Assembly: GCA_019638235.1 (NCBI GenBank)
Contig: JAHBUE010000001.1
Coordinates: 604,492 to 668,491, forward strand
DNA: 64,000 nt
Direction of reading: 5' to 3'
Source of the DNA: Cyclobacteriaceae bacterium
Lineage (GTDB): Bacteria > Bacteroidota > Bacteroidia > Cytophagales > Cyclobacteriaceae
The translations under genes were made by a program, and so were the position numbers. Below are positions 1 to 64,000 of this stretch, one piece after another; the stretch's first letter is position 1; each line of letters opens with the position of its first letter. The notes under the pieces were generated by a model, which was not told where the DNA came from, searched no databases, and saw nothing but the letters and a program-made list of their open reading frames with translations.

Positions 1-519
1 CGGGATACGGTGCCCGGCACTAAGGGTGCTCGTAAGGGACTGATGTTAAGCGGGAATAACCGCAACCATGACCTGTTTATGTTTGTGCGCAACAAACTTA
101 CCGGGCTGAAACCGAACACAACGTATCGGGTACTCTTCAATGTGCGCTTTGCCTCCAAAGAAAATACAAGCGCTATTGGCGCGTCAAAGACACCAGGCGA
201 AATTGTTTTTGTTAAGGCAGGCGCCATGCGCGAGCGGCCCGAGAAAATTTTAGAAGAAGGCATGTATCGTATGAATGTTGATGTGGGCAGCCTGGCATTA
301 GCCGGTAACGATGTACTGACCTTGGGCCATATTGGCGTAGCTACAACCACAACAGCCTTTACAGAAGTTTACCGAAACAACAATTCGTCAAATTCGTTTT
401 TGATTACCACTAACCATGTTGGCGAGGTGTGGGTACTGGTGGGCACTGATTCCGGTTATGAGGGTGTTACCACGATTTACTACACCGCTATTGATATCTT
501 TTTTAACGAGGTGGAGTAG
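1..519 (+). CDS. hypothetical protein, C-terminal part (reading frame is open to the left window edge)
   Basis: Frame 1 is open from base 1 to the TAG at 517-519. The listed start at 10 is a GTG with nothing marking it as real. I recognise no motif. Confidence 0.45.
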   Translation, partial: RDTVPGTKGARKGLMLSGNNRNHDLFMFVRNKLTGLKPNTTYRVLFNVRFASKENTSAIGASKTPGEIVFVKAGAMRERPEKILEEGMYRMNVDVGSLALAGNDVLTLGHIGVATTTTAFTEVYRNNNSSNSFLITTNHVGEVWVLVGTDSGYEGVTTIYYTAIDIFFNEVE

Positions 520-931
520 TTTTTTTCTTTTTTGGTGTTGGGATTTTTCCAATGCGTTGGTCGCCTTTTCTGATTAGTTCACAAATTTTTGAAATGCTTT
601 CTTCAAAATCGGCAGCATCGGGTGAAAGGTTCTGCCAACGTGTTTCTTTGGAACCTAACAATTGAACGGAGCGCAGCGATGGAAATTCTTTTTTGATTTC
701 GGTTAAATGTTCAGCATGTAAGCAAACCCAAACGCCATTGTCTTCGGGATGCTGAGGCTTGTTGCGGGTTATCAACACTATTTTTTCGCCAACGTATAAG
801 GCATGACAACCAAACATAGGTTTTATGACTGGCTCTATTGGGAGCAGTAATTCCAGCACAAAACTGAAGGCTATTGGATTTCTTTTCTCTTTTGAAACAT
901 TAGTCATAACTAAGCGTCCAATGCCTTCCAA
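503..931 (-). CDS. hypothetical protein (weak TfoX-N/YjbR-like resemblance only)
   Basis: 142 aa ORF with normal composition and a lysine-rich tail. The segment PMFGCHALYVGEKIVL loosely resembles the TfoX N-terminal MFGG..LY pattern. It overlaps the upstream ORF convergently by 17 nt. Confidence 0.45.
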   Translation of the reverse strand: MEGIGRLVMTNVSKEKRNPIAFSFVLELLLPIEPVIKPMFGCHALYVGEKIVLITRNKPQHPEDNGVWVCLHAEHLTEIKKEFPSLRSVQLLGSKETRWQNLSPDAADFEESISKICELIRKGDQRIGKIPTPKKKKTTPPR

Positions 932-935
932 CTTT

Positions 936-1520
936 TTACTCCCTCACCCATGTAACTTTTTCTTCTATTGGTTTGCGCCTGCTGGTGCGGCTTGAAGATT
1001 TCGGCACGCCAACATGCAGAAAGCCGATTATCCTGTCGTCATCAGTTAACCCGAATGCCTTTCTTGCTTCTGCAAAATACGTAATACCGCCTGTGCTAAG
1101 GTAACAGCCAACGTTATGCGCAGTGGCTGTGAGGTACATATTCTGCACGGCACAAAATACAGCGCCCGCTTCTTCAATTTCGGGCACCGATTTTTTCTCA
1201 TCGCGTTTCATATACACCAAAATAATGTGCGATGACTCGAAGGGCTTGGTTAGTAAATTCTGGTAACGCTCTTCTTTAAAGGTATCATCGTGTTGCGTTA
1301 CGTTTTTATACACTTCGGCTTGCAGCGCGGCTAATTTTTTCCGGCCTTCGCCACTGTAAACAACAAAGCGCCAGGGTTCAGTGAATTTATGTGTGGGCGC
1401 CCAGTTTGCGTTTTCCAACATTTCAGTAATGATGGCGTCATCAACAGGCTCACCGGTATATTCTTTCGGAAATACTGAACGCCTGGTTTGAATGAGTGTG
1501 CGTACGTCTTGTGGTGTCAT
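936..1520 (-). CDS. nitroreductase family protein
   Basis: 194 aa. N-terminus is RRSVFPKEYTGEPVDD..ANWAPTHKFTEPWRF, and length is typical of NAD(P)H nitroreductases. Confidence 0.85.
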   Translation of the reverse strand: MTPQDVRTLIQTRRSVFPKEYTGEPVDDAIITEMLENANWAPTHKFTEPWRFVVYSGEGRKKLAALQAEVYKNVTQHDDTFKEERYQNLLTKPFESSHIILVYMKRDEKKSVPEIEEAGAVFCAVQNMYLTATAHNVGCYLSTGGITYFAEARKAFGLTDDDRIIGFLHVGVPKSSSRTSRRKPIEEKVTWVRE

Positions 1521-1545
1521 AATTCAGGAGGTGTAAAAATTCTGG

Positions 1546-2664
1546 TTATTTCGGAAACTGACTTTTATCTATTCGTGGTAGCAGTGTTAGCGCATTTTTA
1601 TAGTAGATTTTTTTCAGAACCTCATCGGGCAACTCCATGCCATACATGCGCCAAAAGGCGTGATAGCGTTTGTGATAAGGAAAGTACTCATCGGCTGTTT
1701 CGAGTACACGAAAATAGGTAGTGTATTCTTCCGGCACCCACGAGTCTTTTCCGAACAGCACCCTGTCCTGGTATTTAATCATAAAGTTGCGGGCTGTGCG
1801 TGGCTGCCGGCCCAACTCGGCAATCACTGCGCCTATTTCAACATACATGTTCGGCATGGCATCCAGCAGTTCGCTTAATTTTTTTAAATCGTTCGGGTAC
1901 CACCCCATGTGCGCGTTAATAAATTTTGTTTTTGGATGTTTCTTAAACACGTTGTGTTGCTCCTGGATTAATTGTTCCCAGGGCGCAGGGTCGGTGGCGG
2001 AACGTTGACGCCTCGGATGGGTTTTCAGTTCAAGCCATCGCTCATTTTTTTCATCCCTTGCATCCCAAAAAGATTTTGGGTCGGCTGTGTGTATTAAAAC
2101 AGGAATTTTCAGTTCGCCACACTTTGCCCAGATGGGGTCAATGCGCGGGTCATCAACCGCAATGCGCTTGCCTTTGCTGTCGAGGTTGTTCATGCCTAAG
2201 CTTTTATAAATCTTCAATCCCATAGCACCACGCTTAACGTCATCTTCCAATTGTTTCAGCGTTCGTGCCTGCCACTGCGGATTATCAATATCCGTAAAAT
2301 CAATATTAGTGAAGAGCGCAAAGCGTTTTGGATGAAACCGGGTAATGGTGTCCATTGACCGCTCAAGGTGGTCGCCACTGCCGCGAAACCCTCTGCCGCT
2401 AAGGTTAATCATCACGCCCATATTCAGCTTGTCCATTTCGTCAACTAATTTGGTAAGTGTTCCGGGCGAGGTCATGTACGCCTGGTGGTTATGAATGTCG
2501 ATGAATGGAAATTTGGCACGAGTAACTTTATTCTCCGACACCACGAGGGTAGAGGGCGGGTCGTAAGCTTCAAAATCCATTTGTTGTTCGGGCGGTTTTT
2601 CCTGGGCAGCCAGGAAGAAGGGCATGAATAATAGACCAATTACAATTTTGCAGAACTTGTTCAT
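1546..2664 (-). CDS. amidohydrolase family protein, secreted
   Basis: 372 aa with an N-terminal signal peptide (MNKFCKIVIGLLFMPFFLAAQ). Contains the DIHNH metal-binding motif near the N-terminus of the barrel and later H/D residues typical of amidohydrolase_2. Confidence 0.8.
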   Translation of the reverse strand: MNKFCKIVIGLLFMPFFLAAQEKPPEQQMDFEAYDPPSTLVVSENKVTRAKFPFIDIHNHQAYMTSPGTLTKLVDEMDKLNMGVMINLSGRGFRGSGDHLERSMDTITRFHPKRFALFTNIDFTDIDNPQWQARTLKQLEDDVKRGAMGLKIYKSLGMNNLDSKGKRIAVDDPRIDPIWAKCGELKIPVLIHTADPKSFWDARDEKNERWLELKTHPRRQRSATDPAPWEQLIQEQHNVFKKHPKTKFINAHMGWYPNDLKKLSELLDAMPNMYVEIGAVIAELGRQPRTARNFMIKYQDRVLFGKDSWVPEEYTTYFRVLETADEYFPYHKRYHAFWRMYGMELPDEVLKKIYYKNALTLLPRIDKSQFPK

Positions 2665-2823
2665 GTAAGTGAAATTTTAACGAAAATACGCATCCTGTGG
2701 CAGTTGTTTTTCAAAAATGTGAGCATCGGTTTATAGTCATGAAATTAAATTCCCGGTGTTATGCCTCATCCCGTTTTCTTTTATTGGTCACGAAAATCTG
2801 AATCTGTGCACTCATCCAACTCC

Positions 2824-2938
2824 TGTTTGGCCTCACCCATTCGCTGTCCTGCTTGCTGAAAACCCGAATCGTCCTCTCCAGCGGAGAGGGCAGCACGGCC
2901 TTTGCTATGGCAGTCACTTAGATGGGTGAGGCCAAACA
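2824..2938. repeat. nested palindromic element: 17 bp perfect outer inverted repeat enclosing a CCTCTCC-AGC-GGAGAGG hairpin
   Basis: TGTTTGGCCTCACCCAT (2824-2840) is the exact reverse complement of ATGGGTGAGGCCAAACA (2922-2938). The inner hairpin is 2873-2889. It lies in a 434 bp intergenic gap. Confidence 0.7.
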
Positions 2939-3098
2939 TAGGCTAATTGCCTCCCGCTTCTTGCGCACACACCTGAACTTGAAAAATAGAATAACAGACG
3001 TCACTCTAACCAATTGCGTTGTAAATGAATTTGAGGATTAACTTTTGCCAGTCTTTTCACCCCAAATTTTCATAACTTGGCCTCGTTAATCTTTAACT

Positions 3099-4217
3099 AT
3101 GAACAGGAAAATCGCCCCCTGGATGTTGATTGGATTTATTGCAATGGCTCTTACAGGCTTTGCCCAAAATCAACAGCTTGAAAGCGCCAGGAAGAAATTA
3201 GAGGCCAGCGACTTTGCAGGCGCAAAGGCCGAATTAACTAAGGCGTTGGATGCAAATCCTAAAGATAAAATGGCTTTGCGCTTGCGCGGAGAGGCACGCA
3301 TGGGGCTGGAAGATTTTTACGGAGCCATTTCCGACCTCACGTTTGCCCTTGAACTCGACTCAACATTTGCGGAAGCCTATTGGTACAGGGGTGAGGCGAA
3401 AGTTGCCTTAATGGATGACGAAAGCGCTATCCTCGATTTTGACAAAGCCATTAAGTTTAACCCGAAATATATCAACGCCTATACAAGCCGGGGTTTTGCA
3501 AAGTACAACATAGAAGATTTGGCCGGTGCATATTTTGATTTTTCAAAGGCATTGGAGTTAGGCCCGCCCGATGCCGATAAATTTTTTAACCGGGGTGTTG
3601 TAAAGGCCGAGTTGGGAGAATTTATCAGCGCGATTGATGATTATACCAAAGCCATTGAATTGGATAAAACCGATGCAAGCCTGTTTAACTATCGCGGTGT
3701 TGCGTATTACAACATTGGCGATTTCAACAAGGCCATTGCCGATTATGATGCGGCCGTTAAGTTAGAGCAGAACGACCCGTTGATTTTTGAAAACCGTGCA
3801 TTGGCTAAAAGTGCGAAAGAAGATTTTAAAGGTGCATTGGAAGATTACAACAAGGCTGTTGAGCTGAACCCCGAAGACCCCGAAACCTATAACCTGCGTG
3901 GGGTAATAAAATTTAATATGGAAGATCACGATGGCGCCATTAAGGATTACACGATAGCCATTGAGTTAGACCCAATCAACCCGGTATATTACGATAACCG
4001 TGCGTTGAGCCGCACGGAAAAGGAAGATTACCAGGGAGCGATTGAAGACTACACCTCTTCCATTGAACTCTATCCTTCCGACCCGGAAACATTTTATCAA
4101 CGTGGCTTAGTAAAGTTGCAGGTTGGCAACAAGTATGATGCCTGCCTTGACTTTAAAGCTGCCGATGAGCTTGGCTCACCAGAAGCGAAGGCGGCTATGA
4201 AGAAGAATTGCAAGTAA
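3099..4217 (+). CDS. tetratricopeptide (TPR) repeat protein, secreted
   Basis: 372 aa with a signal peptide, followed by about nine 34-residue repeats carrying A..Y..RG......D...A..D...A..L.P periodicity. Confidence 0.9.
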   Translation: MNRKIAPWMLIGFIAMALTGFAQNQQLESARKKLEASDFAGAKAELTKALDANPKDKMALRLRGEARMGLEDFYGAISDLTFALELDSTFAEAYWYRGEAKVALMDDESAILDFDKAIKFNPKYINAYTSRGFAKYNIEDLAGAYFDFSKALELGPPDADKFFNRGVVKAELGEFISAIDDYTKAIELDKTDASLFNYRGVAYYNIGDFNKAIADYDAAVKLEQNDPLIFENRALAKSAKEDFKGALEDYNKAVELNPEDPETYNLRGVIKFNMEDHDGAIKDYTIAIELDPINPVYYDNRALSRTEKEDYQGAIEDYTSSIELYPSDPETFYQRGLVKLQVGNKYDACLDFKAADELGSPEAKAAMKKNCK

Positions 4218-4224
4218 TAGCAAG

Positions 4225-5145
4225 ATGAGCGATGTGAAGAAAGTCGTCATCATTCTTAACGGCATCTCGTTAAGAAAAAACTATTTCTATTCTAAAATTT
4301 TACCTGCCCTGCAAACCGTTGTACACGTTACCGTTCAGGAAACACGATCAAAAAACGATGCGGTACTGTTGGCGTCAAAGGCTGTAAGCCAATCTTTCGA
4401 TGCCATACTTGCAGCCGGAGGTGACGGCACCCTGAACCAGGTACTCAACGGTGTATTGCACGAGCAGTCGAATAACCTTCCGGTATTGGGCTTGGTTCCG
4501 TTGGGTTCAGGAAATGATTTTGCCCGAACGGTAAACGTTAGAAGCGACATTGAATTTTTGAAAAACCTGTTCACTGATTTCACATTCCGACCGGTTGATG
4601 TTGGGAAGATCAGTTTCCCTGACTCCAAAGAACCCGCGCGGTATTTTATCAACATTGCCGATGTGGGCATGGGGCCTTATGTTGTTCAGCGGTTGCTGAA
4701 CAGCGACCGGCTTTTTGGTTCGCTGGCGGCATATTATGTAGCCATTATAAAAACATTTTTTACCTATCGCCCTTTTGTGTTGAAGATGACCACGCCTTTG
4801 TGGAAATGGTCGGGCATGATACGCTCGGTAGCCATTGCCAACGGAAAATTTTTCGGTAACGGCATTGGTATTGCACCGGTCGCAAAACCCGATGATGGGT
4901 TGTTCTCCTGTTTTATTGCCGGAAAAATTTCGGTGATCGATTTTATTTTACAGAACGGGAGGTTGCGTAAAGGCAAGCGACCCATCCATAATGAAATTCA
5001 ATACCGCGAAACAGATTCCGTTATGCTGGAGGCAGATGAAGCGCAACCCATTGAAGCGGATGGTGAACTGGCAGGCAACCTGCCTGTTCGGATTGAACTA
5101 TTGCCTAAAAAAATCGGGTTTTTGATGCCCGTTGAAGGAAAATAA
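4225..5145 (+). CDS. diacylglycerol/lipid kinase family protein (YegS/BmrU-like)
   Basis: 306 aa with the AAGGDGTLNQV and PLGSGNDFAR motifs of the DAGK catalytic domain. Confidence 0.85.
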   Translation: MSDVKKVVIILNGISLRKNYFYSKILPALQTVVHVTVQETRSKNDAVLLASKAVSQSFDAILAAGGDGTLNQVLNGVLHEQSNNLPVLGLVPLGSGNDFARTVNVRSDIEFLKNLFTDFTFRPVDVGKISFPDSKEPARYFINIADVGMGPYVVQRLLNSDRLFGSLAAYYVAIIKTFFTYRPFVLKMTTPLWKWSGMIRSVAIANGKFFGNGIGIAPVAKPDDGLFSCFIAGKISVIDFILQNGRLRKGKRPIHNEIQYRETDSVMLEADEAQPIEADGELAGNLPVRIELLPKKIGFLMPVEGK

Positions 5146-5148
5146 AAA

Positions 5149-5176
5149 AGGCCACCTTTAAGGCGGCCTCTTTTTA
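5149..5176. terminator. bidirectional rho-independent terminator between convergent genes
   Basis: AGGCCACC-TTTAA-GGCGGCCT stem (7 of 8 pairs), flanked by an A-run upstream and a T-run downstream. Confidence 0.6.
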
Positions 5177-5196
5177 TTCATTAGAAAATGAAACTG

Positions 5197-5577
5197 TTAG
5201 CTTTTTGGCGGGCCAACATATTTGGCATCACCAAAGGCCAACATGGGGTATCCGATAAATGGCAGAATGATAAGTAATATGGTCATCACAATGTCCTTTC
5301 CAAATGCCTTCGATAACAGATAAGCCAGGTAGATGCCCACAAAGAAATTAACGAAAGGAATCAGTAGCAGAATGATCCACCAAACAGGCTTACCGACAAT
5401 CTCTAAAAGGACAATAATGTTGTAAATCGGGATAATGGCTGCCCAACCTGGTTTCCCTGCCTTGGTAAAGATTTTCCACATGCTAACAATGATCAGCAGG
5501 AGGATTGCAAAATACACGAAGCCAAATGCGCCAAGTGCAGCACCGGCTGCACCACTGTCGTAAGAATATTCTTCCAT
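5197..5577 (-). CDS. DUF5684-type small membrane protein
   Basis: 126 aa with 3-4 TM segments. Carries the KAGKPGWAAIIPIYN...GKPVWW signature that I associate with DUF5684. Confidence 0.6.
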   Translation of the reverse strand: MEEYSYDSGAAGAALGAFGFVYFAILLLIIVSMWKIFTKAGKPGWAAIIPIYNIIVLLEIVGKPVWWIILLLIPFVNFFVGIYLAYLLSKAFGKDIVMTILLIILPFIGYPMLAFGDAKYVGPPKS

Positions 5578-5685
5578 AATTATTTGGGTTTTGGTTATAA
5601 AGGTACGTTAAAGATAGTAACCAGAATGATAAGTAAAACACCTCTGATATAAAGTTTTTCAATTAATTTTCGGGTAAGCAATGTT

Positions 5686-6234
5686 ATGAACAGCACGTTT
5701 ACCCCAATTTTCAATCAATTAGAGAAGCAACGGACTGAAATTTTACAATCCGTAAGGCTACTCACCCCTGAAGAATTTAACCGCCCTCCGCAACCGGGCA
5801 AGTGGTCGGTTAGCGAGGTGCTCACGCACCTTATTACAGCCGAAAAACTTTCGTTAGACTACATGAAAAAGAAAGTTAAGGGCATTGCCCGGGTAAAAAA
5901 CTCCGGCCTGATGGAGTCGTTGCGGTTGTGGCTGCTGATTGTTTCGCAGCGCATACCGGTAAAGTATAAAGCGCCAAAAGTTGTAGTGCAGCACACACCG
6001 CCCGCCATGCCGCTCGCCCAACTTACGGACGAATGGAACGAGGTGCGGAAGGAGTTGGCGGCATTTCTTAACAGCATACCGGACGAGTATGTTAAACGGG
6101 TAATTTATAAACACGCCCTGGCCGGGAGGCTTGATGTTCGTCAGGCGATGATTTTCTTTCGGGAACACATCCGGCATCACCAACCACAGATAAACCGCAT
6201 TTTACTTACTGATGTTACGCAAAACAAAAATTAG
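5686..6234 (+). CDS. DinB family protein
   Basis: 182 aa with WSVSEVLTHL near the N-terminus and a REHIRHH histidine triad region near the C-terminus, as in DinB_2 four-helix bundles. Confidence 0.75.
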   Translation: MNSTFTPIFNQLEKQRTEILQSVRLLTPEEFNRPPQPGKWSVSEVLTHLITAEKLSLDYMKKKVKGIARVKNSGLMESLRLWLLIVSQRIPVKYKAPKVVVQHTPPAMPLAQLTDEWNEVRKELAAFLNSIPDEYVKRVIYKHALAGRLDVRQAMIFFREHIRHHQPQINRILLTDVTQNKN

Positions 6235-6237
6235 TAC

Positions 6238-6354
6238 GTCATTGCGAGGGAGGGGACGACCCCTGCCCGTTCGGTCAGGCGGGGAAGCAATCCCGTTTTT
6301 CAGTACGGAAATGGGGATTGCTTCGTCTCGCTTGTTGCGGGACTCGCAATGACG
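6238..6354. repeat. nested palindromic element (GTCATTGCGAG type)
   Basis: CGTCATTGCGAG (6238-6249) pairs with CTCGCAATGACG (6343-6354). The inner stem is GAAGCAATCCC / GGGATTGCTTC. It sits just after the DinB stop. Confidence 0.7.
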
Positions 6355-6456
6355 AGTATAGTTTTGCGTAACACCTCTTAACGTAATCCGGCTAAGTAAA
6401 TTTTGATGTTAATCTCCCGGTAGTTTTCTATCTTTTCACGTTAATCAATCCTCACT

Positions 6457-8985
6457 ATGAAAAAGCTTTTTATACTCTTCTTTCTCGGCTTTGTCGCACA
6501 AGGCTTTGCACAACAATCGTTACTCAAGCCCAACGAATTTTTAGGGTACGAATTAGGTGAACGCTTTACCCGCCATCATCGTGTGGTAGAATATTTTCAA
6601 CACGTTGCCGGTACAATTCCGAATGTTGAATTATACAAGTATGGCGAAACGTATGAATACCGGCCATTGGTTTATGCCGTAATCACCTCACCGGAAAACA
6701 TGCAAAACTTAGAGCAAATCCGGTTAGATAATTTGCGCAGAACAGGAATGGAATCCGGAACACCATCAACTAAAATTCCGATTGTATGGTTGAGTTACAA
6801 CGTGCACGGTAACGAGGCAAGTTCGTTGGAGGCTTGTATGCAAACGCTGTATGAGTTGGCCGATCCGGCTAACGCAACCTCGGAAAACTGGTTAAAAAAT
6901 ACGGTAGTTATTATTGACCCGTGCATCAACCCCGATGGCCGCGACCGGTATGCAAATTTTTATAATTCATTTGGCAATAGCCCTGCAAACCCCAGCCCTG
7001 ATGCCCGCGAACACCGCGAATACTGGCCGGGCGGCAGAAGCAACCATTACTGGTTTGACCTGAACCGCGACTGGGCGTGGCTTACGCAGAAAGAATCGCA
7101 ACAGCGCATTAAAGTATATAACCAATGGTTGCCCCATGTTCATGTCGATTTTCATGAGCAAGGGTATAACAACCCCTATTATTTTGCGCCTGCCGTTGAA
7201 CCTTACCATGAAGTAATTACACCCTGGCAGCGCGAGTTCCAGGGGATAATCGGGAAGAACCACGCAAAATATTTCGACCGGCACGGCTGGCTGTATTTTA
7301 CCAAAGAGGTTTTCGATTTGTATTACCCCAGCTATGGCGACACTTACCCTACCTATAACGGAGCCATCGGCATGACCTACGAACAGGCAGGAGGAGGTTT
7401 TGCCGGCTTGTCTATCACAACACGCGAAGGCGACCCGCTGACATTGGCAGACCGGTTGCTGCATCACCACACTACGGGTATGTCAACGGTAGAGATTACG
7501 TCAATACATGCGCAACGTGTGCTTGATGAGTTTGAGAAATATTTTAGAGAGAGTAACAACAGCCCATCATCGCCTTACAAAACGTATGTTATTAAAGGCG
7601 ATAATCAACAAGATAAAATTCAACGCCTCACAACCTGGATGGACGCGCACAACATTAAATACGGTCATCCGGCTGCCGGAAGAAGTACACGCGGATTTGA
7701 TTTCAGCACACAAACTACGCAAACAGTAAACGTAAGCGCTGATGACATTATCATAAACATATATCAACCCAAGTCGAAGTTTGTTACTACACTGTTTGAA
7801 CCGCAATCCAAACTACCCGACTCGATGACGTATGATATTACCGCCTGGAACCTGATGTACGCCTATGGCCTGAAAGGATTTGCGCTGAACGAGCGCATTA
7901 ATGTGGGCAAGGCATTTCAGCTAAAAGAAGTAACGCAGACGCCCGTTACAACAAAACCGTATGCGTATGTGTTTCGCTACCAGAGTTTGGCAGATGTAAA
8001 ATTTCTGGGCGCATTATTGAACAACGGTGTTAACGTGCGTGCCGCTATGAAACCTTTTAAAGTAAATGGCGAGTCGTTTGATGCCGGTTCGATAATTGTA
8101 ACGCAACGAAACAACGAAAGCATTCCCGATTTCGACCAGCGCATTCAGGCGTTTGCACGCGAACACAAACGCAATTGGTTTGCGGCTACAACAGGTTTTG
8201 TTGATAGCGGTAAAGATTTTGGGTCTGGTTATGTGCGGTATATTAAAGCTCCGCGTATTGCTGCATTAGTAGGCGAGCAAACATCTTCCTTGTCGGCTGG
8301 GGCTACGTGGCATTTCTTTGAACAGGAATTGCAATACCCCATCACACAAATCGGAACAGATTATTTCCGTTCGGTAAATCTTCAAAGTTACGATGTATTG
8401 TTAGTGCCCGAAGGGCGTTACCGGATGTTTGATGAAGAAACAATGAAGTCGGTGCAGGAGTGGGTTTCGCGTGGTGGCAGGTTGATTCTTGTTTCGGGTG
8501 CGCTTAATGCTTTCGCAGATAAGAGCGGCATTGCATTGAAGCGATATGCTACTGATGAAGCAAAGAAGGAAGCCGAGAAGAAAGAAAAGGAAGAACAAGC
8601 AAAAGATGTGTTGCTGCCCTACGATGCTGCCGATAGGAACGCCATCTCGCAAAGTATTTCCGGTGCTATTTATAAAGTTACATTGGATAAATCGCATCCG
8701 TTGGCATTCGGGCTGGGCGACAGCTATTATACATTAAAAACCAACGAACTTCATTTTGCTTACCTGCAACAAGGCTGGAACGTGGGCGTGATAAAAGGTA
8801 AAGCAAAGCCGGTTCAGGGTTTTGCCGGGTATAAAATCAATAAGAAAATGGACAACAGCTTTGTGTTTGGTGTGGAAGATAAAGGCCGGGGAGCTATTGT
8901 ATATTTTGTTGACGACCCGTTGTTCCGCAATTTCTGGGAGAGCGGTAAAATGCTGTTCGCGAATGCGGTGTTTATGATACAGTAA
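6457..8985 (+). CDS. M14 family zinc carboxypeptidase, large secreted form
   Basis: 842 aa with a signal peptide. Contains the YNVHGNEAS zinc-ligand motif, INPDGRD, and a later HEQG. Confidence 0.85.
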   Translation: MKKLFILFFLGFVAQGFAQQSLLKPNEFLGYELGERFTRHHRVVEYFQHVAGTIPNVELYKYGETYEYRPLVYAVITSPENMQNLEQIRLDNLRRTGMESGTPSTKIPIVWLSYNVHGNEASSLEACMQTLYELADPANATSENWLKNTVVIIDPCINPDGRDRYANFYNSFGNSPANPSPDAREHREYWPGGRSNHYWFDLNRDWAWLTQKESQQRIKVYNQWLPHVHVDFHEQGYNNPYYFAPAVEPYHEVITPWQREFQGIIGKNHAKYFDRHGWLYFTKEVFDLYYPSYGDTYPTYNGAIGMTYEQAGGGFAGLSITTREGDPLTLADRLLHHHTTGMSTVEITSIHAQRVLDEFEKYFRESNNSPSSPYKTYVIKGDNQQDKIQRLTTWMDAHNIKYGHPAAGRSTRGFDFSTQTTQTVNVSADDIIINIYQPKSKFVTTLFEPQSKLPDSMTYDITAWNLMYAYGLKGFALNERINVGKAFQLKEVTQTPVTTKPYAYVFRYQSLADVKFLGALLNNGVNVRAAMKPFKVNGESFDAGSIIVTQRNNESIPDFDQRIQAFAREHKRNWFAATTGFVDSGKDFGSGYVRYIKAPRIAALVGEQTSSLSAGATWHFFEQELQYPITQIGTDYFRSVNLQSYDVLLVPEGRYRMFDEETMKSVQEWVSRGGRLILVSGALNAFADKSGIALKRYATDEAKKEAEKKEKEEQAKDVLLPYDAADRNAISQSISGAIYKVTLDKSHPLAFGLGDSYYTLKTNELHFAYLQQGWNVGVIKGKAKPVQGFAGYKINKKMDNSFVFGVEDKGRGAIVYFVDDPLFRNFWESGKMLFANAVFMIQ

Positions 8986-8988
8986 CAC

Positions 8989-9031
8989 CCCCTTTAATTC
9001 CCCCCTGTTAAGGGGGGAATTAGGGAAGGGG
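8989..9031. terminator. strong hairpin between convergent genes (terminator-like)
   Basis: AATTCCCCCC-TGTTAA-GGGGGGAATT is a 10 bp perfect stem, extended by CCCCTT/AAGGGG. There is no clean T-run, so terminator function is inferred from position only. Confidence 0.5.
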
Positions 9032-9040
9032 TATTATTAT

Positions 9041-9538
9041 TTACAGCGCTGCCAATGCAGCATCATAATTTGGCTCCTGGCCAATGGCAGGAACAAGTTC
9101 GGTGTAGGTTACTTTCCCTGATGCGTCAATAACTACTACGGCACGCGCACATAGTCCGGCTAAGGCGCCATCAATTAATTCAACGCCATAGGCAGTAGAA
9201 AAACCACGATTACGGAAATCGGATGCTGTAAGCACTTTGTCTATGCCTTCCGCTCCGCAAAAGCGCTTCATGGCAAAGGGCAGGTCTTTCGATACGCACA
9301 ATACGGTTGTGTTATCCAATGCGGCAGCACGCTTGTTGAACTCACGAACGGAAGTTGCACAAACACCCGTATCGATAGATGGAAAAATATTGAGCACAAT
9401 GTTTTTCCCTGAAAACTCATCAAGGGTTACGTCCTTCAGGTCTGAGCCGGTTAATACAAATTTTGGAGCGGGCGTGCCCGTGTTGGGCAGGTTGCCGGCA
9501 GTGTTTACGGTGTTTTCACCAAGTTTGGTTTGAGCCAT
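9041..9538 (-). CDS. tpx: thiol peroxidase
   Basis: 165 aa that aligns end to end with E. coli Tpx from memory, including [24 protein letters not shown] and ARAVVVID. Confidence 0.95.
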
Positions 9539-9657
9539 ATTTTTTTATTTTAAGTCTTACCTTCTTAACAAAGTGCAAGTTTATAAAATCCTGCGCTATC
9601 TCAATAACAATTCAACTGAACTTCAGGAATTGAAGTAAAGCTAAAATCTATCATCTT

Positions 9658-9727
9658 TTAACCACAGAGAACATAGTGTTATGCCCTTAGTATGCTCTGT
9701 GAAATTCTTCGTGCCCTCTATGGTTAA
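9658..9727. repeat. AACCACAGAG-type palindromic element, solo copy
   Basis: TTAACCACAGAGAACATAG ... CCCTCTATGGTTAA form imperfect inverted ends, with an internal CTCTGTG. Same family as 12608-12681 and the flanks of the GxxExxY remnant. Confidence 0.6.
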
Positions 9728-9732
9728 GTGAA

Positions 9733-12543
9733 TCAGTCAATTCCCTGCCGGATACCTTTTTCAATGGCAGGCACGCCTTTATTCATCCAATCAGGCATGG
9801 GTGCATCTTTCAGGTAGTGGTCGAAAAACTGCATCATACGTTTGGCAAAATCGGTGCGGTGATGGCGTTGAGTAAGTCCGTGCCCCTGCCCGTTGTAGTT
9901 GAGCATCCAAACAGGCTTATCCAATCTCCGTAAGGCCATGTAATATTCAATGCCCTGATACCAGGGCACTGCGCCATCGGCATCGTTGTGCATCATCAGC
10001 AATGGGGTTTGCACCTTGTCGGCAAAGAAGATGGGAGAGTTTTCAATATAGTGCATGGGTTTTTCCCAAAGCGTTCCGCCAATACGACTTTGCGTTTGTT
10101 CGTACTGAAACATCCGGCTCATGCCGCTTTCCCAACGAATACCTCCGTATGCGCTAATCATATTTACTACCGGGGCTCCGGCTTCTGCCGCCCGGAATAA
10201 ATTTGTGCGCGTAACCATGTAGGCAATCTGGTAACCGCCCCAGCTATGGCCTTGTATGCCGATGCGTTTTTCATCTACAAAGCCTTTTGCAATTAATGAT
10301 GTAACACCGGGCATAATGCTACTCATGGCGCTTTCGCCCGGAAACCCGATTTTGTAAACAACATCTGGAACAAAAACGAGATAACCATTGCTGGTATATA
10401 ATGAAAAATTTATAATAGAACGGATTGGAGCGGGAGCATGGTGTTGATGAATGTTCTGCGAATTTTTTTCGTAGAAGTACACCATCATCGGGTATTTCTT
10501 TTTCGGGTCAAAGCCTTCTGGTTTGTACAGCATACCTTCAAGCGGAATGTTATCAGAAGAAGTCCAGGTTACAGGCTCAACACTTCCCCACAAATATTTA
10601 CTCATTTGCGGATTGGCATCAGAAAGTTTTTTGGGTGAAGAAAAATTAAAGTCGGTTGTCCACACATCAGGAAATTCATTGAAGTTTTCGCGTGTAAACA
10701 GCATGGTGTTGGCTTGAAGCGCTTTCACTGCATTGCCATAGCGATAATTGCCCATGATGAGTTTAGTGAGTTTACCATCGTTCAGCGAAAGTTTATAGAA
10801 CCCCGATTGCCTGGTAGTTTCGTTAAAGGCACTTAACAACATTTCCTTTTCAGCATCGATGAAGCGTTCTTCTCTATCGAGGCGAACGTAACGGAACCGG
10901 ATTTTTTGCTCCCTCCCGATTTTAGTAAGATTCGCTGGAGTTTTCCTGTTTTCAGGGTCAAACGCCCAGATGTCGTAGCGGTCATACACAAGAAATTGAG
11001 CATCGTTGGCGGTAAAGCCTGCCACACCATAGCCCGAAGGGTAATACGGGTGGTCGTCTTCTTCGTCAGCAAATTTTACTTTTAAACTTTCGTTCAGCTT
11101 TACAACCGTTTTGTTTGCAACCGAGTAGCTGTACCAGGCCGTGTCCGGATTGCTGAACCACACTACATAACTTGCGTTGGGCGAGAGCCGTGCATTACCT
11201 TTTATTTTTTGTTGAATGGTTTGCACCGAGCCATCCTGAAGGTTTACAAGTTGTAAATCTTTATACACGTCAATATCCCACGTGCGCATTTTCAGGTAAG
11301 GCGTTTCATTTGCGGCAAGCGCTATGGAAGCATTTCCTTCATCGCCTGTTTCAAGTGTGGGTATGTTTTCATTTGCCAATTGCACAATCCGGTTGTTGTT
11401 CAGATGAAGCACAGAAAGGTATGATTTTCTTTTGTCGGCATTGAGCCTGCTGTTTTGTTGCGGATAGATATAGTCATCGTTCCATGTCCACACTTCTACG
11501 TTTACAATTTCTTCGGCAAGTAAAGTGGTATCCTGCACTACGGGTTTTGGCGAAGTTCCGAAAAACAGTTTTGAGCCATCTTTTGAAAAGGAAGGTGTAT
11601 AGTTTTCATTCACAATCCAGTCGGCAGGTATTCCGGTTGATTTTTCATCAGCCAACACATGCGCCTGCTGCTCGCCTTTTTTCCAGTAATACAATTGGTG
11701 ATAGCGAATCAGGGCTTTGGTGGTATCAGCATCTACCAGGAAGGCAGCTTGTGTTCCGTCTTCGCTGATAGAAAGCCCCTTTACTTTGTATTTACTCCTG
11801 CCTTCAAATAAGGTGTTGGTATTTCCGTTTTGCAAATCGTACCAGTAAACACCAGGCTTTAATGTGCTGTCGTTGCCGGTTGTGTGAAACAACAACCCCT
11901 GACCGAATTTTGCAAACGTATAATCCTTTACATAGCCGAACTGCACTTCCTCGTTGTTGTTCAGGTTGCGAAGCACAAGCGTGTAGCCGTTATCATCGGT
12001 GCTCTTTTTTACCTTTTTGGGTTTGGCTGCTTTTTTGGAAGTGTCGGGCTTTGGTGGTTTCGCGGCTTCCAATTGATAGGCCAGCCAACCGCCAGTCTTC
12101 TCAGGAATTTTATACGACTTTACTTCCGGAATTTTTTCCGTCTTGCGGTTAGCAAAAGAGTAAATCCCTAATGAGTCGGTGGGGAGTTCTTCTTTTTTCT
12201 TTTTCTGTTTGCGCAGGTCTTTTACAAGCGCTTTCTGTGGAGTGATTTTGAACACGGCATGTTCGCTATCCCACGTAAGTGAAATATTCGCGGCACGGTG
12301 AACAGAATCCTGCGTCAATGTTTTCAGGTTACGGAATACTATTTTTCCATCTCCATCCTGTGGGTTAATGGTATAAGCCGCAAAGGCGCCATTGTTGGTT
12401 AATGCGCGGTATGTAATCTCTTTCCAGTTGTCGTACACATCATGGGTAAGGGGTTTCTTTTGTACCGGTTGTACCGATTTTGATTTCTGCCCCCACGCAG
12501 TGGCGGTAAGGGCAAGCAAGAGGGTAAGTAAAAGGTTTCTCAT
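9733..12543 (-). CDS. S9 family serine peptidase (prolyl oligopeptidase/dipeptidyl peptidase-like), secreted
   Basis: 936 aa with a signal peptide and a long beta-propeller-like N-terminal region. The C-terminal hydrolase domain carries GIQGHSWGG and a later D/H. Confidence 0.85.
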   Translation of the reverse strand: MRNLLLTLLLALTATAWGQKSKSVQPVQKKPLTHDVYDNWKEITYRALTNNGAFAAYTINPQDGDGKIVFRNLKTLTQDSVHRAANISLTWDSEHAVFKITPQKALVKDLRKQKKKKEELPTDSLGIYSFANRKTEKIPEVKSYKIPEKTGGWLAYQLEAAKPPKPDTSKKAAKPKKVKKSTDDNGYTLVLRNLNNNEEVQFGYVKDYTFAKFGQGLLFHTTGNDSTLKPGVYWYDLQNGNTNTLFEGRSKYKVKGLSISEDGTQAAFLVDADTTKALIRYHQLYYWKKGEQQAHVLADEKSTGIPADWIVNENYTPSFSKDGSKLFFGTSPKPVVQDTTLLAEEIVNVEVWTWNDDYIYPQQNSRLNADKRKSYLSVLHLNNNRIVQLANENIPTLETGDEGNASIALAANETPYLKMRTWDIDVYKDLQLVNLQDGSVQTIQQKIKGNARLSPNASYVVWFSNPDTAWYSYSVANKTVVKLNESLKVKFADEEDDHPYYPSGYGVAGFTANDAQFLVYDRYDIWAFDPENRKTPANLTKIGREQKIRFRYVRLDREERFIDAEKEMLLSAFNETTRQSGFYKLSLNDGKLTKLIMGNYRYGNAVKALQANTMLFTRENFNEFPDVWTTDFNFSSPKKLSDANPQMSKYLWGSVEPVTWTSSDNIPLEGMLYKPEGFDPKKKYPMMVYFYEKNSQNIHQHHAPAPIRSIINFSLYTSNGYLVFVPDVVYKIGFPGESAMSSIMPGVTSLIAKGFVDEKRIGIQGHSWGGYQIAYMVTRTNLFRAAEAGAPVVNMISAYGGIRWESGMSRMFQYEQTQSRIGGTLWEKPMHYIENSPIFFADKVQTPLLMMHNDADGAVPWYQGIEYYMALRRLDKPVWMLNYNGQGHGLTQRHHRTDFAKRMMQFFDHYLKDAPMPDWMNKGVPAIEKGIRQGID

Positions 12544-12607
12544 AATTATTTTTTAAAGTAACGGGTGGCTTAATGCGCGTTGATTTCCTCAACTATCATA
12601 TTTTTTG

Positions 12608-12681
12608 AACCACATAGACACATAGAACACATAGCTTTTTCAGAATTCTCTATGTTATGTGACCTATGTGTCTATGTGGTT
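12608..12681. repeat. AACCACATAG-type palindromic element, solo copy
   Basis: AACCACATAGACACATAG (12608-12625) is the exact reverse complement of 12664-12681. It lies 3' of the metalloprotease gene. Confidence 0.7.
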
Positions 12682-12708
12682 TAGGAGTAAAGTGGATACT
12701 CATGTTTT

Positions 12709-15180
12709 TTAATTTCCCCACTCACAAAAGCTCTCATCCTGCCCGATGGGTTGACCCGGAGGAGGTGATAAAAGATTTTCCGCTTCGTACTTCTCTGGAT
12801 TTTCACGAAACGCCTGAATTGTATTCAGCGAATAAGCATAATGTGCTTTCCAGCTTTCGTTGGTTGTTGATTTTGTCTTTTCCGTTAACCAGGTTTTTAG
12901 CTGGTCAATTTTTAAGTGTGCAATAGCCCGTGCCTGTGGCGAAGCGTTCTGATTTCGATTTAATTTAATCAGGCTGTTCAGCACGCTGTGGTTAACCGTC
13001 ATTTGCAACAAGCCTTCGTAACCGTTTTTGGTTGCGCTTTTAAAGGTGGTGTTCACAACCTTGTCAATCACACTTTCTAATGAAGGCTGTTGATTGTTGA
13101 GCGCATGGTGCTGTACCAAACGGGTAGCCCTTGCAGGATGAAAAATCAACCCGAGCACCATATCGGATGCGCTTTCTGCATACGCCAACGGGTCAAACGT
13201 GAGGTCGGTGCGGGTGCGCATTACTTCGCGGGTGCGCGGATACCCGATGGGATGAGGCGGAATGTTTTTTATCAAATCGGCAGGCAAGGCAAGCGCTTGC
13301 GGAGTAACTGTACCAAGCAAGGCGTCTAACGCTTTTTGTTGTTGAGCGGCTGAAATCATTTCTGTTACCGGCTGACCATCACCACGCACAGCATAGCGAT
13401 AATTTAAGCCTCCTAAAACTTTTGATGCTGCCTCGGCCTGGTAGCGATGAAAAAAGTAAACCGGCACAAGCGTTTCTTCCAACAAAGCCATAGGCACGCC
13501 TTCGCGGATATTTTTCTCACCAAAATTTTTCAGTGCTAATGCCCGCACCTGCATCACACGGTTTAATTCATCTGTTGCGTCCTGTCCGTTATCCCACAAG
13601 TGGGCGTATGGATGCGCACCTCCGGTGGGTCGTGCATCCTGGTCGGAAAGAAAAGTTAAGCCCTGCTTCAATCCATCTTGCAGAATTTTTTCGAGGGCTG
13701 CTGCTTCGTTTGTTCCTTGCGGAAACTGTGCGTAACCATACGTTATCGCAAGTTTATCCCACACGCCAATTTTATCATCATACGATTTGCTCAAATCAAT
13801 CTTACCATCTTTAATAGTAGCAATGGGGTGCGGGTAATCCATAACGGAAGCAAGATTTTCTGTGCTGGAAGCATAGCTGTGCGCAAGCCCGATAGTGTGG
13901 CCTACTTCGTGAGCTGATAACTGACGCAAACGGGCAAGCGCCATCTCCTGCATTTGCGGGGGAACTGCTTTGCCCGTTTCATACGGAGCAAGCAATCCTT
14001 CAGCAATTAAAAAATCCTGACGCACACGAAGCGAACCTAACGACACATGACCTTTAATGATTTCGCCCGTGCGTGGGTCACTTACGGATGCGCCATATGA
14101 CCAGCCGCGTGTTGAGCGATGCACCCAGTTGATAACGTTATACCGAACATCCATCGGGTCGGCACCTTCCGGCAATATCTCTACACGAAAAGCATCTTTA
14201 TAACCGGCCGCTTCAAAAGCCTGATTCCACCAGCGCGCCCCGTCAAGCAAAGCCGAACGGATTGGTTCGGGTGTGCCCCTGTCTAAGTAATAGATAATTG
14301 GTTTAACGGGTTCGCTTATGGCAGCATTCGGGTCTTTCTTTTCTAACCGGTGACGATTGATGAATCGCTTTTCAATGGGTTCGTGAATGGGCGTGGCGTA
14401 ATCGTAAAACGAAGTGCCAAAGTAACCGGCACGCGCATCGAATTTGCGCGGCTTGTAGTTATCATCGGGTAATTGTACAAAAGAATGATGCTGCCGAACG
14501 GTTACATTGTTTGGCGAGGGCGTTACGCTTCGTATGTATGCGCCCGTTGCCTGGCCGGTAAAGGTTAAGGTAACTTCAACTTCTGTGTTTTGCGGAAAGT
14601 TTTTTGTGCGCGGTAAATAGAATGCCGAGCGTGATTTATCAAGAGTATAATTTCCCTGCTGCTGATTGCGTAATCTGCCTGTTACATTATGCGCATCCTG
14701 AAAGTAAAAGTCTGTTGCGTCAACCAATATCTTGCCTTTTTCTTCTGCTGTGACAGTAAAGCCCCACAACACCGATTGTGCAAAAGCCTGTTCTACTGCG
14801 TTGCGCTCATCAATATTATCTGTTATCGCGCGAAAGCGATAATTGGGTTGAACCATTAAAACTTTCGGGCCTGTTCGTTCAAACTTTACAATTCGTGTGC
14901 CGCCTAACTGCCCACGGTCAAGCCCGATATCGTTTGAGCCGATTCCGGCCGGTAGAGAATTTACATACAGAAACTCGGTATTGAGCTTATCGATAACTAA
15001 GAAAAGTTTATCCTGCTTTTCATCATAATAAAAATCAAAGTAGCCGGGGTAATGTTTCATGCCCGATACCTTGGCGGCAATGCCGGTGGCTTGTGGCGTT
15101 GGTTGCGATTCGGTTTTCTTTTTCTGGGCGAAAGCCGTACCGAGAATAAGGATAAGGGGTAGAAGCAAGAGTTTTTTCAT
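12709..15180 (-). CDS. zinc-dependent metalloprotease (DUF5117/DUF5118-type), secreted
   Basis: 823 aa with a signal peptide and the HEVGHTIGLAH zincin motif mid-protein. Confidence 0.85.
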   Translation of the reverse strand: MKKLLLLPLILILGTAFAQKKKTESQPTPQATGIAAKVSGMKHYPGYFDFYYDEKQDKLFLVIDKLNTEFLYVNSLPAGIGSNDIGLDRGQLGGTRIVKFERTGPKVLMVQPNYRFRAITDNIDERNAVEQAFAQSVLWGFTVTAEEKGKILVDATDFYFQDAHNVTGRLRNQQQGNYTLDKSRSAFYLPRTKNFPQNTEVEVTLTFTGQATGAYIRSVTPSPNNVTVRQHHSFVQLPDDNYKPRKFDARAGYFGTSFYDYATPIHEPIEKRFINRHRLEKKDPNAAISEPVKPIIYYLDRGTPEPIRSALLDGARWWNQAFEAAGYKDAFRVEILPEGADPMDVRYNVINWVHRSTRGWSYGASVSDPRTGEIIKGHVSLGSLRVRQDFLIAEGLLAPYETGKAVPPQMQEMALARLRQLSAHEVGHTIGLAHSYASSTENLASVMDYPHPIATIKDGKIDLSKSYDDKIGVWDKLAITYGYAQFPQGTNEAAALEKILQDGLKQGLTFLSDQDARPTGGAHPYAHLWDNGQDATDELNRVMQVRALALKNFGEKNIREGVPMALLEETLVPVYFFHRYQAEAASKVLGGLNYRYAVRGDGQPVTEMISAAQQQKALDALLGTVTPQALALPADLIKNIPPHPIGYPRTREVMRTRTDLTFDPLAYAESASDMVLGLIFHPARATRLVQHHALNNQQPSLESVIDKVVNTTFKSATKNGYEGLLQMTVNHSVLNSLIKLNRNQNASPQARAIAHLKIDQLKTWLTEKTKSTTNESWKAHYAYSLNTIQAFRENPEKYEAENLLSPPPGQPIGQDESFCEWGN

Positions 15181-15356
15181 GGTTGAATTTTAAGATTGAG
15201 AAAACTACTAAGAATTACAGGTGTGCCAAAACGAATGTTACAGGAACGGGCAATTTGATTTCTGTAATCGGCAGATAGCACCTTTTATCAGTAAAGGGGT
15301 TCTGATTGAACTTTCTTTCCTGAATACTTGTACCTTTGTGGTAAACCCTTATTTAT

Positions 15357-15923
15357 ATGTTTAAAAAGATTCTCCTCGGCATTGGTATGCTGATAATTAT
15401 TGTGGCCGGTTACGTTGGCTACATGATGCTCACCACAAAAAAACACAGTCCGGCAGCGGTAGCCGAATTTAAGGACGGTGATTTTCTTATCTCGGTAAAT
15501 TACTATCAGCCTTTTAAAAAGGGGCGGCTCATTTTTGGCGATGAGGCAGCGGGTGCGCTGGTTCCTTACGGGAAAAAGTGGCGCACGGGCGCCAACGATG
15601 CTACTGAAATAAGTTTTAGTAACGATGTTGTAATAGATGGCCGCTTACTGAAAGCCGGTAGTTATTCGTTGTACACCATTCCGGACGAAACGGCCTGGAC
15701 GGTAGTGTTTAACAGTAATCTTGGTTATTGGGGCGCGAGCTTTAGTGGCGACCCGTTTGATGAAAGCAAGGACGTGCTGCGCGTGCCGGCAACGGTAAGA
15801 AATGACGTGCCTGAAATCGAGCAATTCACCATCTCGTTAACGCCATCCGACAGCTTAGTTAACCTGCATTTTTATTGGGATAAAACCCGCGCAACAGTTC
15901 AGGTGAGTAGGGTGCAGGAGTAG
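15357..15923 (+). CDS. DUF2911 domain protein
   Basis: 188 aa with an N-terminal TM anchor. Contains KWRTGANDATEI and YSLYTIP, which I associate with DUF2911. Confidence 0.7.
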   Translation: MFKKILLGIGMLIIIVAGYVGYMMLTTKKHSPAAVAEFKDGDFLISVNYYQPFKKGRLIFGDEAAGALVPYGKKWRTGANDATEISFSNDVVIDGRLLKAGSYSLYTIPDETAWTVVFNSNLGYWGASFSGDPFDESKDVLRVPATVRNDVPEIEQFTISLTPSDSLVNLHFYWDKTRATVQVSRVQE

Positions 15924-15952
15924 GTAAGTTGATTGTGGCTGGTGTGAACTTT

Positions 15953-16867
15953 TTACTCCGAAACTTTTACATTACTCCAGCTTTTCACTTCAAATTTGTC
16001 TGACTTATAGTTAACGGTCGATGTAGAGTGTTCTAACCAGCCCGTCTTATGGTTAAAAAAGTAGGTCGTCAAATTTATCATGTCATCATACTTGAATTTC
16101 TCTTTAGCCATTGTGCTGTCCGCCAGTATATTGTGTAATGATTCTTCTATTTTAATGTTTAACTCTATTTCTTGAATGTCACCTGTAAACGACTTTGAAT
16201 GATATGTCAATGTTGTGGGGAGGAGTTCTCCTGTTTTTGTGGGTATAGTTGTTTCTTTAACGATGTCACCATTCACTGGATTCTTGATGTTATAAACGGA
16301 TAATAATTCCGAAGCCTCTTTTATAATGGCTGTCTGAAGTTGGTCGGCAATTGTTCCATTGTCTTGGATAATTAATTTTAAATCTTCCTTCTCCTCCTCA
16401 CCCAATTGCATTGTATCTCTTAGACCAAAATATGTGTCCAGATATTCTGCGAAGTAAGAATCGAAATCAACGATGTCAGTTACTTCACCATTTTCAGATA
16501 CCCTAACTTTGTAGGGTATATTGAATTTGGACAGGTCTTTTATAATCCCTTGAGCGTTATTCAATCTGTTTAACAGGTTTCTCAATGAGTCCATTGTTGT
16601 TGTCATTACAAAATCAGGTAATGGTTGAAGCGCAATTTCAACTATGTAATCCTGCCCCATTTTCTTAATTACAGTCAGTTTTAGATTTTTTTCATATTCA
16701 ACGTTCACAATTGTGTCCGAGTCTGTCCGGAAAAACATTGCCCCTTTTTCATTAAACAATTTATAGTCGCCAGGGACCCATTTAGGTTTTAATATCTCAC
16801 TTTCCTGGTCTTTATCACCACAACTAACGATTACAATTAAAAATATTGCCGATATTATTTTTGTCAT
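15953..16867 (-). CDS. hypothetical lipoprotein, AT-rich
   Basis: 304 aa with a lipobox (IVIVSCGD). Composition is visibly more AT-rich than both neighbours. No recognisable domain. Confidence 0.6.
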   Translation of the reverse strand: MTKIISAIFLIVIVSCGDKDQESEILKPKWVPGDYKLFNEKGAMFFRTDSDTIVNVEYEKNLKLTVIKKMGQDYIVEIALQPLPDFVMTTTMDSLRNLLNRLNNAQGIIKDLSKFNIPYKVRVSENGEVTDIVDFDSYFAEYLDTYFGLRDTMQLGEEEKEDLKLIIQDNGTIADQLQTAIIKEASELLSVYNIKNPVNGDIVKETTIPTKTGELLPTTLTYHSKSFTGDIQEIELNIKIEESLHNILADSTMAKEKFKYDDMINLTTYFFNHKTGWLEHSTSTVNYKSDKFEVKSWSNVKVSE

Positions 16868-16873
16868 GTCTGT

Positions 16874-17314
16874 TTAAAGTTGTGATTCCCAACGCTCAAT
16901 AGCCTGCCGGTGTTCGTCAGGTATGGGTATGGTTTTATCCTGCTTATAATCATAGCACACCAGTACGGCATTGCCCTGCGCTACAACTTCTTCCTGGCTT
17001 GCTTTTTCCCGAACGATAGCCCAATCGAGTGTAAGGCTTTTGTTGCCGATACGCGAACAGCGTGTGTACACAAAAACTGTGTCGTGCAGAAATATGGGCA
17101 GCTTGTAATCAATTTCTATCCGGGCGAGAATAATGCCGGTTTCCCGGCTCCAGTTTTTCCCGGTGTTCACCACGTCATCAAAATATTTTACGCGGGCAAG
17201 TTCAATAAACGTTAGGTAATTGGAGTTGTTAACATGCCCCATCATGTCAATGTCTTTGAACCGGAGTTGAATGGGTACTTTGTGTTTAAAAGGTTGCATG
17301 GGCAAATATAGCAA
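16874..17314 (-). CDS. acyl-CoA thioesterase (4HBT/YbgC family)
   Basis: 146 aa with an RFKDIDMMGHVNNSNYL hot-dog fold N-terminus. Confidence 0.85.
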   Translation of the reverse strand: MLYLPMQPFKHKVPIQLRFKDIDMMGHVNNSNYLTFIELARVKYFDDVVNTGKNWSRETGIILARIEIDYKLPIFLHDTVFVYTRCSRIGNKSLTLDWAIVREKASQEEVVAQGNAVLVCYDYKQDKTIPIPDEHRQAIERWESQL

Positions 17315-17330
17315 TCTGTACTAATGAAAA

Positions 17331-18054
17331 TCAGGTGTTGTCTGTAATCGCTACCTGAACAGCCTCGCTTAGTGGTTTAAGTTTAGCTATCAGTTTTTCC
17401 TTGTTTTTTGTTTTTAAGAGATGAATTTTTTCTCCATTGCTGAACTTCAGGTAGGCATTGTACACCGCGTGCTCAAATGTTGATGAATGATTTGTGTGAG
17501 CGGTGTATATCCGTTGACTTCCTGCGGTTCGGGCAACGGCTTGTTGGCAGTAGCATTTTTTTTGACTTCGATCAAACGTGTTTCTCCAACCGCTTCTAAG
17601 TATTCGTTAAAGGAAAGAGGATAGACAAACATCGAACGGATTCTTCCTACACCAAACGATGGAATTTCTGCCAGGGCAAACTCCAGCAAGGACCCTGCTG
17701 CGATAACATGCAGTTCGGGATATTTTTCATAAAAAAAGCGAAGCGAAGAAATAGCCGGAACACAAGCCTGTACTTCATCAAAAAACAGCAATGTTTTGCC
17801 GGGAATAATGGGGGTGTTGTAGAGTACAGACAAGTTGCTGCATAATTCTTTTGGGTCAAGGTGGCCCTCAAACAGCTTATGTACCTGCCGTTGTTCTTCA
17901 AAATTAATTTCTAAGAAATGGTTAAACGATTTGGCCAGATGCCGAACGGCCGTGGATTTCCCTACCTGCCGTGCCCCCGGATGAGCAGGGGTTTGCCAGG
18001 TTTTTCGCCCTTCCAGTTGAGCAGCTCTGTGTCAATATTTCTTGAGAAGTACAT
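17331..18054 (-). pseudogene. AAA family ATPase (AAA_14/DUF4143-type), frameshifted and internally deleted
   Basis: Reverse strand from the ATG at 18054 reads MYFSRNIDTELLNWKGEKPGKPLLIRG and then hits a stop. Adding one G to the G-run restores LLIRGARQVGKS (Walker A). The 128 aa ORF 17447-17833 continues the family (LLFFDEVQ Walker B). A third frame gives FEHAVYNAYLK..., the DUF4143 C-terminal pattern, ending at 17331. Total length is far short of the roughly 390 aa family norm. Confidence 0.75.
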
Positions 18055-18494
18055 TTTTACAAGGCAATATGACTATCGATTTTACCTTTTTACAAGGCAA
18101 TAATTGATAAAACCCTTTTTTTGCGCTCTATTCAATGATTTTAGTATTCCTGGCCACAGGCTGTGAAATTAAGGTGTTTTTTGCGGTGGTTGATGATCCC
18201 GAAGCGTATCGCTCATGCAACATTTTATTCAGACGTAACCATTTGGCGTATTGCCCGGTCTAAATAAATGGTGAATTCATAAAGGTTAACTCCTGTCAAT
18301 AAAAATTGAAAAAATGAAACTACTGAGGCTAATCGTTATTTTAATACGGGGTTCAGGGCATACTGCTGCTTTTACAGGGAAAAGAAATACGGCCTGGTGT
18401 TTTTTATGAACAGCGACAAAATATCAACGTTCTATGATACACTCGGAAAGTATCTTCATGACGAATTTTAACTATTGACTATAATTATTCACTT

Positions 18495-18824
18495 ATGGAA
18501 AATCTTGAAAACATTATCCTTTCGCTTTGCATGTTTGGTTCGGCCGTTTTAGTTATTTATATATTGGCGCGGTATAATTATCTTCTCAAAAAGGCTTTGG
18601 CCGAAAAAGGTATTGCGCCAACAAAGATTAAGATAAGTTATTCAGAAATTGCCTGTGTCGTTATTGGAATAGCTGCCGGAATAGGTGCTTCTTCTATATT
18701 CACGGTAATGAACCTTTCGGAAGACACTACTGACCTGCTGGTGTGGTCAGTTATTCTTATTGGGGGCGGTCTGGGGTTGTTTGGTGCACATTTTATCCGC
18801 CAAAAGCAAGAACGTGAGGGATAG
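18495..18824 (+). CDS. small membrane protein (3 TM), first gene of the ECF sigma operon
   Basis: 109 aa with three hydrophobic segments. Its stop overlaps the likely GTG start of the sigma factor gene. Confidence 0.6.
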   Translation: MENLENIILSLCMFGSAVLVIYILARYNYLLKKALAEKGIAPTKIKISYSEIACVVIGIAAGIGASSIFTVMNLSEDTTDLLVWSVILIGGGLGLFGAHFIRQKQEREG

Positions 18825-19380
18825 GGATACAGATGCTCAAGTACTCAAAAGAATCGGTGAAGGCGATACTTCGGCATTTCGGATAGTTGTGGAAAAATAT
18901 AAAGACACCTCCTTTTCTCTGGCCTGTTCAATACTAAAGAACCCGGAAGATGCAGAAGACGCATTGCAGGAAGCGTTTATTAAAGTTTACAGAAATGCCA
19001 GGCAGTTTCGTGTCGATTCTCTTTTTTCTACATGGCTATATCGAATAGTTGTCAACACCTGTTTAAACGCTAAAGAAAAAAACAAGAGTTATGTTCAGGA
19101 AGAAGTGCTCAAGTCAAAAGAATCGGGTTTAAAAAGCGGACTGGATGCCCTGATAGAAGAGGAAAGAAGAGTGTATGTTCTCAGAGCATTGGAAATAATG
19201 AAACGGGATGAATCCCTTTTACTCAGGTTATACTATTTGTGTGATTTGAAAGTTGTGGAGATAGTGGAAATAACAGGCTTTAGTGAGTCCAACATAAAAG
19301 TGATATTACACCGGGCAAGAAAAAATTTATCGCAGCTATTGGAAAAGCTGACAGGTAACGACAAAAGAAGTTTATTATGA
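18814..19380 (+). CDS. RNA polymerase ECF-type sigma factor
   Basis: Region 2 (DAEDALQEAFIKVY, STWLYRIVVN) and region 4 (ITGFSESNIKVILHRARKNL) are present. The ORF is open from 18760. An in-frame GTG at 18814 avoids a 65 nt overlap, so the start is uncertain. Confidence 0.85.
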   Translation: MRDRDTDAQVLKRIGEGDTSAFRIVVEKYKDTSFSLACSILKNPEDAEDALQEAFIKVYRNARQFRVDSLFSTWLYRIVVNTCLNAKEKNKSYVQEEVLKSKESGLKSGLDALIEEERRVYVLRALEIMKRDESLLLRLYYLCDLKVVEIVEITGFSESNIKVILHRARKNLSQLLEKLTGNDKRSLL

Positions 19381-19697
19381 CTGAAGAAAAAACAAGAGAA
19401 TTAATCAGCCGCAGCCTTTTAAAGACATCTGAAGGGTTTGCCGATAGGTTGGTTGAAAAAGTTGAAACACAGAAAGCCGGGAGAAAGAAAACAAATGTTC
19501 TGTTCTTGCTTTCATGTATCGGTTGCTTTATGTTACTATTTCTTCCTGTCGCCTTAATCAAGTCTGTTAACTTTTCACATATCCAACTCACGTTACCCCC
19601 TATAACAATTAAGGTACTTTGTTCGCTGATAGTTTTTATAACAATAAACAGGTTGATTTTTCTAAGAAAAAAGATTCTGCAAGAAAGATTTAATTAG
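19377..19697 (+). CDS. membrane protein, putative anti-sigma factor
   Basis: 106 aa whose ATGA start overlaps the sigma factor stop. Cytoplasmic N-terminus followed by 2 TM segments. The role is inferred from position only. Confidence 0.5.
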   Translation: MTEEKTRELISRSLLKTSEGFADRLVEKVETQKAGRKKTNVLFLLSCIGCFMLLFLPVALIKSVNFSHIQLTLPPITIKVLCSLIVFITINRLIFLRKKILQERFN

Positions 19698-19748
19698 AAG
19701 GAGAATGTACAATGTTGTGTACAACACTGGGTTGATTTCTGGTATCGT

Positions 19749-20915
19749 TTAATGATAAACAAATTCCTGCTCTTGATTTTTTAGTGTAACCTGTTTTTTA
19801 TCCGAGCTTTCAACCCTCCCCACAACCTTAGCCTCAACGCCAAAACTTTCTGAAATATCAATCACCTGTTGAGCGTGTTTCTCATCCAGATAGATTTCCA
19901 TTCGATGCCCCATGTTGAACACCTTATACATTTCTTTCCAGTCGGTATTGCTGCATTCGTGGATGAGATTAAAAAGCGGAGGTATTTCAAAAAGATTATC
20001 TTTTATAATGTGGAGGTCATCTACGAAATGCAACACTTTTGTTTGCGCCCCGCCACTGCAATGCACCAACCCGTGTATATGCTGACGTAGATTTTTAAAC
20101 ACTTCTATCATAACGGGTGCATACGTGCGTGTAGGTGAAAGCACGAGTTTGCCTACATTCACATCAACACCGGGAATGGTATCGGTAACGTTGTATTTCC
20201 CCGTGTACACTAAGTCAGCGGGAACATCTTTATTGTACGATTCGGGATATTTGTCGGCATAAATTTTTGCAAACACATCGTGGCGCGCAGAGGTTAGTCC
20301 GTTACTGCCTATGCCACTGTTGTATTCATCTTCGTAAGAGGCTTTGCCGTAAGAAGCCAATCCTACAATCACATCGCCTGCCTGAATAGTTGCGTTGTCA
20401 ATCACATCACTGCGCTTCATGCGAGCCGTTACGGTACTATCAACAATAATAGTGCGCACTAAGTCGCCCACATCGGCTGTTTCGCCCCCGGTGCTGTAAA
20501 TGTTCAGGCCGTATTTCCGAAGCATTTCCAACACTTCTTCTGTTCCGTTAATGATAGCGGAAATCACTTCGCCCGGAATAAGATTTTTATTTCTGCCAAT
20601 AGTGGAAGAAAGAATAATATTGTCAGTTGCGCCCACGCAAAGTAAATCATCAATGTTCATGATAATGGCATCTTGCGCAATGCCTTTCCAAACGGAAAGG
20701 TCGCCAGTTTCTTTCCAGTATATATACGCCAATGACGACTTGGTTCCGGCTCCGTCAGCGTGCATAACGGTGCAGTAATCAGGATTACCCCCCAGGTAAT
20801 CCTCTACAATCTTACAAAACGCCTTTGGGTACAAACCCTTATCGAGTTTGCTGATGGCCTGGTGTACATCTTCTTTGCTTGCGGAAACCCCGCGCTGGTT
20901 GTAGCGGTCGCTCAT
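19749..20915 (-). CDS. purM: phosphoribosylformylglycinamidine cyclo-ligase (AIR synthase, long Bacteroidota form)
   Basis: 388 aa. Contains RGVSASKEDVH and HADGAGTKS, with PurM-like N and C domains. Confidence 0.75.
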   Translation of the reverse strand: MSDRYNQRGVSASKEDVHQAISKLDKGLYPKAFCKIVEDYLGGNPDYCTVMHADGAGTKSSLAYIYWKETGDLSVWKGIAQDAIIMNIDDLLCVGATDNIILSSTIGRNKNLIPGEVISAIINGTEEVLEMLRKYGLNIYSTGGETADVGDLVRTIIVDSTVTARMKRSDVIDNATIQAGDVIVGLASYGKASYEDEYNSGIGSNGLTSARHDVFAKIYADKYPESYNKDVPADLVYTGKYNVTDTIPGVDVNVGKLVLSPTRTYAPVMIEVFKNLRQHIHGLVHCSGGAQTKVLHFVDDLHIIKDNLFEIPPLFNLIHECSNTDWKEMYKVFNMGHRMEIYLDEKHAQQVIDISESFGVEAKVVGRVESSDKKQVTLKNQEQEFVYH

Positions 20916-20963
20916 GGAGGTGTTGAAATTTGCCGCTAAGGTAACGGTTGAAAACGAAAGGGA

Positions 20964-21812
20964 CTAACGTGTAATTTCATTTATCCGCCTGATGATGGCA
21001 TCTACATGTTTTGCTTTTTCCTGAACAGCCGATAGCGCGGAATCATTTTGCTCTTGTTGAATGAGCGTGGTTAACCCCATAATGCGGCACAACGGCCCAC
21101 GCACGATGTGCGCATTAATGAAAGCGTATTCTTCTAACTGTAGATTTCGTTCTTCAATCCTGCGGATACGCTGCTCGATAATCAGCTCCAGGTTTTCATT
21201 AATGGAGCGGATTTCTTCCTGGCTGTGCCGCAGGGTATCGGTTTGCTTTAATAAAATTCCGGCCAGGTTTTGTAGTTGCTGATGGCGGTGTTCTATATGC
21301 TTACGATGCGAGAGAAATTTATTCTTCAGAAAAATCAGAAACGCTGCAAGGATAATAGTAATAACAAAATAATCGATCGCTAATTGCAGGGGAGGAATTT
21401 TGCCCGGATCGGCTACCCGGATTCCAACGGCCCATGAAAATTCGGTAAGGCAGACGAAAACAAGCAGGCAAATACTTAACATGAGTACCTGCAACCATCC
21501 GCGTAAGGTCAGGATGATCCAGGTTGAATAGATAAACACCACAAGAGGCACCGTTCCCGCCAATCCTCCTGACTCTTTCCAGAAATATATCATGATGAGC
21601 AGCACCGCCAGGTGGAACGAAAAAGCAAGGTACCTGATGTTTTTTACGCGGAAGGTTAGAAAATAAATGAAAGCAATAAACAAGGCAATACCGGTGTTCA
21701 GCAGTATTGTTGATGCTGAAGAGAGCAACCCGTTGATGACCTGGTAGAACTGGTAGGTAACGGCCAGTACCAGGATGAACCGAAAAATAGTTTTCTCAAG
21801 TGTTCCTTTCAT
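20964..21812 (-). CDS. multi-pass membrane protein with coiled coil and HisKA-like H-box, no ATPase domain
   Basis: 282 aa with about 6 TM segments and then a coiled coil. The H-box is LEEYAFINAHIVRGPLCRIMGL, and the protein ends about 45 aa later, too short for a HATPase_c domain. Confidence 0.6.
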   Translation of the reverse strand: MKGTLEKTIFRFILVLAVTYQFYQVINGLLSSASTILLNTGIALFIAFIYFLTFRVKNIRYLAFSFHLAVLLIMIYFWKESGGLAGTVPLVVFIYSTWIILTLRGWLQVLMLSICLLVFVCLTEFSWAVGIRVADPGKIPPLQLAIDYFVITIILAAFLIFLKNKFLSHRKHIEHRHQQLQNLAGILLKQTDTLRHSQEEIRSINENLELIIEQRIRRIEERNLQLEEYAFINAHIVRGPLCRIMGLTTLIQQEQNDSALSAVQEKAKHVDAIIRRINEITR

Positions 21813-22803
21813 AATTTCTGATCACTTTTCGATCCAGCAAAGAATTTTTTTGCAATGAAGTCCGGATAGAGTCCGTCACAGAAGTAAGCTCTTCACTTGA
21901 GCGCTCCAGATTTGTTGCATAGGGAGATGAAGATTGAACCTGGTTCAGCGAAATCAGCAAATCATCAACTGCCTGAATTAATTCTGTAGTATTCAGTTGA
22001 ATAAACTCTTCAACCGATTGATTTTTCTTTTGCAGCAGCTCCGTTCTGCGACTTACTTCATCTTCAAGCTTTGTTTGTACGTGCTTTAATTCCTTGTTGG
22101 ATTGCTCCAGTACCCTACCCAGTTTCCTGGACTCCCGCACCTGCTCGGCCATTTTCAGATTAAGTTGGGAGAGTTTGCTGTCCTGCGAAACAGTAAGCTC
22201 TTTTAGGTAAATGGTAAAAACTGAGAGCATAATCAGCGTAAACCAGAAATCGATGGTTTGAAAGGAGGCGCCAAAATTTATATACCCAAGCCAGTGAGGC
22301 GATAAGAGGCTTATGATCAGCACGGCCAGCAACAGTAACAGGTTGAAAATTATGGATGTGTACATTTTGCGTTGTCCGTACACCATAATTATGAAATAGA
22401 TGGACGCGAAATAATTGAACTTGCTATATCCAGCTATGCCCCCCAGTTGTAAAAAATTGAATGCCAGCAGCAGTGAAAGCAGTACGCCCGAAGCAATGGA
22501 AATATTCTGAAAATCTTTTCGCCAGCTAACATAGAAAAACGAAAAAATAACGAATAAAAGCAGGATGTCAACAATTAACTCAGCCTGGTGAACTTGGTTT
22601 TTAATGTCGAACAATATGGTGATGAGCATGCGTAAAAGACCAAATACGCAGATAAGAATAATAATCTGCGCCTGGTAACGTAAGTCATTAAATTGTTCGA
22701 TAAGCCGGTTGAACACTGGGAGTTGGTTTCCCTGCAAAATAACAATTACGTCAATCAGAACTACCGATTGCGGCAGATTTCCCAAACGACTATTCCTATG
22801 CAA
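21796..22803 (-). CDS. multi-pass membrane protein with coiled coil, degenerate paralog of 20964..21812
   Basis: 335 aa ORF with the same TM plus coiled-coil layout. The position equivalent to the H-box reads VEEFIQLNTTELIQAVDDL, with no His. The listed start overlaps trmH by 43 nt. An in-frame TTG at 22737 is a plausible real start. Confidence 0.55.
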   Translation of the reverse strand: MHRNSRLGNLPQSVVLIDVIVILQGNQLPVFNRLIEQFNDLRYQAQIIILICVFGLLRMLITILFDIKNQVHQAELIVDILLLFVIFSFFYVSWRKDFQNISIASGVLLSLLLAFNFLQLGGIAGYSKFNYFASIYFIIMVYGQRKMYTSIIFNLLLLLAVLIISLLSPHWLGYINFGASFQTIDFWFTLIMLSVFTIYLKELTVSQDSKLSQLNLKMAEQVRESRKLGRVLEQSNKELKHVQTKLEDEVSRRTELLQKKNQSVEEFIQLNTTELIQAVDDLLISLNQVQSSSPYATNLERSSEELTSVTDSIRTSLQKNSLLDRKVIRNYERNT

Positions 22804-23285
22804 ACCGATATATTCAACGAATGCTTGGTGCCCGATTGCGGAATTTCAAGGGCGACATCGGCCTGGGCAATGACTTCATCTGTTACACCGTTAATTTCAT
22901 TACCAAAAACCAGGCACAGCTTTTCATTTTTTGCAGCCGCGAATTGCTGAAGCGGAGTGCTGACATCGGTTTGTTCAATCACAATAATTTTATAGCCGTC
23001 AGCCTTCAGGCGCTGAACAATGTCTTCTGCCTTTTCGGCATACTCCCAATCTACCGACTCCGTTGCGCCTAATGCCGTTTTGTGAATCTCGCGGTGTGGC
23101 GGTGTGCCGGTAATGCCTGTTAAATAAATTTTTTCAATACGAAACGCATCGGCCGTGCGGAAAGCCGAGCCTACGTTGTGCAGGCTGCGCACGTTGTCGA
23201 GCACAATACAAAGCGGAATTTTTTCAGCTTCTTTAAACTGGTCAATGGAAATACGGCCAAGTTCTTCGAGTTTGAGTTTTTTCAT
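22761..23285 (-). CDS. TrmH/SpoU family RNA 2'-O-methyltransferase
   Basis: 174 aa with HNVGSAFRTADAF, FGNEINGV and IPQSGTKHSLNISV motifs 1-3. Confidence 0.85.
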   Translation of the reverse strand: MKKLKLEELGRISIDQFKEAEKIPLCIVLDNVRSLHNVGSAFRTADAFRIEKIYLTGITGTPPHREIHKTALGATESVDWEYAEKAEDIVQRLKADGYKIIVIEQTDVSTPLQQFAAAKNEKLCLVFGNEINGVTDEVIAQADVALEIPQSGTKHSLNISVCIGIVVWEICRNR

Positions 23286-23324
23286 GCGGTAAAGTTAACA
23301 CTGCATAAAACAACCCGATACACA

Positions 23325-23792
23325 TTACGCCATCATTTCCCTAATCTCCGGCAGAAAAACCCATCCGGTTATAAAGCCCAGGATCAACGCACGGATAAGA
23401 AAAGGAAGGTAATTCCGGTTTTGCGATTTTACCCACATGGCAAGTATGATTAAAACACCAGATGCAATTGACAGAGAACCAACAAGCATCATGTGTTGGG
23501 CTCCTTCAAGAGCCAGTGTTTTAAAGAGCAAGCTAAGAACACATACCGCACAAGAAATGTTCACTACTTTCAAAGCGATCAGACCGAACATCTCCTCTAC
23601 ATCAACTTTTATGTATGCGCTTAAAAAATAAAATGCTGCAAGAGTGGTCATGGTTACCATTAGTATCTCCTGATTGTTTACGGTAAAATAGAAGACTAAG
23701 GCCGGAACCGTAAGTATCAATTCAATTTTTAACCTGTTCCGGGAAAGCCACTCACCTAATTGAGGAGGAATGGGAGTTTTATTTTCAGTCAT
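23325..23792 (-). CDS. hypothetical membrane protein (4 TM)
   Basis: 155 aa and hydrophobic throughout. No recognised motif. Confidence 0.55.
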   Translation of the reverse strand: MTENKTPIPPQLGEWLSRNRLKIELILTVPALVFYFTVNNQEILMVTMTTLAAFYFLSAYIKVDVEEMFGLIALKVVNISCAVCVLSLLFKTLALEGAQHMMLVGSLSIASGVLIILAMWVKSQNRNYLPFLIRALILGFITGWVFLPEIREMMA

Positions 23793-23880
23793 AAGGTATG
23801 GGTTTAGGTTTCAGTAAATATACAAGGAAAACAAATTCAACATTCCGGTAAACTCATCATCACTTAATTATATTTGCCAC

Positions 23881-26484
23881 ATGGCCGGAAAAAACGCATC
23901 CGAAACTCCCCTTATGAAACAGTACAACGCCATCAAGGTAAAATACCCCGGTGCGCTGTTGCTTTTTCGTGTGGGCGATTTTTATGAAACCTTTGGTGAA
24001 GATGCCATCCGGGCTGCCAACGTGCTGGACATTACACTCACCAAACGCGGCAATGGCTCTGCTTCTGAAATTGAACTGGCCGGGTTTCCGCATCATGCGT
24101 TAGACACCTACTTACCCAAACTTGTTCGTGCCGGTCATCGTGTGGCGATATGCGACCAACTCGAAGACCCGCGCTTTGTGAAAGGCATCGTGAAACGCGG
24201 TGTTACGGAATTGGTAACGCCAGGCGTGTCGTTTAATGATAATGTGCTGGAGAAAAGGCAGAATAATTTTCTTGCTTCGATTTTCTCCGGCAAACAAAGT
24301 TTTGGCGTAGCGTTTTTAGACATCAGCACGGGCGAGTTTTATGTGGCGCAGGGCAGCAGCAATTATGTGTTCAAGCTCATTCAGAGCTTTGCGCCTGCCG
24401 AAATTATTTTCAGTAAAAATCAACGCGAGAATTTTGAAAAACAGGTTGGCGAAGACCACGCCACGTTTGCATTAGACGATTGGGTGTATGCGTTTGATTT
24501 TGCGCAGGAAAAACTGTTGAACCAGTTTAAAACGGCAACCCTGAAGGGTTTTGGTATTGACGGTCTGACGGAAGCCATTGTGGCAGCCGGTGCCACTCTT
24601 CATTATCTCGAAGCTACCGAACATAAGGACACACAGCATATTGCATCCGTTTCGCGCATTGATGAGGATAAATATGTTTGGTTAGATAAATTCACCATCC
24701 GCAACCTTGAATTGATTGCTTCGCCTTTTGAAAGTGGCGTGCCGTTAATTAACGTACTCGACCACACGGTTACGCCTATGGGCTCGCGCCAGTTGCGCAA
24801 ATGGATGGTGCTTCCGCTGAAAGAAAAAAACCAGATTGATGAGCGTTTAAAAGTGGTTGACATTTTCTTTCAGCAACCCGAACTCGCTGAAAAGCTAATA
24901 GAAGAACTACGCCACATTGCCGATTTAGAGCGACTTATTTCAAAAGTGGCCGTTGGCCGGATTAACCCACGCGAAATGCTGCAACTGAAAAAATCATTGC
25001 AGCGCACATTGCCGGTTAAAAGTTTATTGGAACAACACGCATCGCCCGAACTGAAAAAATTAGGCGACCAGTTAAACCGGTGCGAGTTTCTGTTGGAAAA
25101 AATTGAGAAAGAATTGCGCGATGATGCGCCCATGCTTTCGCATCAGGGCGGCATTATCAAAGATGGTATTCATGCCGAGTTAGATGAACTGCGCAAGATA
25201 GCCTTCTCCGGAAAGGATTTTTTACTGCAAATCCAGAAGCGCGAAATTGGACGCACGGGCATCAACTCATTAAAGATTTCGTACAACAAGGTTTTTGGAT
25301 ATTACTTAGAAGTAAGCAACGCCAACAAAGACAAAGTTCCGCCTGACTGGATACGGAAGCAAACATTGGTAAATGCCGAACGCTACATTACCGAAGAACT
25401 GAAAGTATATGAAGAGAAAATTCTTCATGCCGAAGATAAGCTGGTAGTGATTGAACAAAAACTCTTTCAGGAACTTGTGCAACATGCCGGTGATTTTGTT
25501 GCGCAAATTCAGCAAAACGCACGCACGCTTGCAGTGTTGGATTGCTTCCTGTCGTTTGCGCACGTAGCACGATTGAATAAGTATGCCCGCCCGGAAGTGA
25601 ATGAATCAACAGTAATTGATATTAAGGCCGGTCGTCACCCGGTTATTGAAAAGCAATTGCCTGTTGGCGAAAGTTATGTGCCCAACGATGTATATCTCGA
25701 CAACGAAACCCAACAGATACTCATCATCACCGGGCCAAACATGGCGGGTAAGTCGGCCTTATTGAGGCAGACAGCATTAATTGTGTTGATGGCGCAAATC
25801 GGCAGCTTTGTTCCGGCAGATGCCGCAAGTATAGGTTTGGTAGATAAGGTATTTACCCGTGTGGGCGCTTCCGATAATTTGTCGAAAGGCGAATCTACGT
25901 TTATGGTGGAGATGATTGAAACGGCAAGCATCCTGAACAACCTCAGCGACCGCAGTTTGATTTTGATGGATGAGATCGGCAGGGGCACTTCCACCTATGA
26001 TGGCGTTTCCATTGCCTGGGCAATTGTAGAATACCTGCATCAGCATAAGGACTTCCGTCCGAAAACGTTGTTTGCCACGCACTACCATGAGCTGAATCAG
26101 TTAGCGGAAGATTTTGTGCGCGTGAAAAACTTCAACGTAAGCGTGAAAGAAGTTGGCGACAAAATTATTTTTATGCGCAAACTAAAGGAAGGAGGCAGCG
26201 AACACAGCTTTGGTATTCATGTGGCGCAATTAGCGGGCATCCCAAACAAGGTGGTAATCCGTGCAAATGAGGTGCTGCACTTCCTCGAAAAAGATAAACA
26301 GAAGAACGAGCAAAAAACCAATTTGCAGGAATTACCCAAAGCCACACACCAGATGAGCTTGTTTGAGATAGACCCGAAATACAAACAGGTGCAGGAAATG
26401 TTGGATGGTATCGACATCAACACCATCAGCCCGGTGGAGGCGTTGCTGAAGTTGAATGAGGTGTTGAGTGTGCTGAAGAAATAA
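23881..26484 (+). CDS. mutS: DNA mismatch repair protein MutS
   Basis: 867 aa with TPLMKQY..IK....LLFRVGDFYE at the N-terminus, Walker A GPNMAGKS, and the STFMVEM and DEIGRGTSTYDG motifs. Confidence 0.97.
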   Translation: MAGKNASETPLMKQYNAIKVKYPGALLLFRVGDFYETFGEDAIRAANVLDITLTKRGNGSASEIELAGFPHHALDTYLPKLVRAGHRVAICDQLEDPRFVKGIVKRGVTELVTPGVSFNDNVLEKRQNNFLASIFSGKQSFGVAFLDISTGEFYVAQGSSNYVFKLIQSFAPAEIIFSKNQRENFEKQVGEDHATFALDDWVYAFDFAQEKLLNQFKTATLKGFGIDGLTEAIVAAGATLHYLEATEHKDTQHIASVSRIDEDKYVWLDKFTIRNLELIASPFESGVPLINVLDHTVTPMGSRQLRKWMVLPLKEKNQIDERLKVVDIFFQQPELAEKLIEELRHIADLERLISKVAVGRINPREMLQLKKSLQRTLPVKSLLEQHASPELKKLGDQLNRCEFLLEKIEKELRDDAPMLSHQGGIIKDGIHAELDELRKIAFSGKDFLLQIQKREIGRTGINSLKISYNKVFGYYLEVSNANKDKVPPDWIRKQTLVNAERYITEELKVYEEKILHAEDKLVVIEQKLFQELVQHAGDFVAQIQQNARTLAVLDCFLSFAHVARLNKYARPEVNESTVIDIKAGRHPVIEKQLPVGESYVPNDVYLDNETQQILIITGPNMAGKSALLRQTALIVLMAQIGSFVPADAASIGLVDKVFTRVGASDNLSKGESTFMVEMIETASILNNLSDRSLILMDEIGRGTSTYDGVSIAWAIVEYLHQHKDFRPKTLFATHYHELNQLAEDFVRVKNFNVSVKEVGDKIIFMRKLKEGGSEHSFGIHVAQLAGIPNKVVIRANEVLHFLEKDKQKNEQKTNLQELPKATHQMSLFEIDPKYKQVQEMLDGIDINTISPVEALLKLNEVLSVLKK

Positions 26485-26799
26485 TCAAGCCGGAATTTTT
26501 TTACCCCCTCTTTTCCACTTTACAGATTTTACGGCACTTATCGCTTTGCGCGACCTTTTCTGAACGTGAAACAAATCATAATTCATTTGCATAATGAGCC
26601 AGAACTGAGGCGATTTGTTAAGCGCCTTAGACAAACGCAACGACATAAGCGGGCTGATGCCGGCCTTTTCATTGACCACATCGGATAATACTTTCCGGGA
26701 AACCCCGATTTGCTTTGCAAATTCGGTAACGGAAATATCCATTGGTTTCAGGTAGTCTTCCCGCAGGATTTCTCCAGGGTGGCATGGATTGTACATCAT
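26485..26799 (-). CDS. higA: HigA-family antitoxin (XRE HTH)
   Basis: 104 aa with HPGEILREDYL and TEFAKQIGVSRKVLSDVVN, the HigA/VapI pattern. It sits immediately downstream of the toxin gene. Confidence 0.85.
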   Translation of the reverse strand: MMYNPCHPGEILREDYLKPMDISVTEFAKQIGVSRKVLSDVVNEKAGISPLMSLRLSKALNKSPQFWLIMQMNYDLFHVQKRSRKAISAVKSVKWKRGGKKIPA

Positions 26800-26804
26800 A
26801 GTTT

Positions 26805-27083
26805 TTAATGATAGTCTAAATAATCAACATCATAAACATGGCCATTTTCTATGCGGAAAATAATCCGCCAGTTGCCGTTTACTTCTTTTGCCCAGAAACC
26901 TTTTAAATCTCCATGCAAGGCATGAAGCCCAAAAGACGGTTCCTCCAAATCGCGGATATCCGCAGCCGCATCTAATTGAGTGAGTATTCTTCTGATCCTT
27001 GAAATATGCGACTGGTTTAACCCCGAACGAATCCCTTTTTCATAGAACAACTTCAGTTTTTTATTCCGAAAGGATTCAATCAC
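26805..27083 (-). CDS. higB: HigB-like toxin (RelE/ParE superfamily killer protein)
   Basis: 92 aa with MIESFRNKKLKLFYEKG at the N-terminus and LHALHGDLKGFWAKEVNGNWRIIF later, typical of plasmid maintenance system killer proteins. GTG start. Confidence 0.85.
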   Translation of the reverse strand: MIESFRNKKLKLFYEKGIRSGLNQSHISRIRRILTQLDAAADIRDLEEPSFGLHALHGDLKGFWAKEVNGNWRIIFRIENGHVYDVDYLDYH

Positions 27084-27087
27084 GACC

Positions 27088-27106
27088 TGTAACGTTAGCC
27101 GTTACA
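27088..27106. promoter_or_regulatory. palindrome TGTAACG-N5-CGTTACA directly upstream of higB (candidate operator)
   Basis: 7 bp perfect inverted repeat beginning 5 nt upstream of the higB start. TA operons are typically autoregulated at such palindromes. Confidence 0.4.
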
Positions 27107-27207
27107 AACCTAACGACTTACAAAATAAAAATCAAATCAGAAGAAAACATGTTTTAAATTGCATAATTATAAATTAGTCAGGCTAAAAAATAAACAATCA
27201 ATTTAAT

Positions 27208-28611
27208 ATGCGCTATCTCATTATCCTTTTTATCGTTGCTTACATCACCCCGGTGTCGGCTCAACTTCATCAGCAACTCTATGCGCGTTATGATGCGTAC
27301 AAAGAAATCTCCTTATCCGACAGGCGTTTCAAGCCGGAAGACATCCAGGCATTGCTGCGCCAGTTAGATAATAATTTTGCAACGAAAGAAGTTGGTCAGT
27401 CGGTTGAAGGACGACCCATTTCATTGGTTACGTATGGCAATGGCCCCGTACAGATTTTACTCTGGTCGCAGATGCATGGCGATGAACCCACGGCCACGCA
27501 GGCACTGATGGATATTTTCAGATGGCTCTCTTCATCAAACGATGGGTTTGATACTATTCGCGAAAAAATTAAAAAGAGCATGACGCTGCATGTTATACCC
27601 ATGCTTAACCCCGATGGCGCCATGCGGTTTGTCCGCAGAAATTATCATGACATTGACATCAACCGCGATGCGCTTCGTTTACAAACACCGGAAGGAAGAA
27701 TTTTAAAACACATACGCGATAGCCTGAAAGCCGACTGGGGTTTTAACCTGCACGACCAGGGACGGGGAACTTCGGTAGCAGGAAAAGCGGCATCTGTTTC
27801 GTTGTTGGCTCCTGCCTTCAATGAAAACCGCGATATAAATAAATCGCGCGGAGATGCTATGAAGTTGGTGCGCTACATCTACGACCGGTTGCAGTCGTTT
27901 ATACCCAACCAGGTAGGCATTTACCCGGATGATTTTGAGCCGCGCGCTTTTGGCGACAACATACAAAAGTGGGGTACGCGAACTGTATTGGTTGAATCGG
28001 GAGGGTTTCAACAGGACTTTGAGCGGCAGGAAGTCCGTAAATTAAATTTTGTGCTTATCATCAGTGCATTAGAAAGCATTGCGTCATCGTCCTACAAAAA
28101 AATTGCTGTTAAAAAGTACAACGAAATTCCTAAAAATGCTTCACGGAGATTACATGAATTGTTACTCCTCAATGTAAATATTGAAGGGCTTATTCGTGAT
28201 GCGGCATTTGACCGGAGAGAAACGCAAAACATAACTGCGCGACACTATTACGCTACGGGTTACGTAAGCGATTTGGGCGACCTGCGCACGTCTGTTGCCT
28301 TTAACAAGTTCGATGCTTCGGGTATGGTGGTGCAATGGGGCAAACTTTATCCAACTGTTTTTAATACAGTCAACGATTTGCAACAAGCCGACTTGTTTGC
28401 TTTATTAAAACTTGGCTTTACCGATTTCGTTGTGCGCGAACCGGTCGATAAATTTTCAACAAATATTTCGCCACAGGTTAACATTCACAACACCATGCCG
28501 GCTGTTGTTGAAACATTACGGCTGGGCAGTAACCCTTCATTGGTTTTTAAAGTGAATGACGTTGTAAAGGCAGTAGTCGTTAACGGTCAGTTAATCCGGT
28601 TGGATAATTGA
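27208..28611 (+). CDS. M14 family metallocarboxypeptidase
   Basis: 467 aa with a signal peptide. Contains WSQMHGDEPTAT (zinc ligands H..E) and NPDG. Confidence 0.8.
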   Translation: MRYLIILFIVAYITPVSAQLHQQLYARYDAYKEISLSDRRFKPEDIQALLRQLDNNFATKEVGQSVEGRPISLVTYGNGPVQILLWSQMHGDEPTATQALMDIFRWLSSSNDGFDTIREKIKKSMTLHVIPMLNPDGAMRFVRRNYHDIDINRDALRLQTPEGRILKHIRDSLKADWGFNLHDQGRGTSVAGKAASVSLLAPAFNENRDINKSRGDAMKLVRYIYDRLQSFIPNQVGIYPDDFEPRAFGDNIQKWGTRTVLVESGGFQQDFERQEVRKLNFVLIISALESIASSSYKKIAVKKYNEIPKNASRRLHELLLLNVNIEGLIRDAAFDRRETQNITARHYYATGYVSDLGDLRTSVAFNKFDASGMVVQWGKLYPTVFNTVNDLQQADLFALLKLGFTDFVVREPVDKFSTNISPQVNIHNTMPAVVETLRLGSNPSLVFKVNDVVKAVVVNGQLIRLDN

Positions 28612-28613
28612 CG

Positions 28614-29336
28614 TTAGCCTCTTTTGAACAGATTATTGCCAATAATTTTTTGCGTTACCTCATCTTTCAGGCTCCGACTGATTGGAATACGCGCATTGCC
28701 GATTACGATTTCATTGCCGTCAAGAGCGCTTACTTTTTCGAGGGATATGATAAAGGACTTATGTACTTTCAGAAACCGCTCTTTTGGAAACTGTTCTTCC
28801 AATGCGGTAAGTGTTATATAAGTAATCATTTTCCTGTCAGGGATATGAATGGTACAGTAGTTCTGCATGGCTTCCACATATAGCACATCGCTGTAATTCA
28901 CTTTTTCAAATTTATGATTACACTTGATGAAGAAGTATTCCGGTGATGGCATTGATGATAATTCTGCCTTTTGCTTTAGCTCATAGAAGTCGAAGGCTTT
29001 TTGCGCGGCCTTGAAAAAACGCTCGAAAGGAATGGGCTTTACAAGATAATCTATAATATCAAGAGAATACCCTTCAAGAGCATATTCGGAATAAGCCGTG
29101 CTGAAGATAACCATAGGTGGGTTCTTCAGTGTTTTTAAAAATTCAATACCTGAAAGTTTGGGCATGTGAATATCCAGAAGAAGCAAATCGATATTTCCTT
29201 CATTAAGCAAAGCAGATGCTTTAATAGCATTTTCGCATTTCCCGGCAAGATGTAGAAAGTCCACTTCGTTCACGTACTCTTCCAGCCCGTTGCGGGCAAC
29301 CGGTTCGTCATCAACAATAAGGCAGTTCAATTTCAA
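28614..29336 (-). CDS. LytTR family response regulator
   Basis: 240 aa with a receiver domain (LIVDDEP...LLLLDIHMP) and a C-terminal LytTR DNA-binding domain (FLKVHKSFII). Confidence 0.9.
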   Translation of the reverse strand: MKLNCLIVDDEPVARNGLEEYVNEVDFLHLAGKCENAIKASALLNEGNIDLLLLDIHMPKLSGIEFLKTLKNPPMVIFSTAYSEYALEGYSLDIIDYLVKPIPFERFFKAAQKAFDFYELKQKAELSSMPSPEYFFIKCNHKFEKVNYSDVLYVEAMQNYCTIHIPDRKMITYITLTALEEQFPKERFLKVHKSFIISLEKVSALDGNEIVIGNARIPISRSLKDEVTQKIIGNNLFKRG

Positions 29337-30370
29337 GGCTGCGTGGTTGAGAGTTGAATTTCAAGGTTAACTTCAAAGTTTTCCGGCTTCTCAATAATAT
29401 CAAGCCGGTGATGGTTATTATACAGCAATTCCAGCCTTCGTTTTACATTTTTCAGCCCGATTCCCCCGTTATCGGGAGATTGCCTTGTGTCTTTTGTATT
29501 ACGCACATTAAGTTGAAAAAGATTTCCTGATTTGCGAAGGTCGATTTTGATTTCATTTTTCCGGTCTGCAAAATCTGAAACGTGTTTGAAGGCGTTCTCT
29601 ACAAAAGGGAGCAACAGCAACGGGGGCAGTGTAAAGTTCGCCAGGTCATTGCTGACCGAAAACCGGATGTCGTAGTTTTCATCCCTGCGCAGCCGTTGCA
29701 GGTCAGCATAATTTTTCAGGTAGCTCACCTCTTTTTCAACCGGAACTTCGTGGCCATTACACTCATACAACTGGTAACGCAACATGTCTGAAAACATTGC
29801 AAGGGTTTCGCGTGCCTGTATGTTTTGCTTGTCAATCTTGAAGAAAACCGTGTTAAGAGAATTAAACAGGAAGTGCGGATTGATTTGAGCTTTCAAATAC
29901 TCCAGCTCCGTGTTCAGTTTTTCTAATTCTATTTTGCGAATGTGTTCACGTTGCAAGTACCATTGTTTACTGAGGTGCATGGCCGAAGCAAAGGCAAGGT
30001 AAAACAGAACAATGGAGAAATTATACAGCGACTGAGTGAAGAATAATCCCGTTCGTTCAATTTCCCAATTGTTTATATGTGTGTAGCGATAAACGTCATG
30101 TGCACCTTTCAACAACACATAAAGCGCAATGATGAAGAATAATATCACTATTGAGGAAGTTACTTTTTTTCCTGATACAAGGTTGGGAATAATAAACAGT
30201 ATGGTGATGTAGATTACACCGGCCAGCAGGATATTGCGAACAAGGATTTCAAGTAAAAATTGTTCTGTCCCGGCTGTTTCAATCAATGCCAGGCGAGTGT
30301 AGCCGTGAAAGAAAATAGTAAGCGCCCAAAAGAGTACATGGTCGAGTTTGTATTGAAAGAAGCGATTCAT
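29333..30370 (-). CDS. sensor histidine kinase (LytS/YehU-type)
   Basis: 345 aa with about 4 TM segments, then the His_kinase motif INPHFLFNSLN and an ATPase region (VENAFKH ... GGIGLKNV). It overlaps the regulator gene by 4 nt. Confidence 0.85.
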   Translation of the reverse strand: MNRFFQYKLDHVLFWALTIFFHGYTRLALIETAGTEQFLLEILVRNILLAGVIYITILFIIPNLVSGKKVTSSIVILFFIIALYVLLKGAHDVYRYTHINNWEIERTGLFFTQSLYNFSIVLFYLAFASAMHLSKQWYLQREHIRKIELEKLNTELEYLKAQINPHFLFNSLNTVFFKIDKQNIQARETLAMFSDMLRYQLYECNGHEVPVEKEVSYLKNYADLQRLRRDENYDIRFSVSNDLANFTLPPLLLLPFVENAFKHVSDFADRKNEIKIDLRKSGNLFQLNVRNTKDTRQSPDNGGIGLKNVKRRLELLYNNHHRLDIIEKPENFEVNLEIQLSTTQP

Positions 30371-30510
30371 ACTTTAAAAGTACGTGATTTACCGACTGCA
30401 TAAACCGGAAAGTAATGCGTTTCGTCAAGAAAATCATGCAGTATGTCAGGAAGTGTTGGCCGTGAACACGCCCTGTTCGTATTTCAGGATGTATTAAATC
30501 AACAACGCTT

Positions 30511-31164
30511 ATGAAAAGAATATTCTGGTTGACATTCGCCCTCATGTGTGGGGTACTCGTTACAGGGTGCGCCCGCCTATCGGACGGGCAGACTCAACCC
30601 AATCGCCAAACAGAAAAAAAGATTGACGACTGTGAAGAAGGCTGGTGCGAACTTATATTCGAGGGCATGCCTTCGCGCCTTTCATGGCAAACAACCGTTG
30701 CCCCGCCCAACGAGCCGGGCGAACCGCTGATTATAAGCGGAACGATTTATAAAAAAGACGGTAAGACTCCTGCACCTGGAGTTATCTTGTATGTTCATCA
30801 TACAGATAATGAAGGATATTATTCCCTTGCCCCAAATCAAACGCAAGGCAAACGGCATGGCCACTTGCGCGGCTGGATGAAAACCGATGCGAATGGCCGG
30901 TATGAATTTAAAACAATCAGGCCGAAAGCGTACCCTGACGGTAGCGAACCGCAACACATTCATCCCATCATCAGCGAACCCGGTAAAGGCTATTACTGGC
31001 TTGACGACTACCTGTTTGAAGATGACCCATTGCTGACGAACAAGGAAAGATCACGGGCAGGGAATCGTGGAGGCAACGGCATTATCAGCCTGAAGAAAAA
31101 TGAGAAAGGCATGTGGATTGGCAAACGCGATATTATTCTTGGTTTAAACATTCCTAATTATTAA
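30511..31164 (+). CDS. intradiol dioxygenase-like lipoprotein
   Basis: 217 aa with a lipobox (LVTGC). Contains GTIYKKDGKTPAPGVILYVHHTD, a Y/H/H iron-ligand pattern, and RYEFKTIRP. Confidence 0.7.
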   Translation: MKRIFWLTFALMCGVLVTGCARLSDGQTQPNRQTEKKIDDCEEGWCELIFEGMPSRLSWQTTVAPPNEPGEPLIISGTIYKKDGKTPAPGVILYVHHTDNEGYYSLAPNQTQGKRHGHLRGWMKTDANGRYEFKTIRPKAYPDGSEPQHIHPIISEPGKGYYWLDDYLFEDDPLLTNKERSRAGNRGGNGIISLKKNEKGMWIGKRDIILGLNIPNY

Positions 31165-31168
31165 TACG

Positions 31169-31762
31169 ATGAAAAACAGTAAACAACATACACGTATAGT
31201 GCTGGCAATTCTTGTTTTGCTTTGCACGAACTTTTTAATTGCTCAAACAGCGTTGAACGTGGTTACAACCGATTCAAAAGTAACCTGGACGGGCACTAAA
31301 GTAATAGGCTATCATCAGGGTACGGTTAATGTTAAAGAAGGAAAAGTGATGATGAAAGACAACAAACTGACGGGCGGTTATGTTGTGATTGACATGACTA
31401 CCATCACGTGCACTGACATTCCCGACACCGACCCCGTTCCAAAGAAAAGATTAGAGAATCATTTGAAGGATGCGGATTTTTTTGACGTGGCTAAATATCC
31501 CACAGCAAAATTCGAGATTGTTGACGTGCGCCCTCATCCCAACAAGGCAGAAAGGTATTTAGTGGTAGGTAATCTGACCATTAAAGGAGTTTCCAAACGA
31601 TGGAAAGCGGAAATTAGTCCGAGCACGCAAACTGATGCGCTGTTTGTTGCGTTCGCAGATATCCGGTTCGACCGGCAACAGTTTGGGGTTGCGTATAAAG
31701 GTCTTGCAGACGAATTGGTGCATGATACGGTCAGGCTCAATATTGTTATAAGAGCAAAATGA
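31169..31762 (+). CDS. YceI family periplasmic protein
   Basis: 197 aa with a signal peptide. Contains KVTWTGTKV..HQGTV and FFDVAKYPTAKF, the YceI hallmarks. Confidence 0.85.
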   Translation: MKNSKQHTRIVLAILVLLCTNFLIAQTALNVVTTDSKVTWTGTKVIGYHQGTVNVKEGKVMMKDNKLTGGYVVIDMTTITCTDIPDTDPVPKKRLENHLKDADFFDVAKYPTAKFEIVDVRPHPNKAERYLVVGNLTIKGVSKRWKAEISPSTQTDALFVAFADIRFDRQQFGVAYKGLADELVHDTVRLNIVIRAK

Positions 31763-31876
31763 AAACGGTTATTACCTTTAGTGGCAACATTAAAGCGACA
31801 CGGCAATATGAAACAAATATTCCGGTAACAACGCCCGCGTGGAGAAAATCACCAAAGACAGAAGAAGAATTATTTA

Positions 31877-32539
31877 TTAGCGCCCGAACTTCAGCAGCTT
31901 GTAGCCGACTGAAACCTGGAGCACCTGGTTTTTGATTTCTTTAGGCCCGTTATCTCCTTCGTAAGAACCAATGTTCTGTAAGCCCAGGTTGTATCGCACA
32001 TCCAGGCTCAGCCCGAAAGGTAAATCCCATCCTGCTCCAAGAATAAGCCCCAGATCGGATTTTTTATAATCCTCTTTTACATCTGTTTTCGGCCGTTCTT
32101 GCGCACCGTCCCCGTCAAAATCATAAAAATTGGTTTCAGCTTTTTGTAAAAGGCCGAATTGCGGCCCGGCCTGTATAGTAATATCACCGATTCCTGTTTG
32201 AACAATGGAGTATTTCACAAGCACAGGAATATTTATATAGGTAAAATCAGATTGCCAGTCATCGGAATCCCAACCCGAATAAGCAAATTTAGTTCCCTGC
32301 TGTGAATAAAGTATTTCCGGCTGAACAACAAGCTTGTTAAATTTTAATGAAGCGAAAACACCGGCATGATAACCCAAGAGGCTTTTATAATTCTTACCTT
32401 CATTACAGCATGAAGCTTCATACGAAACATTAAAGCTGGACAGGTTAAGCCCGCCCTTCAGACCAACGGCAACCTGCATTTGTGCGAATGAAACGGTAAC
32501 GAGCAACAAAAGTGAAAGGGTGATAATGTGCTTTCTCAT
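31877..32539 (-). CDS. outer membrane beta-barrel (porin family) protein
   Basis: Signal peptide MRKHIITLSLLLLVTVSFAQ starts at the second Met (32539). Alternating beta-strand pattern and a C-terminal aromatic strand. The ORF is open to 32587. Confidence 0.75.
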   Translation of the reverse strand: MRKHIITLSLLLLVTVSFAQMQVAVGLKGGLNLSSFNVSYEASCCNEGKNYKSLLGYHAGVFASLKFNKLVVQPEILYSQQGTKFAYSGWDSDDWQSDFTYINIPVLVKYSIVQTGIGDITIQAGPQFGLLQKAETNFYDFDGDGAQERPKTDVKEDYKKSDLGLILGAGWDLPFGLSLDVRYNLGLQNIGSYEGDNGPKEIKNQVLQVSVGYKLLKFGR

Positions 32540-32640
32540 TTGGTTTGGGGTTTTAAAATGGAGAAACTGCAACGAATATGAGAGCAAGCTATATAAATTA
32601 GTGAACGCTGCAAATCACATGATCATGTGATACGGGAGAA

Positions 32641-33870
32641 TCAAGACGACCTTTTCGCGTTGGGATTGCGGTTTTTGCGGAACCTTTTTTTGCGACCATT
32701 AAAATCGCTTTTTCGTTTTACCTGCGGGTTATACACCGGCCCTTCGCCCAGGAATTCCGGCAACGGCAGTTTGGGTATTTCCGAACCAATCAGGGTTTCA
32801 ATGCCTGAGAATCGTTTCTGGTCTTTTTCATTAACAAAGGTAATGGCCGTGCCGGTTGTTTCAGCGCGTGCCGTCCGGCCAATGCGGTGCACATAATCTT
32901 CCGGGTCGGGGGGCACATCCCAATTGATAACCATACTGATGCCCTCTACATCAATGCCACGCGAGAGCACATCTGTACCAATAATAATGTTGACCTGTTT
33001 GTTTTTAAAGGCGCGTAAAATTTGTTCGCGCTCGGTTTGTTCCAAATCGGAGTGAAAGGCTTTGGCCGGAATGTTAGACCGCCTGAAAGCGGAATCAAGT
33101 TTCTTCACGGTTTCCTTTGTAGAGGCAAACAATATGATGCTGTTCCAGGTATATGTTTTAAGAATATGACTCAACAGTTTTTCTTTCTGCGCATCATACA
33201 CAACAAATGCTTCCTGCCTTATTCCGGCAGCCGGTTTTGCTATGGCGATGTTTATTTCTTCGGGCTGGTTAAGAATTTTGTTTGCCAGCGCACGAATTTT
33301 AGGTGGCATCGTAGCCGAAAATAACAACGTTTGTCTTTGTTTGGGCAGGTAGTTTACAATTTTTATAATGTCATCATAGAAGCCCATGTCTAACATGCGG
33401 TCGGCTTCGTCTAAAATCAAATGTTGCAGGTGGTCGAATACAGTTGTGCCTGCGGCCAGTAAGGCAATTAACCGTCCGGGTGTAGCCACTACAATATCGG
33501 CTCCTTGTTCAAGGGCGCGTTTCTGTACATCCCAGGTCGCGCCATCTCCCCCGCCATACACCGGTATGGAACTGATGCCGGTAAAGTAGGCGAAGCCCTC
33601 AATCTGTTGGTCAATTTGCTGGGCCAACTCACGGGTGGGCGCAATAACTAAAGTGTTAAGATGCCGGTGGTCGGCATGAATCATTTTATTGATTACCGGA
33701 AGAATGTAGGCCGCAGTTTTTCCGGTGCCGGTTTGGGCGCAGGCTATTACATCTTTGTTTTGAAGAATAACAGGAACGGCCTGCTGCTGTATGGGGGTAG
33801 GCTTTTCATAGCCCATTGAATCAAGCCCTTCATTGAGCTTCTGATCGAAATTAAAATCCTGGAATGTCAT
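32641..33870 (-). CDS. DEAD-box ATP-dependent RNA helicase
   Basis: Q-motif (F..F.F...L..........PTPIQ), AQTGTGKT, LILDEADRMLDMGF, SAT and HRIGRTAR, plus a basic C-terminal tail. The ATG at 33870 is preferred because the longer ORF would run into the csp terminator. Confidence 0.9.
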   Translation of the reverse strand: MTFQDFNFDQKLNEGLDSMGYEKPTPIQQQAVPVILQNKDVIACAQTGTGKTAAYILPVINKMIHADHRHLNTLVIAPTRELAQQIDQQIEGFAYFTGISSIPVYGGGDGATWDVQKRALEQGADIVVATPGRLIALLAAGTTVFDHLQHLILDEADRMLDMGFYDDIIKIVNYLPKQRQTLLFSATMPPKIRALANKILNQPEEINIAIAKPAAGIRQEAFVVYDAQKEKLLSHILKTYTWNSIILFASTKETVKKLDSAFRRSNIPAKAFHSDLEQTEREQILRAFKNKQVNIIIGTDVLSRGIDVEGISMVINWDVPPDPEDYVHRIGRTARAETTGTAITFVNEKDQKRFSGIETLIGSEIPKLPLPEFLGEGPVYNPQVKRKSDFNGRKKRFRKNRNPNAKRSS

Positions 33871-33887
33871 GAATGTTGCAAAGATAG

Positions 33888-33922
33888 AAAAAAACAAAGC
33901 CAGACGGTGAGGCCTGGCTTTG
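33888..33922 (-). terminator. rho-independent terminator of csp
   Basis: On the minus strand, CAAAGCCAG-loop-CTGGCTTTG (9 bp stem) is followed by TTTTTTT. It lies 20 nt after the csp stop and about 18 nt before the helicase ATG. Confidence 0.6.
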
Positions 33923-33941
33923 TGCTTGTGCGTGTGGAGAA

Positions 33942-34139
33942 TTAATTATTGACCAATCGTACATTAACGGCATTCAATCCTTTTCTTCCTTGAGTAACCT
34001 CGAATGTGATTTCGTCATTCTCGCGAACCTGGTCTACCAGACCTGATACGTGCACGAAAAACTCTTCATTGGTTGCTGTTTCTCTTACAAAGCCAAATCC
34101 TTTGGCTTCGTTGAAGAACTTTACTGTTCCTTCTTTCAT
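33942..34139 (-). CDS. cold-shock protein (CspA family)
   Basis: 65 aa with GTVKFFNEAKGFGFV (RNP1) and FVHVS (RNP2). Confidence 0.95.
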   Translation of the reverse strand: MKEGTVKFFNEAKGFGFVRETATNEEFFVHVSGLVDQVRENDEITFEVTQGRKGLNAVNVRLVNN

Positions 34140-34206
34140 TGTTTTGTTTTGTTGTTATGGCCAGAAGGGTTTAGCCCACTGACCGGTGTTAAAATTGTTT
34201 AAGCCA

Positions 34207-34214
34207 CAAAGGTA
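34207..34214 (-). promoter_or_regulatory. candidate Bacteroidota -7 box (TACCTTTG) for csp, with a long 5' leader
   Basis: The minus strand reads TAccTTTG, matching TAnnTTTG, about 70-85 nt upstream of the csp ATG. Confidence 0.35.
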
Positions 34215-34257
34215 ATAGAATAAACCGTAACTCAAGCTATCAGAGCTATAACAGTAA

Positions 34258-35028
34258 TTAAGCGGCTTCTTTCACCTCTGCAACCTGCAAGTTGCGTGTT
34301 TTGGCTATCTGAATGATCCCCAGCTTGTCCAATACCTTAATAACTAAATAGGTAGGGTCAATTTCGTGCCAGCGGATGCCGCCAAAGTTTGCACGCGAAC
34401 CATGCTTGTGGTGATTGTTGTGGTAGCTTTCGCCCATCATCAGGAAATCGACAGGAAGGAAATTTTTAGAAGTATCGCCCACTTCAAAATTGCGGTAGCC
34501 ATACTTATGTGCAAACCAGTTGATAATGGCGCCATGAATAGGGCTCATTAAAAAATGAATCGGTAACAGCAACCACAGCCACCATGTCGTTGCAAACTGA
34601 ACGTAAATCATGGTGTAAACGGCAGCCCAGAAAATGCGTGACGGCCACGAACGGGCAAACTTATCGAACGCTTCCCATTGAGGCACACCTTCAGTAAAGC
34701 GTTTATCTACTACCATTTTGCCATTGGCAATGGCCGAGTAAATGGTTTTGGTTTTCCACATCATGTTCCAGATGGTTTCGTCATACTTGGGCGAATGCGG
34801 GTCGTTTTCAGTATCGGCAAAAGCGTGGTGCATACGGTGCATAACACCATAGCCATAGGCGCTTAAATAATTTGAACCTTGAAATATCCAGGTAAGAACA
34901 TAAAATACTTTTTCAGTGAATTTATTCATCGTAAAGGCCTTGTGTGCGGCATAGCGATGAAGAAAGAACGTTTGGAAAAACAGCGACAAATACCAGTGCG
35001 CTACGAAAAAAATGAGAATGATTGTCAT
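34258..35028 (-). CDS. acyl-CoA (delta-9 type) fatty acid desaturase, short form
   Basis: 256 aa membrane protein with His boxes HRYAAH, HRMHH and HNNHH. Confidence 0.85.
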   Translation of the reverse strand: MTIILIFFVAHWYLSLFFQTFFLHRYAAHKAFTMNKFTEKVFYVLTWIFQGSNYLSAYGYGVMHRMHHAFADTENDPHSPKYDETIWNMMWKTKTIYSAIANGKMVVDKRFTEGVPQWEAFDKFARSWPSRIFWAAVYTMIYVQFATTWWLWLLLPIHFLMSPIHGAIINWFAHKYGYRNFEVGDTSKNFLPVDFLMMGESYHNNHHKHGSRANFGGIRWHEIDPTYLVIKVLDKLGIIQIAKTRNLQVAEVKEAA

Positions 35029-35147
35029 GAAACAGGTTAAGATTTATGTAAAACAATATAAATCGGGCATACCGGTGGCATAGCGCGATTTACTGTAAGA
35101 CAAACCTGTTTTCGTTTTGTGACAGGATTTTGAGAAAATTTTAAAAA

Positions 35148-35771
35148 TTATTCCTTTTCGGGATTTTCAGGCTGAAACCAGATATCGCGTTTCAACGAAT
35201 CAATCAGCTCATCTGTATCGCCCTGACAGGCTTTTTTAAAACCCTCTAACATAGAGGAGGCGGAAGGCAAATCGAAATGGATTTTAGCTTTTTCTTCTTC
35301 CAGTTTCTTTTTAGCGCGGCTTAACAACTGCCGGAGGTGGTCTTTCTTTTTATCAAATGTTGTGTGCAAAGTATCATAGTCCACGTCAAAAACTTCTTTC
35401 AGCAAAAACACAGCGCGTTCCAATGGTTCAAGCTTTGTGTGCAATACCTTCATGGCTCCGGCTAAGTAAGCGTCAAGGTCAATGTGTGCAAAATTCGACT
35501 CCTTGATTTTGATAATAAACTCCGGCAGATGAATGGACTCCAGGTACTCTTCCTTTTTGCGTTTCAGGGCATTCAGGTGGTTGAGGCAGTTGTTGGTAAC
35601 GGCTTTAATCAGGTAAGCTTTCAGGTTCTGAATTTTTTCCTGCTCGGCATTCAGCCACTTTAAAAAAGTTTCCTGCACAATGTCTTCCGCATCCTGTTTG
35701 CAGCGCACCAGGTTGTAGGCTATGGCATACAGCATCGGTTGGTAAAGCGTTATGGTTTGTGCCGGGTTCAT
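35148..35771 (-). CDS. RNA polymerase sigma-70 family (ECF-like) factor
   Basis: 207 aa. Region 2 is DAEDIVQETFLKW with AYLIKAVTNNCLN. The C-terminal region has an ERAVFLLKEVF pattern. Confidence 0.8.
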   Translation of the reverse strand: MNPAQTITLYQPMLYAIAYNLVRCKQDAEDIVQETFLKWLNAEQEKIQNLKAYLIKAVTNNCLNHLNALKRKKEEYLESIHLPEFIIKIKESNFAHIDLDAYLAGAMKVLHTKLEPLERAVFLLKEVFDVDYDTLHTTFDKKKDHLRQLLSRAKKKLEEEKAKIHFDLPSASSMLEGFKKACQGDTDELIDSLKRDIWFQPENPEKE

Positions 35772-35955
35772 AAATTTTACAAAGATAGCTTAAAAAAATG
35801 CAGTTTTCAGGGCGGATTGGTATAAAATCGCCTTACGGTTGTTAGTGCCGAACATGACCTTAATCATCTTACTAACAGGAGAAAACCCTTATTTTTGTAA
35901 CGTTAACACCTGGCCGGAACCATAATTACAGAACACGCTGTTCATTATATTTAGT

Positions 35956-36894
35956 ATGACTGACACAACACTAACACCGGAAGTTCGCAGAAAGCCAATA
36001 TTGAAGCAGGAGATTGCTTTTGCGATTGTTCATCTTATCCCTCTTGCTGCCATCTGGACGGGCGCTACCTTTTTCGACTGGATGGTTTGTATTTTCCTGT
36101 ATGTATTCCGTATGTTCTGGATTACCGGGGGTTATCACCGGTATTTTGCGCACAAGTCGTATAAAACTTCGCGGTGGTTTCAGTTTGTAATTGCGTTTAT
36201 GGCACAAACCTCTGCACAAAAAGGAGCCTTGTGGTGGGCTGCGCATCACCGGCATCACCATCGCCACAGCGATACACCTGCCGACCCGCACTCGATGAAG
36301 ATTTATGGTTTCTGGTATTCGCACATTGGCTGGATTGTAGGGCCTGATTTTAAAGAAACCGACTATAAAGTAATTGGCGATTATGCAAAATACCCTGAAC
36401 TGGTTTGGCTGAACAAGCATTATTTGGTTCCGCCTGTTGTGCTTGCGGTTATTGTTACTGCCCTTGGCGGGATTGTGAACGGAGGAAGCATTACCATGAT
36501 GTTCACTTCGGCCGGACTGTCAACCTTATTTATCGGGTTTTTCCTGAGTACGGTGATTTTGTATCACGGAACATTCTCTATCAACTCTATTATGCACAAG
36601 TTTGGGCGCCAGCGTTATAAAACCGGAGATGAATCACGCAACAGCGTGTGGCTGGCCTTGCTTACCTTAGGTGAAGGATGGCATAACAATCACCATTATT
36701 ATGAAGTGGCTTCGCGGCAGGGCTTTTTCTGGTGGGAAATTGACATTACCTGGTACATGTTGAAGGCGCTTTCGTGGATGGGGCTGATTTGGGATTTGAA
36801 AGGGGTGCCGAAACACGTTAAATACTCGAAAGATAAAGACCATGCCCGGCAATTGAAGCTGGAAATGGACGAGGAGTTGAGGAAAACAGCATAA
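35956..36894 (+). CDS. acyl-CoA desaturase (stearoyl-CoA delta-9 desaturase family)
   Basis: 312 aa with His boxes HRYFAH, HHRHHHRHSD and HNNHH, plus 4 TM segments. Confidence 0.9.
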   Translation: MTDTTLTPEVRRKPILKQEIAFAIVHLIPLAAIWTGATFFDWMVCIFLYVFRMFWITGGYHRYFAHKSYKTSRWFQFVIAFMAQTSAQKGALWWAAHHRHHHRHSDTPADPHSMKIYGFWYSHIGWIVGPDFKETDYKVIGDYAKYPELVWLNKHYLVPPVVLAVIVTALGGIVNGGSITMMFTSAGLSTLFIGFFLSTVILYHGTFSINSIMHKFGRQRYKTGDESRNSVWLALLTLGEGWHNNHHYYEVASRQGFFWWEIDITWYMLKALSWMGLIWDLKGVPKHVKYSKDKDHARQLKLEMDEELRKTA

Positions 36895-36901
36895 CAAAAA
36901 A

Positions 36902-36923
36902 AGCCGCAATCGCGGCTTTTTTT
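36902..36923. terminator. bidirectional terminator shared by the desaturase gene and tRNA-Leu
   Basis: AGCCGC-AATC-GCGGCT stem flanked by A7 upstream and T7 downstream. Confidence 0.65.
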
Positions 36924-36924
36924 G

Positions 36925-37010
36925 TACCTCGGGCGGGACTTGAACCCGCACGGCTATTACTAGCCACAGGATTTTAAGTCCTGCGTGTCTACCAATTCCA
37001 CCACCAAGGC
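36925..37010 (-). tRNA. tRNA-Leu (anticodon UAA)
   Basis: The reverse complement folds by hand. Acceptor is GCCTTGG/CCGAGGT (two G-U pairs). Anticodon stem CAGGA/TCCTG carries loop CTTAAAA. Long variable arm, T arm GCGGG-TTCAAGT-CCCGC, and no encoded CCA. Confidence 0.9.
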
Positions 37011-37028
37011 AGGTTGTGAAACCTCTTT

Positions 37029-37061
37029 CAAAAAACAACCCCTCTCTTTATTGGAGAGGGG
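37029..37061 (-). terminator. hairpin plus T-run between tRNA-Gly and tRNA-Leu (terminator or processing element)
   Basis: On the minus strand, CCCCTCTC-loop-GAGAGGGG (8 bp stem) is followed by TTGTTTTTTG. Confidence 0.5.
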
Positions 37062-37064
37062 TTT

Positions 37065-37138
<74 letters not shown>

Positions 37139-37156
37139 GTATCCCAAAAGGGACTG

Positions 37157-37164
37157 CAAATTTA
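37157..37164 (-). promoter_or_regulatory. candidate -7 box TAAATTTG with upstream TTTG for the tRNA-Gly transcript
   Basis: The minus strand reads cgTTTTG-N18-TAaaTTTG, ending 17 nt before the mature tRNA-Gly 5' end. Confidence 0.4.
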
Positions 37165-37205
37165 GTGAGGGATTTTAAATATCAAAACGGGAATTTCGGG
37201 TGCTA

Positions 37206-37604
37206 TTAACGTTTTATACTCCCGGCCAAATCTCCCAACAAACTATTAAACAGCGACAGAATCAAACTGAACAGCAGCGCCCACCAAAAGCCGTCCACCT
37301 CAAAGCCGCTAACAATAAGCCAGTCAACCAGCAAAATCATCAGGGCGTTGATTACCAGCAGAAACAACCCGAACGTAACAAACGTAATGGGAATGGTAAG
37401 CGCCACTAATATCGGTTTTACAATAGCATTAACAATGGCCAGCACAAGGGCTACCAACAAGGCATAGCCGTAACCCTCAACATGCACACCCGGCAGCAAA
37501 AGAGCCGTAAGAAACACAGCCAGACCGTTTAGCAGAAAACGAATAATTCCATCCATAGCAAAAAATATTCTTTTCAATATTCCGCTTTTCTGTCGGTTTA
37601 TCAA
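37206..37604 (-). CDS. phage holin superfamily IV-like membrane protein (4 TM)
   Basis: 132 aa with the LLNGLAVFLTALLLPGVHVEGY..ALLVALVLAIVNAIVKPIL pattern of the Phage_holin_4_2/YvlD family. Confidence 0.7.
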   Translation of the reverse strand: MINRQKSGILKRIFFAMDGIIRFLLNGLAVFLTALLLPGVHVEGYGYALLVALVLAIVNAIVKPILVALTIPITFVTFGLFLLVINALMILLVDWLIVSGFEVDGFWWALLFSLILSLFNSLLGDLAGSIKR

Positions 37605-37621
37605 ATACTAACTTGCTTTTT

Positions 37622-38992
37622 ATGTACGCCATTGTTGATATAGAAACTACCGGGGGCTATGCTGACAATCACCGGATTACGGAAATAGCCATTTATCACC
37701 ACAATGGTATTGAGATAACAGACCACTTTTATACCCTTGTTAATCCGGGTAGGAAAATCCCGTTTTACATTACCGGGCTTACGGGCATTACAACTGAAAT
37801 GGTAGAGCAGGCGCCACCGTTTGAAGAAGTTGCCGACTCGATTATGAACCTGTTGGAAGGCCGTGTGTTTGTGGCACACAATGCACATTTTGATTATTCT
37901 TTTTTAAAGAAAGAGTTTGACCTTGCTGGTATGAACTGGCAGTCTAAAAAACTTTGTACGGTGCGGTTAAGCCGGAAGATCATTCCGGGCTTGCGTTCAT
38001 ATAGTTTAGGAAGCCTGGCCGAAAGTTTGGGCGTGAGCATTAAAAACCGGCACCGTGCAGGCGGTGATGCCGAAGCCACTGCGATAATTTTTTCCAAGTT
38101 GCTTAACCGCGATGAAGACGGGTATATTCTCAGCACGCTGAAACGCAATTCGGGCGAAACGATTTTACCACCCAACTTACCCAAAGAAGAATTTGACAAG
38201 CTACCGGCCAAACCGGGCGTTTATTATTTTTTAAATGAACGCGGTCATGTGATTTATGTGGGCAAGGCTATCAATATTAAAAAACGTATTGCCGGACATT
38301 TTACCGGTGATGCACGCGAATGGAATCGCTCGAAAATCAGGAATGAGATTCATCACATTACATACGAATTAACCGGTAACGAGTTGATTGCGCTTATTCT
38401 TGAGTCGCAGGAAATACGCAGGTTGTGGCCTAAGTATAACAGGGCACAAAAATCAAAAATTGAAGAATGGGGCATTTATGATTATGAAGACCGCACGGGC
38501 TACCATCGCTTTAATGTGAACGTGGTTAAGCGTGGCTCAAAGCCGTTGATTAAATTCAGTTCAAAAGGCGATGCCTGGAATTTTTTATGGGAGAAAGTGC
38601 GCGAGTTCGACTTGTGCCCGAAGTTGTGCGGCCTGCAACTTTCAAAAGGTCTTTGCTTTCAGTACCAGATTGGCGATTGCAAGGGCGCGTGTATGGGTAT
38701 TGAGCAAGTGAAGAAATACAACAAGCGCGTGTACAAGGCTATTGAATCGTTTCATGGTTTAGATGAGTCGGTGGCGATTATCGGTAAAGGAAGAAAAGCA
38801 CACGAGCACTCGCTTGTATTGGTTGAGCATGGAAAATATATTGGCTTTGGTTTTGTTGACCGCGATGTTTCTATTCGTGATATAGAGGAAGCTAAGAATT
38901 ATGTGCGCACCGGAGTAGAAACCGCTACCGTACAGAACCTGGTTAATTCATATCTGCAAAACCCACGAGGGTTTGAGGTGGTTTGGTTTTGA
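37622..38992 (+). CDS. fusion protein: DnaQ-like 3'-5' exonuclease domain plus GIY-YIG (UvrC/Cho-like) nuclease domain
   Basis: N-terminus has YAIVDIETTG (Exo I), VAHNAHFDYSFL (Exo II) and HRAGGDAEA (Exo III). It is followed by PGVYYFLNERGHVIYVGKAINIKKR (GIY-YIG). The ORF is open from 37613. Confidence 0.8.
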   Translation: MYAIVDIETTGGYADNHRITEIAIYHHNGIEITDHFYTLVNPGRKIPFYITGLTGITTEMVEQAPPFEEVADSIMNLLEGRVFVAHNAHFDYSFLKKEFDLAGMNWQSKKLCTVRLSRKIIPGLRSYSLGSLAESLGVSIKNRHRAGGDAEATAIIFSKLLNRDEDGYILSTLKRNSGETILPPNLPKEEFDKLPAKPGVYYFLNERGHVIYVGKAINIKKRIAGHFTGDAREWNRSKIRNEIHHITYELTGNELIALILESQEIRRLWPKYNRAQKSKIEEWGIYDYEDRTGYHRFNVNVVKRGSKPLIKFSSKGDAWNFLWEKVREFDLCPKLCGLQLSKGLCFQYQIGDCKGACMGIEQVKKYNKRVYKAIESFHGLDESVAIIGKGRKAHEHSLVLVEHGKYIGFGFVDRDVSIRDIEEAKNYVRTGVETATVQNLVNSYLQNPRGFEVVWF

Positions 38993-39058
38993 GTATATAG
39001 TACATTTGCTGTTATTGTGTAATTGAACGTACTCTTTAATAGTTAAACATTTAAGTTT

Positions 39059-39316
39059 ATGTCGTGGATAGATGTTACCGGTTATGTGGGAAGTTTTTTA
39101 AGTGCCATAACCTTTTTTCCGCAGGTATATAAAGCCTGGAAAACCAAAAGCGTTGGCGATTTAAGCCTGACGATGATTTTGATTGTGTTCACCAGCACTA
39201 TTGTGTGGATGGTGTATGGCGTAGCAAGCAACCTGGGGCCGGTTATTTTATGCAACGCCATTATGTGTGTGTTGGTGGCTACACTTATCTATTTCAAACT
39301 TACGTTTAAGGAATAG
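39059..39316 (+). CDS. SemiSWEET family (PQ-loop) transporter
   Basis: 85 aa with 3 TM segments and the FFPQVYKAWKTKS PQ motif. Confidence 0.8.
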   Translation: MSWIDVTGYVGSFLSAITFFPQVYKAWKTKSVGDLSLTMILIVFTSTIVWMVYGVASNLGPVILCNAIMCVLVATLIYFKLTFKE

Positions 39317-39442
39317 CATACCGCCATTAACCGCTGCGTTTTGCTGTTCATCACTTTTTGAAGCAAAATCCTTAAAATTGCGCTACTTTAGCGGTTTATT
39401 TACGTTAACAGGGTATTAATTAAGGTTTGATTCAATACGGTT

Positions 39443-40429
39443 ATGGAAGTTGTGGTTGCCGAAAAACACGTTCAGCATAAAGAAAAAATCAGTCAGGTAA
39501 TTGCCGAGGTAGGCAAAGTAGTGGTAGGGCAGGAGTACATGGTTAACCGCTTGCTCATCGGGCTGTTTACCAACGGCCACATTTTGCTGGAAGGCGTGCC
39601 CGGCCTGGCAAAAACGTTAACGGTAAGTACGCTGGCGCGCGTGCTGCACCTTGATTTTTCACGCATTCAGTTTACACCCGATTTGCTACCGGCCGACCTG
39701 GTAGGCACGATGATTTATAACCAACGCGAAGCAAAATTTGAAGTGAAGAAGGGGCCGATTTTTGCCAACATTATTTTGGCCGATGAGATTAACCGCTCAC
39801 CGGCTAAAGTTCAATCGGCATTGTTGGAGGCCATGCAGGAAAAGCAGGTAACAATTGGCGAAACCACGTTTCAACTCGACCGCCCCTTTCTTGTGCTGGC
39901 AACACAAAACCCGGTAGAAAACGAAGGCACATACCCGTTGCCGGAAGCGCAGATAGACCGCTTTATGATGAAAGTGTTTGTGGACTACCCCACAAAAGAC
40001 CAGGAACTGGAAGTGATGCGCAGAATATCAAACATGAAATTTGATTTTACGGTAAACGCATTGCTCACAAAAGAAGATATTTACGACATCCGCGAACAGG
40101 TTAACAAAGTAAAGATTTCCGAATCGCTGGAGCGTTATATTATTGAACTGGTGTTTGCCACGCGCAAGCCGCTTGAATACAAACTTAACGACATAGCCCC
40201 CTATATTCAGTTTGGCGCCTCGCCACGCGCAAGTATTAATTTAAACCTCGCGGCCAAAGCCGCTGCTTATATGGAGGGTCGCGATTATGTATTGCCGGAA
40301 GACATTAAAGAGGTAGCGTTGGATGTGATGAATCATCGCATTTTGCTGAACTACGAAGCCGAAGCCGACAATGTAAAAACCAACGAAATCATAAAGTCGA
40401 TTCTGGGCAAAGTGCCCATCAGTAAATAA
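39443..40429 (+). CDS. MoxR family AAA+ ATPase
   Basis: 328 aa with LLEGVPGLAKT (Walker A), ILADEINR (Walker B) and VLATQNP.E.EGTYPLPEAQ.DRF. Confidence 0.9.
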   Translation: MEVVVAEKHVQHKEKISQVIAEVGKVVVGQEYMVNRLLIGLFTNGHILLEGVPGLAKTLTVSTLARVLHLDFSRIQFTPDLLPADLVGTMIYNQREAKFEVKKGPIFANIILADEINRSPAKVQSALLEAMQEKQVTIGETTFQLDRPFLVLATQNPVENEGTYPLPEAQIDRFMMKVFVDYPTKDQELEVMRRISNMKFDFTVNALLTKEDIYDIREQVNKVKISESLERYIIELVFATRKPLEYKLNDIAPYIQFGASPRASINLNLAAKAAAYMEGRDYVLPEDIKEVALDVMNHRILLNYEAEADNVKTNEIIKSILGKVPISK

Positions 40430-40626
40430 TCTTCTGCGGCTTAACATTACAATAAGATTCTTTTAAACTGTGTAACAGTGAAATAACGGCAATGTTGCCG
40501 GGCTAAATCCGCAGGAATAACAATTACCCTGTAAGTCAGTCTTTTAGCATACTTTTCTTCTGTTAATAATTTGGTAATATTGGCTTGCTTATAGGGTAAT
40601 AGTAGCCATGTTCCTTTGCATAAATT

Positions 40627-43464
40627 TTGAAATTTATGCGCAACCTTTGCCTCGCGTTTTTTATCCTGGTCAGTCTGTCGGGTATAGCTCAAACCGGAAC
40701 CATTTCCGGAAAAATTACAGATGCCAAAACAGGTGAAGAAATTACTGGCGCCAATGTATCTATCCAGGGAACACAAATAGGCGCTCCAACAGATTTAGAG
40801 GGGAGATTTTCTATCAACAATCTTAAAACGGGCACGTATAATTTTGTTGTTTCTTTTATCACATATAAAACACACACCATCCCTGACGTAACAATAGAGG
40901 CAGGGAAAATAACAACGGTAAACATTGCATTGCAAGAGGATGCAACAGAGCTGGACGAAGTGGTTGTTCAGGGAACCCGGGAAATTAATACTGATTTTTC
41001 TTTAGTCAACGCCATACGCGAAAGCAAACTTGTGGTGAGTGGTATTTCGGCTGAACAGATTATTCGTGTGCCCGACCGTGATGCCGCCCAGATTATGCAG
41101 CGCGTGCCCGGTGTAAGCATTGTTGATAACCGTTTTGTGATGATCCGGGGGGTTAACGAACGCTACAACCAGGTGATGATTAACCGTACTATCGGTCCAA
41201 GCACAGAAGTGGACAAGCGTTCCTTTTCATTCGACCTGATCCCCAGCGGGTCTATTGACCAAATACTTATTTATAAATCTGGTGCGCCCGAAATACCAGG
41301 CGATTTTGCCGGAGGAGTGATCCAGGTAATTACCAAGCAGGCTACCGGTGATAATTACTTTAAGTTTGGAACATCGGTGGGGTACAGGGCAAATACTACA
41401 TTCAGGGATTTCGTTAAAAGCCAGGGAAGCAAAACCGATAAGTTCGGCTTCGACAATGGGTTCCGGTCATTGCCTTCCGGTTTCCCCGGAACAAGTGATC
41501 TGCAAAACTCAAGCAGAACTTCTTCGCTTCATGAGCAGGCCGGAAAATCACTGACCAATAATTTTGATTATTCAACGTCTGTCGCGCCTGTTGACTGGGG
41601 CTTTAACATGGAACTGGCCAGGAGTTTCAACATTAAAAATTTAAAGGTAAACAGCCTCAATTATTTTGCGTACTCCACTTCTTACCAGATTAAAGGAGAT
41701 ACCGAGTTGGGTCGTTATTTGTATGGCGGGAATGATCTTGGAGACTGGCTTGATTATGGTGACCGGTATTATGAAAACGATGTCCGCCTGAGCGGTATTT
41801 CAAACTGGGCGGTTATCCTGAACAACAACCATAAAATCGAATTCAAAAATCTTGTTAACCTGATAGGCGAAGACCAGACAATCCTACGCAGCGGGCAGAA
41901 TGTCTTTTTAAGTACAGATTGGCATTACAGGAACTATGCCTATCATTATTTAAGCCGGCTTATCTATACCGGCCAGCTCCAGGGAACACACAAGTTTGCC
42001 AATAATACGGTTAATGTGGACTGGGTAGGTGGGTTTAATTATGTCAGCAGGGATGAGCCTGACTTCAGGCGCTTCCGTACCTTCCGCACGATATCCTCCA
42101 GTGAAGAAGTCTACCAGATGCAACTGCCCCCAAGCTCCAACCTGTTTGAAACCGGGCGTTTCTATTCCGACCTCACAGACAGGGGCTTTTCAAACGGTGT
42201 AAACATTGAAAAGAAATTCGGTGATGCCGACAACAAACGGGTACCCACACTCCGGGCAGGGTACTTTATGGAAAAGAAAGACCGGGCATTCAGCGCCCGT
42301 TATGTATCGTACTTATACCCCGGTTTTTTCGATCAGCAAATCGGGCAGGAGCTGATTCGTCTGCCGTTGTCACAGATATTTTCCGCAGACAATATCCGTT
42401 CGCAGGACGGGTTTATTATAGAAGAAGGAACGCGCCCATCGGATACATACACAGGCGAGAATTTTTTGTTGGCCGGGTATGTAGGGGGCTCAATCCCGAT
42501 TGGAAAGTTTGACATATCGGGTGGTATAAGAATAGAAAATAACCGGCAGAAGCTAAGTACAACCACAGACGAAGGCCCCGTTCGGGTGGATAACCCTGTA
42601 TTGTCGCCTATGCCTTTCCTGAACACGGCTTATAACCTTACTGAACGTTCTCTTATAAGGCTGGCCTATTCCCGCACAATAAACCGCCCCGAGTTCAGGG
42701 AGCTTGCACCGTTCTTATACTATGATTTTGAACTGGAGCTTGGTGTATTTGGCAAACCGGATTTAAAAACAGCAGATATTGACAACATTGACCTGCGTTG
42801 GGAGATGTACCCCAATCCCGGGGAGGTGATCAGCGCAGGTGTTTTTTATAAGCATTTTACAAATCCTATTGAATATATTCTTCAACTCCAGGCCGAATCT
42901 CCGCAATCTACTTTCGGGAATGCAGATAAGGCTGTGGCCTACGGGGTGGAACTGGAAATCCGTAAATCATTGTCCAGCCTCGGCATGTCGCGGTTTCTGC
43001 GAAACCTTTCTGTTAACTTAAATGCCTCCTATATATTTTCCGAGGTGGATATGGGAACACAAGCTCAGTACCAGCAGCAAAAGCGTCAATTACAGGGACA
43101 GTCGCCATACCTCTACAATGTGGGCCTGTATTACACGGATAACAACACAGGGTTTTCTGTTTCTGCGGCCTACAATATTTTCGGCCAGCGCATCTTCCAG
43201 GTGGGCGATAAGATCAATAACCAGGACAATTACCCGAGCGTATACGAAATGCCCCGCAATTCACTGGATTTTCAAATTGCAAAACAGTTCGGCAGGCTTG
43301 AAGGAAAGCTCAACATTCAAAACCTGCTAAACGCACAGTACCGCTTTTACCAGGACGCAGACGAAAACAACAAGATTGATGTAAACTCGGACGATGTGCC
43401 TATCTGGCGATATAAAATCGGCCAGCAAGTCAGCCTTTCTTTAAGCTACAAGATCAGCCGGTAA
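40627..43464 (+). CDS. TonB-dependent receptor with N-terminal carboxypeptidase-regulatory-like domain
   Basis: 945 aa with a signal peptide and a G.I.GKI.D...GE...GA.V CarbopepD_reg-like domain. The plug contains IVDNRFVMIRGVNERYN. Long barrel with a terminal aromatic strand. Confidence 0.9.
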   Translation: MKFMRNLCLAFFILVSLSGIAQTGTISGKITDAKTGEEITGANVSIQGTQIGAPTDLEGRFSINNLKTGTYNFVVSFITYKTHTIPDVTIEAGKITTVNIALQEDATELDEVVVQGTREINTDFSLVNAIRESKLVVSGISAEQIIRVPDRDAAQIMQRVPGVSIVDNRFVMIRGVNERYNQVMINRTIGPSTEVDKRSFSFDLIPSGSIDQILIYKSGAPEIPGDFAGGVIQVITKQATGDNYFKFGTSVGYRANTTFRDFVKSQGSKTDKFGFDNGFRSLPSGFPGTSDLQNSSRTSSLHEQAGKSLTNNFDYSTSVAPVDWGFNMELARSFNIKNLKVNSLNYFAYSTSYQIKGDTELGRYLYGGNDLGDWLDYGDRYYENDVRLSGISNWAVILNNNHKIEFKNLVNLIGEDQTILRSGQNVFLSTDWHYRNYAYHYLSRLIYTGQLQGTHKFANNTVNVDWVGGFNYVSRDEPDFRRFRTFRTISSSEEVYQMQLPPSSNLFETGRFYSDLTDRGFSNGVNIEKKFGDADNKRVPTLRAGYFMEKKDRAFSARYVSYLYPGFFDQQIGQELIRLPLSQIFSADNIRSQDGFIIEEGTRPSDTYTGENFLLAGYVGGSIPIGKFDISGGIRIENNRQKLSTTTDEGPVRVDNPVLSPMPFLNTAYNLTERSLIRLAYSRTINRPEFRELAPFLYYDFELELGVFGKPDLKTADIDNIDLRWEMYPNPGEVISAGVFYKHFTNPIEYILQLQAESPQSTFGNADKAVAYGVELEIRKSLSSLGMSRFLRNLSVNLNASYIFSEVDMGTQAQYQQQKRQLQGQSPYLYNVGLYYTDNNTGFSVSAAYNIFGQRIFQVGDKINNQDNYPSVYEMPRNSLDFQIAKQFGRLEGKLNIQNLLNAQYRFYQDADENNKIDVNSDDVPIWRYKIGQQVSLSLSYKISR

Positions 43465-43487
43465 TCTAATATTAAATTCATGTTAAG

Positions 43488-43523
43488 CCGCATCCTGTAA
43501 AAACAGCAAGATGCGGTTTTTTT
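43488..43523 (+). terminator. rho-independent terminator after the TonB-dependent receptor gene
   Basis: CCGCATC-loop-GATGCGG stem followed by TTTTTTT. Confidence 0.6.
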
Positions 43524-43622
43524 GTTAAGCCTGAATAACGATTTGTTAAAACAGGATTAACGTGTAGTTGTCATGCCCGGTCTAATTTTACCGCGAGTTT
43601 GAAACTATAACTAAAACTGAAT

Positions 43623-45359
43623 ATGACAATGAACAAGCAAATCCTGAAATTCATGATTATTATTTCCCCCCTGCTTTTTTTGGCAGGCTGCGGTGATGAC
43701 GAAGATGACATTAAACCAGCGCCATCTCTTTCTGTTAGTGGTGCACCGGTTTCCGCGTTGCCGGGCGAAGCCATAAGCTTTAGTGTAGCGGTAACGGCTC
43801 CCAATGGCGGAGATAAACTGAATGCTTTAGTAGGAACTGCTTCTATTGCTTCTATTGACCTGGGCGGTGAAACTTCATCTACCCAAACAGTGAATTATAC
43901 TATTCCTTCAGGCGCGGTTATCGGCTCGACTGTTGTTATTACGTTACAGGCTACCGACAAAAAAAATCTTCCGTCTCAGCTTGCAAACGTTTCAATCCAG
44001 GTAAACGATCCGGTTATAACATTACAGGGAAATTTAACGACACAAACCCTTGACGCAACCAAGCGTTACCTGTTAAAAGGGCAGGTGTTTATCCCGAATG
44101 GCGTAACCGTAACCGTTCCTGCCGGAACAGTTATCCTGGGTGAAAAAGCATCAAAAGCCACCCTGATTGTTGAAAAAGGTGGTGTGCTGAACTGTAATGG
44201 TACAGCAGCAGCGCCTGTGGTGATGACCTCTGCACAGGATGTTGGCGAGCGTGATAAAGGCGATTGGGGGGGACTTGTTATCCTGGGCCGTGCCTTCACC
44301 AACCAGAACACATCTGCCGATGATGCCGGATCTCCTCCGATTGAAGGTATAACTCCTGCAAAATACTTTGGTTCCAATGTGCGGACAAATGATACCGAAA
44401 GCTCAGGTACATATAAATACCTGCGTGTTGAATATGCCGGTATTGAGCTTACGCCCAATAACGAAACCAACTCTATCACTATGGGTGGTGTTGGCAGCGG
44501 AACTACTATGGAATACTGTATGGTATCTTTTGGCGGTGATGATGGATTTGAATGGTTTGGGGGCGCAGTAAACGGAAAATACTTTGTTTCGCTCTCTACC
44601 TGGGATGATGATTTTGATGGCGATTTCGGCTGGAGCGGCAAAGTGCAGTTTGGCCTGATCGTTCGCAACCCGTTTGCGGCTGACCAGTCACAGTCTAATG
44701 CCTTTGAAATTGATAACGGCCCTAATGACAATGATACAGGAGTTGGCACATATACAACCGGCACGTTCTCGAATGTTACGGTTTACGGCCCCCGCGATCA
44801 CGCCTCAAGAAGCCTTTCTGCCAACAACGTGCATGGTATGGACTTGAGAAGAAGAGTAGCTGCTTCTATCTTTAATTCAGTGGTTACAGGCTTCCCTACC
44901 GGATTACGCTTTAACCAGGCTTCTGTGCAATCAAATTATGATAACGGTCTGGGTGTGCTTGCACACAATGTACTGGTTGCCAATACAAGCTATGCTGCCG
45001 GTTCAGGAGTAACCGCTTCAGGTGCAGCGGGATCCAGTACTGTACAGGGATATTGGGAAAGATCTGGATCAGGGAACACAACATTGGCCACACCGGCATC
45101 AGGAGACGAAACCGCATTCTGGGAAGGTCTGGGGCTGCGGGTGAATAACTTCTTTGCCCGTTACCAAACAGCTACGTACCCGGCCAACCCTGATTTCACA
45201 ATACTTGGAACCGGAACGTTAGCCACAGGCGCGGATTTCGACCATGATAAACTGGATGATGCATTCTTCACAGAAACTACATACAAAGGTGCGTTTGGTA
45301 CAGCTACCGACTGGACTGATGGCTGGGCCGAATTCAGACCAATCCAGAAAGTTTATTAA
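43623..45359 (+). CDS. hypothetical surface lipoprotein
   Basis: 578 aa with a lipobox (LFLAGCGDD), an Ig-like N-terminal segment, then G/T/N-rich repeats containing a GGDDGFEWFGG motif. The family is not recognised. Confidence 0.6.
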   Translation: MTMNKQILKFMIIISPLLFLAGCGDDEDDIKPAPSLSVSGAPVSALPGEAISFSVAVTAPNGGDKLNALVGTASIASIDLGGETSSTQTVNYTIPSGAVIGSTVVITLQATDKKNLPSQLANVSIQVNDPVITLQGNLTTQTLDATKRYLLKGQVFIPNGVTVTVPAGTVILGEKASKATLIVEKGGVLNCNGTAAAPVVMTSAQDVGERDKGDWGGLVILGRAFTNQNTSADDAGSPPIEGITPAKYFGSNVRTNDTESSGTYKYLRVEYAGIELTPNNETNSITMGGVGSGTTMEYCMVSFGGDDGFEWFGGAVNGKYFVSLSTWDDDFDGDFGWSGKVQFGLIVRNPFAADQSQSNAFEIDNGPNDNDTGVGTYTTGTFSNVTVYGPRDHASRSLSANNVHGMDLRRRVAASIFNSVVTGFPTGLRFNQASVQSNYDNGLGVLAHNVLVANTSYAAGSGVTASGAAGSSTVQGYWERSGSGNTTLATPASGDETAFWEGLGLRVNNFFARYQTATYPANPDFTILGTGTLATGADFDHDKLDDAFFTETTYKGAFGTATDWTDGWAEFRPIQKVY

Positions 45360-45384
45360 TCATCTTTTTTTATAGTACACAATA

Positions 45385-45422
45385 AGTGTCCTGTGCTTTT
45401 AAAGTACAGGACACTTTCTTTT
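45385..45422 (+). terminator. rho-independent terminator
   Basis: AGTGTCCTGT-loop-ACAGGACACT is a 10 bp perfect stem followed by TTCTTTT. Confidence 0.65.
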
Positions 45423-45462
45423 GGCTTAATTTTGTAAAGCAACATACAGACACTTTTCAGGT

Positions 45463-46080
45463 ATGCGATCAGTATTCTTTTTGACAATCCTTGCTCTTCC
45501 TTTTTTTCAATCATGCGATACGCATAAAAAAAGCTACTTGCCCGATGCTCATTTAACCGCACAGCAACAGGAACAGGTAAAGCAAAAAATTATCCGGTAC
45601 GTTGCCAAAATGCCCCGCAGGGTAACAGGCGATATAAAATTCGATACGGCATACGATAAGCATTATGCCGAACAGGTGAAACGGCATAGGCTGATGGCCT
45701 ATTACATTTCAAAAGAGGGCGGGCACTTTTTCCTGGTAACCCGTATTGCACCGGGCATAGAAGAAAAATGGGTAGCTACAGGCGGACGCATGAAGTTTGA
45801 TGCAAACGGAGAACTTTTTGAATACGAAGAAGTATTCCGCACGTGGAAAATGAAAAAAGAAATCCTTGACGAACGGGCTATGTACCTGTTTGACCTGCTG
45901 GTGAAAGGCGAAGACCTTACCCCTTACTACACCGCTACTGCGGGCTTCAATTATATCGAGTTCCCCGATGAGCATGTTTACTTCGACAAGCCGTCACGAA
46001 GCTGGAAATCCAATGTATATGGTTCCGTAGAAGAAATGGTATATGAAAGCCGCGACAGTGATTCGTTGAATAAAAAGTAA
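45463..46080 (+). CDS. hypothetical lipoprotein
   Basis: 205 aa with a lipobox (PFFQSC). No recognised domain. Confidence 0.6.
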   Translation: MRSVFFLTILALPFFQSCDTHKKSYLPDAHLTAQQQEQVKQKIIRYVAKMPRRVTGDIKFDTAYDKHYAEQVKRHRLMAYYISKEGGHFFLVTRIAPGIEEKWVATGGRMKFDANGELFEYEEVFRTWKMKKEILDERAMYLFDLLVKGEDLTPYYTATAGFNYIEFPDEHVYFDKPSRSWKSNVYGSVEEMVYESRDSDSLNKK

Positions 46081-46085
46081 GCGTA

Positions 46086-46784
46086 TCAATTCACCTGCCG
46101 CTGTTTCTCTTTGTGCAGTTCAACCACTTTTCTAATTTGTTCGACAGCAACCGCTACCGAGTCCTGATTTTTTTTGTTGAGTTCGATTCGTGTATGAAGA
46201 TTTAGATTTTCGAGTTTGTTTACCTCAAGCGATTTTTCTAACTGTACTTTTTCCTTCTCGTTGTTTTCGAGCCTGATGGCAAGGTTACGGCTTTCCGTTG
46301 CAAAGCGTTGTTGTTGGCGCTCCACAGCTTGTAGTGCTTTCATCGATTCATCAACCTGAGTCTGTATTCTGTCGCGGTAAAATTTTATTCCGAAGTCGTA
46401 CATTATCCGTTCAAACTCCTTCTCAACTTTTTCGGCTTCATCAGCGTTGACCCATTCCGTTGGCTTCAGGCCAATCCACGCAACCGTTGTTTTTTCGCGT
46501 TCTTTCGTAGTAGCATAAATCGGGCTTTTATATGAAATACCACTGATAATCGTTTCGGTTAGCGTTATAGGGTTGGCCCCAAATTTCATTTTTGCAAACG
46601 ACCTCAGGTATTTGCTAAAGGCATTGGACACCTCATCCTGCGTGCCTTCCAGTTCCACAGCAACGCCTTCTACATTTTCTCCTTTAACCCGTGTCGATTC
46701 CTTGCTTACCTTTACGGATTGCCCAACGGCACAAAATCCAATACTTACAAAAAGAAGGATGATAAACTTTTTCGGGGCTTTCAT
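46086..46784 (-). CDS. hypothetical secreted protein with C-terminal coiled coil
   Basis: 232 aa with a signal peptide. The C-terminal third has a heptad-like E/K/L/N-rich sequence. Confidence 0.6.
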   Translation of the reverse strand: MKAPKKFIILLFVSIGFCAVGQSVKVSKESTRVKGENVEGVAVELEGTQDEVSNAFSKYLRSFAKMKFGANPITLTETIISGISYKSPIYATTKEREKTTVAWIGLKPTEWVNADEAEKVEKEFERIMYDFGIKFYRDRIQTQVDESMKALQAVERQQQRFATESRNLAIRLENNEKEKVQLEKSLEVNKLENLNLHTRIELNKKNQDSVAVAVEQIRKVVELHKEKQRQVN

Positions 46785-46826
46785 ATTTTCTTAAATATTA
46801 ATGGACGTAAAACTAACGCAACAAAA

Positions 46827-47750
46827 TTGATTCCAAAAAGGGTATTGATTACAGGGGCTTCCGGCCTTGTCGGCACAAAACTTACAGAAATGCTGATGCA
46901 GGAAGGTATTGACGTTATTCACCTCGGCCGGTCGGCAAAAAAGAAACAGGTTCCTTCATTTATATGGGATATACAGCACGGTGTTATAGATGAAGAAGCG
47001 TTGAAAGGTGTGGATGCCATTGTTCATTTGGCAGGCGCTGGAGTTGCCGATAAGCGGTGGACGGAAAAGCGAAAGCAGGAAATCCGCGAAAGCCGAACCC
47101 GGTCAACACAATTGTTGGTTGAGCAATTAAAAAAAACCAATCACCAGGTTAAAACATTTGTTTCGGCTTCGGCTATCGGCTACTACGGTTTTGAAGGGGA
47201 TGAAGTATGTACAGAAGCAAGCAAACCCGGTTCGGATTTCCTGGCTTCGGTAGTAAAAGATTGGGAAACGGAAATTGACAAGGTTCAGGAGTTGAACATT
47301 CGCACTGTAAAAATCAGGATTGGCATTGTGTTGAGCAAAAGAGGCGGGGCATTGGCAGAAATGGCAAAACCTGTACGCTGGGGTGTGGGCGCTGCGTTGG
47401 GTACCGGCAAGCAATACATGAGTTGGATACACATTGAAGACCTTTGTCGCATGTTTATCTATGCCTTAAGGAATGAACAACTTCAGGGCGCTTATAATGG
47501 AGTGGGGCCATACTGGGTTACCAATAAGGAGTTGACTACGGCTATTGCGAAAGTTCTGAAAAAGCCGTTGTGGCTTCCCCCGATTCCGGGTTTTGTGCTT
47601 AACCTGATGCTGGGCGAAATGGCCGACCTGGTAGTAAAAGGAAGTAAGGTATCGGGCAGAAAAATTGTTGAGGTGGGGTTTACATACACGCACCCAAACC
47701 TTGAAGAAGCGCTTACCAGTTTGTTGAGTAACCGAAAGCCGCAAACATAA
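46827..47750 (+). CDS. TIGR01777-type NAD-dependent epimerase/dehydratase family protein (YfcH-like)
   Basis: VLITGASGLVG Rossmann motif followed by a DUF1731-like C-terminus. The ORF is open from 46719, but that would overlap the convergent gene. An in-frame TTG at 46827 directly precedes the Rossmann fold, so the start is uncertain. Confidence 0.8.
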   Translation: MIPKRVLITGASGLVGTKLTEMLMQEGIDVIHLGRSAKKKQVPSFIWDIQHGVIDEEALKGVDAIVHLAGAGVADKRWTEKRKQEIRESRTRSTQLLVEQLKKTNHQVKTFVSASAIGYYGFEGDEVCTEASKPGSDFLASVVKDWETEIDKVQELNIRTVKIRIGIVLSKRGGALAEMAKPVRWGVGAALGTGKQYMSWIHIEDLCRMFIYALRNEQLQGAYNGVGPYWVTNKELTTAIAKVLKKPLWLPPIPGFVLNLMLGEMADLVVKGSKVSGRKIVEVGFTYTHPNLEEALTSLLSNRKPQT

Positions 47751-47822
47751 TCTTTTTCAATTCAACCTCGTATATTTCGGGTATGATACAGAGCGCAACG
47801 CTCATTTTTTAACGTACAAATT

Positions 47823-48587
47823 ATGAAAGCCAAAAAAACCAGTAAGCTGAAAAAGAACGACCCCGAATTAATTCAACGGGCAATAGAAGAAGAGCACCGC
47901 ATCCGCAAAGCCTTTAAAGATAAAGACTGGGCAGAGATAAAGGGCGCCAACAGTTGGATGATTTTTAAAGTGATGAGTGAGTTTGTAGAGGGCATGGAAA
48001 AGCTGGCAAAGATAGGCCCGTGTGTTTCCATTTTCGGCTCGGCCCGAACAAAAGCCAATCATGCCTATTATAAAACCGCAGAAGAAATTGCCTATCAATT
48101 AGTGCAGCACGGATACGGAGTTATTACCGGGGGCGGCCCTGGTATTATGGAAGCCGGCAACAAAGGTGCGCATCGTGCCGGGGGAAAATCCGTGGGGTTG
48201 AATATTTTTCTCCCGTTTGAGCAGAAAGGAAATATTTACATTGACCCGGATAAGCTCATCACATTCGATTACTTTTTTGTGCGCAAGGTGATGTTTGTAA
48301 AATATTCGCAAGGGTTTATTGTTATGCCTGGCGGATTTGGAACATTAGATGAAATAACAGAAGCGCTTACGCTGATTCAGACAAAAAAAATCGGAAGGTT
48401 CCCGATTGTTATGGTAGGAAAAAAATTCTGGCAAGGCTGGTTGGATTGGGTAAAAACGGTGCTGATTGATGACGGCATGATAAGCCCCGAAGACCTCGAC
48501 TTGTTTAGTGTGGTAGATACACCTGAAGAAGCGGTGAAAGTAATTGATGACTTCTATTCCAGGTATTTGTTGGCGCCAAACTTCTGA
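47823..48587 (+). CDS. LOG family (TIGR00730) nucleotide phosphoribohydrolase
   Basis: 254 aa with GGGPGIMEA and PGGFGTLDE motifs. Confidence 0.85.
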   Translation: MKAKKTSKLKKNDPELIQRAIEEEHRIRKAFKDKDWAEIKGANSWMIFKVMSEFVEGMEKLAKIGPCVSIFGSARTKANHAYYKTAEEIAYQLVQHGYGVITGGGPGIMEAGNKGAHRAGGKSVGLNIFLPFEQKGNIYIDPDKLITFDYFFVRKVMFVKYSQGFIVMPGGFGTLDEITEALTLIQTKKIGRFPIVMVGKKFWQGWLDWVKTVLIDDGMISPEDLDLFSVVDTPEEAVKVIDDFYSRYLLAPNF

Positions 48588-48611
48588 TATTTACCACAGA
48601 GCGGCACAGAG

Positions 48612-48918
48612 ATGGAAGAAAATTTAGTAACAGAGAAAATCATTGGATGTGCGATGAAGGTTCACACCGCATGTCGGGAAGGAAAAAGCATTGCCACTTG
48701 TATATGAAGATGTAAAGTTGGAATGCGGTTACCGGATTGATTTGCATGTAGAACGAAAAATTGTGGTTGAAGTAAAGTCGGTTGATGCTTTGGCCGATAT
48801 TCACCTTGCTGAAGTATTGACATATTTAAAATTATGTAAGAACCGATTTGGCTTGTTGATGAATTTTAATGTTGTGAGATTGAAGGATGGAATAAAAAGA
48901 GTTGTGCATGGCTATTAA
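48612..48918 (+). pseudogene. GxxExxY (PD-(D/E)XK-like) protein gene remnant, internal deletion plus frameshift
   Basis: The ATG at 48612 gives MEENLVTEKIIGCAMKVHTA, then runs out of frame to a TGA. A second frame from 48691 gives the family C-terminus PLVYEDVKLECGYRIDLHVERKIVVEVKSV..IHLAEVLTYLKL..LLMNFN. About 35 central residues expected for the family are missing. It is flanked by inverted ACCACAGAGCGG-type ends at 48592-48611 and 48928-48960. Confidence 0.7.
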
Positions 48919-48973
48919 CACGGTGCCCTCTGTGAAAACCCCCATGTACCGCTGTGGTTAAGAAATAGAAAAT

Positions 48974-49939
48974 ATGCTTTCAAGAAATCTGTCTTTAGTT
49001 ATTTCAATAGTAGCCTTAGTTATCGTGCTGGGTTTTGTGCGGTATGCTAATAATCAACTTCAGCAAGTAGTAAGCGCACAAGCAAAAACAGAAGGCATCC
49101 GGGACGGAACACTTTCTTCAGCCGACTGGCAAGGTTCTGTTCCGCAATACTTTGCTGTTTCTTACGACCTGCCCGCTAACCTAACCTTTGCCGGTGAGCG
49201 TGTGCCCATTGAAATACCCGATGTGTTGGAACGCCTTGACCGCGAATTGCAGATTAACATTTACTTACACAGCAGCACCATATTTTTAATAAAGCGGGCT
49301 AATCGCTGGCTGCCACAGATGGAAGAAATTCTGCGCAAGCATAACATACCCGATGACTTTAAATACCTGCCGTTGATTGAATCAGGATTGTTGAATGATG
49401 TTTCTCCAAAAGAAGCGGTAGGATACTGGCAAATACTGAAAACGTCAGGACGGGAATTAGGGCTTGAGATAGATAAAGAAGTGGATGAGCGCTACGACCC
49501 GCTCAAAGCAACAGAAGCCGCCTGCAAATATTTAAACAATGCCTATAAAAAATTCGACAACTGGACGTTGGTAGCGGCTTCCTATAACAGAGGCATAGCC
49601 GGTGTTGGTCGCGCCCTCGAAAACCAACAAGTAGATAATTTTTACGACCTGCACTTAGTAGAAGAAACTTCGCGCTATGTGTTCCGCATTCTTGCCATAA
49701 AAGAAATTATTGAAAACCCGGCAACGTATAGTTTCAATGTAAATACTAAGCACCTATATCAACAGGAAAAACTACGGTATGTTGAAGTGAAAGAAACCAT
49801 TCCTGACCTTATACGTTTTGCCAAACAACAAGGTGTAAACTACAAACTGTTGAAACGTTACAACCCCTGGCTGCGCGATGACAAATTAACAGTTAAGCGC
49901 GGAAAGATTTACCAGATTGCATTGCCGGAAACGAACTAA
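48974..49939 (+). CDS. lytic transglycosylase (SLT domain) protein
   Basis: 321 aa with an N-terminal anchor. Contains the catalytic LIESGL and AVGYWQI motifs and AASYNRG. Confidence 0.8.
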   Translation: MLSRNLSLVISIVALVIVLGFVRYANNQLQQVVSAQAKTEGIRDGTLSSADWQGSVPQYFAVSYDLPANLTFAGERVPIEIPDVLERLDRELQINIYLHSSTIFLIKRANRWLPQMEEILRKHNIPDDFKYLPLIESGLLNDVSPKEAVGYWQILKTSGRELGLEIDKEVDERYDPLKATEAACKYLNNAYKKFDNWTLVAASYNRGIAGVGRALENQQVDNFYDLHLVEETSRYVFRILAIKEIIENPATYSFNVNTKHLYQQEKLRYVEVKETIPDLIRFAKQQGVNYKLLKRYNPWLRDDKLTVKRGKIYQIALPETN

Positions 49940-49949
49940 CTTTTCAAAT

Positions 49950-50711
49950 ATGCGCCCTTACATATTGGCCGAATCAAACTGGAAACAAATTAAAGACCTC
50001 GAAGTTGACGTAGCTATACTTCCCTGGGGAGCGTGCGAAGCGCACAACTATCATTTGCCTTACGCAACCGATATTATTGAGTCGGAACACATTTCAGCAG
50101 AGGCTGCACGGTTAGCCTGGGAACAAGGCGCGAAAGTAATGATGTTGCCGTGCGTTCCGTTTGGTGTAAACACGGGTCAGTTTGATGTAAAGCTGGATAT
50201 GAACATGAACCCGTCAACACAATTTCTTGTGTTAAAGGATTTGATTGAGGTACTCAACCGGCAGCGTATTTACAAGCTTATTATTTTAAACAGTCATGGC
50301 GGAAATGATTTCAAACCGATGATACGCGAACTGGGGCTTGTTTTCCCGGATATGTTTATCACTACGTGCAATTGGTTTCAGGCTATTGACCAAAAACAAT
50401 TTTTTGAAAACAAAGACGACCATGCCGGTGAAATGGAAACCAGCCTGATGTTGTATTTACGCCCCGACCTCGTGCTGCCGCTAACCGAGGCAGGCGATGG
50501 CGCGGCAAAGAAATTCAGGTTCACGGCCATCCATGAGGGCTGGGCCTGGGCCGAGCGCAAGTGGACACAAGTTACAGCGTCAACCGGTGTAGGCGACCCG
50601 CGCAAAGCCTCACGCGAAAAAGGTGAAAAATACTTTAAAGCGGTTACCGAAAAGGTGGCACGGTTTCTTACTGAAGTGGCAAAAACGAAAAGCGGGGAAC
50701 TTTATGAGTAA
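49950..50711 (+). CDS. creatininase family amidohydrolase
   Basis: ILPWGACEAHNYHLPY and NSHGGN motifs. The ATG at 49950 is preferred over 49917, which overlaps the upstream gene. Confidence 0.85.
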   Translation: MRPYILAESNWKQIKDLEVDVAILPWGACEAHNYHLPYATDIIESEHISAEAARLAWEQGAKVMMLPCVPFGVNTGQFDVKLDMNMNPSTQFLVLKDLIEVLNRQRIYKLIILNSHGGNDFKPMIRELGLVFPDMFITTCNWFQAIDQKQFFENKDDHAGEMETSLMLYLRPDLVLPLTEAGDGAAKKFRFTAIHEGWAWAERKWTQVTASTGVGDPRKASREKGEKYFKAVTEKVARFLTEVAKTKSGELYE

Positions 50712-50726
50712 GAAATGGGTATTGCT

Positions 50727-50896
50727 GTTAACGTTTTGTGTTTATTTAGTTGCGGGATTAGGAGGGTTTAAAAATGAAGCGCAGCGGAATGTTAAACCCG
50801 ACCTGCTGCAAAATTGTCCCCCGTGACCGAGCTGCATTTGAAACATACACTTAAATTTAACACTACACCCCGCAATTGCATAAACTTTTTGTTGCC
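50727..50896. repeat. about 170 bp palindromic element, copy A (attC-like or MITE-like)
   Basis: By eye about 85 percent identical to 54063-54231. Ends are GTTAAC...GTTGCC. Arms contain GTTTAT../..ATAAAC and TTGCGGG/CCCGCAA. Internal hairpin is GGGTTTAA (50764-50771) / TTAAACCC (50792-50799). It starts 16 nt after the creatininase-family gene stop and ends 11 nt before the stop of the 50908 gene. Confidence 0.8.
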
Positions 50897-50907
50897 GGCT
50901 GTGCCCG

Positions 50908-51216
50908 TTACCAATTTGTCGTGACGGAACTTACTTTCTTGTCCGTCCCGAAATTGATTTTGATTCTATTTAACTCAATTGAAGTCGAGTCCCCGAGGTC
51001 TGGATATCTGTCCGTAATTTCTTTAAAGTCCTCAAATGTCAGTTTACCCTTAATGATTTGAGAAACCTGTTCCAGGTCATGTTCGGTGTCTTCGTAGCCT
51101 TCTCTCATGTAAGTTATGGTCACACCTTGGTCAAGTATTGAGTACAACAGAAATAGTGTCGTCAAGATGAAAACTGTCAATAGTGTCCAAAACACTGTTC
51201 TCCATTTATTTTTCAT
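50908..51216 (-). CDS. hypothetical single-pass membrane protein
   Basis: The ORF is open to 51249. The Met at 51216 gives MKNKWRTVFWTLLTVFILTTLFLLY (TM segment) and avoids a 20 nt overlap with barstar. No recognised domain. Confidence 0.5.
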   Translation of the reverse strand: MKNKWRTVFWTLLTVFILTTLFLLYSILDQGVTITYMREGYEDTEHDLEQVSQIIKGKLTFEDFKEITDRYPDLGDSTSIELNRIKINFGTDKKVSSVTTNW

Positions 51217-51229
51217 TGGTCGTTTTACT

Positions 51230-51562
51230 TTAGTCAGCAGATATTGCAATCATTGCTTGTTCGTTGTTCTCAAGTTTTCTGTAATTGACAAAAGCTGAAC
51301 ACTCTAAAAGAGCTAAGTATATGTCGTTGCACCTTTCTTTGAAGCTTTCACTGTTACGAATTTCAATTACCAACGTGTCAGTTTTCTTAATCCAAACTTT
51401 AGTCATCCCGTTTTCAGGCGCGTCAATGTCGGTCATGCAGTCAATCCACGCATTCATATTTCGTCCGTAAAAGTCGGGGAACCCTAAAGTAATTTTGAAA
51501 ATGTCGTGGAATGAGTCCCAGTCGGTTATTAAGTCCGCGTTAATACTTATTCTTTTAATCAT
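51230..51562 (-). CDS. barstar family ribonuclease inhibitor
   Basis: 110 aa. I..DLITDWDSFHDIFKITLGFPDFYGRNMNAWIDCMT aligns with the barstar core (LH..L...L.LP.YYG.NLDALWDCLT). Confidence 0.8.
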   Translation of the reverse strand: MIKRISINADLITDWDSFHDIFKITLGFPDFYGRNMNAWIDCMTDIDAPENGMTKVWIKKTDTLVIEIRNSESFKERCNDIYLALLECSAFVNYRKLENNEQAMIAISAD

Positions 51563-51912
51563 TTAGCTCGTCAGTCGAATTTGTCCCCCGGCCATTACCG
51601 TCAACGTTCAGTATTTGTGCCGCCTGCGGTTTACGGAGCGCGGTACTTTCACCCGTGACGAAACAAAGTTAAGAAGACTAAACTACAAATTTACCGTGTC
51701 CCCGTGAAAGTGGCTGGGAAATTAAACAGGTTGTAAATATAGTTTGGTGATTTGAATTTTGCATTGTTGAACCGAAACGGAAGCAGGCTCTGCTGAGGAG
51801 CAACCTGCCAGGGATAGGTTCTCCCGACAGAATGTCGATAATCGAAAAGGATGTTGTTAACTCAATGTCCTTTTCTTTTGATATTCTGGAGGGCCAATGT
51901 CTAAAAAAACCT

Positions 51913-52030
51913 TTATGCCGTATATGCTGCCGGAGTTTGATAGCCAAGCGATTCATGCTCCCGAACAGTATTGTATTCTTGCAGCCATGCATCTGTTAGT
52001 GGCTGTGCTTTCCTTTTTGTCAATGCCGTT
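51913..52030 (-). pseudogene. C-terminal remnant of an rve (DDE integrase-core) transposase
   Basis: The minus-strand frame reads ...KRKAQPLTDAWLQEYNTVREHESLGYQTPAAYTA-stop. This matches the conserved W...YN..RPH.SLGY.TP C-terminus of IS3/IS481-type transposases. No upstream catalytic part is present. Confidence 0.5.
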
Positions 52031-52034
52031 TTTT

Positions 52035-53141
52035 TTAGTTGAGTGTAAAGTCCGCAAGTTCATAATTAGCATTTCGTCCGCCTTCTCCTGTTTCTTGCAA
52101 AATGCCTTTTTTTATTAGGTCCTTTATGTCACGCAATGCCGTGTCTGTTGAAACTTTGGTAATTTTTGCCCATTTTGATGATTGTAGTTTTCCGTCAAAT
52201 CCGTCAAACAACATATTCAGAATGATGCGTTGGCGTTCGTTGATCGTTGTGTTTTCGTACAGTTTCCAAAATTCGGCTTTGCGTAAAATGCGTTGCGTAG
52301 TGTTTTCGGTGGCAAGCATTGCGTTTTTCAGACAATGTAAAAACCATTCAAGCCATTCTGTAATGTTGCCTGTGCTGTGTTGCACTTTTTGCAATACTTC
52401 GTAGTAGCGTTTGCGTTCTACCAAAATTTGGCTTGACATACTGTAAAAACGTTCGCCACTACTTTCGGCACGGGCAAGCAACATATCGGTTATAGCCCGT
52501 CCAACACGTCCGTTTCCGTCATCAAATGGGTGAATAATAATAAACCAAAAGTGAGCAATAGCGGCTTTTATTACGGGGTCAAGTTGATTGTCATTATTGA
52601 ACCAATCCAAAAACTTGTCCATTTCGGCTTTTACCAACTTTGGCTTTACTGCTTCATAGTGTATTTTCTCTTTGCCCATTGCACCCGAAACTACCTGCAT
52701 TTCACCTGTTCGGTATTTACCAACTTCTATTTCATAAGGTCCGCTGTACCCTGTGGGAAAAAGTGCTGCGTGCCAACCAAACAACCGTTTTTCAGTTAAA
52801 GGTAAAGTGTAGCGTTGAGTCGCATCAAGCATCATTTCTACCACGCCTTCAATGTGGCGACTGCTTGGAACAAGTCCTGCGGTGTTAATCCCCAAACGCC
52901 TTGCAATGGAAGAACGCACTTGGTCGTAGTTGAGCAACTCGCCTTCAATTTCGCTTGATTTTACAACGTCTAAGGTAAGAGCCGTAAGCGTAGCTTCTTC
53001 TTTGGCAGAAAAGCCCAAAGCATTCATTTGTCCAATGATTTTGCCCTGCATTAGTTTTACTTCGCCAAATACAACATTTATGGCTTTGTCTTGCCACAAA
53101 AAGTTTGTCCAATTTTTATGCTCGTAAATGTATTTTGCCAT
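52035..53141 (-). CDS. Fic family protein (class II, N-terminal inhibitory motif, C-terminal winged-helix-like region)
   Basis: 368 aa with the Fic motif HPFDDGNGRVGR. An N-terminal SSEIEG fits the (S/T)xxxE(G/N) inhibitory helix. Confidence 0.9.
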   Translation of the reverse strand: MAKYIYEHKNWTNFLWQDKAINVVFGEVKLMQGKIIGQMNALGFSAKEEATLTALTLDVVKSSEIEGELLNYDQVRSSIARRLGINTAGLVPSSRHIEGVVEMMLDATQRYTLPLTEKRLFGWHAALFPTGYSGPYEIEVGKYRTGEMQVVSGAMGKEKIHYEAVKPKLVKAEMDKFLDWFNNDNQLDPVIKAAIAHFWFIIIHPFDDGNGRVGRAITDMLLARAESSGERFYSMSSQILVERKRYYEVLQKVQHSTGNITEWLEWFLHCLKNAMLATENTTQRILRKAEFWKLYENTTINERQRIILNMLFDGFDGKLQSSKWAKITKVSTDTALRDIKDLIKKGILQETGEGGRNANYELADFTLN

Positions 53142-53350
53142 TGCTCAAAATAGGATGCGGCAAATGTACGAATTATTTGCCGCAGATTTGCGGTGATAAT
53201 TTTATTTTTTCACCGCATAATTAGACCTAATGGCGAAAAATGGGCTGTTTTTGCTGTTTTTTTATTGTCAATATTTTTTCCATTCAAAACTTTTGAAACC
53301 ACTTTCTGTCGCCCGCCATTACGCCAAACCCGGTGTTGCCAGCCGTTGCA

Positions 53351-54046
53351 TTAGTCCACATATTTTAGTTTGTCTCCGCTAAATCTTGCTTCTACAACTT
53401 TGTTTCTAAGTCCTTTAGTTTCTTTTTTTATCCTTGTCCATACGTCTGATGGTACATTTTTGTCAAAATGCAAACTAATGATTGCTGTGCTGTCGGTGAT
53501 TATTTCATTCATTTTGTTTATGTCTGTCATTTTAATGAAAATATCATTGTCTAACTCTAATTGAACTGAGTCACTCCATTCATTTTTTCTCTTAGGCTGT
53601 CCGACTAAAATATTTTTAATATTAGTGTCTGAAATGTCATAACATGAACCATCACAGTCCATAAGTTCGATGTTTAAATTGCTTGTTGAATAGAGATTTT
53701 TTTTCTTATCCCTTAATTCAGCCTTATAAAATTCAATCGTTTCATTTCCTGCATCATGTTCAAAAAATAAAGTGACCTTGTCCTTAGTCGCCTTAAGGTC
53801 ATAAAACGGAAACATTCTCGGAGAACTTCTTATAAAAGAATTGTCTTTTAAGTCTATAATTATAGAGTCGTGTTGGTTAGTAAATATATTGTCGGTGTTT
53901 AGCAATACTAAGGTGTCTCTAATGTCTATTGTGTAAAACTGTCCGTTGTTTTCAGTTGAAACATAATAGCCTTCTATATTCTCGGTCTTGGTTTTACAAA
54001 ATGTTGTCAGACAGAAAAGGCCGAGTATTATGAAAATAGTCCTCAT
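53351..54046 (-). CDS. hypothetical lipoprotein, strongly AT-rich
   Basis: The Met at 54046 gives MRTIFIILGLFCLTTFC (lipobox). The ORF is open to 54067. A spot count on one 60 nt row gives about 30 percent G+C. No recognised domain. Confidence 0.55.
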   Translation of the reverse strand: MRTIFIILGLFCLTTFCKTKTENIEGYYVSTENNGQFYTIDIRDTLVLLNTDNIFTNQHDSIIIDLKDNSFIRSSPRMFPFYDLKATKDKVTLFFEHDAGNETIEFYKAELRDKKKNLYSTSNLNIELMDCDGSCYDISDTNIKNILVGQPKRKNEWSDSVQLELDNDIFIKMTDINKMNEIITDSTAIISLHFDKNVPSDVWTRIKKETKGLRNKVVEARFSGDKLKYVD

Positions 54047-54062
54047 TTTTTTTGCAATGGCT

Positions 54063-54231
54063 GGCAACGTTTGTGTTTATGCAGTGCGGGGAATTGGAGG
54101 GCTTAAAAATGAAGCGCAGCGGAATGTTAAGCCCGACCTGCTTCGAGCTGTCCCCCGTGACCGAACTACATTGTGAAACATAAACTTTAATTTAACACTA
54201 AACCCCCGCATTGCATAAACATTTTGTTGCC
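54063..54231. repeat. about 170 bp palindromic element, copy B (attC-like or MITE-like)
   Basis: GGCAAC (54063-54068) ... GTTGCC (54226-54231). The arms GTTTATGCAgTGCGGGG / CCCCGCAtTGCATAAAC pair with one mismatch. Internal hairpin is GGGCTTAA (54099-54106) / TTAAGCCC (54127-54134). Confidence 0.8.
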
Positions 54232-54265
54232 GGCTGGCATCAGTCCAACTTTAAATTTATTGTCC

Positions 54266-54904
54266 TTATTCTTTAGTCTTTGTTGTCAAGGGCTTGAGTG
54301 TCGTGTCACCAAGTTGTTCTGCGATAAACAGAATTAAACTATATTCTTCAACAGTCGTTGGTTCTACGTCTATTTCTTTCGAGTAAAATCCATGTGCAGT
54401 AAGTCCTGCCACTCCTTTAATTACTTTTGGCGTCTCGGGTCTAACTTTTAAAAGAGTCTGTTCTTCATTTATTTTCTCAAATGTCAAAATGAATGGTGTT
54501 CGGAACTCAAGTGCTTGTCCACCTGCATAATAAATTGGCGAATACCAATATTGTCCAAATGAGTGAATGTATATGTCGTTCTCGGTATTCGGTTTTTCAA
54601 AATGTTCTTTTCCAAACAACGCATTACCAGCAGTCTCTGCATTAAATGAAACAGTCATTTTATGTTCTCCGTTACCCATGTCAACATTAAAGTAAAATAT
54701 ACTTGATTGGTAAAATGGACTATTAATTTCTTTGTGCTCGTTAAAAGAGTTCAAAATTGTCTGCCTTAACTTGTCCAGAGGCACATAAAATATATGTTCA
54801 GTCGGATTGATCTCAACCAACTCCTTTGTCTCAAGTCTTTTAAGATTGTCACAACTTAAAAAAATTGCCGTAATGATTAATGTTATTAAAGTCCTTCGTG
54901 TCAC
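54266..54904 (-). CDS. hypothetical lipoprotein, AT-rich
   Basis: 212 aa with a GTG start and a lipobox (AIFLSCDN). No recognised domain. Confidence 0.55.
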   Translation of the reverse strand: MTRRTLITLIITAIFLSCDNLKRLETKELVEINPTEHIFYVPLDKLRQTILNSFNEHKEINSPFYQSSIFYFNVDMGNGEHKMTVSFNAETAGNALFGKEHFEKPNTENDIYIHSFGQYWYSPIYYAGGQALEFRTPFILTFEKINEEQTLLKVRPETPKVIKGVAGLTAHGFYSKEIDVEPTTVEEYSLILFIAEQLGDTTLKPLTTKTKE

Positions 54905-54947
54905 TTCACTGAATTTTGTTTATGGCTTGCCGGCAACTAGCGTATAT

Positions 54948-55007
54948 GTCTAACAAACCTACACAAATACGCCCTATTCTGCTGGCTTTGTGCAGGTTTT
55001 GTTGCAA
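54948..55007. repeat. 60 nt imperfect hairpin with AAC...GTT base, immediately 3' of the PLP-enzyme gene
   Basis: The plus strand reads GTCTAACAAACCTACACAAA-loop-TTTGTGCAGGTTTTGTTGC. The arms pair over about 17 positions with one bulged base and one mismatch. On the minus strand the distal end reads GTTAGAC. Confidence 0.5.
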
Positions 55008-55044
55008 ATCGTCAAACAGGCTTTTACTGTTTTGCAGGCTATCT

Positions 55045-56142
55045 CTACCCCATCATCGTAACAACCTCACCCTCCAACGTTGTATAACATTTCATCACAT
55101 CAGCCGTAAGGCAGGAGTGTATGGGCAGCACACCCAGCCAGTCCCCGGGTTTGATTTTCCCGGCTGTTTCTTTTTCGGCATGGACAATACCATGCTCCTG
55201 CGAAAGCGATTTTATATACATACCGGTTTCTTCCGTGCTCCATCCGTTACCGGTTAAACGTACTACTTTCCCAAAGGATGTAATGCTACCGGGCAACGAC
55301 AGTGAATCCTTTGAAAAATGAACACCACCGCCATGAACAACAATTTCATTTCGTTCAGGATAGGTTGCCACAACCGGGCAAACCATAGCCACCGCAATTT
55401 GATTGAGCGAACACGAGCCGATGTTGTGTTGGGTATAATCGTAAAATACAAAGTTGCCCGGCCTGATTTCATCAACTCTGGTGAAAGATTCGGCAATGCT
55501 ACACGTAGGCGTATCGCCAACGGAAACAATTAGGTGAGGGTATTGGGCTGAATAGGTTTGTTTGAGTTGCTTCGCAATGGTTGTACTGTGTTGCTGAATA
55601 TTGAGAATAGCGTTTTTGTCGTTGCGGATTTTATAACTATGACCATCGTGTATTAAAAATCCGTTGAACGTTATATGCGGGTAAATTTCAACCCGGTTTA
55701 AAATGGTGTTAATCATCGCTGTATTTTCCGGTGAAATACCGGTACGGTGATACCCCGTATCAATTTCAATAAACAGGTTGACCGGGTTAAGAATTTCTTT
55801 TCCGAGTTGGTCAACCGTTTCGGGTGAAACAACCAACAGGTTCAACCTTATTTTTTCAGTCAGCCGGTTAAGGCGGGTTTTTTCATGCACGTTTACAGGG
55901 AACGCGACCGTAATATCATCCCAGCCGTCTTCAGCAAAATATTCTGCCATCTTTATGGAAGATACCGCAATTTTCTCAACACCAACTGCACGAAACCACC
56001 TGCCCACTTCATGCGACTGGTGCGTTTTAAAATGCGGACGAAAGGATACATTATTCCGTTGTGCCTTATCGGCCATAGCCTGAATGTTGGCCAGGCATTT
56101 TTGTTTGTCCAAAAGAAGTGTTGGTTCAGTGAGGTTCAGCAT
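55045..56142 (-). CDS. D-TA family PLP-dependent enzyme (alanine racemase N-terminal fold; D-threonine aldolase/D-serine dehydratase-like)
   Basis: 365 aa with FRPHFKTHQS (PLP lysine region). Normal composition. Confidence 0.75.
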   Translation of the reverse strand: MLNLTEPTLLLDKQKCLANIQAMADKAQRNNVSFRPHFKTHQSHEVGRWFRAVGVEKIAVSSIKMAEYFAEDGWDDITVAFPVNVHEKTRLNRLTEKIRLNLLVVSPETVDQLGKEILNPVNLFIEIDTGYHRTGISPENTAMINTILNRVEIYPHITFNGFLIHDGHSYKIRNDKNAILNIQQHSTTIAKQLKQTYSAQYPHLIVSVGDTPTCSIAESFTRVDEIRPGNFVFYDYTQHNIGSCSLNQIAVAMVCPVVATYPERNEIVVHGGGVHFSKDSLSLPGSITSFGKVVRLTGNGWSTEETGMYIKSLSQEHGIVHAEKETAGKIKPGDWLGVLPIHSCLTADVMKCYTTLEGEVVTMMG

Positions 56143-56202
56143 GGAGTGATGTTTTTTAGGATGAATCTCTTATATACTTATGCCGTAAGTTACTCACATC
56201 AA

Positions 56203-56655
56203 TCATTGTATTATCTGATGACTACAATTTTTGATTATTTGAGTTTTCAATTTTATCCATGGAAACTTAAACTTATATATATCGCTAAATACAGTCGCCC
56301 ATTGTCCGTTATTCTCAGATTGTAATAGAGCCTTATAAGTTGTTCCGTTTCGTGTGAATTTTAAGATTCTGTATTCTCCTGTTATCAGGCCTTGTACTGC
56401 TTTAATACACTCCTCAGCTATTTGTGAATTAACAGGAAACCACTCACACCAGATGTCTGGAGTTGCAATATGAAATTCATCTTCGTTTTGAAGATTTAGA
56501 TAAATATCAAAATCTAAACCTGGTTGTTTAAGAATGTCCATACTTACATCGACATGCTCTGGATTTCTATTAATTGTCATGGTGAGATTGGGAAAGAGGC
56601 TTTGAATTTTTTCAAAAACTTGTATTGCCAACTCTATGGTTTTTTGCGTGTCCAT
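56203..56655 (-). CDS. hypothetical cytoplasmic protein, AT-rich
   Basis: 150 aa with no signal peptide and no recognised domain. It is wedged between ggt and the PLP enzyme gene with very short spacers. Confidence 0.5.
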   Translation of the reverse strand: MDTQKTIELAIQVFEKIQSLFPNLTMTINRNPEHVDVSMDILKQPGLDFDIYLNLQNEDEFHIATPDIWCEWFPVNSQIAEECIKAVQGLITGEYRILKFTRNGTTYKALLQSENNGQWATVFSDIYKFKFPWIKLKTQIIKNCSHQIIQ

Positions 56656-56677
56656 TTAATAATTTTAATAAAAAACC

Positions 56678-58531
56678 CTACCACCCAATTCCATAATCCT
56701 CTCCATGATTGCTCGAACCTCCCCAGAAACTTCCGTTTTTCCAGTCGAAGTAAATGGCGTTTACCGGGCCGCTGGTGCGTTCGCGATAGGTTATCCGGTA
56801 GCCCATTTGCCCTAACTCCTTGCGCGACCAGGGCGGCATTTGATTATTCAGTATCAATGAGCCGGGTTGCTTTTCATGATTACCAAAGCTGGAATACATT
56901 TGGTTGGTAATGAAACCTGGCGCTTCGCACGCCTCCTGAACGGTCATGTTAAACTCCACCATGTTCAAAAAGAATTGCGTAAGTAATTGGTCTTGCTCAT
57001 CACCGGCTTGCTTGGCAAATGAAAGAAAAGGTTTACCGTCTTTAAGTGCAAGGCTGGGCGTAAGCGTAACACGCGGACGCTTGTCGGGTTCAACTACGTT
57101 AAATGGATTTTCTTTTTCGTCTAACACAAAACTCTGCATACGCTGACTCATGCCAATGCCGGTGTTGCCCGCAATGCAGGCAGGCACCCAACCACCACTG
57201 GGCGTAACGGAAACCACCCAGCCCTCTTTGTCGGCTGTTTCAATTGAGGTTGTGCCGGCAGCAAAGTCTTCAAAATATTTTTCGTCCATCGGAGTGTATA
57301 GGTTGCTTTGTTGATTGCCCCAGTCTTTCAGTAAATTGCTATACGGATTTATTTTCCCTTCATACGGATATGGGTCGCCCGGCCCGGCTTTGGGGTTGTT
57401 GCGTTCAGGGTTAATCAGCTTTGCGCGTTCTTTTGCATACTCTTTCGAGAGCAAACCTTTCATCGGCTCTTCCGGTGCAAAGGCCGGATCGCCATAATAA
57501 AAATCACGGTCTGCGAAAGCAAGATTCATGGCCTGGTACAGTGTGTGTATGTATTTCGATGAATTATAGCCCATCGATTTTAAATCAAAATTTTCAAGAA
57601 TGTTCAATGTTTGTAACATCACCGGGCCTTGTGTCCACTGCTGAAGTTTGTACACATCAATGCCTTTGTAAGTGGTCATCAACGGTTCTTCAATTTTTAC
57701 TTTCCAGTTGGCAAGGTCTTGTTCTGTAATTAAACCGCCTTGCTCCTGACAACCGCGTGCAAATTCTTTGGCAATATCGCCTTTGTAAAACCGGTCGTAA
57801 GCGGCATAGATAGCATCCTTGCGCGACTTACCTTTTTTAAGTGCCTGCTGTTCGGCATCCACCATTTTCTTTAACGTTTCCAACAAGTCTTTCTGAACAA
57901 AAATTTCTCCTGCATAAGGCGCCTCACGATTTTCGCCCGGATGTGTAAGAAAAACTTTTTTGGAATAAGGCCATTCTTTGATTTGCGATTTTCCGCGCTC
58001 AATCGAGTTTGCAGTTTGCGCTTCAATCGGGTAGCCTTCGGCCATTTGCATGGCGGGCGTCAGCACATCTTTTAAACTCATGGTTCCGTATTCGGCCAGC
58101 ATGGTTAGCAAGCCGCCCGGTGTGCCCGGAGTAACGGCTGCCAGTGGCCCGTACTGGGGCGGGTACTTCATGCCTTTGTCTTTAAAAAATTGTGCAGTTG
58201 CTCCGGTAGGCGCAACACCTAAGGCATTAATGGCAATTACTTTTTTTGTTTTTGGATTATAGATGAGCGCCTGCGTTTCGCCTCCCCAGCTTAATACATC
58301 CCACATGGTGCAGTTTGCAGCCAAGATAGCGCAGGCGGCATCTACTGCGTTGCCACCTTTGCTGAAAATCATAGCCCCTGCTGTTGCTGCCAACGGTTTG
58401 CCGGTAACGGCCATCCAATGTCGGCCATGCAACGGGGGCTTTTGTGTAGTAACCGGAAAGGTGTTGAACGATTGCGCAAAGGCTGTTGTGATGAACAGCG
58501 TGGCAAAAAGAAAGAGCGCGAACTTCTTCAT
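56678..58531 (-). CDS. ggt: gamma-glutamyltransferase family protein
   Basis: 617 aa with a signal peptide and a GTTSIETADKEGWVVSVTPSGG autoprocessing/nucleophile region. Confidence 0.85.
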   Translation of the reverse strand: MKKFALFLFATLFITTAFAQSFNTFPVTTQKPPLHGRHWMAVTGKPLAATAGAMIFSKGGNAVDAACAILAANCTMWDVLSWGGETQALIYNPKTKKVIAINALGVAPTGATAQFFKDKGMKYPPQYGPLAAVTPGTPGGLLTMLAEYGTMSLKDVLTPAMQMAEGYPIEAQTANSIERGKSQIKEWPYSKKVFLTHPGENREAPYAGEIFVQKDLLETLKKMVDAEQQALKKGKSRKDAIYAAYDRFYKGDIAKEFARGCQEQGGLITEQDLANWKVKIEEPLMTTYKGIDVYKLQQWTQGPVMLQTLNILENFDLKSMGYNSSKYIHTLYQAMNLAFADRDFYYGDPAFAPEEPMKGLLSKEYAKERAKLINPERNNPKAGPGDPYPYEGKINPYSNLLKDWGNQQSNLYTPMDEKYFEDFAAGTTSIETADKEGWVVSVTPSGGWVPACIAGNTGIGMSQRMQSFVLDEKENPFNVVEPDKRPRVTLTPSLALKDGKPFLSFAKQAGDEQDQLLTQFFLNMVEFNMTVQEACEAPGFITNQMYSSFGNHEKQPGSLILNNQMPPWSRKELGQMGYRITYRERTSGPVNAIYFDWKNGSFWGGSSNHGEDYGIGW

Positions 58532-58673
58532 AGGTACACGGGTTTACGGATAGGCATTTACATTTGTAATGCGTCTTGCTTCATAAAGTTAAAGGTAAGG
58601 TAATTTGATGACAGTAACTTGTGATGAAACGCAAATTGCGCAGGTTATGCGGGGGCAGATGAATTTGAATTGC

Positions 58674-58681
58674 TACATTTG
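58674..58681 (+). promoter_or_regulatory. candidate -7 box TACATTTG for the purine nucleoside phosphorylase pair
   Basis: Matches TAnnTTTG and ends 17 nt upstream of the ATG at 58699. Confidence 0.35.
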
Positions 58682-58698
58682 ATTGTAATTTTTAACGT

Positions 58699-59514
58699 AT
58701 GCTTAACCAGATTAAAGAAGCGGCTGACTTTATCCAAAAGCGGATTAGCGTTAAGCCCAAAATCGGGATTATACTGGGCACGGGCTTAGGCGACCGGATG
58801 ATAGAAGAAATTGATGAGGCGGTAGTTATCAACTATAACGCTATTCCTTATTTTCCTATCACAACGGTAGCAACACATAAAGGGCAGTTGATTATCGGGA
58901 AGGTGAAAGGGAAACCGGTAATAGCTATGCGCGGTCGCTTGCATTATTATGAAGGCTACACCATGCACCAGATTGCGCTGCCCATTCGTGTTATGAGTAT
59001 GCTGGGCGTTCAATACCTGCTGGTTTCAAATGCGGCAGGCAACATGAATCTCGAGTGGAAAAAAGGTGAGCTTATGTTGTTGGAAGACCACATCAACCTT
59101 CAGCCCGATAACCCGTTGCGTGGCGAAAACTTTGAATTTTTCGGCCCACGCTTCCCCGATATGAGCGAACCCTATTCAACAGACCTGAATAAAAAGTTAT
59201 TGCGCATTGCGAAAAAGGAAAAGATAAAACTCAACACGGGTGTTTACGCTGCTGTATCCGGCCCCAGCCTGGAAACCCGTGCGGAATATAAGTATTTGCG
59301 AACCATTGGGGCAGATGTGGCCGGCATGAGCACCGTGCCCGAAGTTCTGGTTGCCCGCCACATGGATATGACGTGTTGTGCGGTTTCAGTGCTTACCAAT
59401 GATTGTGACCCAAATAATTTACATAGGGTTGAATTGCAACAGATAATCGATACGGCATCCGCATCAGAAAAAAATTTAGTAAAACTTTTTACCGGACTGA
59501 TTGAGCAACTGTAA
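58699..59514 (+). CDS. purine nucleoside phosphorylase (trimeric PunA/PNP type), copy 1
   Basis: 271 aa with ILGTGLG, RLHYYEGY, NAAG, GPSLETRAE and GMSTVPEV. Confidence 0.9.
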   Translation: MLNQIKEAADFIQKRISVKPKIGIILGTGLGDRMIEEIDEAVVINYNAIPYFPITTVATHKGQLIIGKVKGKPVIAMRGRLHYYEGYTMHQIALPIRVMSMLGVQYLLVSNAAGNMNLEWKKGELMLLEDHINLQPDNPLRGENFEFFGPRFPDMSEPYSTDLNKKLLRIAKKEKIKLNTGVYAAVSGPSLETRAEYKYLRTIGADVAGMSTVPEVLVARHMDMTCCAVSVLTNDCDPNNLHRVELQQIIDTASASEKNLVKLFTGLIEQL

Positions 59515-59526
59515 TTTGAAAGAGGA

Positions 59527-60345
59527 ATGATAAGAGAAATAAAAGAAGCTACCGATTTTTTATATAAGCGCGGAATTGAAGCGCCAGAAGTGGGCGTGAT
59601 TTTAGGAACCGGGCTTGGAAATTTATTTGTGAAAGAAATAAAGAAACCTGTTGTTGTTAACTATAACTCTATCCCACACTTTCCAATATCAACGGTAGAA
59701 TACCACAAAGGCCAGTTGATTTATGGCGAAGTAAAAGGAAAGAAAGTATTGGCCATGCAAGGTCGCTTTCATTATTATGAAGGATACAGCCTTCAACAGG
59801 TAACGTTGCCCGTACGTGTTATGAAATTGCTGGGCGTTCAGCACTTGCTTATTTCTAATGCAGCCGGAAACCTGAATGTAAAGAACTGGAAAAAGGGAGA
59901 GTTGATGCTGATAGACGACCACATCAATTTACTTCCTGATAATCCGTTGCGTGGCGAAAACTATGAAATATTCGGCCCACGATTTCCGGATATGAGCGAG
60001 CCGTATGCGTCATCGCTAAATAAAAAACTAAAGCAAATCGCGAAAGCAAAAAAAATAAAACTAAACGAAGGTGTTTACACTGCCGTAATGGGCCCTAACT
60101 TAGAAACACGAGCCGAGTATAGATTTCTGAAACGCATTGGAAGCGATGCCGTAGGCATGAGCACCGTGCCCGAAGTAATCGTAGCCAACCACATGAGCTT
60201 GCCGTGTTGCGCTATTTCTGTTTTAACCGATAATTGCGACCCGGATAACCTGAAACCGGTGGACCTGAAAGAAATTGTTAAAGTTGCCGGCAAGGCCGAA
60301 CCAAAGCTCACCGAACTGTATGTTGAGTTGATTAAATCGTTGTAG
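59527..60345 (+). CDS. purine nucleoside phosphorylase (trimeric PunA/PNP type), copy 2
   Basis: 272 aa with the same motif set as copy 1. Colinear with it, roughly two thirds identical by eye. Confidence 0.9.
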   Translation: MIREIKEATDFLYKRGIEAPEVGVILGTGLGNLFVKEIKKPVVVNYNSIPHFPISTVEYHKGQLIYGEVKGKKVLAMQGRFHYYEGYSLQQVTLPVRVMKLLGVQHLLISNAAGNLNVKNWKKGELMLIDDHINLLPDNPLRGENYEIFGPRFPDMSEPYASSLNKKLKQIAKAKKIKLNEGVYTAVMGPNLETRAEYRFLKRIGSDAVGMSTVPEVIVANHMSLPCCAISVLTDNCDPDNLKPVDLKEIVKVAGKAEPKLTELYVELIKSL

Positions 60346-60372
60346 TGTTTAATTCATTGTTAAAGGAATCTT

Positions 60373-63243
60373 TTACTTTTCAGAAAGTTTCTCCCTCAAA
60401 AACATTGCGGTATAGCTGCCTTTGGCTTTCTTCGCCATCTCTTCGGGCGTGCCGGCAAATAAAAGTTTGCCGCCTTTCTTTTCTCCACCTTCGGGGCCAA
60501 GGTCAATAACCCAGTCAGCACATTTTATTACTTCCATGTTGTGTTCAATTACCACAACACTATTGCCCTGGTCAACAAGTGCGTTGATTGCTTTCAACAA
60601 TTTAAATATATCGTGAAAGTGAAGCCCGGTTGTAGGCTCATCAAAAATAAACAGCGTGTGCCCGTCTGAAGAATTTTTTCCGAGAAAGGAAGCAAGCTTT
60701 ACCCGTTGCGCTTCTCCCCCGCTTAATGTATTGGACGATTGACCGAGTTTTACATACCCCATGCCTACATCAAATAACGGTTTAATTTTTTCGTAGATAG
60801 ATTTCCTATCCTTAAAAAATTCAAGCCCGTACTCTACTGTCATGTCCAACACATCGGCAATGTTCTTACCGTTGTACTCTACTTCAAGTATTTCCTGTTT
60901 GAAGCGTTTGCCGTGGCACGATTCGCATTTCAGGAAAATATCGGCCATGAATTGCATCTCCACTTTTATTTCGCCTTCACCTTCGCAGGTTTCGCACCGA
61001 CCACCCTCTACGTTAAATGAAAAATGCGAGGGCTTGTACCCGCGTTGTTTGGCTAATGGCTGGTCGGCATATAATTGCCGTATGGCATCATAAGCTTTTA
61101 CATAAGAGATAGGATTGGAGCGCGATGATTTTCCAATCGGGTTTTGGTCAACAAATTCAACTTGTGTGAGTTGCGAAACATCGCCCTCAAGTTTATCAAA
61201 CTTACCAGGCAATTCAGCCACAGCGCCATGCATCCGCCCAATGGCAGGGTACAAAATTTTTTTAATTAATGTTGATTTTCCGCTTCCGCTGATGCCGGTA
61301 ACTACCGTTAGCACACCCATCGGAAACTTTACCGTTAAATTTTTCAGGTTGTTTTCGCGCGCGCCAACAACAGTAATGGCGTCCTTCCACTTTCTACGTT
61401 TTTTCGGAACCTCAATTTTATCTTTACCGGTAAGGTAATTAGTAGTGTGCGAAGCAAATTTTCCCTGCCCGTTGCTCAGGCGAGCGTTCAGGTCTTTTAG
61501 CGCGCCCTGATATACAAGTTGGCCACCATGCGCACCGGCCTCGGGGCCAATGTCAATTAGCTGGTCGGCAGCACGCATAATTTCTTCTTCGTGCTCAACT
61601 ACAATTACCGTGTTACCCAAATCACGCAACGATTTCAACACCTCAATCATGCGTGCTGTATCTTTCGGGTGCAGCCCGATACTCGGTTCGTCCATAATAT
61701 ACATGGAGCCTACCAGCGCACTGCCCAACGAGGTAGCGAGTTTTATACGTTGGTATTCGCCCCCCGAAAGTGTAGCCGTAAGCCGGTTAAGAGTTAAATA
61801 ACCTAACCCCACTTTAACAAGATATTCCAATCTTGTTTTGATTTCAGTAAGTATGCGATTTGATACTTTCAAATCATATTCGGGTATTTTCAGTTTATCG
61901 AAAAATTCCAGTGCATCTTCAAGGGGCATCAAGGCCAGGTCGATAATGGAAGTGTTTGCGATTTTTACATAATGCGCATCTTTTCGTAGCCGTGTTCCTT
62001 TGCAATCGGGGCAGTTGGTTCTTCCACGGTATCGCGAAAGCAAAACGCGGTATTGTATTTTGTGTGTTTTCGATTCAAGGTATTTGAAGAAAGTATGAAT
62101 ACCGTCAATGTGTTCGTTACCGTTCCAGAGCAAATCTTTTTCCTGTTGCGATAATTCATGATAGGGGCGATGAATCGGAAAATCGAACTTAACACCATTC
62201 TTTAACAAAGGCTTCAGCCATTCGCCCATTACCTCACTGCGCCAGGGCGCCACAGCGTCTTCATAAACCGAAAGCGATTTATCGGGAATAACAAGGTCTT
62301 CATCAATACCCAATATTTTTCCGAAACCTTCACACGTACGACACGCGCCATACGGGTTATTGAAGCTGAAAAAATTAACAGAGGGCTCGGTGAATTTCAT
62401 TCCGTCTAATTCAAACCGGTCGGAGAAGCGCATCGGCCTGTGATTTTCTGCATAGATGATGCACTCGTCATGCCCTTCGTAAAAGGCAGTTTGCACCGAA
62501 TCGGACAACCGGAAAATGGTATCCTCATCATTTGCATTTACGGAAGCCCGGTCAATCAGAATATCAAGTCCCTCACCCCCTGCCCCTCTTCCAGTGGGAG
62601 AGGGGAGTTTTTTCTTTTCGGCCAACAGTTCTTCAATAAACCTTGGTTCGCCATCGATAAGTACACGGGCAAATCCTTTACTTAATAACAGGTTTAACTC
62701 ATCGTGGAGCTTTCTCCCTTTTTTCAGCGCAAGCGGGCAAGCTACCAGTATGCGTGTACCTTCCGGCAGCTTGTTAATTTCATTTACAACATCAGTTACA
62801 CTATCGCGCTTCACTTCTTTACCACTTATGGGCGAATAGGTTTTTCCGATACGCGCAAACAGGAGTTTGAGATAATCGTAAACTTCGGTAGTAGTGCCTA
62901 CGGTTGAACGCGGGTTGCGTGTGTTTACTTTTTGTTCGATGGCGATGGCTGGCGAAACACCCCGGATATAATCCACTTCGGGTTTCTCCATGCGGCCAAG
63001 AAATTGGCGTGCATAGGAGCTAAGACTTTCCACATACATGCGTTGCCCTTCGGCAAAAAGCGTATCGAATGCCAACGATGATTTTCCGGAGCCCGATAAG
63101 CCCGTAACAACCACAAGTTTGTTTCGGGGAATAGCCACACTAAGGTTTTTCAGGTTGTTAACCCGTGCCCGCTTTATGATTATGTATTCCCTCGGGTCGA
63201 GGTTGTCGAGTTCGGAGTCGTTCACAGGCAGTTTCACATTCAA
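60373..63243 (-). CDS. uvrA: excinuclease ABC subunit UvrA
   Basis: 956 aa with two ABC modules ([18 protein letters not shown]), zinc-finger cysteines ([22 protein letters not shown]) and LSGGE signatures. Confidence 0.97.
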
Positions 63244-63290
63244 TGTGGAAAATTAGTAATTAATGATAAGTAGTGGATAAAAAATAAAAA

Positions 63291-63424
63291 AGAGGCTGTA
63301 TCAAAAGTCGAAAAATTAAGAGTGAGTGTCATTCCGGCCTTGAGCCGGAATATCGTTCAGCAACTTTGAATCGGGGATCGCGGAGTAAATCCGCGATGAC
63401 AGAACGACTTTTGATACAGCCTCT
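63291..63424 (-). terminator. composite hairpin: 20 bp perfect outer stem enclosing two inner hairpins, followed by a T-run on the minus strand
   Basis: AGAGGCTGTATCAAAAGTCG (63291-63310) is the exact reverse complement of 63405-63424. Inner stems are ATTCCGGC/GCCGGAAT and ATCGCGGA/TCCGCGAT. The minus strand continues TTTTTATTTT. It lies between the stop of 63448..63825 and the uvrA start. Confidence 0.6.
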
Positions 63425-63447
63425 TCAGACTTTGCCGGATTTATTTA

Positions 63448-63825
63448 TCAGTTATCAAAATCGGGGTCGTAGCTGGCTTCGCGGCTGGGTTTACCCCCGC
63501 CATCGTCATCATAATCATCACCGCCCGATTCAAAGTCATCACTGGATCCGTAATCATCGTCCCGATCTTCCGAATTGTCAAATTCCTGCGGGGCGCCCGA
63601 ATCTACATCGTATTCGCCATCGCTGTTTTTGGTGGCAGGTACTTTTACTAAGTAAATGGAGTCTTCGGTTTCGAGCGGAAAGACAAAAATGGGTTCCTTT
63701 TTGGCATTGGTAATGCGGGTAATGCTTCCCTCATATCCGTTAGGATACTGACGTTTCAGCAGTTCCAGAAGGTCATCGCCCAGGTTTTCCAGGCTTTTAA
63801 TAATGCGCTTTTTATTGGTTGACAT
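63448..63825 (-). CDS. hypothetical protein with highly acidic C-terminal tail
   Basis: 125 aa with a structured-looking N-terminal 75 aa, then a D/E/G/S-rich tail (DDYGSSDDFESGGDDYDDDGGG). Confidence 0.6.
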   Translation of the reverse strand: MSTNKKRIIKSLENLGDDLLELLKRQYPNGYEGSITRITNAKKEPIFVFPLETEDSIYLVKVPATKNSDGEYDVDSGAPQEFDNSEDRDDDYGSSDDFESGGDDYDDDGGGKPSREASYDPDFDN

Positions 63826-64000
63826 TGGGTTTTTTGGCTAAAAGACCGAAGGCAAATACCCTAAGAATTTTAATTTCAGGCAAGAATTTTGAAGAAATTA
63901 TTTGTGGTTTTTAATAATCTTAATACCTTTTCAACCTTATTGTTCCACTAAACCCCGTACAATATCGAGAGCGACCTCTACGTTACCTAAATGTGAGATA

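Follow-up and report, generated by a model that had tools for sequence, protein, structure and literature searches.

The window analyzed here, a 64-kb stretch of DNA from a member of Cyclobacteriaceae, carries a block (positions 50712-55044) that sits between a convergent creatininase gene (stop at 50711) and a gene for a D-TA-like PLP enzyme (stop at 55045). Pfam confirmed the creatininase family for the former, and Ala_racemase_N plus D-ser_dehydrat for the latter. The block was missing entirely in three relatives, in which the D-TA gene (75-77% identical) is syntenic and the two flanking genes lie only 3-14 nt apart; gene content at this locus, which the original prediction had proposed to compare, is thus not identical. 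The drop in G+C that had been noticed from the letters alone was recovered (0.31-0.38 at 53200-54800 vs. 0.42-0.50 in the flanks). As had also been stated, every ORF between the two stops that reaches 100 aa and has either a signal peptide or a family match lies on the minus strand, and Pfam agreed with the barstar and Fic assignments. Recombination sites were called with a covariance model built from the two ~175-nt repeats of the window (R1) and a short-class model (R2). The features, in the reading direction of the minus strand, are as follows.

50712-55044, minus strand: the entire inserted block, in all probability an orphan cassette array (absent in relatives; G+C drop)
54945-55014, minus strand: W1, a short hairpin of attC layout (TTTGCAAC-AAAA-stem...stem-TTT-GTTAGAC), not an intact site (R1 8.3 bits, E 0.46; fold z -2.1)
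54929-54937, minus strand: beginning of cassette 1 (G|TTGCCGGC); as read from the sequence, it can pair with the AAC flank of copy B, in keeping with the flank rule of the family
54266-54904, minus strand: cassette 1 ORF, putative lipoprotein of 212 aa, no family
54056-54239, minus strand: copy B, attC-like site with a hairpin fold, end of cassette 1 (R1 220 bits, E 1e-50)
53351-54046, minus strand: cassette 2 ORF, putative lipoprotein of ~231 aa from ATG, no family
53335-53350, minus strand: 5' half-site of cassette 2 (TGCAACGGCTGGCAAC), recognized by complementarity to the cassette start at 54068-54053
52035-53141, minus strand: Fic/DUF4172 gene without matching bounding sites (Pfam)
51913-52017, minus strand: IS transposase remnant, only the C-terminal end of rve_3 (PF13683, E 1e-8, profile positions 39-67 of 67)
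51593-51739, minus strand: degenerate attC-like site (R1 21.2 bits, E 0.011 over all loci, 4e-4 locally)
51230-51562, minus strand: barstar-family immunity gene, opening the last cassette (PF01337, E 2.5e-15)
50908-51249, minus strand: gene of a small membrane protein, following barstar in the last cassette (only weak sub-threshold Pfam matches)
50720-50904, minus strand: copy A, attC-like, the last site (R1 185 bits, E 3e-42)

Cassettes and sites of the block

Copies A and B, 85% identical over ~175 nt, were the only strong sites in the window. Copy B is a long hairpin (fold z -2.3) with AAC at 54228-54226 and GTT at 54068-54066, and the flank after this GTT is the start of cassette 2. In copy A, AAC is at 50893-50891 and GTT at 50733-50731, 19 nt from the stop codon of the creatininase gene, and the stem is degraded by three broken pairs. 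The half-site behind the gene of cassette 2 matched neither R1 nor R2 but is complementary to its own cassette start at 15 of 16 nt, the sole mismatch falling on the obligatory position of the family; this attC has lost its 3' half or retains it only in decayed form. The original prediction had seen no convincing distal partner here, an appearance that is explained by the flank rule described below: the partner is the start of the same cassette. Both cassettes 1 and 2 obey this rule. The GTT of the degenerate site (51605-51603) is the start of the barstar cassette, the two ends of which match at only 4 of 7 core-flank positions; a cassette start matching the site at 51739 was searched for and not found. 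Likewise, neither a match to R2 nor a matching cassette start upstream was found for W1, and R2 gave no significant match anywhere in the window. Altogether, the block comprises two clean cassettes (the lipoproteins), a looser one (barstar plus membrane protein), decayed sites and an IS remnant. The idea that each ORF is a cassette holds for the two lipoproteins but not for the Fic segment, which lies between the truncated site and the IS remnant. We considered the D-TA gene and ORF150 as further cassettes and rejected both, neither having a site or a matching start upstream.

The GGCAAC/GTTGCC site proposed for each ORF needs to be divided: across the family, conservation is limited to AAC and GTT, whereas GGC and GCC belong to cassette-specific flanks that happen to resemble each other in three cassettes of the window. 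For the hexamer GTTGCC, the window shows no enrichment (50 observed vs. 41 expected). GTTGCCGGC occurs seven times against 0.75 expected, three of these copies being inside the block; the copies at 48153 and 60283 are intragenic and were taken as chance. The exact 10-mer GGCTGGCAAC has only two copies in the window, an inverted pair that encloses exactly one ORF. Distances of 11, 10 and 34 nt between the stop codons and GGCAAC or GCAAC were reproduced, and that for the PLP gene is ~39 nt rather than 37 nt.

Neither a recombinase nor a remnant of one was detectable in the 64-kb window by tblastn or by a profile search with the filters off, in line with the earlier reading that no integrase is present, and attI was not found in the window, either. 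Thus, activity of this array cannot be claimed; the array is probably inactive at present, or served in trans, and its cassette genes are presumably read through from the D-TA gene. The junction at 54937 had been a candidate for an integrase remnant with attI, as it resembles attI (AATAGGGCGTAT...ATATACGCTA|GTT) and the peptide KSLFDDL resembles the C-terminus of the recombinase described below. An nhmmer profile covering attI and the 3' end of the recombinase had no match in the window, and the best hit of the recombinase profile (hmmsearch --max; E 1.3) was located elsewhere. As both profile searches were empty, we dropped this candidate as unsupported. No homologue of the cassette proteins of the window was found in other arrays among the ~130 loci fetched.

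A family of attC-like sites in Cytophagales

A 20-mer from the repeat was found in 45 loci, mostly of Cytophagales genomes. In these loci, R1 detected 132 sites, which were on one strand per locus and numbered up to 11 per 8 kb. The sites are 93-185 nt in length and spaced by ~0.8 kb (median unit 797 nt, 82 units), and in 76 of 81 units the longest ORF and the site have the same orientation. AAC...GTT ends were present in 110 of the 124 full-length sites, as well as in both strong sites of the window. In the layout, a variable flank of the R box and AAC come first; a spacer of 4 unpaired nt leads into a long, imperfect stem closed by a variable loop, and a second spacer of 4-5 nt precedes GTT. 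In the consensus folds, the two spacers are AAAA/AAAG and CAAAC/TAAAC. The sites contain an internal hairpin that is strongly conserved. A conserved non-coding module adjoins some of the sites, and assemblies were found to break at these repeats.

Compensatory changes were observed at 13 pairs of the hairpin. In the short class, 94.5% of the cells were paired vs. 68.7% in shuffles, and both-side changes were found in 156 cells vs. 47 in shuffles, with none of the 500 shuffles reaching 156; G-U intermediates were almost absent. Judging from these substitutions, the hairpin is under selection. The L stem and the R helix contain fixed A.C mismatches on the coding strand, equivalent to G.T pairs on the bottom strand; bulged bases were not seen. 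Of 130 sites, 86 fold better as the bottom strand, and the folded bottom strand is probably the substrate of recombination. The fixed G.T/A.C positions in the long R helix and L stem may serve strand choice.

The decisive result came from the flanks. The flank after GTT was complementary to the AAC flank of the next site at 6.0 of 7 positions, but that of its own site at 2.86 of 7, equivalent to a random control (2.89 of 7). By position after GTT, complementarity was 0.91-0.98 at positions 1-6, 0.01 at position 8 and 0.74-0.95 at positions 9-14. Integron cassettes are cut at G|TT, and the 3' flank of each site belongs to the next cassette; the flank rule is the signature of such cassettes. If cutting and joining take place at or beside GTT, the nucleotides that follow a GTT are part of the next cassette, and a circularized cassette would re-form an R helix of 14-17 bp with one fixed A.C mismatch. 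In the proposed cassette unit, the recombination site would come after a single gene or a pair of genes that are co-oriented and lack promoters. The arrays, the covarying structure of their sites and the crossover rule are shown here, and the original suggestion of an integrase-less, integron-type array in the window gains support from flanks that pair with the AAC flank of the next site as in integron cassettes.

The recombinase and attI upstream of the arrays

A tyrosine recombinase of Xer/IntI type is encoded directly upstream of the arrays, in the same direction as the cassettes. In 80 metagenome loci fetched with this recombinase as the query, the 120 kb downstream contained 62 sites, all on the strand of the recombinase gene, whereas the 320 kb upstream contained none. 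A complete-chromosome example (L132) carries 10 sites. Searching the 45 genome loci and the window by tblastn with IntI1 recovered only this recombinase family.

The recombinase best matches integron integrases, with scores against XerA being about equal to those against IntI. Matches to TIGR02249 (221 and 198 bits) were below the cut-off of 265 bits and split in two stretches. In place of the 68-aa stretch of VchIntIA (2a3v) that holds the IntI-specific domain, the recombinase has 25 aa; the family is without the additional domain that defines IntI. Instead, an extra alpha/beta domain of ~70 aa is present at the N-terminus and may be used in place of the IntI additional domain. Work cited in PMC9668308 reported the IntI-specific domain as necessary for IntI activity. 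Because the recombinase lacks this domain, we regard the system as integron-like, not as a proven classical integron.

A conserved hairpin plus GTT, which we term attI, was found at the 3' end of the recombinase gene in 15 loci, with the hairpin overlapping the stop codon. The first cassette begins at the GTT after this hairpin, 27-77 nt beyond where the recombinase match ends. In five loci with 94-99.9% identity upstream, the sequences part precisely behind the GTT of attI and continue into five different cassettes. The linkage and polarity of the recombinase and its attI are shown here; on the model, cassettes would enter at the hairpin overlapping the stop codon, and the upstream recombinase is probably the catalyst of cassette recombination.

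Alternatives and the relationship to known integrons

The terminal inverted repeats, high identity between copies and intergenic position of the 175-nt repeats, together with assembly breaks at them, would also suit selfish REP/MITE palindromes lying fortuitously 3' of acquired genes without any cassette logic. Such elements are hardly compatible with per-locus sites that are co-oriented, regularly spaced and placed behind co-oriented ORFs (76/81 units), with flanks that pair with the neighboring site and not their own, or with the strict polarity relative to the recombinase gene. There was no signal of target-site duplication (direct-repeat flank identity 2.1 of 7), and the scatter in both orientations that the original prediction named as the mark of a REP/MITE was not seen, the sites occurring only as co-oriented arrays behind co-oriented ORFs. 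We thus consider this explanation extremely improbable. We give equally little credence to the hairpins acting as RNA, that is, as terminators, stabilizers or small RNAs of accessory genes in islands that grew otherwise. A covarying, conserved structure 3' of ORFs and the non-coding module beside some sites fit such a role, but nothing relevant was found in Rfam for the block or related arrays, at the gathering threshold or by E-value; the near-absence of G-U intermediates argues for pairing in DNA; and both the flank exchange and attI would be left unexplained.

A rather less remote, though still unlikely, explanation is that these sites are ordinary attC on which a canonical IntI from another locus of the same genomes acts, the adjacent Xer-like recombinase being a bystander or a dimer-resolution enzyme. 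The architecture and crossover rule of the sites do match those of classical integrons, and the adjacent enzyme is without the domain reported to be essential for IntI. On the other hand, sites lie downstream of its gene and not upstream (62 vs. 0), attI overlaps its stop codon and near-identical strains diverge exactly there, and tblastn with IntI1 found only the Xer-like family in the 45 loci and the window. We therefore prefer to regard the window block, with high confidence, as a cassette array that is orphaned and partly decayed and that belongs to an integron-type system of gene capture common in Cytophagales.

The arrays share with classical integrons (class 1 and Vibrio VCR-type) co-oriented cassettes mostly of unknown function or of toxin or immunity type, the attC layout (R box AAC...GTT, unpaired spacer, L stem, variable loop), a G|TT crossover with the 3' flank belonging to the next cassette, and an attI beside the integrase gene; the homogeneity of sites within an array is shared with Vibrio VCR sites. 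In contrast to classical integrons, the recombinase carries the N-terminal domain of ~70 aa and not the IntI-specific insertion, it points the same way as the cassettes with attI overlapping its 3' end, the R helix has 14-17 bp instead of 7 bp and includes an obligatory A.C mismatch, and the sites, which reach 185 nt, contain the strongly conserved internal hairpin. In attC, IntI reads extrahelical bases by which the recombined strand is marked; in the consensus folds of the sites here, the classical extrahelical bases were not identified. In the "inverted" group of integrons, e.g., that of Treponema, intI is co-oriented with the cassettes. Two features are shared with Xer (XerA, XerC/D)/dif systems: the similar scores of the recombinase against XerA and IntI, and discrete gene modules with recombinase sites at their borders. 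The dif modules of Acinetobacter plasmids have ~28-bp duplex sites in alternating orientation, whereas the sites here are hairpins of 93-185 nt in a single orientation with attC-type flank exchange. In archaeal integrons, attI is downstream of intI and the integrases keep the IntI additional domain (PMC9668308). The upstream, co-oriented integrase and the attI immediately downstream of its gene are thus shared with the inverted and archaeal integrons, but the recombinase here is without the additional domain. Clusters of attC sites without an integron integrase are termed CALINs (PMC9024848), and the window block shares with them several attC-type sites (two strong and one weak R1 match in 4.3 kb, against at least two clustered sites for a CALIN), cassettes, decay and no nearby integrase; CALINs are defined with the attC model of IntegronFinder, whereas our sites were called by the family-specific R1 and R2. 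Rfam contains no family for attC.

Bacteroidetes were reported to have almost no integron elements, with In0 elements and one complete integron in Salinibacter (PMC9024848), and we found no description of the present arrays in the searchable literature. We see an even chance that they, including that of the window, represent an undescribed class of integrons, widespread in Cytophagales and probably in other Bacteroidota, in which an IntI/Xer-like recombinase works without the IntI additional domain and attI lies within the 3' end of its gene. Integrons are the textbook gene-capture system and are thought to depend on the unique extra domain of the integrase; what is new is that the full cassette logic occurs, in a large group of environmental Bacteroidota, beside a recombinase lacking that domain. 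If true, integron-type single-strand capture of cassettes evolved or persisted outside the canonical IntI family, raising the question of how folded DNA sites are recognized and the strand chosen without the extra domain, for which the fixed mismatches are one candidate. Tools requiring the IntI domain or an attC model trained on Proteobacteria would then miss such systems, and current integron finders may file the cassettes as nothing or as orphan clusters. The cassette pool exposed here includes immunity, Fic, restriction-modification and mercury-transport genes, and the arrays also explain the breaks of assemblies at such loci in these genomes.

The inserted block between the creatininase and D-TA genes

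In the related genomes with a D-TA protein (the PLP enzyme) 75-77% identical to that of the window, the D-TA gene was convergent, across a gap of 3-14 nt, with either the creatininase gene or SLT, the gene next to it. No site was detected at this junction in these relatives with R1, the covariance model of the element made in this study. The creatininase-to-PLP interval thus differs in gene content, as the whole block found in the window is absent. Because the relatives lack the block and their flanking genes are 3-14 nt apart, 50712-55044 in its entirety is an insertion. The features of the block and its flanks are as follows.

49917-50711, plus strand: creatininase gene, flanking the block
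50720-50904: copy A, attC-like repeat
50908-51249, minus strand: small membrane protein gene
51230-51562, minus strand: barstar-family gene (PF01337)
51593-51739, minus strand: degenerate attC-like site (R1, 21 bits)
51913-52017, minus strand: DDE transposase remnant, last ~30 codons, directly after the Fic stop (rve_3, E 1e-8)
52035-53141, minus strand: Fic/DUF4172 gene
53351-54046 or 54067, minus strand: putative lipoprotein gene without family
54056-54239: copy B, attC-like repeat
54266-54904, minus strand: putative lipoprotein gene without family
54945-55014: W1, hairpin
55045-56142, minus strand: D-TA-like PLP gene, flanking the block

The ORF map bore out the original prediction that all genes between the creatininase and D-TA genes lie on the minus strand, and the predicted drop in G+C was found as well (0.31-0.38 in the lipoprotein genes versus 0.42-0.50 outside the block). 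The distances given there between the stop codons and the GGCAAC or GCAAC motifs were essentially correct. Copies A and B represent a 175-nt element and are 85% identical to each other.

The site family and its crossover

An invariant 20-mer of the element was found in 45 loci, mostly of Cytophagales genomes, the carriers being Cyclobacteriaceae, Ohtaekwangia, Chryseosolibacter, Chryseotalea, Algoriphagus, and one Lacibacter. The last (L013, ~3500-3560) was the sole Chitinophagales match and directly adjoins a tRNA gene at the 3' end of that gene. The matches were often located at contig ends. L046 (Logan SRR12908353), assembled independently from the same strain and 100% identical to window 54102-63332, stops inside copy B; short-read assemblies thus break at this repeat.

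R1, built from 44 copies and then run on the same 45 loci, detected 132 sites in dense arrays (up to 11 sites per 8 kb), falling into length classes of ~184, ~144, and ~100 nt. The sequence is kept from AAC to GTT, while the 7-14 nt outside these triplets vary from copy to copy. The median unit length was 797 nt (82 units), and in 76 of 81 units the longest ORF pointed the same way as the site. The original prediction offered as an alternative generic REP/MITE elements that happen to lie 3' of horizontally acquired genes. We reject this alternative, since the 132 sites were always arrayed, never scattered, and lay on a single strand within each locus, nearly all behind co-oriented ORFs.

The sites share an attC layout comprising an R box, 4-nt versus 4-5-nt spacers, an L stem in which one A.C position is fixed, and a loop that varies. 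Compensatory changes were found in 13 pairs of the long class. In the short class, 94.5% of the cells were paired (68.7% in shuffles and at most 46% in slid controls) and 156 cells had changed on both sides (47 in shuffles), a value reached by none of the 500 shuffles. On this evidence, the hairpin is under selection. G-U intermediates were nearly absent, a scarcity that fits DNA pairing rather than RNA pairing. The bottom strand folded slightly better in 86 of the 130 sites (mean -1.1 kcal/mol, p 2e-6).

Integrons recombine at G|TT; the bases that follow the GTT of a site are thus part of the next cassette, with whose AAC flank they pair. We compared seven flank nucleotides in 85 consecutive site pairs.

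Pairing of the GTT flank
with the AAC flank of the next downstream site: 6.0 of 7 (at least 6 in 72 of 85 pairs)
with the AAC flank of its own site: 2.86 of 7
random control: 2.89 of 7

The pairing was 0.91-0.98 at positions 1-6 after GTT, 0.52 at position 7, and 0.01 at position 8, where the obligatory A.C on the coding strand corresponds to G.T on the other strand; it was 0.95-0.74 at positions 9-14 and random further out. Direct-repeat target duplications were absent from the site flanks (2.1 of 7 positions match).

The site at 1666-1848 of L041 is a chimera that joins the 5' arm of one sequence subtype to the 3' arm of a second, and suggests site-to-site recombination away from the canonical crossover. 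Separately, a conserved non-coding module of ~230 nt, with no match in Rfam, was found just upstream of a long-class site in L011, L017, L026, L031, L038, L074, and L003. It occurs in many species after unrelated ORFs, and may be a part of an ORF-less cassette or a regulatory RNA.

The recombinase, its attI, and known integrons

A tyrosine recombinase of 367-389 aa was encoded just upstream of the array, and co-oriented with it, in 3 of the 45 loci. Used as a metagenome query, this recombinase yielded 80 loci, in which R1 detected 62 sites, every one downstream of the recombinase gene and on its strand (62 in 120 kb downstream versus none in 320 kb upstream). Of the 12 loci whose downstream sequence extended over 3 kb or more, 11 had a site. 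Half of the contigs ended within 300 nt of the recombinase gene, as would be expected from assembly breakage at repeats. In a complete chromosome, 13 small genes in the same orientation and 10 sites lie behind the recombinase gene.

The first cassette starts with a GTT 27-77 nt beyond the end of the recombinase match, and is preceded by a conserved hairpin, AATAAGGGTATATAGG...CCTATATAC-nnnC|GTT, the left arm of which codes for the C-terminal residues of the recombinase and includes its stop codon. Five loci that were 94-99.9% identical upstream and had a common attI (the insertion site beside the recombinase gene) split exactly after GTT into five different cassette starts. These near-identical recombinase loci (L078, L082, L083, L084, and L085) come from one study. 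L085 has cassette-like starts, yet no R1 match in 10 kb, suggesting further, more divergent site classes.

The best matches of the recombinase were integron integrases, namely TIGR02249 (221 bits, not reaching the cut-off of 265) and VchIntIA (2a3v; E 8e-40), each split into two stretches; the XerA score was about equal. In place of the 68 aa of VchIntIA that contain the IntI-specific domain, the recombinase has 25 aa. Its first ~70 residues are confidently predicted to form an alpha/beta domain, for which no Pfam family was found. In public records, these recombinases are named only 'XerD' or 'tyrosine-type recombinase.' More distant recombinase relatives, 40-50% identical and many of them apparently from marine samples, were also found (L105, L110, L117, L122, and others of L097-L126), with R1 matches weak or absent. 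The system probably reaches beyond Cytophagales, with site families outside the range of R1.

At the sequence level, the system was integron-like in every respect tested; among the features that define integron membership, the additional domain of IntI was absent from the recombinase. This domain has been reported as necessary for IntI activity, according to a citation in PMC9668308. A classification of tyrosine recombinases describes the insertion as 'not fully conserved' in the integron-like subgroup (PMC8138268). For Bacteroidetes, the IntegronFinder 2.0 survey recorded nothing beyond In0 elements and one complete integron, that of Salinibacter (PMC9024848). No description of the present arrays was found in the searchable full-text literature, which may not cover all publications. 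The system appears to be a new integron variant. It differs from integrons in that its recombinase is IntI-like but lacks the signature domain and is co-oriented with the cassettes, its attI overlaps the 3' end of the recombinase gene, and its sites combine a long R helix with mismatches at fixed positions. Beyond these signatures, we infer that the array-adjacent recombinase would catalyze the reaction, that single-stranded DNA would be the substrate, and that one strand would be chosen.

The array in the window

Read on the minus strand, cassette 1 starts with G|TTGCCGGC at 54937 and ends with copy B, the AAC flank of which (GCCGGC) is complementary to that start. The GTT flank of copy B, GTTGCCAGCCATTGCA (54068-54053), is the start of cassette 2. 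Directly after the stop of the cassette 2 ORF, TGCAACGGCTGGCAAC (53350-53335) is complementary to this start at 15 of 16 positions, the sole mismatch falling at the obligatory mismatch position of the family; the window contains no further copy of the exact 10-mer of this pairing. The end site of cassette 2 lacks its 3' half, with no match by R1 or by R2, the short-class model. Cassette 2 is followed by the Fic gene, the transposase remnant, and the degenerate site. Given this arrangement, an IS-mediated rearrangement probably broke the array in its middle. The last cassette comprises the barstar and membrane protein genes with copy A at its end, and its ends match loosely (4/7 in the core flank and 8/11 in the extended box, by our own count). 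As to the imperfect hairpins proposed originally, copy B indeed folds into a long one, while copy A has a damaged stem; W1, which follows the D-TA gene, matches attC in its layout, but neither a significant model score nor a matching cassette start was found for it.

The initial observation was thus confirmed, and its reading as an integrase-less array of the integron type is supported by the flank rule, the co-oriented arrays, and the absence of the block in relatives. Profile searches, including an attI profile, detected no recombinase or remnant of it in the whole 64-kb window, in agreement with the earlier statement that no integrase gene is present. With no recombinase detected in the 64 kb and with damaged sites, the array is a decaying orphan that can be compared to a CALIN (a cluster of attC sites without an integron integrase), and the block is an unexceptional member of its system. 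The array may have arrived through insertion at a secondary site or transfer as a multi-cassette block, or a former platform may have been lost.

Three further observations were made in the window. An ORF of 150 aa without family (56203-56655, minus strand; 34% G+C) lies between ggt and the D-TA gene in a second variable slot, which contains a PIN toxin pair in the relative L128 and nothing in the relatives L127 and L131; no attC-type site was associated with this ORF. An inverted repeat at 12608-12681, with 26-nt arms that are 92% complementary to each other and consist of ACATAG-type repeats, is unrelated to the array. At 58805-60186, there is a tandem pair of paralogous PNP_UDP_1 genes with ~74% DNA identity, the order of which is kept in relatives.

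Follow-up and report, generated by a model that had tools for sequence, protein, structure and literature searches.

Putative attC-type gene-cassette sites in a Cyclobacteriaceae genome point to an integron-like system in Cytophagales (Bacteroidota)

Results

Two intact palindromic elements and a cluster of minus-strand ORFs

The window analysed here (by which we mean the whole 64-kb stretch of Cyclobacteriaceae DNA) contains two copies of a palindromic repeat, copy A (50727–50896) and copy B (54063–54231), of which the coordinates given in an earlier sequence-only reading were verified. The copies can be aligned over ~170 nt with a mean column identity of 85% (some flank included), and two occurrences of a 20-mer from their interior were counted in the window, where shuffled sequence leads to an expectation of 0.00. 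The two intact sites are separated by 3.2 kb with five ORFs, and the ORFs at this locus are all located on the minus strand and packed closely against the sites (Table 1). Specifically, element A is the 3′ site of the 113-aa ORF and element B that of the 212-aa ORF of cassette 1, while the 3′ end of the 104-aa ORF runs into a truncated third element. The gene for the 231-aa product is also called on another contig (L050).

Table 1. Features of the putative cassette array, in coordinates of the window.
Feature	Position	Strand	Evidence
Element A (attC-like core, last site of the array)	50730–50893	+	Sequence; nhmmer E = 8.5e-54
Element B (attC-like core, invariant AAC to invariant GTT)	54066–54228	+	Sequence, DNA folds, nhmmer E = 8.9e-64, covariation of both helices
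Right flank of B, 3′ end of cassette 1 (GCCGGCTGGCATC...)	54229–54246	+	Direct sequence reading, flank consensus
Left flank of B (TTTGCAATGGCTGGC then AAC), 5′ end of next cassette, R' extension	54048–54065	+	Sequence
Truncated third element	51580–51700	+	nhmmer match 51638–51703, E = 0.0013; direct sequence reading
Array entry junction	54919–54960	+	Sequence, pattern match, comparison with L005, L019, L046, L047, L048, L053
Cassette 1 ORF, 212 aa, putative lipoprotein, no Pfam family	54266–54904	-	ORF list, Pfam scan
Cassette ORF, 231 aa (ATG at 54046), signal-peptide-like N-terminus, no Pfam family	53351–54046	-	Sequence, ORF list, Pfam scan
Cassette ORF, 368 aa, DUF4172 and Fic/DOC	52035–53141	-	Pfam
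Cassette ORF, 104 aa, no family	51678–51992	-	ORF list, Pfam scan, sequence
Cassette ORF, 110 aa, Barstar-family inhibitor	51230–51562	-	Pfam E = 2.5e-15
Cassette ORF, 113 aa, only weak sub-threshold matches (Imm58, DUF2140)	50908–51249	-	ORF list, Pfam scan

Read on the minus strand, copy B runs CGGCAAC / AAAAT / GTTTATGCAaTGCGGGG ... CCCCGCAcTGCATAAAC / ACAAAC / GTTGCCa. This order had been proposed to follow the R''-spacer-L''...L'-spacer-R' layout of integron attC sites, and the layout proved to be conserved among the relatives of the element described below, with invariant AAC and GTT triplets and a 6 × 5 nt unpaired spacer between these and a covarying 17-bp L stem. In element B itself, the core combines the 6 × 5 nt unpaired spacer with a 17-bp L stem carrying one G.T wobble and with an internal hairpin GGGCTTAA/TTAAGCCC, the plus strand of the window being the folding ('bottom') strand and the minus strand the cassette sense strand. 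The corresponding hairpin of copy A is GGGTTTAA/TTAAACCC; it differs at exactly two positions, which pair with each other, confirming the single compensatory change that had been noticed between the copies. Copy A has the same proximal box as copy B, and its distal box (GTTAAC) is indeed not complementary to that proximal box. The L stem of element A appears partly decayed or chimeric, with TTA opposite TGC where relatives carry either TTA/TAA or GCA/TGC (alignment with L013 and L027).

Folding of element B as DNA, which the sequence-only reading had suggested trying, yielded structures on both strands. The plus-strand fold reached –29.7 kcal/mol (z = –3.8, with none of 200 shuffles as good) and the minus-strand fold –27.8 kcal/mol (z = –2.9). 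An Rfam 15 scan of the whole window at the gathering threshold returned only two tRNAs, both away from the elements, and a scan of positions 50500–54500 at E = 10 gave no match on the elements. A small peptide starting at the internal ATGAAGCGC was also considered, and this reading was dropped because a 1-nt indel between copies A and B shifts the frame.

The flanks of A and of B all fit the flank consensus of the family. Because the right flank of B is complementary to the other end of its cassette at 54919–54934 (six Watson-Crick pairs followed by T.T, by G.T where this wobble is expected, and by two more pairs), it corresponds to the R'' extension in cassette orientation. The left flank matches the left-flank consensus A-T-K-G-C-NNN-Y-AAC, and the 231-aa ORF begins with its ATG 19 nt away. 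In the truncated third element, TGTCC, the left flank, AAC (51603–51605), G, a spacer and some of the interior (CCCGTGAC...AAACTACAAATTTAC) are still present, and the right arm and GTT have been lost. Because flank pairing between A and this remnant is only moderate (9 Watson-Crick pairs and 1 G.T of 15), we do not claim that the segment from A to the remnant is an intact cassette.

At the entry junction of the array, ATGGCTTGCCGGCAAC (with AAC at 54935–54937) is followed by TAGCGTATATGTC where an element core would be expected, which on the cassette strand reads GACATATACGCTA|GTT. This junction resembles the TATAT-6 nt-GTT sites that lie 3′ of the recombinase genes of other genomes, but has neither the palindrome nor the recombinase. 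Searches of the 64-kb window at E = 10, with an approximate IntI1 query and with the recombinase associated with related elements (P0001), revealed no recombinase, so that activity at this locus cannot be argued from linkage. What the window contains is an orphan array, short and set between core genes, with two intact sites, a single remnant and an entry junction at 54937. If this array can be mobilised at all, it would have to be in trans.

The elements belong to a family of co-oriented repeats in Cytophagales

The exact internal 20-mer was found at 45 loci, 44 of which are Cytophagales-type by record title, the exception being one Lacibacter MAG. Its carriers include Cyclobacteriaceae, Ohtaekwangia, Chryseosolibacter, Chryseotalea, Algoriphagus, Flammeovirgaceae and Microscillaceae. 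A profile search revealed co-oriented arrays with copies spaced ~0.5–1.5 kb apart and a maximum of 8–9 copies per 8 kb. The elements fall into length classes of ~185, 145 and 100 nt with conserved ends and a variable centre, and cores across the family measure 100–190 nt, to which the flanks have to be added. The caution in the sequence-only reading that these sites are longer than most attC sites is justified. Canonical attC sites span about 57–141 nt, and the window cores of 163–164 nt lie above this usual range.

At the ends that could be located, AAC was invariant in 102/102 and GTT in 117/117 cases, and the boxes have the consensus Y-AAC and GTT-R-K-N-N-G-C. The boxes had been said not to agree with the attC consensus RYYYAAC/GTTRRRY beyond AAC/GTT, and the agreement is indeed only partial, the fit holding at the first positions and not at the later ones.

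The interior of the 185-nt class is highly conserved and includes a covarying hairpin between TAGGAG and CGACC. Its conservation hints at an additional function, which remains unexplained when the elements are read as cassette sites. A conserved region of ~215–230 nt beside some elements was first read as attI, as a tRNA/tmRNA target or as a known RNA. These readings were dropped, as the region has no Rfam match and its place in L019 is the 3′ end of a cassette and not the head of the array.

Flank pairing and a duplicated unit mark the cassette boundaries

In other genomes, the ORFs between elements are single, located on one strand and highly diverse. All-against-all BLAST of 252 such inter-element ORFs produced no cluster larger than three, the sole relevant pair consisting of two recombinases, and no transposase recurred near the elements in this comparison. 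The minus strand of the window had been taken as the cassette orientation, and this assignment is confirmed both by the inter-element ORFs, which lie on that strand, and by the recombinase-proximal junction, from which it follows that the site sits 3′ of the ORF in each cassette. On the cassette strand, a cassette consists, in order, of TT, a flank X of ~15 nt, the ORF, the complementary flank X' and AAC, followed by 5 nt of spacer, the L'' arm, a centre that varies, the L' arm, 6 nt of spacer and G.

For 63 adjacent pairs of elements, we compared the 18 nt following the GTT of element n with the 18 nt preceding the AAC of element n+1, and found 12.0 Watson-Crick and 1.6 G.T pairs (mode 14–16), against 6.1 Watson-Crick pairs of 18 between the flanks of the same element and 5.9 for random pairs. 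The ~15 nt after the GTT of one element thus pair with the ~15 nt before the AAC of the next and not with the element's own flank, and the functional stem reaches ~15 nt beyond the AAC-GTT core into each flank. A minority of these R stems carries one extra base (TCG opposite CA).

The limits of the unit can be read from a cassette that is duplicated within chromosome OZ257123.1. Identity between the two copies is 100% from the AAC|G of one element to the AACGTT of the next, a stretch that takes in the core, the ORF and X'. Similarity is absent left of CAAC, and the core that follows differs by four substitutions and one gap, with divergence starting after GTTG. Strand exchange at GTT had been offered as the reason for the mismatched distal box of copy A, and both the pairing of flanks between elements n and n+1 and the AAC|G limits of this duplicate bear it out.

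These boundaries also bear on the possibility that the palindromic ends are the terminal inverted repeats of a MITE. Target-site duplications, which together with transposase-linked copies would have pointed to such an element according to the sequence-only reading, are absent around the family copies, and no transposase recurs in their vicinity. The flanks are inverted complements across the intervening gene and not direct repeats, the copies are co-oriented, at gene-sized spacing and each immediately 3′ of an ORF, and what has been duplicated is an element plus a gene, with limits at AAC|G. Because target duplications are lacking, we rejected the MITE reading, which is scarcely tenable even though inverted termini of ~27 nt, a length of ~170 nt and the presence of several copies per genome would all suit it.

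Stem covariation and the folding strand

Among 43 distinct family members, the compensatory change seen between copies A and B was found to generalise, with double-sided changes at 20 of the 28 pairs. Paired cells amounted to 94.9%, compared to 75.9% in shuffles and 40–44% with slid partners, and none of 500 shuffles matched the family on any measure. The family-wide covariation for which the sequence-only reading had proposed to look is thus clearly present.

Cells with G.T outnumbered those with A.C by 119:11, which indicates that the folding strand is the one antisense to the cassette ORFs. More specifically, near-invariant G.T wobbles are present in the L stem (42/43) and in the R stem (G in 107/117 opposite T in 100/102), and the two lie ~10–11 bp either side of the spacer. 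Conserved extrahelical bases on one strand had also been put forward as a feature to look for. None occur at the canonical positions, the L stems of the main classes having equal arms and no bulge, and the G.T wobbles are found instead.

Two strongly covarying helices immediately 3′ of ORFs, together with conserved single-stranded motifs in the interior, could equally be imagined to form a structured RNA, acting either as a 3′ UTR stabiliser or terminator of the cassette genes or as an antisense small RNA. However, the 119:11 asymmetry places the fold on the ORF-antisense strand, so that the mRNA would have A.C mismatches. Moreover, no T run follows the stem in A or B, Rfam provided no match even at E = 10, and an RNA would account neither for the complementary flanks at the two ends of a cassette nor for the limits of the cassettes or the junction behind the recombinase gene. 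As an account of the elements this explanation is therefore very unlikely, while an added RNA or regulatory role of the conserved interior is not excluded.

An Xer/IntI-like recombinase lies next to the first cassette

An Xer/IntI-like tyrosine recombinase was examined at seven loci (L005, L019, L046, L047, L048, L051 and L053). In all seven, the stop codon of its gene is followed by a 9–10-bp palindrome, 6 nt, GTT (GCT in L051) and the flank of the first cassette, the first cassette junction being located at most ~40 nt from the stop codon. Co-oriented elements, in arrays or as single cassettes, follow 3′ of the recombinase in six of the seven loci, that is all but L048, in which the contig ends 170 nt past the gene.

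The best PDB match of the recombinase is VchIntIA (2a3v, E = 7.9e-40) and its best NCBIfam match the integron integrase family TIGR02249, with a score of 220.8 bits that stays under the cut-off of 265 and nearly equals the 219.7 bits obtained against XerA. It shares the IntI core motifs, including the C-terminal SPLD, and has an extra N-terminal segment of ~90 aa. The IntI-specific additional domain (around patch III) is missing, with 25 aa compared to 68 in VchIntIA, and alignment to IntI1 leaves gaps of ~31 and 12 aa. The source annotations call it XerD or a generic tyrosine recombinase. Recombination of attC sites is held to depend on the IntI-specific domain.

Conceivably, the sites belong as ordinary attC sites to a canonical integron, of which a standard IntI is encoded elsewhere in the genome and to which the adjoining Xer-like recombinase is incidental. 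Such an IntI remains possible because our scans covered loci and not whole genomes. The approximate IntI1 query nevertheless recovered the short recombinase type alone from the 45 loci and the window, and it is the gene for this short type that ends within ~40 nt of the first junction in 7/7 loci and that elements follow in 6/7. Geometry, flank logic and arrays are all integron-like, but the sites have no canonical extrahelical bases and their R stem measures ~15–18 bp instead of 7 bp. As for the host phylum, one review includes Bacteroidota among the phyla in which integrons have been detected, whereas the IntegronFinder 2.0 survey contains a single complete Bacteroidetes integron (in Salinibacter) and a 2024 preprint counts Bacteroidota among the clades without integrons. 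On balance, we consider a canonical integron improbable.

A recombinase equally close to XerA, XerC, XerD and IntI might also act on duplex DNA, with each element end serving as an Xer/dif-like site (AAC-N5/6-GTT) and modules being exchanged with no need for a single strand to fold, as with the pdif modules of Acinetobacter plasmids. The AAC, 5–6 nt and GTT at both element ends would make a plausible duplex core site, and duplex recombination at the left-hand sites would yield identical cassette boundaries. Left without a reason, however, would be the covariation of the 17-bp L stem, the ~15-nt complementarity of the cassette ends and the conservation of the G.T wobbles, the latter counting against a duplex mechanism because such wobbles exist solely in the folded strand. 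In addition, the sites are co-oriented, whereas pdif sites alternate in orientation. We regard this duplex mechanism as extremely doubtful.

Discussion

Elements A and B are very probably attC-type gene-cassette recombination sites of an integron-like system in Cytophagales (Bacteroidota). This conclusion rests on comparison of sequences, which established the family and its arrays, the logic of the flanks and the limits of the cassettes, as well as covariation, strand asymmetry and recombinase linkage, and not on an excision product, a circular cassette or activity in vitro.

We propose that the ORF-antisense strand (the plus strand in the window) would fold on itself, with the L arms forming the 17-bp stem, the AAC and GTT triplets with their flanks forming the R stem, and the 5/6-nt unpaired spacer remaining between both stems. 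Because R and L stems would thus surround an unpaired spacer, the folded strand may mimic the core site of a tyrosine recombinase, with two inverted GTT-bearing arms. The Xer/IntI-like recombinase would then cut and exchange strands at or beside the invariant AAC|G, excise cassettes as circles and insert them directly downstream of its own gene. Use of the folded single strand as substrate, the exact bond that is cleaved and the activity itself are inferred.

The elements have much in common with integron attC sites, especially the VCRs of Vibrio cholerae, in being imperfect palindromes 3′ of promoterless cassette ORFs, with invariant AAC/GTT triplets in the outer boxes, 5–6 nt of unpaired spacer between R and L, and a variable, sometimes branched centre. 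As in attC sites, the crossover would fall at the GTT/AAC triplet, which leaves it to the next cassette to complete the outer box of a site, and selection for folding appears to act on the ORF-antisense strand. The co-oriented arrays, the highly diverse cargo and the high similarity of sites within a lineage recall sedentary chromosomal integrons. Unlike attC sites, however, the elements have a core of 100–190 nt, an R stem of ~15–18 bp rather than 7 bp in the circular cassette, two near-invariant G.T wobbles with no canonical extrahelical G/T bases, a merely partial fit to RYYYAAC/GTTRRRY (GTT-R-K-NN-G-C), and Cytophagales as their host clade.

The recombinase likewise resembles IntI in its best structural (VchIntIA, 2a3v) and NCBIfam matches and in the position of its gene at the head of a cassette array, but differs in the missing additional domain, the extra N-terminal segment of ~90 aa and the TIGR02249 score below cut-off. 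With Xer/XerA it shares the nature of a 'simple' tyrosine recombinase and a catalytic domain of similar length, whereas the Xer/dif system uses one chromosomal duplex site for dimer resolution and has no linkage to arrays of palindromic cassette sites. The 'inverted' integrons of Spirochaetes and Chlorobi are reported to have the same co-oriented layout, with the insertion site downstream of the integrase. The arrangement has also been reported for archaeal integrons, in which the insertion site lies just downstream of the co-oriented integrase gene. The array in the window, with two intact sites separated by less than 4 kb, a remnant and no recombinase within 64 kb, is comparable to a CALIN, except that its sites are of the non-canonical Cytophagales type.

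Given that the IntI domain is missing from the recombinase and canonical extrahelical bases from the sites, the system can be called attC-like in its behaviour without meeting all canonical attC/IntI criteria. As a further hypothesis, for and against which we would give about even chances, Cytophagales may harbour a separate and unrecognised integron lineage with an Xer-like integrase devoid of the IntI domain, in which sites and strand would be recognised via the two symmetric G.T wobbles and the long R and L stems, with no role for the docking of extrahelical bases into the IntI insertion. If true, folded-site recombination and the cassette-array lifestyle would be older than the IntI insertion, or else would have had several origins among Xer-like ancestors. 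Carriers of the family include the cultured Chryseosolibacter indicus, Chryseotalea sanaruensis and Algoriphagus taiwanensis, in which this hypothesis can be tested directly.

In a literature search that did not cover all journals, we found no description of Cytophagales arrays or of an integron integrase without the IntI domain, and the system, which is widespread, has apparently not been described. Integrons are in practice defined by the extra domain of their integrase, on which recognition of folded attC sites is held to depend, and detection software requires that domain. By this definition, Bacteroidota are reported as essentially lacking integrons. The evidence presented here speaks for cassette arrays that follow integron logic in full, in at least seven named Cytophagales families or genera, and that are headed by a recombinase without this domain. 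If confirmed, integron-type gene capture would extend to a major environmental phylum, and the system would offer a natural experiment on how, in the absence of extrahelical bases, a folded single strand can be recognised by a tyrosine recombinase, with bearing on the origin of the integron integrase from Xer-like ancestors. An entire class of cassette arrays would also be shown to escape current surveys together with its cargo, which here includes Fic, Barstar and numerous small secreted proteins without a known function.

The element family and its arrays

Elements A and B, the two ~170-nt repeat copies, lay where the sequence-only reading had placed them and aligned with each other over ~170 nt; an internal 20-mer was found at two places in the window (0.00 expected). 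On the minus strand, which is the cassette orientation, B displayed the box geometry described for it, namely CGGCAAC / AAAAT / GTTTATGCAaTGCGGGG ... CCCCGCAcTGCATAAAC / ACAAAC / GTTGCCa, while A shared the proximal box and carried GTTAAC as its distal box. The internal hairpins indeed differed at exactly two positions, which paired with each other. When folded as DNA, B yielded –29.7 kcal/mol (z = –3.8) for the plus strand and –27.8 kcal/mol (z = –2.9) for the minus strand. Searching Rfam with A and B returned no family match, even at E = 10.

The exact 20-mer GAAGCGCAGCGGAATGTTAA was present in 45 loci of a species-representative genome collection, 44 of which had Cytophagales-type record titles (Cyclobacteriaceae, Ohtaekwangia, Chryseosolibacter, Chryseotalea, Algoriphagus, Flammeovirgaceae and Microscillaceae), the exception being one Lacibacter MAG. 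A search with a profile made from 44 copies revealed most of these loci to be arrays, with up to 8–9 copies per 8 kb in a single orientation and a spacing of 0.5–1.5 kb. Family members start with an invariant AAC-G and end with an invariant GTT (together delimiting the element core), and fall into length classes of ~185, ~145 and ~100 nt that share their ends and differ in their centres. The ORFs between copies lie opposite to the profile strand and show extreme diversity, the largest cluster holding no more than 3 of 252 ORFs. Given this co-orientation and these diverse, opposite-strand ORFs, the loci have the anatomy of cassette arrays.

A conserved noncoding module of ~215–230 nt was found directly adjoining one element in nine genomes, with a constant flank (GTTGGTAGCTGTAGGGCCC) and unrelated sequences beyond it. 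It contains a hairpin of ~18 bp (GCACACTTATTGACTGGC...GCCAGGCAATGTGTGTGC) with compensatory changes in loci L003, L040 and L044, has no Rfam match, and in locus L019 forms the 3′ end of a 3.4-kb cassette.

Cassette ends and boundaries

After locating AAC and GTT in each copy, we compared the 18 nt following GTT with the 18 nt preceding AAC. For 63 adjacent pairs (element n versus n+1), these flanks formed 12.0 Watson-Crick and 1.6 G·T pairs, with a mode of 14–16 of 18, as opposed to 6.1 and 2.9 for the flanks of the same element and 5.9 and 2.9 for random flank pairs. Complementarity therefore links the two ends of an inter-element segment, and not the two flanks of a single element. In integron-type recombination, crossover at GTT/AAC parts the site core from the outer half of the R′ box, and complementary segment ends are its defining consequence and the opposite of a target-site duplication. 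The possibility that the elements are MITEs, which the sequence-only reading had itself raised, is contradicted by this flank logic, with complementarity running across segments, and by the shared orientation of the copies. This logic is also what had initially been inferred from the non-complementary boxes of A, as strand exchange at GTT.

The same 189-aa cassette occurs twice on chromosome OZ257123.1 (loci L012 and L032). Similarity between both loci is absent up to the CAAC of the left element, and identity is then 100% from the left core via GTT, flank, ORF and opposite flank to the AACGTT of the next element, whose core shows four substitutions and one gap before complete divergence past GTTG. 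As judged from these limits, the mobile unit extends between the AAC|G positions of successive elements. Each ORF, read in cassette orientation, has its site at the 3′ end, as is the case in integrons.

A TGTCC motif (GGACA on the cassette strand) recurs at a fixed distance in the left flank of about one third of the cassettes (offset –21 in 26 and –20 in 9 of 102), 16–17 nt past GTT and only a few nt upstream of the start codon. The motif is not part of the paired R stem (AAC/GTT plus flanks); its possible roles are those of a translation signal or an accessory binding site.

The fold and its strand

RNAalifold analysis of 43 distinct cores predicted a 17-bp inner stem (L stem), an internal hairpin and a 2-bp stem. 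Changes on both sides were found at 20 of the 28 pairs, making the compensatory change between A and B, from which selection on the fold had been proposed, one of many. Paired cells amounted to 94.9%, versus 75.9% after shuffling and 40–44% with slid partners, and the observed covariation values were reached by none of 500 shuffles on any measure. Moreover, G·T cells outnumbered A·C cells by 119 to 11, an excess indicating that the strand selected for folding is the profile strand; in the window this is the plus strand, which runs antisense to the cassette ORFs and corresponds to the "bottom" strand in integron nomenclature. A purely RNA-level role of the elements is contradicted by this strand of the fold, by the missing T run and by the cassette boundaries, although an added role of the conserved interior is not excluded.

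One G·T pair in the L stem is near-invariant (42/43), as is a wobble in the R stem (G in 107/117 opposite T in 100/102), both being located ~10–11 bp from the unpaired spacer of 6 × 5 nt. Since duplex DNA has ordinary pairs at the same positions, these wobbles exist in the folded single strand only, and their conservation argues that the fold, and not the duplex, would be the functional form. Duplex, Xer-like exchange at AAC-N5/6-GTT motifs would result in the same cassette boundaries, but accounts neither for the covariation of the stems, nor for the complementarity of the cassette ends, nor for the conservation of the wobbles. With regard to extrahelical bases on the folded strand, no bulges were found at the canonical T and G positions, and a minority of R stems had one extra base.

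In the 185-nt class, invariant single-stranded TAGGAG and CGACC flank a hairpin with a covarying stem, which takes six or more different sequences. The 145-nt and 100-nt classes lack this interior, an indication that the site centre has an additional, optional function. The L stem of A is partly decayed or chimeric, and some elements have left and right arms from different sequence classes, leading to L-stem mismatches. Such mixed arms are unexpected from AAC|G crossover alone and suggest that sites have undergone homologous recombination or gene conversion with one another.

A recombinase at the head of the arrays

An approximate IntI1 sequence, used merely to probe all six-frame translations, matched two loci, L005 and L019. 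Their proteins scored best with TIGR02249 (integron integrase; 220.8 bits, below the cut-off of 265), with archaeal XerA nearly equal. The closest solved structure was VchIntIA (2a3v, E = 7.9e-40), to which the recombinase aligned in two pieces, with 25 residues against 68 in VchIntIA; judging from this alignment, the IntI-specific additional domain is absent. Both proteins share an N-terminal extension of ~90 residues (motif FPGR..S.T..C.Y) that IntI1 lacks and that may be an extra DNA-binding domain. Numerous homologues at 53–77% identity are named XerD or generic recombinases in their sources.

In all seven recombinase loci examined (L005, L019, L046, L047, L048, L051 and L053), a 9–10-bp palindrome (ATATAGGCCA...TGGCCTATAT or a variant) comes after the stop codon, then 6 nt and GTT (GCT in L051), and the flank past GTT is complementary to the flank before the AAC of the first element. 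The palindrome, which is perfect and immediately adjoins the stop codon, reads ATATARGNCA-loop-TGNCYTATAT (ATCGGAGAC/GTCTCCGAT in L019) and may be part of the insertion site, the terminator of the recombinase gene, or both. Elements co-oriented with the gene follow it in six of the seven loci; L046, which shares its chromosome with locus L001, has eight or more of them, and the L048 contig ends 170 nt past the gene. The recombinase and the first cassette are not separated by an element core, independently indicating the same cassette polarity as the L012/L032 boundaries. A canonical integron, with a standard IntI encoded elsewhere in the genome, cannot be excluded without whole genomes, but is unlikely in view of this junction geometry in 7/7 loci and the absence of canonical extrahelical bases.

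Recombinase contigs often end <200 nt past the stop codon or are very short (L048, L049 and many homologues; 1.2–5 kb), suggesting that repeated sites break short-read assemblies and leave arrays under-represented in MAGs. In L051, an insertion sequence resides within the cassette array 3′ of the recombinase.

The window array

No tyrosine recombinase gene was found anywhere in the 64-kb window. Its array begins at a junction reading ATGGCTTGCCGGCAAC on the plus strand, followed by TAGCGTATATGTC in place of an element core, and this flank pairs with the right flank of B through six pairs, a T·T, the expected G·T and two further pairs. Read on the cassette strand, it is GACATATACGCTA|GTT at the junction, resembling the TATAT-6 nt-GTT sites 3′ of recombinase genes, but without palindrome or recombinase. 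The window carries a short orphan array between core genes, comprising, in order, the junction; cassette 1 (212 aa) with B; the 231-aa, Fic and 104-aa ORFs with a dead site; and the Barstar and 113-aa ORFs with A. We regard this array as an old, probably inactive relic, movable only with a recombinase in trans.

The Barstar-family inhibitor gene adjoins the 113-aa ORF, which has weak immunity-protein matches, and a DUF4172-Fic protein is further cargo. Toxin/immunity-type genes like these are a typical content of chromosomal integron cassettes. A barnase-like partner for the Barstar-family cassette gene was not identified.

Coordinates of features in the window and in loci of relatives (L numbers)
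Feature	Location	Description
Element A	50727–50896 (core 50730–50893)	3′ end of creatininase-family gene (plus strand) on one side, minus-strand ORF run on the other
Element B	54063–54231 (core 54066–54228)	minus-strand ORF on each side
Truncated third element	51580–51700	left flank, AAC, spacer, part of interior; no right arm
Window junction	54919–54937, plus strand	
113-aa ORF	50908–51249	first of five ORFs from A to B
110-aa ORF	51230–51562	Barstar; second
104-aa ORF		third
368-aa ORF	52035–53141	DUF4172-Fic; fourth
231-aa ORF		fifth
212-aa ORF	upstream of B	putative lipoprotein
Outlying ordinary genes		D-serine-dehydratase-like protein, gamma-glutamyltranspeptidase, nucleoside phosphorylases, UvrA, lytic transglycosylase
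Two adjacent tRNA genes	36925–37138, minus strand	73 and 86 nt; second with long variable arm; unrelated to elements
TGTCC motif	51583–51587	also L018, L008, L021
Mixed-class arms of A	50745–50760 vs 50875–50890	
Other mixed-class elements	L041:1666–1851; L037:3008–3201; L035:7580–7767	last is row L035_197 of family alignment A3
Conserved 185-nt-class interior	54092–54140; 50757–50804	alignment A3 columns 30–90
Noncoding module	e.g. L017:1040–1260, L019:291–520	L011, L017, L019, L026, L031, L038, L003, L040, L044
N-terminal extension	L005:3442–3711, minus strand	residues 1–90 of P0001, the L005 recombinase
Palindrome sites	L005:2570–2607; L046:11165–11200; L019:3995–4035	also L047, L048, L053
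Insertion sequence	L051:12729–13898	HTH_Tnp_1 and rve / rve_3 ORFs

Proposed mechanism and relation to known integrons

On sequence evidence alone, comparison of the loci shows a cassette unit with its boundaries, paired ends, selection for folding of one strand, and linkage of the arrays to one recombinase family. The initial attC-like reading is supported in that the elements pass functional tests of cassette logic, and they are predicted to work like attC sites. In the mechanism we infer, the bottom strand would fold with the R and L stems on either side of the unpaired 5/6-nt spacer, presenting two inverted GTT-bearing arms that resemble a tyrosine-recombinase core site, and the recombinase would carry out strand exchange at AAC|G or next to it. 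A full R stem of ~15–18 bp would be present in excised circles, while within arrays the R stem would be kept by conserved positions alone (R/Y, GC, A-T and G·T). More speculatively, the G·T wobbles might replace extrahelical bases as strand marks.

Extrahelical bases and the IntI-specific domain are both defining for canonical integrons, but neither is present in the Cytophagales system. A classification of tyrosine recombinases calls the insertion "not fully conserved" in its integron-like subgroup, yet essential for function. The IntegronFinder 2.0 survey reported a sole complete integron in Bacteroidetes, that of Salinibacter ruber, with only In0 earlier; a 2024 preprint on sedentary chromosomal integrons lists Bacteroidota among clades previously found without integrons, and reviews count them among phyla with integron detections, without detail. 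Neither these arrays nor an integrase role of this recombinase turned up in the literature searched, whose coverage was incomplete, so that a prior description elsewhere is not ruled out. The interest lies in the family that the window copies reveal, the copies themselves being an orphan relic.
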